IMG/VR virus record: IMGVR_UViG_3300014202_001550
Coordinates: 1 to 28,226 of that record
Length of the DNA: 28,226 bases
DNA from: a virus
Taxonomy: Duplodnaviria > Caudoviricetes
Strand: one strand, 5' to 3'
The notes beneath the pieces are model-generated. The model saw only the letters and a list, made by a program, of their open reading frames with translations, was not told where the DNA came from and did not search any database. Both the position numbers and the translations under genes were made by a program. This document shows positions 1 through 28,226 of this stretch, piece by piece; within the stretch, counting starts at the first letter, position 1, and every line of letters starts with the position of its first letter.

Positions 1-279
1 CTATACCTGTGCTTTTTCTTCCTTATAGCAATTCATGAATTTGCTTACCTCTATCATCCTATCTTTCACAAATCCTAATGAACCTATTACTGCATAATCT
101 AATTTGCTTCTATTCTGTTTCTTGAATGACTTTAAACCTGCTTCAAGGTTCTTTAACAGTGTCATATTTTCAGAATAGATACTGTTAAACTGCTCTGATA
201 ACCTTACATTCTGTAAATTGTTTGTGAGTAATGTAATCTTATCGGTTTTGATTTTGGTTTTGTTTGTTGCATTTTTCAT
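1..279 (-). CDS. Hypothetical protein (92 aa)
   Basis: ORF with AGAAAGGG Shine-Dalgarno (SD) inside a repeated leader; TAG stop at 1-3. Confidence 0.7.
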   Translation of the reverse strand: MKNATNKTKIKTDKITLLTNNLQNVRLSEQFNSIYSENMTLLKNLEAGLKSFKKQNRSKLDYAVIGSLGFVKDRMIEVSKFMNCYKEEKAQV

Positions 280-285
280 GTTGTT

Positions 286-585
286 TTACCCTTTCTATTT
301 GGTATTTTGTTTCTTTATTTTTTGTTGCTTACTAAGCGCGGTTTTGGATGTAAATCCCTTAAATCATTTTCAAATTCTCTCTTTGCCTTTTCAAAACCCA
401 CCCACAAACCCTCTTTATCTAGACCTCGTGCAACCAGTTCATTCATTGCCAAATTTTGTAGGTTCAATTTTCCTGAAATTGCATCCACTAATAGATTAGT
501 GTTAACATTTGAAAAAATGAATTTAGGATTTAATTCATCTTTTAAGTTTTCCATTTTGTTACCTTTCTATGTGGTATTTTTGTTT
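286..585 (-). repeat. Two copies of a ~27-bp leader (286-312 and 559-585), each in front of a small gene
   Basis: TTACCCTTTCTATTTGGTATTTT-GTTT versus TTACC-TTTCTATGTGGTATTTTTGTTT; each contains the SD on the minus strand. Confidence 0.75.
315..554 (-). CDS. Hypothetical protein (79 aa)
   Basis: ORF with AGAAAGG SD inside the repeated leader. Confidence 0.75.
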   Translation of the reverse strand: MENLKDELNPKFIFSNVNTNLLVDAISGKLNLQNLAMNELVARGLDKEGLWVGFEKAKREFENDLRDLHPKPRLVSNKK

Positions 586-700
586 TAAAAACATGCGAAG
601 ATCCAGAGATTTTCGCTAGCATGCAACTCCTTAAGTACCCCAAATATCAATAAATAAATCCCTATTTTAGTATAAAATTTTATAGAAAGGATTCAAAACT

Positions 701-940
701 ATGGTAAAAATCATATTTCCACCTGAAGAAACTTATAAAGCAATAGCAGATAGGTTTCCAAGGAGCTTAGCAGCAAAACATATTCAAAACGAAAAGCAAA
801 TTAATGGTGATATTGTAAAAACAGAATTAGTAAAGATTATTTCAGGAAATGATTTAGATGGTGGTTATGATTCACCTGAAGATGTTGCAGATGCACAAAA
901 GTATTTTGACCTATTACAAAATCCAGAACAGGAAAGGTAA
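701..940 (+). CDS. Hypothetical protein (79 aa)
   Basis: AGAAAGGA SD upstream of ATG; protein-like composition. Confidence 0.7.
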   Translation: MVKIIFPPEETYKAIADRFPRSLAAKHIQNEKQINGDIVKTELVKIISGNDLDGGYDSPEDVADAQKYFDLLQNPEQER

Positions 941-1002
941 AAATTTCTAATGGGGTCGTTTAGATAACATTAAATGGAGTCTCTTTCCAGAAATAACCTT
1001 TT

Positions 1003-1878
1003 ATGCTTAAATCAATTACCTTAAAAGGTATATATAATGATTCTCTTGTATCTGAGGCATGGTTAAAATCTTTAAAGATAAAGATTGAAGACACCAGACT
1101 ACCTACTCTTGTAAAATATGCCAAGCATTTTTCAGAAGACTATCCCCAATATTTAGATAAAAAAATTCCAGTATTTACCGATTATGTTGAATCATTCTTA
1201 GCAATTGATGAAGTTTGCACATTAAATTTAGTTAGGACCTATCTTAATCCAGAGTCCGATAATGTTAAGAAAAAAATAATTAAATATGTAATGGGTAAGT
1301 TTAACCCTCCTGCAGGAGTGGATGATACAGCATTAAATTATTTATATGAGTTAGAAACGGCGGCTTATCTGTTATACCGAGGTTATAATGTATCAGATGA
1401 ATTAAACGACGTGAATTATAAGATAAATAAATATAAGATAAATATTCAGTGTAAGAGACTGCAATCTTGTAAAAAAATAAATACAGGTTTTAAAGAGGCA
1501 TTATTTCAACTGAAAAACCAAAACAAGATTACTAGCGATAAAAATTCATATGGTTTTGTAGCTATGTCATTAGAAAGAATATTCAAACTCAATACAGATA
1601 TTAGGAAAGTTAAGGATATGAAAGAACTGGATAATGATATGATAGATTTAAAAAATCAAATGTCTAAGATAGTAGCTCCGTTATGGAATAAATCACTGAA
1701 TGAGATTAAAAAGGAACTAAAATTGCTAGGTATGATGTATCTTTATAAAAGACCTGTATATAATGTAACCAATAAAAAATTTACCTATTTCAGAAGGTTT
1801 TTATATGACGTTCCGTATCACCCTAAAAACACACCTTACTCAGAGATATTAAACTATATAGATAGCAAACCAGAATAA
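1003..1878 (+). CDS. Putative PD-(D/E)xK restriction-endonuclease-fold protein (accessory gene)
   Basis: YELETAAYLLYRGYNV...ND...INIQCKRLQS matches the ExxxAxxL..G..V / PD / (E)xK layout. Confidence 0.5.
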   Translation: MLKSITLKGIYNDSLVSEAWLKSLKIKIEDTRLPTLVKYAKHFSEDYPQYLDKKIPVFTDYVESFLAIDEVCTLNLVRTYLNPESDNVKKKIIKYVMGKFNPPAGVDDTALNYLYELETAAYLLYRGYNVSDELNDVNYKINKYKINIQCKRLQSCKKINTGFKEALFQLKNQNKITSDKNSYGFVAMSLERIFKLNTDIRKVKDMKELDNDMIDLKNQMSKIVAPLWNKSLNEIKKELKLLGMMYLYKRPVYNVTNKKFTYFRRFLYDVPYHPKNTPYSEILNYIDSKPE

Positions 1879-2154
1879 TTATCAGAAAATTTTGCAGCAT
1901 ATCCCTTTCAATCTGAAAACTACCTAATAAGCATATTTACCTACCTATCATATTCAAATTGATCCTAGCTATGTCTATGGAGTTATTTCAGGTATTTAAA
2001 AGGCATATAATAAATAGTAGAGTATATCCTAAAATATGTCTAAAATTTCCGAGGAGATAATAGCGAATCCTCAAAAAAAAATCGGTAATTAGCCCTAAAT
2101 ACTATACACAATTATAACTATTATATATATAAGATACTTACAGTGTGTTGGTGT

Positions 2155-2412
2155 GCATATAACCCTTATGCTATTTTTAGAAACATTTTCAAGGGGTTAG
2201 GTGCTAACTAAGCATATAACCTATACCCATTTATTGCTATTTGTATGCTGTATTAAGCACTTCTACACCCGAAGGGTTATATTTGCTCCATAATTGAAGC
2301 AGTACCGCTCTAAAATGTAAGCTAGCAGTCGCTAGGGAAGCGTATAGGGGTTATATGAGTGAAAAAGGATACTACCACACTTTCTTATATCTCTACTCTA
2401 TTCCCTTATGCT
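2155..2412. repeat. Cluster of ATATAACC repeats (2 direct, 2 inverted, plus partial copies) in a non-coding region
   Basis: GCATATAACCCTT 2155-2167, GCATATAACCTATAC 2212-2226, AAGGGTTATAT 2272-2282, GTATAGGGGTTATATG 2342-2357; CCCTTATGCT at 2163 and 2403. Confidence 0.75.
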
Positions 2413-2469
2413 TATTATATTCATTGTTCAATACATTTAATATAACATAATAGAAAGCAGTATTATTGT

Positions 2470-2634
2470 TTAGTTATATCCTGTTAATGGTTTGCTTCGA
2501 TAAATACTACATACCATTTTACAATAGTTTTTATCTCTACATATTTCAGTTTGAGTAATGTCTTCGATATACTTTGCTATTTGTTTTGAAGTCATTGCTT
2601 CTAATTCATTTCTGGAATACTTATTATTAGTCAT
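2470..2634 (-). CDS. Small hypothetical protein (54 aa, MTNNKYSRNELEAMTSKQIAKY...); not in the ORF track
   Basis: Translated by hand; ATG at 2634, TAA at 2470-2472; no SD, and the true start could be the second Met. Confidence 0.45.
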   Translation of the reverse strand: MTNNKYSRNELEAMTSKQIAKYIEDITQTEICRDKNYCKMVCSIYRSKPLTGYN

Positions 2635-2686
2635 ATATATTATATTATTATAGGAGTCATCTTTTAAAAAGGTTAAACAAAACCAT

Positions 2687-2718
2687 AAGAAAACCCAACA
2701 CTTTATATGTATTGGGCT
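2687..2718 (-). terminator. Intrinsic terminator after the terminase-like gene
   Basis: Minus strand AGCCCAATAC-ATATAAA-GTGTTGGGTT-TTCTT: 10-bp stem with G-U pairs followed by a U-rich tail. Confidence 0.7.
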
Positions 2719-2751
2719 CTATTAACTTATATTACGATATATTAATTTATA

Positions 2752-3381
2752 TTAATACCAATCTTTACACATTATGGTAGAATTATATAATTCAGATGTT
2801 ATATGTTGTTCTAATTCTTCTAATGCTTGTTGATTTATTTTAGGATTATCAACAGGGTATAGATTAAATTTTTTCCATCCATTACTACCACACCATAAAC
2901 CTTTCAAATATCCTGGTGTTTTTAGATTAGGTAACGGATGAAATGTCATTAATATCTTAGCATCATTCAACATTGCATTAGGCAATAGTACTTCATTCCA
3001 TATATCTTCTTTCAAATATTCTGCATTATCTATACATACTAAATCTACATTTCTGCCTAATAATCTAGTTGAATTATGAGTATCTATATATATGATTACA
3101 CCGTTTATATTAATCTTAAATTCAATTTTATTTATATACTTTATATGTATTCTTCGTTCAATACATTCATCTATTATTTTATTAAATATATCCTTTACTA
3201 CTGCTTTATGAGTGGTTGTGATTAATATTGTTTGTATATGTGGAAATAATGATGTCTCTTTTAAAGCTGTTTCTATTATTACAGTAGTTAGTCCTGACCT
3301 TCTACCACCTACTACTAATTTATATTTACTTCCATCTTCAACTATTTTTTGTTGTTCTGGATAGTCTCTTAAATTAACCAT
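2752..3381 (-). CDS. Stand-alone terminase large-subunit ATPase-like domain, predicted catalytically inactive
   Basis: Colinear with the TerL N-terminal half: PEQ/PLQ, YKLVVGGRRSGLT/YKVIVAGRRFGKS, LLGRNVDLVCIDNA/LVGRGLDWVGVDEF, TFHP/GSTP, WKKF..DNPKI/WKSW..DNPTI. No nuclease domain. Confidence 0.85.
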   Translation of the reverse strand: MVNLRDYPEQQKIVEDGSKYKLVVGGRRSGLTTVIIETALKETSLFPHIQTILITTTHKAVVKDIFNKIIDECIERRIHIKYINKIEFKININGVIIYIDTHNSTRLLGRNVDLVCIDNAEYLKEDIWNEVLLPNAMLNDAKILMTFHPLPNLKTPGYLKGLWCGSNGWKKFNLYPVDNPKINQQALEELEQHITSELYNSTIMCKDWY

Positions 3382-3442
3382 TTAGGTTTCTCCCATTGGG
3401 ATTAAAAAAGAAGAAACCTATTTGTGCCGCTTATTATATATA

Positions 3443-3976
3443 TTATTCAAACTTTATACAATTAGAAAACTTTACTGCATAACCACCAATTACTCTTGCC
3501 TGGTCTATTCCATTGATTATTTTTCGTGCTGCAACATAGTTTGTAGTGGTATCTGAAAAATAATCGCCTAATTTCTTACCTGTAAATCCACCTGTTAACA
3601 TTCCATGTTCTAATATTTTCCATGCTGTTTCAGGATCCTTGGCTAGGTCTGGATTGCCTACCAAATCTATTCCTAATTCTTTACTGTATTTCTGATAGTT
3701 CCATTTCCAAGTCAATTGTACGAATCCGCGACCTATATAGGGATAGTATTTCTTACTCTTTAAATACTTTTCACTACCATACTCAGTTACTGGTTGATAT
3801 GTCCACGCTGTTTCGTGGGCACATGTAGCCAGTATATAACTATATTCATTTACTCTATTGAGTAGTTTTGAATCATCTAATTTTTGTAATAAGAAGTTTA
3901 AACCATCTACCTGAGATTGTTTGAGTTTTCCGAATTGTTCTTTATACTTTTCATAAAATATTTTTCTGTTTATCAT
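3443..3976 (-). CDS. Endolysin, glycoside hydrolase family 19
   Basis: LATCAHET...EYG...YIGRGFVQLTWKWNY...ARKIING are GH19 phage lysin motifs. Confidence 0.92.
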   Translation of the reverse strand: MINRKIFYEKYKEQFGKLKQSQVDGLNFLLQKLDDSKLLNRVNEYSYILATCAHETAWTYQPVTEYGSEKYLKSKKYYPYIGRGFVQLTWKWNYQKYSKELGIDLVGNPDLAKDPETAWKILEHGMLTGGFTGKKLGDYFSDTTTNYVAARKIINGIDQARVIGGYAVKFSNCIKFE

Positions 3977-4018
3977 TCATAGGGTAATTGTAAATATTAA
4001 AGAAACCTTTATTACTTA

Positions 4019-5227
4019 TTATTCTACTGCAGGACCTTGTGTAAGGTCTATACCACCATCTATTCTTACATCACCATCAGGTAAAGGATCCCTATTGAAA
4101 TATTCTCTATGTTCATTAATGGTTATAGTTTTGTATTTTGCTTCCTGGTCAAGTGCTTTTAATTCAAATTCTCTATCTCTTGGTTCTTGAACTTTGAATG
4201 TTAATCTTAATTTAGGATTATATGCTTTTTTAATTACTCTAGTAAATGCTCTTGCTAATTTTGTTGTTATAGGATGTATTACATTGTTATCGAATACAGA
4301 ATTTGCTGCTTCTAAGTTTGCTTTATTATAATCAGATACTAATCCTAATGAAGATTTTGGAACACCGTATGCTGAAATTATTTTATCTTTTATAAATTCA
4401 CTTGCTGCAATATAATCTAGATCCTTAGGGTTATTCTGTAATCTTTCTACCTTAGTTCCATTTTGCAACACTAATATATTATCCCCATCAGCTCCAGTAT
4501 ATAAAGCATTTAAATCCCTTCTTATTGCTGGAATATCATCTTCATTTATTCTACTTTCATTAGTTAAGGCAAATTTGAATGTAGCATCTTTGGAGAAATG
4601 TTTTCTTTGAAATTCATTGATGGCATTTTCAATTTCTATGTTAGTATATGTATATTCTATTATTCCTTTTCCATATACAGATTGTGAGATTTGATTATTC
4701 TTTATATGCTCTATTTCATCTACTCTATATTTTTGAGACTTACCAGTGCCATTACTAACTTCATATCCTGTAATCCTACCTGCACTATCTTGAATTATGG
4801 TAGTTCTTTCTGAAGGTAAAAGATAAAATGAATGAATTGTCCCAAAATTTGTATATACGAAATAAAGATAAACATCTCCTATATTTAAATAGTAATAAAC
4901 TGCTCGTTCAATTATATCATCCCAACATTCATCTAACTCATTTACTTTATCTAATAAATTTAGAAAATCATGTTCATCTAATTCCTTTTTTATTTCTGTT
5001 TGATTTTTCATTAAACAGATCACAGGCTGATGTTTTTCAACATTGATTGCTATTACACGGGAACAAGAATAAACCCATCCTTTAAATTCATTTATTAACA
5101 GTGTAGGAGTTAATTTTGCATATGCACTTTGTCCACCATATCCCCATGTAGGAACAGCAATAATATTATTTGTTACACCTGCTGTAGTTTTCGGTTTTAC
5201 GAAAAAGTCTTTTATTTTATCAAACAT
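4019..5227 (-). CDS. Portal protein, HK97 family
   Basis: WVYSC..IA, GDVYLY, EIEHIK..VYGKG, KDLDY..I.SAYGVP..LG, NLE..FD..IHP, TINEHR...PLPDGD. Confidence 0.95.
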   Translation of the reverse strand: MFDKIKDFFVKPKTTAGVTNNIIAVPTWGYGGQSAYAKLTPTLLINEFKGWVYSCSRVIAINVEKHQPVICLMKNQTEIKKELDEHDFLNLLDKVNELDECWDDIIERAVYYYLNIGDVYLYFVYTNFGTIHSFYLLPSERTTIIQDSAGRITGYEVSNGTGKSQKYRVDEIEHIKNNQISQSVYGKGIIEYTYTNIEIENAINEFQRKHFSKDATFKFALTNESRINEDDIPAIRRDLNALYTGADGDNILVLQNGTKVERLQNNPKDLDYIAASEFIKDKIISAYGVPKSSLGLVSDYNKANLEAANSVFDNNVIHPITTKLARAFTRVIKKAYNPKLRLTFKVQEPRDREFELKALDQEAKYKTITINEHREYFNRDPLPDGDVRIDGGIDLTQGPAVE

Positions 5228-5262
5228 TTATTTCAACTGTATATAGAAAAGCAATAATCATT

Positions 5263-6615
5263 TTATATTACCATTATCATTGGTCCATTGTATTTTTCCT
5301 GTAAAACGATATATCCAAGCGCATCCGAAGTATGTACAAATCCTGCATCTTCCATACTTTTATCAATTGCATCACCTTTTCGTGTAACCATTTCCAAATC
5401 TCTAGTAAGCATATAGCAATCTTTATTGTTTATATAAATACCAACTTCATCTGCTGCATTCATTAACATTCTATTAACTGCCGTTACTCTTACTCTTTGG
5501 TCACCATTGGATTTAGGAACAATTTTATATGACCTAGGGAATATTTCACGAATAATTTCATAATCACCACCAAGTTTTGAATCTGTTGTGTCCCTTGCTT
5601 TACCTGTAGCATCACCATATATTCTTATAGGTCTATCTTCCCAGTTTATTTCTTCTAAATATGTTTTGAGTAATTTACATTGACCTTTAGTACTCATATC
5701 TGGAGAGCTGAATACTCTTAAAACATTTATTACTCTTTTCTGTTCTGGTAATCCTACTATACCTTTTCTAACTTGGCATATTAAAGTGGTCATCGGATCC
5801 ACGTTAAAATCCCATACTAAACATATCGGTAAATCATAATCTAATTCTAATTTCTTTACATGAATATTTCTATTAAATTCAGTGTAAACTGCTCCCTGAG
5901 TTTTTTCGAAAGAAGCATATACTTCTTGTCGAAATGTTTTTGCATCTTCTGTTTTAGATTTACTTGCTACCTGTGATTCAATATCCTTTATTGTAGGATT
6001 ATCTAAACTTGAAAATGTCCATGACTTCCATTCAGGATCATAATCTTCATTGTTGGGGTCATTAACACCTCTTTGATATAATTCATAGAGGGCATCAAAA
6101 CCATTTGGAGTACTACCAAATACTGCTTTTCCGTTCCTATCCATGAGAGCATAAGACAATTCTCTGTGCCATTTATTCGGGTCTATGTATCTAAATTCAT
6201 CTACTCCAACCCAATCTAAACCTCTACCAACTAAATCAATATCGGCTGATTTTAGATATATTTCTGATTGATTATGTAAAAGTTTTATATGTAAATTTGT
6301 TTCATTCTTATAAACTTCCCATTGTAAAAATTCAATTCTTTTCTTTAGTTTGTCCCAAAACACTTCTTTAACAAGTCCGCGAGAGGGTCCTACAATCCAG
6401 TTTAATGAATATGGTTTTGAATATGCTGCCTTTAAGCATTCTTCCAGAATAAAAATACTTTTCCCAAATCTTCGTCCCGCAACAATTACTTTATATCGTG
6501 CTGGATCCATATACACTTCTTTTTGAAGTGGATGATTATCAACTACAGCATCATATTCCCACCAATTTTTAATAGGGTTTGTTAATGAAGCTTGTAATGA
6601 ACTTTGTTGAATCAA
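5263..6615 (-). CDS. terL: Terminase large subunit (TTG start)
   Basis: Walker A GRRFGKS, Walker B VGVDEF, coupling motif STP; nuclease acidic residues in WDFN, YGDATG and HTSDALGY. Confidence 0.95.
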   Translation of the reverse strand: MIQQSSLQASLTNPIKNWWEYDAVVDNHPLQKEVYMDPARYKVIVAGRRFGKSIFILEECLKAAYSKPYSLNWIVGPSRGLVKEVFWDKLKKRIEFLQWEVYKNETNLHIKLLHNQSEIYLKSADIDLVGRGLDWVGVDEFRYIDPNKWHRELSYALMDRNGKAVFGSTPNGFDALYELYQRGVNDPNNEDYDPEWKSWTFSSLDNPTIKDIESQVASKSKTEDAKTFRQEVYASFEKTQGAVYTEFNRNIHVKKLELDYDLPICLVWDFNVDPMTTLICQVRKGIVGLPEQKRVINVLRVFSSPDMSTKGQCKLLKTYLEEINWEDRPIRIYGDATGKARDTTDSKLGGDYEIIREIFPRSYKIVPKSNGDQRVRVTAVNRMLMNAADEVGIYINNKDCYMLTRDLEMVTRKGDAIDKSMEDAGFVHTSDALGYIVLQEKYNGPMIMVI

Positions 6616-6658
6616 ATCGAAGTAGGGAATAAAGCAGAAGAAAACATTAAGGTTTATT

Positions 6659-6672
6659 CCGCCCCGGGGCGG
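6659..6672. promoter_or_regulatory. Perfect GC-only palindrome CCGCCCCGGGGCGG between terS and terL
   Basis: Read directly; part of a 16-nt pure G/C run in an AT-rich genome. Function unknown. Confidence 0.5.
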
Positions 6673-6682
6673 GCATCAAAAC

Positions 6683-7240
6683 CTATTTAATTACCTTTAT
6701 ATCTTGCTGTGGTACGGGAGACCTGTTATTCATATTTATATTTACATTATGGCCTATTTCACTTAATTTAACCTGTGGTAAGAATAACCTAACAAGTTCT
6801 AATTTTATTTTTTCATCTTTGCTGTTGAATAATTCCTGAGCTGTATCAGTTGCAATATCTCTCAGCCTTGTCATTACAACTTTAGATTGTGCATTCTTTA
6901 AAGCTTCATGGCACAGTTTAAAGTTTTTATCGTTAGAATTTTTCCAACACCACCATTTACTAATTTTTAATATTTCAGCAATCTTAGTAAGACTAAAATT
7001 TGTAGCTAACTTATACATTAATATTTTATACTGTAATTCTTTCAAATCAAACTTTTTTATTATAGCATAATATTCGTTTATATTCAAAAGATTATCATCT
7101 AATGCCAAATCTGCTAAATCCTTTTCAAACTGTTCAATTTGAATTTCATTTTTTTTATCATTTATGTAGGCTAATTCTTCCTGTAAAACCTGTTCATCTG
7201 TCTTATCCTTTAGTAGTATATTAACTATTTCTTCATTCAT
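6683..7240 (-). CDS. Probable terminase small subunit (HTH)
   Basis: Directly upstream of terL; HTH-like SLTKIAEILKISKWWCWK followed by helical segments and a beta-like tail (NVNINMN). Confidence 0.65.
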   Translation of the reverse strand: MNEEIVNILLKDKTDEQVLQEELAYINDKKNEIQIEQFEKDLADLALDDNLLNINEYYAIIKKFDLKELQYKILMYKLATNFSLTKIAEILKISKWWCWKNSNDKNFKLCHEALKNAQSKVVMTRLRDIATDTAQELFNSKDEKIKLELVRLFLPQVKLSEIGHNVNINMNNRSPVPQQDIKVIK

Positions 7241-7479
7241 TATTTATTCTCTTTATTTTCTATTTGTAATTCCGCGAACTTTTGACCTACTTTGCTTCCT
7301 ACACCAAACCCAAGTAAAGCTATAATAAGGTAAGTAAGTTCTGTTATTAATTTACCTACAAATACCATATAACCACCTAGAAATGACAATAAAATACCTG
7401 TAACTACTAATAAGAAAGTAGTTAATCTTGTCATTGAAAAGTTTCCGTTATCTTCTTTGAAAAAGCTCTTGATAGACAT
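7240..7479 (-). CDS. Putative holin (2 transmembrane segments)
   Basis: 79 aa; FFKEDNGNFSMTRL start, two hydrophobic helices, charged C-terminus. Confidence 0.6.
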   Translation of the reverse strand: MSIKSFFKEDNGNFSMTRLTTFLLVVTGILLSFLGGYMVFVGKLITELTYLIIALLGFGVGSKVGQKFAELQIENKENK

Positions 7480-7740
7480 ATTTATATTTAGTTATATAAT
7501 GTTCCATAAACTTTGCATTTTCCCATTGTATTACTTGTATCCAGCAATATATCCATAGGGTCATATCATTTAGTTTGCTTAATAATTTGCTAATCATTCT
7601 TAATTTTCCTTTTGGGTTTCATACCACGTGAAGCAAGAATTATCTTTTCTTTATGTTCAACCGACTCAGTATGATTCTTTTCTTTAGCTGTTATAGGTAT
7701 ATTACATAAAATCTGTATAAAGTTTTTTAATATATTCTCT

Positions 7741-7932
7741 TTATCTTCTTGTTTCATTTTTAATCAATCTTTTAACTTTTGAAATAACTTTTTTCTTTCT
7801 AAAATTAAGTGGTAATCTATTCTTCTTTCTAACTATCTTTATACATTCACCTTCATTGAGATATATCTCAAGCATATGCCTATCACGTTCACTTTCCCAA
7901 ATCTCATCAAATTCCTTTTTTCTTAACTTCAT
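7741..7932 (-). CDS. Small basic hypothetical protein (63 aa)
   Basis: ORF track; same strand as the late operon. Confidence 0.5.
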   Translation of the reverse strand: MKLRKKEFDEIWESERDRHMLEIYLNEGECIKIVRKKNRLPLNFRKKKVISKVKRLIKNETRR

Positions 7933-8041
7933 CTTGTAATTCCTTTTTTATTAATCGAATTTCATCAAGTAATAAATTAAATTTTATATTGAAACCCTTT
8001 AATCTCTTATATAGGTAAATATTAAATTGTTCTTTATCCAT
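7907..8041 (-). CDS. Small hypothetical protein (44 aa, MDKEQFNIYLYKRLKG...)
   Basis: Translated by hand; follows TATATTTATA and overlaps the next ORF. Confidence 0.45.
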   Translation of the reverse strand: MDKEQFNIYLYKRLKGFNIKFNLLLDEIRLIKKELQDEVKKKGI

Positions 8042-8081
8042 GTTAATATAAATATAATCTCAGTATGAGTAGAATGGAAAA

Positions 8082-8327
8082 CTATTTTGAACTATTATTC
8101 CCTTTCATTTCAGCTATTGCTTCTTTTATTTCTGTAAGAATTTCCATTACTTTAGATTCATTTACAGCTATTCTATCAATAACGTTTGCGAATCTATCTA
8201 AATAATTATATTTTATCTCATTAGATTGTTTTTCAACATTTACTAGTCTGGTATAAAGAGTTTTTCCAAACCATGCAACTATTGTCACTACTATACCTGC
8301 AATCCATAATGCTACTGTTGTGTCCAT
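8082..8327 (-). CDS. Membrane-anchored coiled-coil protein, holin-like
   Basis: N-terminal TM (VALWIAGIVVTIVAWFG) plus coiled coil; typical position after fibre genes. Confidence 0.55.
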   Translation of the reverse strand: MDTTVALWIAGIVVTIVAWFGKTLYTRLVNVEKQSNEIKYNYLDRFANVIDRIAVNESKVMEILTEIKEAIAEMKGNNSSK

Positions 8328-8361
8328 TGTTTCTCGAATGTAAATTGTAGAAGTAATCTCA

Positions 8362-8946
8362 TTAAGAACCTGTTGAATTTATGATTGAAAAATGAATAGA
8401 AAAGTTATCTGCAAAACTACTACCTAATGGGTCATCTACATATATACCATATGTAAACTTACCTGTTTCAACAGTAGTTAGACCTCGTTTCAAAGTAATA
8501 CCACTAGAAGCATAATCATGATTGCATAAAAATGTTACGTTTATTACAGAAGAAGCCGAAGAAACTTTTGAAGCCGAAACAGTAATCAAAAAGTTGGTAG
8601 TATCTGCTAGACCACTATTTGATACATTTACCCTTCCAGCCTGTGCTGTTCCAAAGTTTGATGTTACACTTGTAACTAAAAACGAACTTGCTTCAACTAC
8701 TGCAGTTGGAACGTATACTGAACTTGCAGACAAACTAGTTACATTTGCATTTGTTACAGTTATGTTTGTCAATATACTAGTAGTTGAAGTCAAACCATTT
8801 TGATCTAGATTCAACACTGCACTTTGACCTGCTTTCTGGAATGTAAACGCATTTGTAAGCGCGAAATTTGTCGCTGTACCACTTCCAACATGTACAATTG
8901 ATGCAGTAAAAGAACTAACTGTTGTATCACTAAATTGTGTTGCCAT
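8362..8946 (-). CDS. Ser/Thr-rich virion (fibre-associated) protein
   Basis: Beta-rich, S/T-rich, directly after the fibre gene. Confidence 0.55.
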   Translation of the reverse strand: MATQFSDTTVSSFTASIVHVGSGTATNFALTNAFTFQKAGQSAVLNLDQNGLTSTTSILTNITVTNANVTSLSASSVYVPTAVVEASSFLVTSVTSNFGTAQAGRVNVSNSGLADTTNFLITVSASKVSSASSVINVTFLCNHDYASSGITLKRGLTTVETGKFTYGIYVDDPLGSSFADNFSIHFSIINSTGS

Positions 8947-8971
8947 TATAATTTCCTATATTTAAAAATTC

Positions 8972-10621
8972 TTAACTGTAAGTAGCGCCGATAAGATAAT
9001 CTGGACTTCTAACAACATCACTTGATTGCCAAGCCACTGACTTATTAAAGAAGCAACCTTTTGTTTTATTGTTTCCTGAGCTAAGAATAGCACTTGCATA
9101 AAACTCACATCCTTTCATGATAGACCTTTCCAAATCAATGTTATCGGCTGTAATAAATACACATTCAACAGCTTCAAATCTTTCAACAGCATGATCAAAA
9201 CCACCATTAGTGAAAATTAAATTTTGAATTTTGCTTGTTACCTGTGTTTCAGAAGACGCAGGACGCGTCAATTGACCAAATATATTTATCATACCCTGCC
9301 CAATAATATTCATCCAATCTGGAATTTCAACATTTTCATAATATCCCGAAATATCTGGATGCTGTCTAACAATGATTGACCATATATTTGCAGAAGTCGT
9401 AACTCCATTTTCAGTAATACCTGCGACCGCTCCTGAAAGAGATTTATATGTTTTTAATTCGACATCTTCAGTTGCACTACTATCTACATACACAGTTTTA
9501 CTTTGATAAGAACTATTTATTGATTGAAAATTATCACTAATCCATTTTACATGAGCATAATCATCATTTACCAGACTACCTGTAATATACTTTGATGAAC
9601 TTGTTGGTATCTTTAAGTCTGATAATTTCCATGTATTTTGACCAGTCACTGTTGATTGCCCAAAATCTACCTGTCCTGTTTCTTCACCACCATAGACTTT
9701 TATTATATCAGTTGGTAAACCTGTAAAAGTGATGTCACCTCTTACTCTTAGAACAGGGTTTCCTGAAGTAACTGCACTGGGTTTATATATACTTGTATGA
9801 CCTAAATATGCGGTTATTGAACTAATTGATTCTGCAGTAAGTGATTTTAATTGCATTTCAGAAAGAGATGCATTTATCCTTGGAACATTGTTGGCTTGAT
9901 AACCAACGTCCAGAGCCACTATTCCACCATTAGGAGGATTACTAGCTGTTTCAATTCTAAAAGCACCAGCTGTAGTACCCGAAGTACCTAAATTAAAATT
10001 AGTACCACCTTGAAATGTCTTTTTGTTTGTAATAGTTTGGTTAGTGCCCAAAGTTACATATTCAGCAGATAACCCACTTGTAATTGAAGATAATGCAATT
10101 GTGATAGATGACAAGGAAGCTGAAATAGTATCTATTACCCAACCTGCTGCAGGTATTCTAAATCTATAATACCCGTCCACTGGAGGATTAAACGGATTAA
10201 ATCCGTTTACACCACTTAAACTTATGTCATAAGTAAACCAACCCAAAGCAGTATCACCTAGTTTATCCATTCTAACATATAAATCTTGCGTTGAAATTGC
10301 AGAACAGGATCCGTTAAAAGCAGAATATCTCGAATACTTTCTTTGAATCACATCATTTATTTTGGGTAATATACCCACAACACTTTGCGACCATTGTCCT
10401 GTGCCTAGGTCCAATGCAACATTGGGTATTTGAAAATCTCCGACTTCGTACATACCCTGACCTCTATCAGTAAAATGTCCATATGCTACTTCGGTTGATT
10501 CATTATCAACTCTTACAAATTTTATGTTTGCTTGAGTTAATCCTGTTACGAATACAGGTCCACCATCGGCTCCTGTAGTTGATACTGGTAAAATGAAAGA
10601 ATTATTTCCTGTTAATGCCAT
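8972..10621 (-). CDS. Tail fibre/spike, putative receptor-binding protein with C-terminal beta-helix-like region
   Basis: Fibre motif YVTLGTNQTITNKKTF; TVYVD..YKSLSGAV..IIV..GYYENVEI..NIIGQG resembles the start of a pectin-lyase-like helix. Confidence 0.65.
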   Translation of the reverse strand: MALTGNNSFILPVSTTGADGGPVFVTGLTQANIKFVRVDNESTEVAYGHFTDRGQGMYEVGDFQIPNVALDLGTGQWSQSVVGILPKINDVIQRKYSRYSAFNGSCSAISTQDLYVRMDKLGDTALGWFTYDISLSGVNGFNPFNPPVDGYYRFRIPAAGWVIDTISASLSSITIALSSITSGLSAEYVTLGTNQTITNKKTFQGGTNFNLGTSGTTAGAFRIETASNPPNGGIVALDVGYQANNVPRINASLSEMQLKSLTAESISSITAYLGHTSIYKPSAVTSGNPVLRVRGDITFTGLPTDIIKVYGGEETGQVDFGQSTVTGQNTWKLSDLKIPTSSSKYITGSLVNDDYAHVKWISDNFQSINSSYQSKTVYVDSSATEDVELKTYKSLSGAVAGITENGVTTSANIWSIIVRQHPDISGYYENVEIPDWMNIIGQGMINIFGQLTRPASSETQVTSKIQNLIFTNGGFDHAVERFEAVECVFITADNIDLERSIMKGCEFYASAILSSGNNKTKGCFFNKSVAWQSSDVVRSPDYLIGATYS

Positions 10622-10625
10622 TTTA

Positions 10626-11129
10626 TTATGTTATTAATCCTGGGAAAAAACTATTGTATTGAATATCATCTGGATCAATCCAGTTTAAATCTGCTACTTT
10701 TCTCTTTGTTGTAAATTGAATCACTACACCTTTATTTCCTGGAGCATTTAAACCGCCTTTATGTATTCCGAACTGAAAATTTCCTGTATAATTTACTTCA
10801 AAATATCTATCCTGTGCATCAATTCGAGGTGTAAATAATATAGGGTATCTATCTTTTCTATATTTTAAAACCTTTTCCAAAGCTTTCATTGTATCTTTGT
10901 GAATGTGTTGGTCATAATATAGAGTCCAATTTATTCTATATCCTCTTACATATTCTTCAATACAATCATCAAACAATAAATAATGAGAAGCTTTTAATTC
11001 ATCTGTATCTTCAATTAATCCACTTTCATTTGTTAGAGGAAAAGGTATATGTTCAACTATTTCATTTGTAATCGGATGTAATGCTGTGAATTTAGGTTTA
11101 TCCGAACCATTTATATAATCTATTGCCAT
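10626..11129 (-). CDS. Putative tail-tip protein
   Basis: Position after tape measure, TAATG coupling, beta-rich (RGYRINWTLYY). Confidence 0.5.
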   Translation of the reverse strand: MAIDYINGSDKPKFTALHPITNEIVEHIPFPLTNESGLIEDTDELKASHYLLFDDCIEEYVRGYRINWTLYYDQHIHKDTMKALEKVLKYRKDRYPILFTPRIDAQDRYFEVNYTGNFQFGIHKGGLNAPGNKGVVIQFTTKRKVADLNWIDPDDIQYNSFFPGLIT

Positions 11130-12841
11130 TACTCACTTGTTTTAACTAAACTCATCTTAGTAGTTTCTTTTATAAAATCTAATTCAATACTCTTTACAGT
11201 AAAGAAACTATTATCGAAAAAATCCATTCCTGAACCTGTGAAATTATATTTTGAGTGAATATTTGGGTATAATCCTTTAATGTTTACATCAACTGTTTGA
11301 CCATTAGAAGCATTTACAAATGGAAGATAATTATTTCTAAATGTTTCACTTTGAGTATATGAATTGTAGTCCAATCCTATTGTGGCATTATTACCACCAA
11401 ATTTGAAAAGCATTGAACCGCAATTACCATTGAAAATTATGTCTCGGTCACTTTCTCCCATGCTTGTAGCAGGATAGTTTCTTCCGCTATTTGTATTCAC
11501 GACTGTTTTCATAGTAGTGTGTTCACCACCATCTAAGTAAATTATCTTCTTTGATTTGATGAATTTTCTATGAGTATCTCTATTGTTATTCCAGTTAGGA
11601 TTACCATTATATTCTATTTCTGCCCAATCAAATGCTTCCTGTGCTCTTGCATTTTCTATTGCATACCTTGTTGAAAACGAAGTATAAGGATATAGTATAT
11701 AACCATTAGGACTCCCTCCGATCCTTTCAAAAAAATGAGATTGATTTATTACTGGGGAATGCTTAAGTGTAACCATTTTAAAACAATTACCTTGAGTATG
11801 ATAATAACCATTTGATGTAATGTTACCATCTGGAATTATCAAATATTCAAAATCACTTGTATTAAGTTTATATCCTATTTCCCAATCATCTTCTACATTA
11901 CCAAATGGAATGCTTGTAGTGGTATTCTCAGCTTCAGACCTATTGATTATATTCAAGTATAATTCGTATAAATTTGTATATGGTCTTTGCGTGATAAACC
12001 AAGTCCAACCCATTGCGTAACAAACACATTCGAGAAAATCGAAAACAGAAAATCCCTGCTGCCAAAATCTCTTATAACCACTTCTAAGAAACCAATTATT
12101 AGTAACACCAGATTGATAAAACATTTGAGGAATATTGTTTACATACCAATCATTCCATGCTTGGTTACCTGGTCCAGGTCCGATAACTTGGGTATTGATA
12201 TTCATCGGGAATAGTACACTAAAAAATGTTTTAGCTGTACATAATGTATTTTCTGCTGTTCCATTTGAATCTTCTGAACGAGGGTCACCTGCCCATGGTA
12301 ATACTGTTACTTCTACCAAACCGTTATTTCCAAACCCCTGTGTTGAATGATAGGGACTTGTTAAATCTTTACCTGAAAAATATTGTTTAAACTCTTTCAT
12401 CATGTCCAGAATTTGAACTGTAATTATTTCAGTTTGTCCAGTGTTGTTGAAAATTTCTTTAATGTTGTCTGGATTAATATATCCAGACATATAGTTTGTA
12501 CCATTATATTTTAAATCAATATAAAATCTTCTAAATTGTAGAATATTTGTCCTGTCAAATAATCCGAAATAATTCATTAAAAATTTATTATTCTTTAATC
12601 CTGAAAGTTTTAGAGAAATATTATTTACATCGTAATACACTGTATTAAATCCATCTTGTAAGGAACTACCAGTTTTCTGTTTTATCAAATTACCAATATC
12701 GGTTGCATATTGAGCTAAATTGATTCTTTCGCCAATTTGTATTTTGGATATTCCACTATTCATTATTGAACGTTCGGAATATGTTGATACATGGTCAAAT
12801 TCATAACAGGTACATAATATTTCTATATCATTTATTGCCAT
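11129..12841 (-). CDS. Putative tail-tip/hub protein
   Basis: 570 aa immediately downstream of tape measure; SVFDFLECVCYAMGW resembles hub-protein segments. Confidence 0.55.
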   Translation of the reverse strand: MAINDIEILCTCYEFDHVSTYSERSIMNSGISKIQIGERINLAQYATDIGNLIKQKTGSSLQDGFNTVYYDVNNISLKLSGLKNNKFLMNYFGLFDRTNILQFRRFYIDLKYNGTNYMSGYINPDNIKEIFNNTGQTEIITVQILDMMKEFKQYFSGKDLTSPYHSTQGFGNNGLVEVTVLPWAGDPRSEDSNGTAENTLCTAKTFFSVLFPMNINTQVIGPGPGNQAWNDWYVNNIPQMFYQSGVTNNWFLRSGYKRFWQQGFSVFDFLECVCYAMGWTWFITQRPYTNLYELYLNIINRSEAENTTTSIPFGNVEDDWEIGYKLNTSDFEYLIIPDGNITSNGYYHTQGNCFKMVTLKHSPVINQSHFFERIGGSPNGYILYPYTSFSTRYAIENARAQEAFDWAEIEYNGNPNWNNNRDTHRKFIKSKKIIYLDGGEHTTMKTVVNTNSGRNYPATSMGESDRDIIFNGNCGSMLFKFGGNNATIGLDYNSYTQSETFRNNYLPFVNASNGQTVDVNIKGLYPNIHSKYNFTGSGMDFFDNSFFTVKSIELDFIKETTKMSLVKTSE

Positions 12842-15800
12842 TTATAATTTGATTGAATTTTTATATTCCTGATAAGCAGGATCTGCTTCAATCATAAATT
12901 CTACTAATTTTGTATTTGCTTTTATATAAATATCTGGAGCTTTAATTTGAGGTCTTGTATTATTATATAATCCACCCATATTAAATGCTGTTTGATTATA
13001 CTTAGTAGCTGTATTTCCATTTATTGCATGTAATAAAGGTAAATTTTGAGAAGTAGCATGAGCATTTACAACAAACTCACCATTACTTAACCAAGCAGGT
13101 ATACTATCTGATAACCAACTTCCTGGTCCTGAAACATATCCTCCTTCTGCGAATGGAATAGCTTTTGATGCAATAGAACCCACACCACCAAAAAATCCGA
13201 ATATACTACTGATTGATTCTAATGTTTTTATTAATGCTACTATTGATTGAACTATACTAAATGCCTGTTGTAATTTTACTACTAAAGAATTGTCGCTAAA
13301 TGCAACACCAAGCAAATTTGCTATTTGATTTACAACACCAAATGCCTGTGTTAATGAACTAGTAACTGCATCATATAATTCATCTTGAATTTTTTGTGCT
13401 AATTGTTTTAATTGTATATCAAATCTAATTTGTTCTGCTTTCTCAAGTCTTTCCTTATCTCTTTCTGATATATCTGTTCTTCTTTTTATATTTCTAATTG
13501 CTTCAGAATGATTAAACTTCATTAATTCCAATTCTCTATTATAAACATTCTCAATACTTTCCAGATTTGCTTTTTCCAAATCATGGATTGTGTCCATTTC
13601 ATTCTTATTTCTTTGCTTTTCTTTTTCTTCTTCTTGTTTTCTTAGTTGTTGTTTAATTCCATATTGTTTAAATACTTCATCACTAACTTTATTTTCTAAT
13701 TTAGCAGTATCTAATACTAAATCTGTGATTCTTTTATTGACTTCTTCAGTTGCTTCTTTTGTCTTTAATGTTTTGGATATAATTTCATATTCATCTTGTT
13801 CTTTCTCATTCCTGTCTAAAAACAATTTATCTACTTCTAATACAGATAGATGTTCTTTCTCTTTTCTAATTTCAATTTGCTTAGTTATTTCTTCATACTT
13901 TTTCTTTATTTCATCAAGTTTCTTTATTTCTTCTTTTGCTGCTTCACTTTTATTATTTTTATCACTGCCTGGTTTAAAATCTCCACTAAAATCATTACCC
14001 TTTTTATTATTTAATCTATCACTTTCAGCTTTTATTCTAGCAATAATATCGTTTGCTCTTTGTTCCATTGCTTTAGCAACTTCAACTGGAGTATTAGGAT
14101 CCTGTGCAACTTTTATCAAAACACTTGCTTGGTTTAATAAACCCATTATTTCAGCACTTTGAGCTAGAGCTTGATTAAGATTCAATATATTTGCAATTGT
14201 GTTTCCAGTTAAATTTGCAAATGCTTGCTCTAATAATTTTGCTGCTTGTATATTATTTCCTATTTCAGCTTTTGTTTGTTGAAATACCTGTACTAAATTT
14301 CCATTCTTTATACCTTCAGCTAATACTTCCTGAAACCTTAATTTCAATTCTCTTAATGCTCTTTCACTATCATTGACCTCTTTTCTCAATTCTCCCATTC
14401 TATCGGTAGCATCAATTATTCGAGGTATACCAAATGCATCTGTTTCTTGACCTGTGGTAACTAATTCTTCTAATGCTTTTTTATTATCTTCTATGGTTTC
14501 TAAATAATCTATATTGGCATCAATTAAGTCTCCAATTTGTTCTACTTGTTTATCAATTTGTACTTGTTGTTGTAGTTTTAATCTTTCTTCTTCCTGTTCA
14601 ACTATTGCTTTTAAAGTTTCTAAGTTTATTTGTTCTGCTTCATCTTTATCATTTACACCACTTACAACTTCAGGATATAATCCCTTTACCTTTTCTAATG
14701 TCTTGTTATAATTTTCTTGTTCTGTTTTTGATAATACATTAGCAGATACAGCCCCAGCAATTACGGTTTTTAAATCATTAATATTTTGCTTTGTTGTTTC
14801 AATTTCAGAACCTAATTTCTTAATTTCTTCACCAGATCCTTCAAATGATTCATTAAAAGACTCTATACTTGGTGTTGCACTATTTAATATTGCTACTAAT
14901 GCTGCGGAGGCTACTACAATAGCTCCAATTGCAATTAGTATTCCACCTGTTGATATGTTTAATGCCGTAAAAGCCACTATTACTGCTCCTATTGCGGGTA
15001 ATATCTGAAGTGCTGCCGAACCGATTCCCCCAATTAAAACTATTAATCTTGAAGCACTTTCAGTTCCTAAACCTAAACTTTCAGATAATTTTATAAATGT
15101 ACCTGCTAAATCCTGACCTAATTTTGCTTTTGCATTTTCTAATTCTACTGTAATATTCTTTAAAGTATCTGCTTGGTCATTTTGTTTACTATTTATATCA
15201 TCAAGGGAAGAACCATAAACTTTTAAAGTAGCTTGCAATCTTAATCTTTGAGCTGATTCATCTGTTAAATTCTGGATTTGTTTTTCGGTTAATCCAGAAG
15301 TTATTCTCATTGTTTCATTAACTTTTTCTAAATCGAAATTCAAAGTTAATGCACTTCTTCTTTGTCCTGTTAAGATAAATTTTTCTAATGCCTGTGTAGT
15401 AGATTCTATTGATCCACCGAACAAATCTGTTCTTCTCTCAGCTAAATCCATAAACCTTGCTGTTTCTTCAGATGAAAATCCCAGTGAACGAGTAGCATTT
15501 GATAACTTTATAATTTCTGCATCTGTTAAATTTCCTGAAGTAGCTTTTTTTAACAATTCTAATTGTACATTTGCCTTTCCAACACCACCCTCTATTTCAT
15601 TAAATCCTTCTTTAAGTACACTTAATTCTGCTCCTGCTGAAACAACATCAAACATTTCCTTTCCAAAATCTATTAAACCTTTTATTGCTGTTTGAACTGC
15701 AAAGGCTAATACAGAAATATTTTCACCCATTTCAAGGAGTGCCTGACCGCTCATTTTTGTTTCAGCACTTAAACCTTTTTGTTCTCTAACTAATCCCTTT

Positions 15801-15985
15801 ATTGTATCAGATAATTCACCCGCTCTCTTTTGAAATGATTTATATGCATCACTCCCTCTTTGTCCTGATTCCACAAGTTGATCCATACCCCTTTTTAATT
15901 GTTGCTGTTCCTCACGCAAAGATGCTAGACCTCTATTATCTAGGGAAGTAGTTATCTTAATTTTTAAATCATCAATTAATGCCAA
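12842..15985 (-). CDS. Tail tape measure protein (TTG start)
   Basis: 1047 aa helical/coiled-coil protein with hydrophobic segments and C-terminal FAEGGYVSGPG..SDSIPAWLSNGEFVVNA motif. Confidence 0.93.
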   Translation of the reverse strand: MALIDDLKIKITTSLDNRGLASLREEQQQLKRGMDQLVESGQRGSDAYKSFQKRAGELSDTIKGLVREQKGLSAETKMSGQALLEMGENISVLAFAVQTAIKGLIDFGKEMFDVVSAGAELSVLKEGFNEIEGGVGKANVQLELLKKATSGNLTDAEIIKLSNATRSLGFSSEETARFMDLAERRTDLFGGSIESTTQALEKFILTGQRRSALTLNFDLEKVNETMRITSGLTEKQIQNLTDESAQRLRLQATLKVYGSSLDDINSKQNDQADTLKNITVELENAKAKLGQDLAGTFIKLSESLGLGTESASRLIVLIGGIGSAALQILPAIGAVIVAFTALNISTGGILIAIGAIVVASAALVAILNSATPSIESFNESFEGSGEEIKKLGSEIETTKQNINDLKTVIAGAVSANVLSKTEQENYNKTLEKVKGLYPEVVSGVNDKDEAEQINLETLKAIVEQEEERLKLQQQVQIDKQVEQIGDLIDANIDYLETIEDNKKALEELVTTGQETDAFGIPRIIDATDRMGELRKEVNDSERALRELKLRFQEVLAEGIKNGNLVQVFQQTKAEIGNNIQAAKLLEQAFANLTGNTIANILNLNQALAQSAEIMGLLNQASVLIKVAQDPNTPVEVAKAMEQRANDIIARIKAESDRLNNKKGNDFSGDFKPGSDKNNKSEAAKEEIKKLDEIKKKYEEITKQIEIRKEKEHLSVLEVDKLFLDRNEKEQDEYEIISKTLKTKEATEEVNKRITDLVLDTAKLENKVSDEVFKQYGIKQQLRKQEEEKEKQRNKNEMDTIHDLEKANLESIENVYNRELELMKFNHSEAIRNIKRRTDISERDKERLEKAEQIRFDIQLKQLAQKIQDELYDAVTSSLTQAFGVVNQIANLLGVAFSDNSLVVKLQQAFSIVQSIVALIKTLESISSIFGFFGGVGSIASKAIPFAEGGYVSGPGSWLSDSIPAWLSNGEFVVNAHATSQNLPLLHAINGNTATKYNQTAFNMGGLYNNTRPQIKAPDIYIKANTKLVEFMIEADPAYQEYKNSIKL

Positions 15986-16008
15986 TTATTTTTAACTCAA
16001 GGGAATAT

Positions 16009-16035
16009 TGCCTATGCCGGCTACGGCATTAGGCA
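16009..16035 (-). promoter_or_regulatory. Strong stem-loop just upstream of the tape measure start
   Basis: TGCCTATGCCG-GCTA-CGGCATTAGGCA (11 bp, one bulge); no clear U-tract. Confidence 0.55.
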
Positions 16036-16046
16036 TAAGATAAAAC

Positions 16047-16478
16047 CTATTTTAATTCTACTTTACTCTTTTCTAACCATCTTTCAATATCTTGTTTCAA
16101 TCTTATTTCATTATATCCAAATACATGTCTTGGTGGTAAATGTGTTGATGGATCACCTTTTTGTAATCTTTTCATTACATCATTATTTCTACCTTGCTCT
16201 ACATACACTTCATATTCATTAACCCCATTTGCTTTCATTCTAATACTATTTAATAATCGTCCTGTTCTACCCTGAAACACCCTACTATGACCTTTTTCTC
16301 TAATAGTTCTCAGTGCATTTGGAGCTATTTTTGTACCATCAAAACTTCTTGCTGTTTGAAGATTTTTGTCAATATCTTCTTTAATTAACTGTGCGATATT
16401 TTTTAATGGTATATCAACTGATAGGGTAGCTGATGTTAATTTATCTAAATTTTGAAACTCAATTTTTATATTAAACAT
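16047..16478 (-). CDS. Tail-completion / virion morphogenesis protein (HK97 gp10 / P2 gpS-like)
   Basis: DGTKIAPN..TI..KG..RTGRLLNSI...LQKG...LPPRHVFG. Confidence 0.7.
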   Translation of the reverse strand: MFNIKIEFQNLDKLTSATLSVDIPLKNIAQLIKEDIDKNLQTARSFDGTKIAPNALRTIREKGHSRVFQGRTGRLLNSIRMKANGVNEYEVYVEQGRNNDVMKRLQKGDPSTHLPPRHVFGYNEIRLKQDIERWLEKSKVELK

Positions 16479-16704
16479 AAAATGAATATCCTAATTTATA
16501 ACCCTGAGAATAAGAAAATGAATCATTTGATATATAGAATACTGCCTTATATGGAATTATATTATGTATTCCATCTTCTGTTTGTCTACTAACACTTACT
16601 TTTGAATAAAGAACTAAACTGGGTTTCTCTACAATCACATAATCAGATTTATTCTTAAATCTTGTATCTAAATATTTTCTTAATTGTTCGATCCTTTTAT
16701 TCAT
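16471..16704 (-). CDS. Hypothetical protein (77 aa)
   Basis: Overlaps both neighbours (ATGA coupling with the upstream ORF). Confidence 0.6.
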   Translation of the reverse strand: MNKRIEQLRKYLDTRFKNKSDYVIVEKPSLVLYSKVSVSRQTEDGIHNIIPYKAVFYISNDSFSYSQGYKLGYSFYV

Positions 16705-17048
16705 GCTCTCATTCTTTGGTTTGCTTCTTTTTCACAATAATTTTTATACTTTTCATAACTCATATATTCAAAAAAGTCTGGATAATTTAAATTTTCAGTA
16801 ACCCATTTCTTTTTTGATATATCACCATTAAATAATAAATGTATCATATAACCTATTGCCACCTCATTTTCATCTAAATCATATTCATCTACTGTATCAT
16901 TATCCTTATTATGAACTATATACTTATTAGGTAATTTAATATCATCTAATTTTGGATCATCAGAATGTTGGTATTTAGCAAATGCATAAATCCACGCATC
17001 ACATTCGTTTAATATTTCTTGGAGCGAACTAAAAAAAAATAGAAACAT
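16701..17048 (-). CDS. Tail assembly chaperone, frameshifted C-terminal part (gpT-like)
   Basis: Overlaps the upstream ORF in the -1 frame across a T9 run. Confidence 0.7.
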   Translation of the reverse strand: MFLFFFSSLQEILNECDAWIYAFAKYQHSDDPKLDDIKLPNKYIVHNKDNDTVDEYDLDENEVAIGYMIHLLFNGDISKKKWVTENLNYPDFFEYMSYEKYKNYCEKEANQRMRA

Positions 17049-17515
17049 CTCTTTAGAAAATTAGAATATTCGCCATATTCCTGAAAATCCATTTTATTAA
17101 CAATTTCATTCGAGTGATTTATATCACAATTTTCGAATAGAATATCCGTTAACAATTGAGCATTTTCTTCCTCTAATAGAAGTGTTTCTATTGCTAAATC
17201 CTGAAAATTAGATAAGTTTTCTCCAGAAGGTATAAATTCAGGTTTCTCTAAAACCACTTTTTCCATGGCTTTTAAAAATGTTTCTGATTGAGTCTTAACA
17301 TCTTCTGGAGTTACATTTTTTTCCTTGAAATATTCTTTAAGAAAATCCTTATTTGTAATAAGCAATTTATTCAACTCATTCTTTGCTTCATAAGTGAAAT
17401 TGCTCAATACATTTACATATCTTTTATTTAACTGTAATGCTTTTTGCATGTACGGTCTAAAAGATTTAGTTCTTAAAGTATATGATTTGTCTTTGTAAAA
17501 TAAAAGATTTTCCAT
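17009..17515 (-). CDS. Tail assembly chaperone (gpG-like)
   Basis: Directly downstream of the major tail gene; ends just after the slippery site. Confidence 0.7.
   Translation of the reverse strand: MENLLFYKDKSYTLRTKSFRPYMQKALQLNKRYVNVLSNFTYEAKNELNKLLITNKDFLKEYFKEKNVTPEDVKTQSETFLKAMEKVVLEKPEFIPSGENLSNFQDLAIETLLLEEENAQLLTDILFENCDINHSNEIVNKMDFQEYGEYSNFLKRCFYFFLVRSKKY
17030..17039 (-). other. Programmed -1 frameshift slippery site (T TTT TTA within a T9 run)
   Basis: G frame TAT TTT TTT TTA GTT; -1 frame CTA TTT TTT TTT AGT stays open to 16701. Confidence 0.75.
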
Positions 17516-17558
17516 CGTTAATTTATATTTTACTCGTTAAAAAAACTTACTACAAACT

Positions 17559-18119
17559 TTATGAAATAGCGGTTTCAACGACGGTATAATAATCACCTGC
17601 CGCAACTGAAACAGTAGTTCCTGAAGCAGATCCTACTGCACAATAAGCACCATAAGCACTTGCTGCAATTGATACTGCACTTTCAAGAATGGAAGATTTA
17701 TATTCGAAAGGAATAGTTCCATCTGCAAACTTTAGTTCAATTTGAGGAGTAATACTTCCAGTACCAAAAAATATCTCTTGGTATTTTCCATTTACAGTTC
17801 CATTGAATTTGTACATTTGATAAAATTTACCTCTTACTTCTTTGGCTATATTGATATTTCCAGAAGCAGATTGTAACATAGTTCCAGTAACCATTACCGA
17901 ACGATTACCCTCTACAGTTACTACTACATTTCCAGTTTCATCAATTATATCCTGAGTAGGAGTCTTATCCGATAATGTACTTTCTTTTATATATCCAAGT
18001 GAATGAGGTGTGTCAGGTGAAGACAGTTGAGTACCATTTTCGTCAACTTGAGTAACTTTAATTTCACCACCACCATAAATATTTACACTTGCTTTACTTT
18101 TGCTAGTCGTTAATGCCAT
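17559..18119 (-). CDS. Major tail (tube) protein
   Basis: 186 aa, beta-rich (LGYIKESTL, DETGNVV); lies between the terminator and chaperone genes. Confidence 0.75.
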   Translation of the reverse strand: MALTTSKSKASVNIYGGGEIKVTQVDENGTQLSSPDTPHSLGYIKESTLSDKTPTQDIIDETGNVVVTVEGNRSVMVTGTMLQSASGNINIAKEVRGKFYQMYKFNGTVNGKYQEIFFGTGSITPQIELKFADGTIPFEYKSSILESAVSIAASAYGAYCAVGSASGTTVSVAAGDYYTVVETAIS

Positions 18120-18171
18120 AATTTTTATAAGAGATTAAAAAGAGGAGAAAACTTATTTACTATTCTATATT

Positions 18172-18663
18172 CTAAACTTCTGGTCTTGAATCAAAAGAAC
18201 CATCAAATATTTCATCATATTCGATTAATATATTACAAACTATAATTCCTTTATTTACTACATCATCTGGATAAGTTTCAATATTACTAACAATTAATTT
18301 ACTTATTCCCAAATCCAGAACATACAAACCTTTATTTTCTTCATTATAAAAAAAGTTTAATACATCATCGATGAGGTTTTCACAATAATCTGAAATTATC
18401 CCTGTTTTACTCGGGTCCTTTTCAGCTGAGATTACACCAACAAACATTAAATTCAATTGGCATTTATCGGTCGTTCCAGCTTCAAAATCTGATTCTCTAC
18501 TTTCACTGTTATAAGCAAAATATACAGTAGGATATTCCTTTACATCTTCTAATGCTAAAAATTTCTTGTAAAATTTTTTTAAGGTAAAATTATATCCATT
18601 GTTGACCGTCCATAACGATAAATCTCTATATATTCTATTTCTTATCAATTGCCTTTTAGACAT
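18172..18663 (-). CDS. Tail terminator protein
   Basis: MSKRQLIRNRI..L..NGY..YP.V...LIDDV pattern; upstream of the major tail gene. Confidence 0.65.
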   Translation of the reverse strand: MSKRQLIRNRIYRDLSLWTVNNGYNFTLKKFYKKFLALEDVKEYPTVYFAYNSESRESDFEAGTTDKCQLNLMFVGVISAEKDPSKTGIISDYCENLIDDVLNFFYNEENKGLYVLDLGISKLIVSNIETYPDDVVNKGIIVCNILIEYDEIFDGSFDSRPEV

Positions 18664-18675
18664 GTTTTCCCGTTA

Positions 18676-19314
18676 TTAAAATTTGTGATTCACATACAAA
18701 TCTAAAATATCCTTATGTGCTGCGGTTAATCTTTCGTAAGTATCGTTAGTCCCTACTCCACCACCAATATTTCTATTTTTCATATTTTGTCTTGAATCTC
18801 CTCTACCACTTTCAGCAAACCTTTCAGTAACAAATTCAATACAAATCAATTCAAGGTCTTGCGGAACAGTAGCAAACCCACAATTATAAACTATCTCTAT
18901 TCCTTGTTTGAAGTAAGCGGAACCAAAGGAGTTATTATATAACCATATATAGTTATCATAAAGTATTACATTTCCTGAAAGAGAACCATTAATAATTATA
19001 TTTTGCCATGAAGCTGTTGGATCTGTTCTATATTTTAAACTTTCTACCGAATTGATAAATTTATTTTTCAGCTTTAGAGTATCACCACATTGATAATCGT
19101 AATATCCTCTTATTGCCTGTGCTTTTAATTTTGTTGCACAATATTTTTCAAAAGTAGTTGAAGCGGAACCTATTAAAGTATTTATGTATGAACTAAGACT
19201 ACCAATTTCATCAACTGCAGATAGGGTTAATTTCATGCTATTCATTACAGCTGAAGCACTTGTTAAATGATTTGATGATAGACTTGTCTCAATACAATTT
19301 ATTTCTTTATACAT
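18676..19314 (-). CDS. Head-tail connector (gp6-like)
   Basis: A..FEKYC, I.SVESLKY, IEIVYNCGFATVPQDLELIC, ILDLY motifs. Confidence 0.8.
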   Translation of the reverse strand: MYKEINCIETSLSSNHLTSASAVMNSMKLTLSAVDEIGSLSSYINTLIGSASTTFEKYCATKLKAQAIRGYYDYQCGDTLKLKNKFINSVESLKYRTDPTASWQNIIINGSLSGNVILYDNYIWLYNNSFGSAYFKQGIEIVYNCGFATVPQDLELICIEFVTERFAESGRGDSRQNMKNRNIGGGVGTNDTYERLTAAHKDILDLYVNHKF

Positions 19315-19325
19315 TCTTTCGTTTT

Positions 19326-19368
19326 AAAATGAAAATGGATCCCATAAAGGGAATAAATGGGATCCATT
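19326..19368 (-). terminator. Intrinsic terminator after the major capsid gene
   Basis: Perfect 12-bp stem AATGGATCCCAT/ATGGGATCCATT followed by TTCATTTT on the minus strand. Confidence 0.75.
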
Positions 19369-19394
19369 GAATTTATATAAGGGAAAAACTAAAT

Positions 19395-20483
19395 TTATGC
19401 TGCTGCCTGAGTGATACAAACTGCTGCTTTTGGATTTGCAGAACCTAAAGCCAATGGCTGGAAGAATCTGTAATCAAATGCATTACCAGTTGTTCTAAAT
19501 ACTTCTAACTGCATTGGTCTATCTGCATATTGTATTGCTTCTTTTAAATTTGCCAATACAAAATGTTTTCCAGATGGAGATGAAGTTGTATTCAATACAC
19601 CTGAAGACATTGGAACTATTTCAAATCCGAATGCTTTTGTATATTTATCTACAATTTGAGCAAAGGTGTTATTCGAATCTGCTAATGCTGTTAAATATCT
19701 TTCTTCACTCATATCTACATACCATTTCAAATTCTCATTTCTGTAAGCAGGATCAATTGAAGCTACCATTGCTCTAGCAGAAGTAAGAGTAAATGTGTTT
19801 AGGTTAGTTGAAGAAACACCAGGCAATACAACTGTTTGCACATATGAATCGCCGTATATTCCAACAAATGGAGAACCAGTTCCTGTAAATATTTGAGTAT
19901 CAATTGCTAACGGCATTTGTCTATCAATATTTCTTTTTACAAATCCATCGACATCGTATCCACCTGAAAATAGTTGGTAATCATAAAGAGTTACCCAGCA
20001 ATCCAAAAAGTTAACTGCTACATTTGTAGAGTTTGCACTAACAGCTCCTGTTAAAGAGTTTGTGCTTCTTTGAGTTTTACTTATCCAGTTTGTACTACCT
20101 GCAGAAACTGTTCTTTCGAAAGTAAATGTGTCTGAAACTAAATCACCTGCTCTATAACAATCACCTAATTTCCCAAACTGTCCTTCTTTTGCAACAATTA
20201 ATGGACTAAACTGTTTTGGTACTTCAATAGTAACATTGTTAGTAACTGTGCTATATTCTTTCTTTATATTTCCTAGAGCACAATCCTGCATGAATTTATT
20301 GAATGCTACCTTTAAACCAGGAGTATCTGATATAACTTCAATTTTTGGTGTTGAAGGAATATTTTCATTAACTGGTTTTTTACTATTTTTTAGTGCGTCT
20401 TTTACCTGTTCATCTATTAATTTTTGTAATTCTGGAGATACCTCAGGTAAAGTATTTTCTTTTATATCTTTTTCGTTTTCCAT
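19395..20483 (-). CDS. Major capsid protein, HK97 fold
   Basis: VPKQFS..I, AIDTQIFTGTGSPFVGI, FGFEIV, VLANLK, NPKAAV; follows the protease. Confidence 0.9.
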   Translation of the reverse strand: MENEKDIKENTLPEVSPELQKLIDEQVKDALKNSKKPVNENIPSTPKIEVISDTPGLKVAFNKFMQDCALGNIKKEYSTVTNNVTIEVPKQFSPLIVAKEGQFGKLGDCYRAGDLVSDTFTFERTVSAGSTNWISKTQRSTNSLTGAVSANSTNVAVNFLDCWVTLYDYQLFSGGYDVDGFVKRNIDRQMPLAIDTQIFTGTGSPFVGIYGDSYVQTVVLPGVSSTNLNTFTLTSARAMVASIDPAYRNENLKWYVDMSEERYLTALADSNNTFAQIVDKYTKAFGFEIVPMSSGVLNTTSSPSGKHFVLANLKEAIQYADRPMQLEVFRTTGNAFDYRFFQPLALGSANPKAAVCITQAAA

Positions 20484-20604
20484 GTATTTCTATAAATAAG
20501 GCTTAAATCTGAAGTAACAATTTTGTTAAGTGTGCTTATCTTCTTTTCCCTAACTACCTTAGTAATATTTCTAGAAGATTACCTGTTAGTCCCTAGTACT
20601 TTAA

Positions 20605-21366
20605 TTAAGCTACTTTTCCTAAATTCTTTGCTATACTATTTTTTATAAGTTCACTAATATTTGCTTCGGTTTCTCTTTTCTTATACTGTTCAAGAGTATT
20701 TTTAATTTCATTCATATCTGTTTCAATACCAGTAAATTTATTTTTCAATTCTTCATTTAAGGTATTTATTGCATCTATTTTTGCATTCAAATCGGTAAGA
20801 CCGTTTAAACTATTTTCAAAAGAAGCTATTTTATTTTTTACTTCTTCCATTTCAATATTCTTTTCTAAAGCCATTATAATTTCCTCACTCTTTACTTTTT
20901 TAAGTGCATTTACAACACATCCTGGGTTTGCAGGGATCGTAACACAAGATTGCTCTAACATTTCTGTTTCCGTAAAAACTAAATATCCTTCATCATGTAA
21001 ATATCCATTATGTACCAAATATCCCATGCTTAATCCACGCATATCGCCATCTTTATATAGGGTCCATAGATCCTGACCCAATTGGGTTTTAGCAAATCTT
21101 ATTTCAGTTACCAATCCAAACTTTTCTTTTATAACTTTTACAGATTGACCTACTGAAATACTATCATTATGATTTAATAATACAACAGGATTAAGCAGAT
21201 AATTCTCAATGGAAACTCCCTCTGGAACCACAATTTGACCATTCCTATTAAGTTCGGAAGTGGTAATGAATGCCTTAATCGTACGTTCATTTTCATTGTA
21301 ATCTCTTACAATGCTAGGGTAATAACTCTGATAATTTGTAAGTTGATTTGCTTGAAGCTGTACCAA
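20605..21366 (-). CDS. Prohead protease, HK97 family, with C-terminal coiled coil (scaffold-like); TTG start uncertain
   Basis: NPVVLLNH (His), GLSMGY (Ser), EQSCVTIPANP. Confidence 0.93.
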   Translation of the reverse strand: MVQLQANQLTNYQSYYPSIVRDYNENERTIKAFITTSELNRNGQIVVPEGVSIENYLLNPVVLLNHNDSISVGQSVKVIKEKFGLVTEIRFAKTQLGQDLWTLYKDGDMRGLSMGYLVHNGYLHDEGYLVFTETEMLEQSCVTIPANPGCVVNALKKVKSEEIIMALEKNIEMEEVKNKIASFENSLNGLTDLNAKIDAINTLNEELKNKFTGIETDMNEIKNTLEQYKKRETEANISELIKNSIAKNLGKVA

Positions 21367-21584
21367 ATAATTCCATTCTTTTATAAGAAAGAAACCATTT
21401 TAGAAAGCGTATTACGGAAGGATTTATTAAGAGTAGTGTTTGTAAATAGTTTTGTTAGGTTAACAGCCTGAAATTACAAAAAGTCTCTTTAATAATTATT
21501 AATCCAGATTATTTTACTGGAGATTATTTTATAAATATACATACCTGTTTTGTGAATCGTCAATACCTATAATGTTTTATTATT

Positions 21585-21986
21585 AACTTTTTAGCAACAA
21601 AATCAAAAAGCAAATTTTGTTGCCAATGTTAAAGTCTCTAACCTAAGACTATTCCATTTCTTTTATATATGTCCCCATCCCACAGGACGTAGTTACCTTT
21701 AGCACTAGAACCAATGTTTCAGGATCCATATATGAAGTTTGATATAGTTATTGTATTCGTAGCTCTCAAATAAGTTATACTACTATTTGCTATATCATTT
21801 TGTAGCAGGCTTTTTACTTAGACTATGTTTCCCATTTGTCTGGGTATCTTTTCAAACTACCTGTCACCCGAGATACAGTCTCACACTGTGCGGGAATGCT
21901 GTGAGGATATTGCTATTATCTTATTTCACAAGCGCCCATCTCGAGGGATTACCTTTATGGTGTTTGGACCAATGTCCCCACCCACA
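21585..21986 (-). ncRNA. Candidate structured RNA or cis-element upstream of the head genes
   Basis: At least six consecutive hairpins, a GAAA tetraloop, a terminal 14-bp stem with minus-strand G-U pairs, and flanking direct repeats. Confidence 0.4.
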
Positions 21987-22068
21987 TAATATATATTCTG
22001 CCAACATCCCAAAAATGGATGAAATAGAATATTTTTTTATCATTTAGATCACTTTGAATAATATATAT
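21985..22068. promoter_or_regulatory. Divergent control region with two AATATATAT motifs
   Basis: GCAGAATATATATTAT on minus (identical to plus-strand 23246-23261) and TTGAATAATATATAT on plus (identical to minus-strand 3436-3450). Confidence 0.55.
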
Positions 22069-22084
22069 GGTAAGGAGTAAATCA

Positions 22085-22285
22085 ATGAACTATACAGATA
22101 AACAGATAAAGAGAATCATAAAAGATTATTACCGAAAATATGATGAACTAATAGAAAGTTGGGAATACAGAAGATTTGAGGCCTTAATAAACTATTATAA
22201 TAAAAAGGAAATGAGCTTGGATGAATACATAACAGATTTTGCCATGAATGAAAGCATTAGGAAAGATAGGCTAAGGAGCAACTAA
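22085..22285 (+). CDS. Hypothetical protein
   Basis: Start moved to ATG 22085, after TAAGGAG at 22071; TAATG-coupled to the sigma gene. Confidence 0.7.
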   Translation: MNYTDKQIKRIIKDYYRKYDELIESWEYRRFEALINYYNKKEMSLDEYITDFAMNESIRKDRLRSN

Positions 22286-23001
22286 TGAAACTACAGGATG
22301 AAAATCATTTTAAAAAATATATCTATCATTTACTGAAGCATAAAAAACACTATACAGCGAATGAGCAAAGGCAAATGGTAAAGGACTATAATCAGACTCA
22401 TAATACTGCAATTAGGGATGAGCTGATATTATCAAATTTAAAATTAATATATAAATTAACACTAGAACATTGGAATAATAATTATAAACAAAATCATATG
22501 TCCCTAGGGGATGTATTCCAGGAAATGATATTATTATTTATTCAAGCATTAAAATATTACAATCCGAAATTTAACCTATCCACTTGTTTTAGAACAACTG
22601 TTAAAACACATATTATAAAAGCGGTTAGAATGAAGACTGTAAAAGAACCAATACAAAAGCAATATATGGATACACCTAAATTAACCTTTACAGAGTATAA
22701 TGAAGATATTTTTGAGGATGAGATTGAATCTGTAACTAATTATGAAGATATAAAAAAAATAATAAAAATTGCTTTTAAGAAATTGGATAAAGTTGAGCTT
22801 GGACGCAACAGAGAAAAGATTGATGAACAGTCTAAAAATATGATAAAAATGAAATATGGGATGGATCCTTTTGAAAAGGAATATTCTGAAGTAGAAATTG
22901 CAAAACATTACAAGATAACTAAACAGGCAGTAAATGTAAAAATTCATAGACTACTAAAGCAGTTTAAAAAGATGGATGTTTTTAAAGAGTTGTTAGACTA
23001 A
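22285..23001 (+). CDS. Phage sigma-70-family RNA polymerase sigma factor
   Basis: Region 2 (RDELILSNLKLI..DVFQE..ALKYYNP..ST) and region 4 HTH (MIKMKYG..SEVEIAKHYKITKQAV). Confidence 0.88.
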   Translation: MKLQDENHFKKYIYHLLKHKKHYTANEQRQMVKDYNQTHNTAIRDELILSNLKLIYKLTLEHWNNNYKQNHMSLGDVFQEMILLFIQALKYYNPKFNLSTCFRTTVKTHIIKAVRMKTVKEPIQKQYMDTPKLTFTEYNEDIFEDEIESVTNYEDIKKIIKIAFKKLDKVELGRNREKIDEQSKNMIKMKYGMDPFEKEYSEVEIAKHYKITKQAVNVKIHRLLKQFKKMDVFKELLD

Positions 23002-23054
23002 TAATTTTTATTTTAAAGTTTTCGGCGTAATATATATTATATAAGGATTGAAGT

Positions 23055-23246
23055 ATGAATAAAGGTAAAATGAAAGATAACCCAATAAAGAAAATTAATT
23101 TTGAAATTAAAAAGACTTTAAAGAATGCAAAGAAGAACATGAAACTAATTGATATAAATGGTTATGCTGTACTGGTCCCGACTGGAAAAACTTTTGACAA
23201 AGTACAACAATTATATGCGGAAAGAAAAAAGTTTTTAAGTGATTAG
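23055..23246 (+). CDS. Hypothetical protein (63 aa)
   Basis: TAAGGA SD; AATATATATT motif upstream. Confidence 0.65.
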   Translation: MNKGKMKDNPIKKINFEIKKTLKNAKKNMKLIDINGYAVLVPTGKTFDKVQQLYAERKKFLSD

Positions 23247-23295
23247 CAGAATATATATTATAAAGGGTTTCATCTAAGTTAATTGGGAATGACTA

Positions 23296-23622
23296 ATGAA
23301 AATGAAAAACAAATTCACAAAAGAGACAAGAAGGGAAAGTTTTCTATCGGAAAAAAGCAAATTTAAAACACAGGAACAAATCATTCTAGCCCTGATGGCT
23401 GAGAATATAGACTATTCAAAAGAAGACATAATAACAGCACTTACAATTTATAATAACAGTGTATCAAAAGAAGAAAGATTTAATATGCTTAGTAGTAGTA
23501 TATGCCGTGCTATTAGCAATCTTAAAAAGGAAGGTTTTATCGTTGAAAGCGGAAAGAAAATGGGAGAATGGGGTAAGAAAGTTGCCACATATCAGGTTGC
23601 TACCCAATTTTCTTTCTTTTAA
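23296..23622 (+). CDS. Winged-helix DNA-binding protein
   Basis: SSICRAISNLKKEGFIVESG..G..GKK...Y wHTH pattern. Confidence 0.7.
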   Translation: MKMKNKFTKETRRESFLSEKSKFKTQEQIILALMAENIDYSKEDIITALTIYNNSVSKEERFNMLSSSICRAISNLKKEGFIVESGKKMGEWGKKVATYQVATQFSFF

Positions 23623-23634
23623 AGGAGATAAATA

Positions 23635-23793
23635 ATGAATAACATAAAACTAAGTGATAAGGATATGAAAAGAGTTTATTGGGTAATATCAAATTGGATT
23701 ATAGATCGTAAGAGTGATAAGAATAAACAACTAAGTTCGGAAATAGTAAAAGATTGCAAAAGGTTGCAGAAGAAATTTAAAGGAGAAAAATAA
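23635..23793 (+). CDS. Small hypothetical protein (52 aa); not in the ORF track
   Basis: AAGGAG SD; fills the gap between its neighbours. Confidence 0.65.
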   Translation: MNNIKLSDKDMKRVYWVISNWIIDRKSDKNKQLSSEIVKDCKRLQKKFKGEK

Positions 23794-23794
23794 A

Positions 23795-24445
23795 ATGATT
23801 ACTATTAAAACAAGTTTTCCAATTGCAATAGACTCACCCGACCATTTAAGGCCCTGGGGTACTATGAGGGACAACTCAACTGATTTTAATTTCATAAATG
23901 AAATGGAAGAACATTTCAAACACAAGATAAATTTTTTAGATTTAGGTTGTTCTGGTGGGGCATTGGTGCATGACTTCTTAAAAAGAGGACACAAAGCAGT
24001 AGGTTTGGAGGGTAGTGACTATTCATTAAAAAATAAAAGGGCTGAATGGCCTACATTGGCAAATAAAAACCTTTTCACTTGTGATATTAGTAAGATATAT
24101 GAAATATTTGAAGATGATAAGCCAATGAAATTTGATTTGATAACTGCGTGGGAAGTAGTTGAACATATACACCCAGATGCATTAGACATATTTTTTGAAA
24201 ACATAAAAAACCATTTAAAACCAGAAGGTATATTTCTTGCTAGTGTTAGTACATGTAATTCTTTTGAGAATGGAGTGGAATTACACCAGTCAGTTTTTAC
24301 AGAAAAGGAGTGGAAAGAAAATATTTTAAATAAAGTATTAAGTCTATATGACTATCCATTCAAGAATAAAGTAAGAAAAGATGAGGGTTCTTTTCATATT
24401 TTATTAAAAGGAGATAAACAAAATGAAAGTAATAGAAAAATATAA
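23795..24445 (+). CDS. Class I SAM-dependent methyltransferase
   Basis: FLDLGCSGG, VGLE, CDI, FDLITAWEVVEHI, LKPEG. Confidence 0.9.
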   Translation: MITIKTSFPIAIDSPDHLRPWGTMRDNSTDFNFINEMEEHFKHKINFLDLGCSGGALVHDFLKRGHKAVGLEGSDYSLKNKRAEWPTLANKNLFTCDISKIYEIFEDDKPMKFDLITAWEVVEHIHPDALDIFFENIKNHLKPEGIFLASVSTCNSFENGVELHQSVFTEKEWKENILNKVLSLYDYPFKNKVRKDEGSFHILLKGDKQNESNRKI

Positions 24446-24584
24446 AGAACCAATTAAGATAAAAGATTTAGAAATTCTTGCTGAAGAAAATGACATGTAT
24501 TTTGTGTATGATACAACCACAAATAATTTTTACTGGCAGGATGTAGAAATATTTAATGTACTTCATATTCTAAAGGAGAAATAA
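24423..24584 (+). CDS. Small hypothetical protein (53 aa); not in the ORF track
   Basis: AAGGAG SD; stop abuts the next ATG. Confidence 0.65.
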   Translation: MKVIEKYKEPIKIKDLEILAEENDMYFVYDTTTNNFYWQDVEIFNVLHILKEK

Positions 24585-24962
24585 ATGGCATTTGATATAT
24601 TGATAGATAAAGCAAAATACAAGCAACGATACTATATGGTGAATAAAATGGTATTAGGTGCAAATGCAAATGCGCTTTTACTTACAACAGCACATGAAAG
24701 AAAATATATAGACAAAACCATTGTTGGAGTTTCTAATGGATATATGAGAGAAGTCTATGAAGATGGTTCAAGTATTTTAAATGTTTCATGGACTCCATTA
24801 GGTCAAATGCCAAGAACAGTTGAAATAGAAGAATGGGATCCAGAAAACTCACGTCTTATACCATTAAATACCAAATGTCAAAGATTTGTATATAGAATAA
24901 AGTGCTATTTTGAAAATTTTAAAGAAGCTTGGTATTGCTTAAAAGAAGCCGATTGGAGTTGA
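24585..24962 (+). CDS. Hypothetical protein (125 aa)
   Basis: AAGGAG SD; ORF track. Confidence 0.7.
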   Translation: MAFDILIDKAKYKQRYYMVNKMVLGANANALLLTTAHERKYIDKTIVGVSNGYMREVYEDGSSILNVSWTPLGQMPRTVEIEEWDPENSRLIPLNTKCQRFVYRIKCYFENFKEAWYCLKEADWS

Positions 24963-25023
24963 TTACTAAGGAAACGAACGGTATGTTCGAGACGCAATTT
25001 TTTAAAACTAATAAGGAGATAAA

Positions 25024-25476
25024 ATGAAAAGCACTTTTAAATATTTATTCTACACATTCCTAGTTGCAGCAGTAATGGTTTTCATTGTAGGTTGCGGTGA
25101 AGATCCTGTAACTCCAACTAACAATAATAATGGAAATGGTAATAATACGGATAGTCTCGTATTTGCATGGGATAGTATAAGTTTTTATCAGGATACTAAT
25201 GCTACCATACTAAGCAATTATCTAACTAATATAGATAGTATGAAAATAACTTTTGAGTTATCCATTGTAGGCGATTTTAGCAACAACGCAAGAATATATA
25301 TATCAAGGGCAGAAACTACCAATATTTCAAATGTTTCTTATATTGCAGGAAACTATAATGATAGTGTTTTAATTAGATTCAATCCTGGAGAGATTAATTT
25401 CTATATCAAATTTTATTTTAGCACTAACAATGGTTCTATTGCAATGCGAAATATAAAGGCATATAAAGTGTTGTAA
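25024..25476 (+). CDS. Lipoprotein
   Basis: Signal peptide with lipobox IVG-C, Asn/Gly linker, beta-rich domain; TAAGGAG SD. Confidence 0.85.
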   Translation: MKSTFKYLFYTFLVAAVMVFIVGCGEDPVTPTNNNNGNGNNTDSLVFAWDSISFYQDTNATILSNYLTNIDSMKITFELSIVGDFSNNARIYISRAETTNISNVSYIAGNYNDSVLIRFNPGEINFYIKFYFSTNNGSIAMRNIKAYKVL

Positions 25477-25500
25477 TTCATTCCCAAGATGAATGCAGTA

Positions 25501-25540
25501 AAAAAGAAACCCCGTCTAAGTTGTATAGACGGGGTTTTGC
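25501..25540. terminator. Bidirectional intrinsic terminator
   Basis: AAACCCCGTCTA-AGTTGTA-TAGACGGGGTTT flanked by A and T runs, between convergent genes. Confidence 0.88.
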
Positions 25541-25652
25541 TTTATGCTTCTATTAAATAACTAACAGCTCATTTCAAGCTTTCTGTATCCTTGGCTGAAA
25601 GTGCTAAATACCAGTACAGCAACCCCTTTCATTATAGGATTAGTTATTTGAA

Positions 25653-25874
25653 TCATTTATATCTACTAATAAAATTTAATTTCTTTTGTATATCAGAATC
25701 TTTAAAATCCAAATGATCCTTATTTATTTGTAAAAATAATTTCCTGAATTTTGATCGATAATCCTTCTCTGAAAGTATGATTATATCATTTTTGTAATTA
25801 TATATGAATTTACACAACTCATCTAATGTTTTTAGACTATGATTACTTATTATGTCAAACATTTTTACCCTCAA
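25653..25874 (-). CDS. Hypothetical protein (73 aa; start uncertain)
   Basis: ORF track; follows the 25890 gene. Confidence 0.5.
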   Translation of the reverse strand: MRVKMFDIISNHSLKTLDELCKFIYNYKNDIIILSEKDYRSKFRKLFLQINKDHLDFKDSDIQKKLNFISRYK

Positions 25875-25889
25875 ATCTTATTTTCTTTT

Positions 25890-26168
25890 TCATTCTACAT
25901 CCCATCCTTCTGATTTTCCTACAAAATCATAGTTTGCATTTCTTCTTTTGGCATCTTCCTGATGTGCCCATTCAATATCTTCTATATTAGTTTTTATGGA
26001 ATAAAAACGTTTTTTTAGTTCTTCTTCATCCTTCCAGTGCAGTTCATTTTTCACAAAAGTATCCAAAAATAAACCCAATCCATATTTCATTTTTTCCGTA
26101 TCTGAAAGTTTACCAAACTCATTCAGAATGTTTTCTATTGCTTTTGGGTTTCTCTTTATTGCTTTCAT
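25890..26168 (-). CDS. Hypothetical protein (92 aa from MKAIKRN)
   Basis: AAGGAG SD before ATG 26168 favours this start over TTG 26294. Confidence 0.7.
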   Translation of the reverse strand: MKAIKRNPKAIENILNEFGKLSDTEKMKYGLGLFLDTFVKNELHWKDEEELKKRFYSIKTNIEDIEWAHQEDAKRRNANYDFVGKSEGWDVE

Positions 26169-26256
26169 TCTATTGACTCCTTTTTTATTTGCACTTTGTA
26201 TACTATATATATGCGTTGATTCACCTGAAAACAGAAAACTTTTGTATCTTTTATGA

Positions 26257-26269
26257 TATACAAATTTAA
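26257..26269 (-). promoter_or_regulatory. Putative host-type promoter element TAAATTTG (TAnnTTTG)
   Basis: TTAAATTTGTATA on minus, with TTGACA further upstream at 26289-26294; same 13-mer at 26954-26966. Confidence 0.45.
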
Positions 26270-26361
26270 CATGAAAACCCTTAAGAGTTGTCAAGAGAAA
26301 TATGCAAATCGTAATGCCTTACGAAATAAAAGTTTGAAATAATATTTGTAATTAAAACTCA

Positions 26362-26556
26362 TTAAACAGTAAAAGGTAAATCTGATTCTTCAATACTTTC
26401 ATTCTTATTATTATACCATTTATCACTTACATATCTAAAGTCTTCTTCAAACTCTTTAGCAATTAACACACCATCTTTATCATAATATTCACAGATTACG
26501 CCATCTTTTTTTAATAGGTAATAGTCATCTGGTATACTTTCATTTTTATTTTCCAT
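26362..26556 (-). CDS. Small acidic hypothetical protein (64 aa)
   Basis: ORF track; ends in ESDLPF, which resembles an SSB-type acidic tail. Confidence 0.6.
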   Translation of the reverse strand: MENKNESIPDDYYLLKKDGVICEYYDKDGVLIAKEFEEDFRYVSDKWYNNKNESIEESDLPFTV

Positions 26557-26571
26557 TGTTTTCTTTTAATT

Positions 26572-26620
26572 AAAAAAATGGAGTGAGATAACAGTATAAA
26601 TACAGGAGTCTCACCCCATT
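26572..26620 (-). terminator. Intrinsic terminator with a large loop
   Basis: Minus AATGGGGTGAGA...TCTCACTCCATT followed by a U run. Confidence 0.65.
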
Positions 26621-26661
26621 GTAGTATTGCACTCATTACGAATATAGTAGATGAATGTTAA

Positions 26662-26928
26662 CTATTTATTAAATAATTTTTTTTCTACTTTATTTCTTAC
26701 TCCAACACTCATTTTCCAGTAATCTTCATACATTTCTAAGTCATTGATTGGAATAACTATTTTTTTCCTTTCTTGCATTCCACCTTGAAAAACAACTTCC
26801 TGCATAATGCATCTCAATAAATACAATTCTTCTCTTGTTAACTTTAAATGTTTAGTCATTTTTAATCTGTTTGCAAATCTTTCTTCCACCTCTTTTGCAT
26901 TAGATGGCATTTTAAATTTTGTTGTCAT
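26662..26928 (-). CDS. Hypothetical protein (88 aa)
   Basis: ORF track; promoter-like element upstream. Confidence 0.65.
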   Translation of the reverse strand: MTTKFKMPSNAKEVEERFANRLKMTKHLKLTREELYLLRCIMQEVVFQGGMQERKKIVIPINDLEMYEDYWKMSVGVRNKVEKKLFNK

Positions 26929-26953
26929 TTTGTATATTTATTTAATTTTCTAG

Positions 26954-26966
26954 TATACAAATTTAA
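26954..26966 (-). promoter_or_regulatory. Putative host-type promoter element TAAATTTG
   Basis: TTAAATTTGTATA about 25 nt upstream of ATG 26928. Confidence 0.45.
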
Positions 26967-27056
26967 AAAAATAGACCTTCTTGAACCATGTAAAATAAAA
27001 AGCCTCGTAAACTTATCCCTTGACAAAAATCACTTTCAAAACATTATTGTAAAAAT

Positions 27057-27084
27057 AAAAAACCCCGCTATTAACGAGGTTTTT
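27057..27084 (-). terminator. Intrinsic terminator downstream of the integrase
   Basis: Minus AAAAACCTCGT-TAATA-GCGGGGTTTTTT. Confidence 0.75.
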
Positions 27085-27113
27085 AAATTGATTCTATATA
27101 CTATATCTATTTT

Positions 27114-28226
27114 TTATAACCCAAAACTCATATTTCTCATATCATCTCTCATATCATTTACATTCAAATGACTATAACCCTGTGTGGTTTTGATACTAGA
27201 ATGACCCGCTAATTTTTGAACTTTGCTTATACTCATATTATTTCTAAGACAAGTGGTTATAAAGGTATGCCGTAACATATGGAAGCAACATTCAGAATTT
27301 AATTTTGCTAACTTCAAATAATGTTTAAATCTTCTGCTTACATATCCTGATGAATACTTACCGCCTCTTTGAGGATTCTCAAATAGATATTCTTCTACAT
27401 TACCTTTTCTATTAGCATATCTTTTTTCCACCAAAGCTAATAGCTCAGGTAACTCCATTGGGATATTGCGAATTTTCCTGGTCTTAGTTTTGAAATTTGC
27501 TTTATTTCTAATCTGAATAACTTTCTTATCAATAAGAATATCAGAGAACTGCAGGTTGGTAATTTCCGCCAAACGCAATCCAGTGTATAAGGCAAATTTT
27601 GTAAAATCCTGAAATGTAGGATCCATTAATTTTAATAACTTTGTTAATTCTTCAGGTTCATAACACAACTTTTCATTTTCTACTGTTTGAAGCATTTCAA
27701 TTCCTTTAAATGGATTAAACTTTAAATTGAGTTTTTTTAAAGATGGTTTTTCTAAAGCTAAATTGAATGCGGATTTTAATGCTCTAAGCTCTATGTTTAC
27801 TGTTGTAGGTGCTACAAATATTGGATTTTTGGGGTCTTTATTTACCTTATCTTCTTGTCTTAGTTCTTTATATAATTCTGCATCGTCAGCGGTTACATTA
27901 TTAGTTTCTTTATCACCTAAGTATTTAATAAGAAACCTTAAACTACGTTCATAAATTTTGTAAGTGCCTTTATCCCTATTCTTATTTACGTATTCTAAAA
28001 CCACTTCTTTAAATTCACTTAAGCATTTCGGAACTGGTTTATACTTTTCTACTTCAATAGTTTTCTTTTGCCTTTGATATTCAGTCCACATTTCATCACG
28101 CTTCTGGATCGTTAACTGCTTATCCTTATTCCATTCCTTGTTAGTAGTTTTGGTCCAATTACCAGTGATGGAATCTTTATACCAAATGTAATACTTTTGT
28201 TGTGGTTTGTTGAATGAATAGAACAT
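27114..28226 (-). CDS. int: Tyrosine integrase (may extend beyond the window edge)
   Basis: Catalytic R (TGLRLAE), K (KTK), HxxR (HMLRH), H (LAGH) and Y (TTQGY); SAM-like domain with TTVNIELRALKSAFN. Confidence 0.95.
   Translation of the reverse strand: MFYSFNKPQQKYYIWYKDSITGNWTKTTNKEWNKDKQLTIQKRDEMWTEYQRQKKTIEVEKYKPVPKCLSEFKEVVLEYVNKNRDKGTYKIYERSLRFLIKYLGDKETNNVTADDAELYKELRQEDKVNKDPKNPIFVAPTTVNIELRALKSAFNLALEKPSLKKLNLKFNPFKGIEMLQTVENEKLCYEPEELTKLLKLMDPTFQDFTKFALYTGLRLAEITNLQFSDILIDKKVIQIRNKANFKTKTRKIRNIPMELPELLALVEKRYANRKGNVEEYLFENPQRGGKYSSGYVSRRFKHYLKLAKLNSECCFHMLRHTFITTCLRNNMSISKVQKLAGHSSIKTTQGYSHLNVNDMRDDMRNMSFGL

Follow-up and report, generated by a model that had tools for sequence, protein, structure and literature searches.

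The question raised by this locus is why a tailed phage with a complete large terminase (TerL) carries a second, stand-alone copy of the terminase ATPase domain in which the catalytic residues are replaced. The window, i.e., the whole stretch of DNA analysed, is a single virus record of 28,226 bases. An integrase lies at one end of it, and it further contains a gene of the sigma-70 family and a structural operon running leftward. The operon order is protease, capsid, tail genes, a small membrane protein, the probable small terminase (TerS), TerL, portal and endolysin. This arrangement (3443–21366, minus strand) is unusual, with protease and capsid first and terS–terL–portal–endolysin last. Because both window ends fall at gene ends and the same proteins are also present on a 35,009-nt contig, the window is likely a trimmed provirus. 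The closest relative of its integrase is 37% identical, and queries with the portal and the major capsid protein recovered no related viral contigs; the phage is an orphan, and temperate in view of its integrase. The genes relevant to the question are the following:

2752–3381, minus strand: stand-alone gene with the TerL ATPase fold and replaced catalytic residues (open reading frame, profile, fold and column analysis)
3443–3976, minus strand: GH19 endolysin, directly upstream of the 209-aa gene (profiles)
4019–5227, minus strand: portal (profiles)
5263–6615, minus strand: resident full-length TerL with intact motifs (profiles)
6683–7240, minus strand: probable small terminase (position only, no family match)

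The reading frame at 2752–3381 starts with ATG and encodes 209 amino acids. Residues 6–197 of its product align to the resident TerL (25% identity, E 4e-13), and the TerL profile phrog_2 matches it at E 9.7e-13. An AlphaFold2 model based on an 11-sequence alignment (pLDDT 83, pTM 0.84) found TerL ATPases as the top PDB matches (E 5e-10, TM 0.73–0.78), namely the ATPase domains of the P74-26, D6E, Sf6 and T4 enzymes; the viral structure library and the Atlas concur on this fold, and PADLOC gave no match to the protein. The frame spans the ATPase domain from border to border without an added domain, and its 3′ limit is the lid helix, where Thr202 takes the position of the lid Glu351 of T4 gp17. 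The gene is thus colinear with the ATPase half of TerL and ends where that half ends, as the initial annotation had described it. Compared with the TerL ATPase domains (Terminase_6N/phrog_2; P74-26 7KS4/4ZNI, D6E 5OEA, Sf6 4IFE, T4 gp17 2O0H), the fold is alike, including the ASCE core with its lid, and the Q motif, the Walker A Arg, the Walker B Asp and the lid helix are common to both. Unlike TerL, the 209-aa protein has no nuclease and carries other residues in place of the Walker A Lys, the catalytic Glu, the motif III Thr and the lid Glu; a full-length TerL lies 1.9 kb away in the same phage. Three attributes of a functional TerL are therefore missing: the Walker A Lys, the catalytic Glu and the RNase H-type nuclease, fused or encoded by a partner gene. 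Indeed, no nuclease remnant or partner gene was found in the six frames of the window, where the nuclease-half profile finds the resident TerL alone. Such terminases do exist in split form (L099:4417–6057, with adjacent ATPase and nuclease reading frames) and their ATPase-only frame is of like size, but since the only nuclease in the window is that of the resident TerL, the possibility that the 209-aa gene is one half of a split terminase was rejected.

A search of 1.84 billion representatives with the 209-aa protein gave 182 matches, and the best 150 were all 21–34% identical to it, except itself. From these best 150, 116 full-length homologues (at least 380 aa) served as the reference set for the residue analysis, in which the following positions are of importance:

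3289–3291, minus strand: position of the Walker A Lys, here Leu31 (CTA; homologue alignment)
3058–3060, minus strand: position of P74-26 Arg139, here Leu108 (alignment)
3025–3027, minus strand: position of the catalytic Glu, here Asn119 (AAT; homologue alignment)
2938–2946, minus strand: coupling motif III, here Thr-Phe-His 146–148 (homologue alignment)
2776–2778, minus strand: position of the lid Glu (T4 E351), here Thr202 (alignment)

The Walker A Lys and the catalytic Glu after Walker B are each present in 115 of the 116 full-length homologues, and 113 of these have T or S at the motif III position. The substitutions GRRSGLT, IDNA and TFHP read as initially annotated, and the lid Glu, not mentioned at that time, is likewise lost (E202T). 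Seven of the ten near-invariant columns (at least 90% conserved) are kept, the three lost ones being K31L, E119N and E202T; at least three of these columns are missing in just 2 of the 116 full-length TerLs. Arg27, Gly30, Thr32, Asp118 and Gln10 are retained, together with 41 of the 43 hydrophobic core columns, while 14 of the 36 conserved columns are altered. Leu31 (CTA) is two base changes away from a Lys codon, and Asn119 (AAT) two from a Glu codon. The earlier claim of targeted loss rather than decay is supported in so far as the three near-invariant columns lost are the catalytic ones, and it gains a second support from an equivalent K-to-aliphatic change in an independent jumbo-phage family (see below). 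According to the accessible part of PMC6379665, any of eleven changes of lambda E179, Asn included, left no phage yield, and its Table 1 gives T4 Glu351 as the lid Glu of the arginine toggle. Judging from its residues, the 209-aa protein is very likely catalytically dead; by analogy with established terminase enzymology, it probably does not hydrolyse ATP and probably binds it poorly, and the aliphatic residue may fill the empty phosphate pocket. Loss of the trans Arg finger was discarded as a mark of inactivation: an Arg is also absent from the P74-26 Arg139 position in 26 of the 116 full-length TerLs, the resident one included, and both proteins of the phage have an Arg two residues on.

The origin of the copy is less evident from the searches. 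Among 149 candidate proteins, the only close homologue of the 209-aa protein was the protein itself, which occurs on five contigs (up to 35,009 nt in length), and none was found in viral or metagenome contigs; tblastn against phage and plasmid sequences (49 and 118 records; best 20 of 118) gave ordinary TerL genes below 60% identity. The relation to the resident TerL held in part: the two proteins can be aligned, but they are no closer than foreign TerLs are, the resident enzyme ranking 131 among the best 150 matches. Free trees separate the 209-aa protein from the resident TerL, and sisterhood of the two was not rejected in the AU test (p-AU 0.296 with 44 of 148 rows and 0.055 with 15 rows). 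The branch of the 209-aa protein is long (2.09 vs. a median of 0.83). A clade of all short proteins obtained with FastTree was gone under a mixture model and was abandoned. A second ATPase reading frame near TerL was found in none of the 47 distant loci obtained via TerL (15, 5 and 27), which are partial and partly redundant, and a complete ATPase-only frame in none of the 10 loci of related endolysins.

The gene is flanked by signals of its own, as had been proposed from the first reading of the sequence:

3433–3461, minus strand: promoter-like site TTGTAT-17-TATAAT, one copy of a five-copy motif (pattern and matrix)
3383–3420, minus strand: 12-bp leader hairpin, predicted to bury the Shine–Dalgarno (SD) sequence (folding)
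3390–3394, minus strand: SD-like GGGAG, 8 nt before the ATG (sequence)
2680–2720, minus strand: intrinsic terminator-like stem (2690–2720) with a T tail (folding)

The terminator-like stem is present, with limits at 2690–2720 instead of the 2687–2718 given before. The promoter-like site overlaps the end of the endolysin gene. Within it, the previously noticed motif AATATATAT at 3436–3444 is indeed overrepresented, with 10 occurrences in the window vs. 2.5 expected (0 of 100 shuffles), and it belongs to a longer 29-nt promoter-like motif, TT[TG]-N-AATATA-TA(T/A)(T/A/G)(A/G)T. This pattern, drawn up after the sites were seen, has five sites (start of the −10: 22066+, 23035+, 23256+, 21991− and 3438−), all with an intergenic −10 and a gene directly ahead, whereby 21991− points to the structural operon. 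With a matrix made from the other four sites, the 3438 site tops the non-training positions (rank 5 of 56,394), and leave-one-out recovers each of the other four as well. The 3438 and 22066 sites have 16 identical bases in common; a repeat this long was seen in 12 of 300 random windows. The five-copy motif is a candidate consensus for the sigma factor of the phage (22285–23001) or for that of the host. There is also an 11/12 sigma-70 match in antisense orientation inside the 3′ end of the gene (2764–2791, plus strand), which, with two such matches in 19 kb elsewhere, may be due to chance.

The leader hairpin (−15.0 kcal/mol) is the strongest of 34 start regions, with a z of −2.2 and equally good folds in 6 of 200 shuffles, and it is predicted in the short and the read-through transcript models alike. 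Since the SD lies inside this 12-bp hairpin, the folding model suggests that the 209-aa gene is translated at a low level. If the promoter-like site is real, the gene would be transcribed ahead of TerL without waiting for read-through of approximately 18 kb.

A related phage carries a comparable gene. The short match P0057 was placed in a provirus, L054. Among 31 window genes used as queries, nine others match L054 as well (E < 1e-5); its tail, membrane-protein and TerL genes are collinear with the window, and PHROGs identified its terS-like gene and its portal. The tail–terS–terL–portal order is common to both. A 208-aa ATPase-only gene (L054:10001–10627) is located directly before the terS-like gene, and L054 is the only one of the 51 loci from the P0057 search with such a frame. 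This solo copy has 40% identity to the TerL of L054 and is placed as the sister of that enzyme (100/99) on a seven-fold longer branch; its Walker motifs are intact (K and DE), and the LRG Arg is lost. A common origin of the two solo genes was rejected, as a single clade had a p-AU of 0.009, so two related phages acquired such a copy separately. Both leaders (L054:9959–10000 and window 3382–3424) contain AAATAGGTTTC at a similar distance from the ATG, an 11-nt match; among 912 upstream pairs, 5 have a match of this length. Folding of the L054 leader is weak (−4.6, rank 8 of 24).

Nine further terminase-ATPase proteins of 192–227 aa were seen among the matches (P0036, P0061, P0116, P0144, P0145, P0118, P0029, P0038 and P0107), most of them stopping near the lid motif and with varied catalytic loss. 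P0107, on a 53-kb contig, is short and dead (K to Q, E to G). It and P0118 may be fragments or split halves; the genomic context of these two was searched for and not found, P0057 alone having been placed.

Nuclease-less terminase copies are already in print, in the accessible text of PMC13601566 and PMC5259590. The latter reports that a truncated large terminase, CBB_274, recurs among the Rak2-like phages and, in the part accessible, mentions the truncation and not lost catalysis. Aligning CBB_274 and four orthologues (L049:1616–2173 and L050–L053:801–1511) revealed that all five have L, I or V in place of the Walker A Lys and all five are without the catalytic Glu. Their Walker A motifs read RGAGLS, RGSGLT, RGCGLT, RECGIT and RGSGVT, three with the same Leu as the 209-aa protein. 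In a quick tree made without an AU test, with the two catalytic columns dropped, the jumbo copies cluster with their own T4-type TerLs (SH-aLRT 90) and the 209-aa protein falls outside. It has the properties of a CBB_274-type copy, i.e., a nuclease-less copy beside a full TerL, K replaced by L, I or V and E lost, but, on this tree, not common descent with that family. The grouping in the tree makes it likely that the change of the Walker A Lys to Leu in the 209-aa gene and in the CBB_274-type copies is convergent. The CBB_274-type copies, moreover, have retained an extension at the N terminus and, in most cases, the LRG Arg, and lie directly beside terL in jumbo phages, whereas the 209-aa gene has its own promoter-like site and belongs, with a separate origin, to a temperate phage of approximately 28 kb.

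Another stand-alone terminase-ATPase-like protein, of approximately 220 aa, is T4 vs.8 (PMC13601566, accessible part). Its profile match to the short-protein set has a probability of 90%, but it keeps the Walker A K and the Walker B DE, unlike the 209-aa protein. The vs.8 family is phrog_1488, to which the 209-aa protein had no match at E 0.01, and it does not count as a member. TerI of Listeria prophages (bioRxiv 10.1101/2025.02.27.640495) is also a temperate-phage gene with its own promoter, and blocks packaging at the terminase; it is a small protein with two immunity proteins, for which the accessible part of the preprint does not describe a terminase-like fold, in contrast to the 209-aa protein. 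The literature covered, with most subscription journals outside it, holds no account of such copies as catalytically dead or decoy-tested, and no terminase decoy appears in the accessible parts of PMC13581612 and PMC11564622. Genes of this kind had been recorded before, though without an explanation.

As to function, bacteria recognise the terminase ATPase through no fewer than four families of sensors, which raises the question of how a phage can evade a sensor directed at residues that it is not free to alter. According to the accessible part of PMC13601566, Avs1–3 and Upx sense TerL, the part sensed by Avs2 and Upx is its ATPase domain, and EcAvs2 closes the interface with a bridging ATP that is linked to the ATP of the terminase; citing earlier work, the same source states that SeAvs3 recognises active-site residues together with the bound ATP. 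We tentatively consider it possible that the binding partner of the 209-aa protein is an immune sensor. The protein would then be a binding-only mimic occupying host terminase sensors of the Avs1–3 type, and a sensor bound by it, lacking the terminase ATP that helps activate, would be activated incompletely. A transcript from the 3433–3461 site would make the mimic available before TerL, which lies approximately 15 kb down the structural operon. The retained ATPase domain favours the mimic, as the sensed shape is kept while the ATP-contact residues are gone, and so does the recurrence of such copies (all five jumbo copies and the L054 copy): a pressure common to all tailed phages would lead to repeated independent origins. 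A broader version, doubtful as it stands, would have unrelated phages repeatedly convert ATPase duplicates (P-loop Lys to Leu, Ile or Val, Glu lost) into antagonists of terminase-sensing NLR-like immunity, i.e., convergent pseudo-PAMP decoys, with the L054 copy as an early and the 209-aa gene as a late stage.

Several observations weaken the mimic reading. In the accessible part of PMC13601566, isolated ATPase domains strongly activate EcAvs2 (five of five) and all Upx homologues, most Walker B Asp mutants retain activation of Upx, and T4 vs.8 shows toxicity together with EcAvs2; its authors do not settle on a role for vs.8-like proteins and name anti-defence among the possibilities. For a protein that binds a sensor and fails to activate it, the literature covered, some of it accessible in part, offers no demonstrated case. 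Moreover, K and DE persist in the L054 copy, something not expected of a non-activating design, and an SD-burying hairpin with low output is a poor fit for a stoichiometric sponge. Consequently, of the three roles offered by the initial annotation (decoy, dominant-negative subunit, packaging regulator), the decoy meets contrary data from EcAvs2 and Upx activation in the accessible text, and all three are putative.

Whichever the partner, the gene is, with good confidence, a maintained non-catalytic binding protein. Its codon use, open frame, terminator and a promoter-like site common to four other phage sites read as those of a maintained gene: GC at the codon positions is 0.38/0.29/0.12, and the codon-adaptation score, partly reflecting AT richness, is the highest among 26 genes. 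Purifying selection is inferred from such features, as the searches gave no homologues. The same absence, together with the 14 changed columns and the predicted occlusion of the SD, would suit a duplicate that is decaying or silent and serves no function at present. This appears improbable because, as first claimed, the frame is intact despite heavy divergence, open from domain start to domain end, and codons are used as in a coding gene. When neutral substitution was simulated, 11 of 1000 runs retained an open frame at 80% identity and 0 of 1000 did so at 60, 40 and 30%; the simulation began from a stand-in sequence, the true parent being unknown, and bounds only recent decay from an unsampled parent. 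As the whole phage is an orphan, missing homologues say little on decay. That the protein is an active ATPase with a deviant Walker A is less probable still. The kept Arg27, Gly30, Thr32, Asp118 and Gln10 would be in line with it, and in lambda TerL the usual Walker A position is not occupied by a lysine (PMC6379665, Table 1, accessible part). However, the lambda-type arrangement was rejected, as the replacement Lys of lambda stands three residues before the Arg, where the 209-aa protein has Val24; this protein has also lost the catalytic Glu, the motif III Thr and the lid Glu.

The main rival to the mimic is packaging interference, somewhat unlikely in our estimate, in which the domain binds the TerS of an invader or joins its TerL ring and stalls it, while the hairpin limits the dose and spares the phage's own motor. 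The promoter-like site and terminator belonging to the gene, its place on a temperate, integrase-bearing element, the separation from the resident TerL in free trees, the dose-limiting hairpin and the prophage-encoded inhibitor TerI as a precedent agree with this, but the same promoter motif faces lytic operons and does not indicate expression in the lysogen, the TerI precedent lacks a described terminase-like fold in the accessible text, and with TerL matches of 21–34% identity (best 150 of 182) a target lineage is not identifiable. Rather unlikely is a regulator of the own motor, which would hold TerS or TerL inactive until proheads are ready. Copies do occur in the packaging operons of three lineages, by terL in the CBB-like phages, ahead of the terS-like gene in L054, and behind portal and endolysin in the window, and sisterhood with the resident TerL was not rejected (p-AU 0.296 and 0.055); tandem duplication, however, likewise leaves adjacency, identity to the own TerL is just 25%, and a second ATPase frame in 0 of 47 TerL loci and 1 of 51 others, these loci being partial and in part redundant, does not speak for a general motor part. 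A scaffold exapted for binding some unrelated protein or nucleic acid, or for lysis timing, to which the kept core on a long branch and the adjoining endolysin could point, is unlikely too, given frame limits at the ATPase domain borders with no extra domain and the absence of a complete ATPase-only frame from the 10 related endolysin loci.

A natural domain with the sensed shape minus the ATP-contact residues is a ready reagent for Avs1–3 and Upx, and the mimic reading would give a function to the vs.8- and CBB_274-like genes; if motor poisoning were true instead, it would be a new route of phage–phage exclusion. Having no close homologue, the 209-aa gene is a weak evolutionary model, and the cultured CBB-like phages are the practical system.

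Elsewhere in the window, a 291-aa accessory gene (1003–1878, plus strand) with a PD-(D/E)xK-like pattern has an Atlas match to an unnamed bacterial family (0.96, TM 0.81) and a weak PADLOC match to PDC-M07A (E 0.0017); it is a candidate defence nuclease. Two stretches of approximately 600 nt are non-coding, the leader of the structural operon (21367–21990) and the gap after the late operon (1879–2469), and Rfam gave no matches, these stretches included. The early region encodes a SAM-dependent methyltransferase (23795–24445, plus strand; Pfam Methyltransf_12, E 3e-13).
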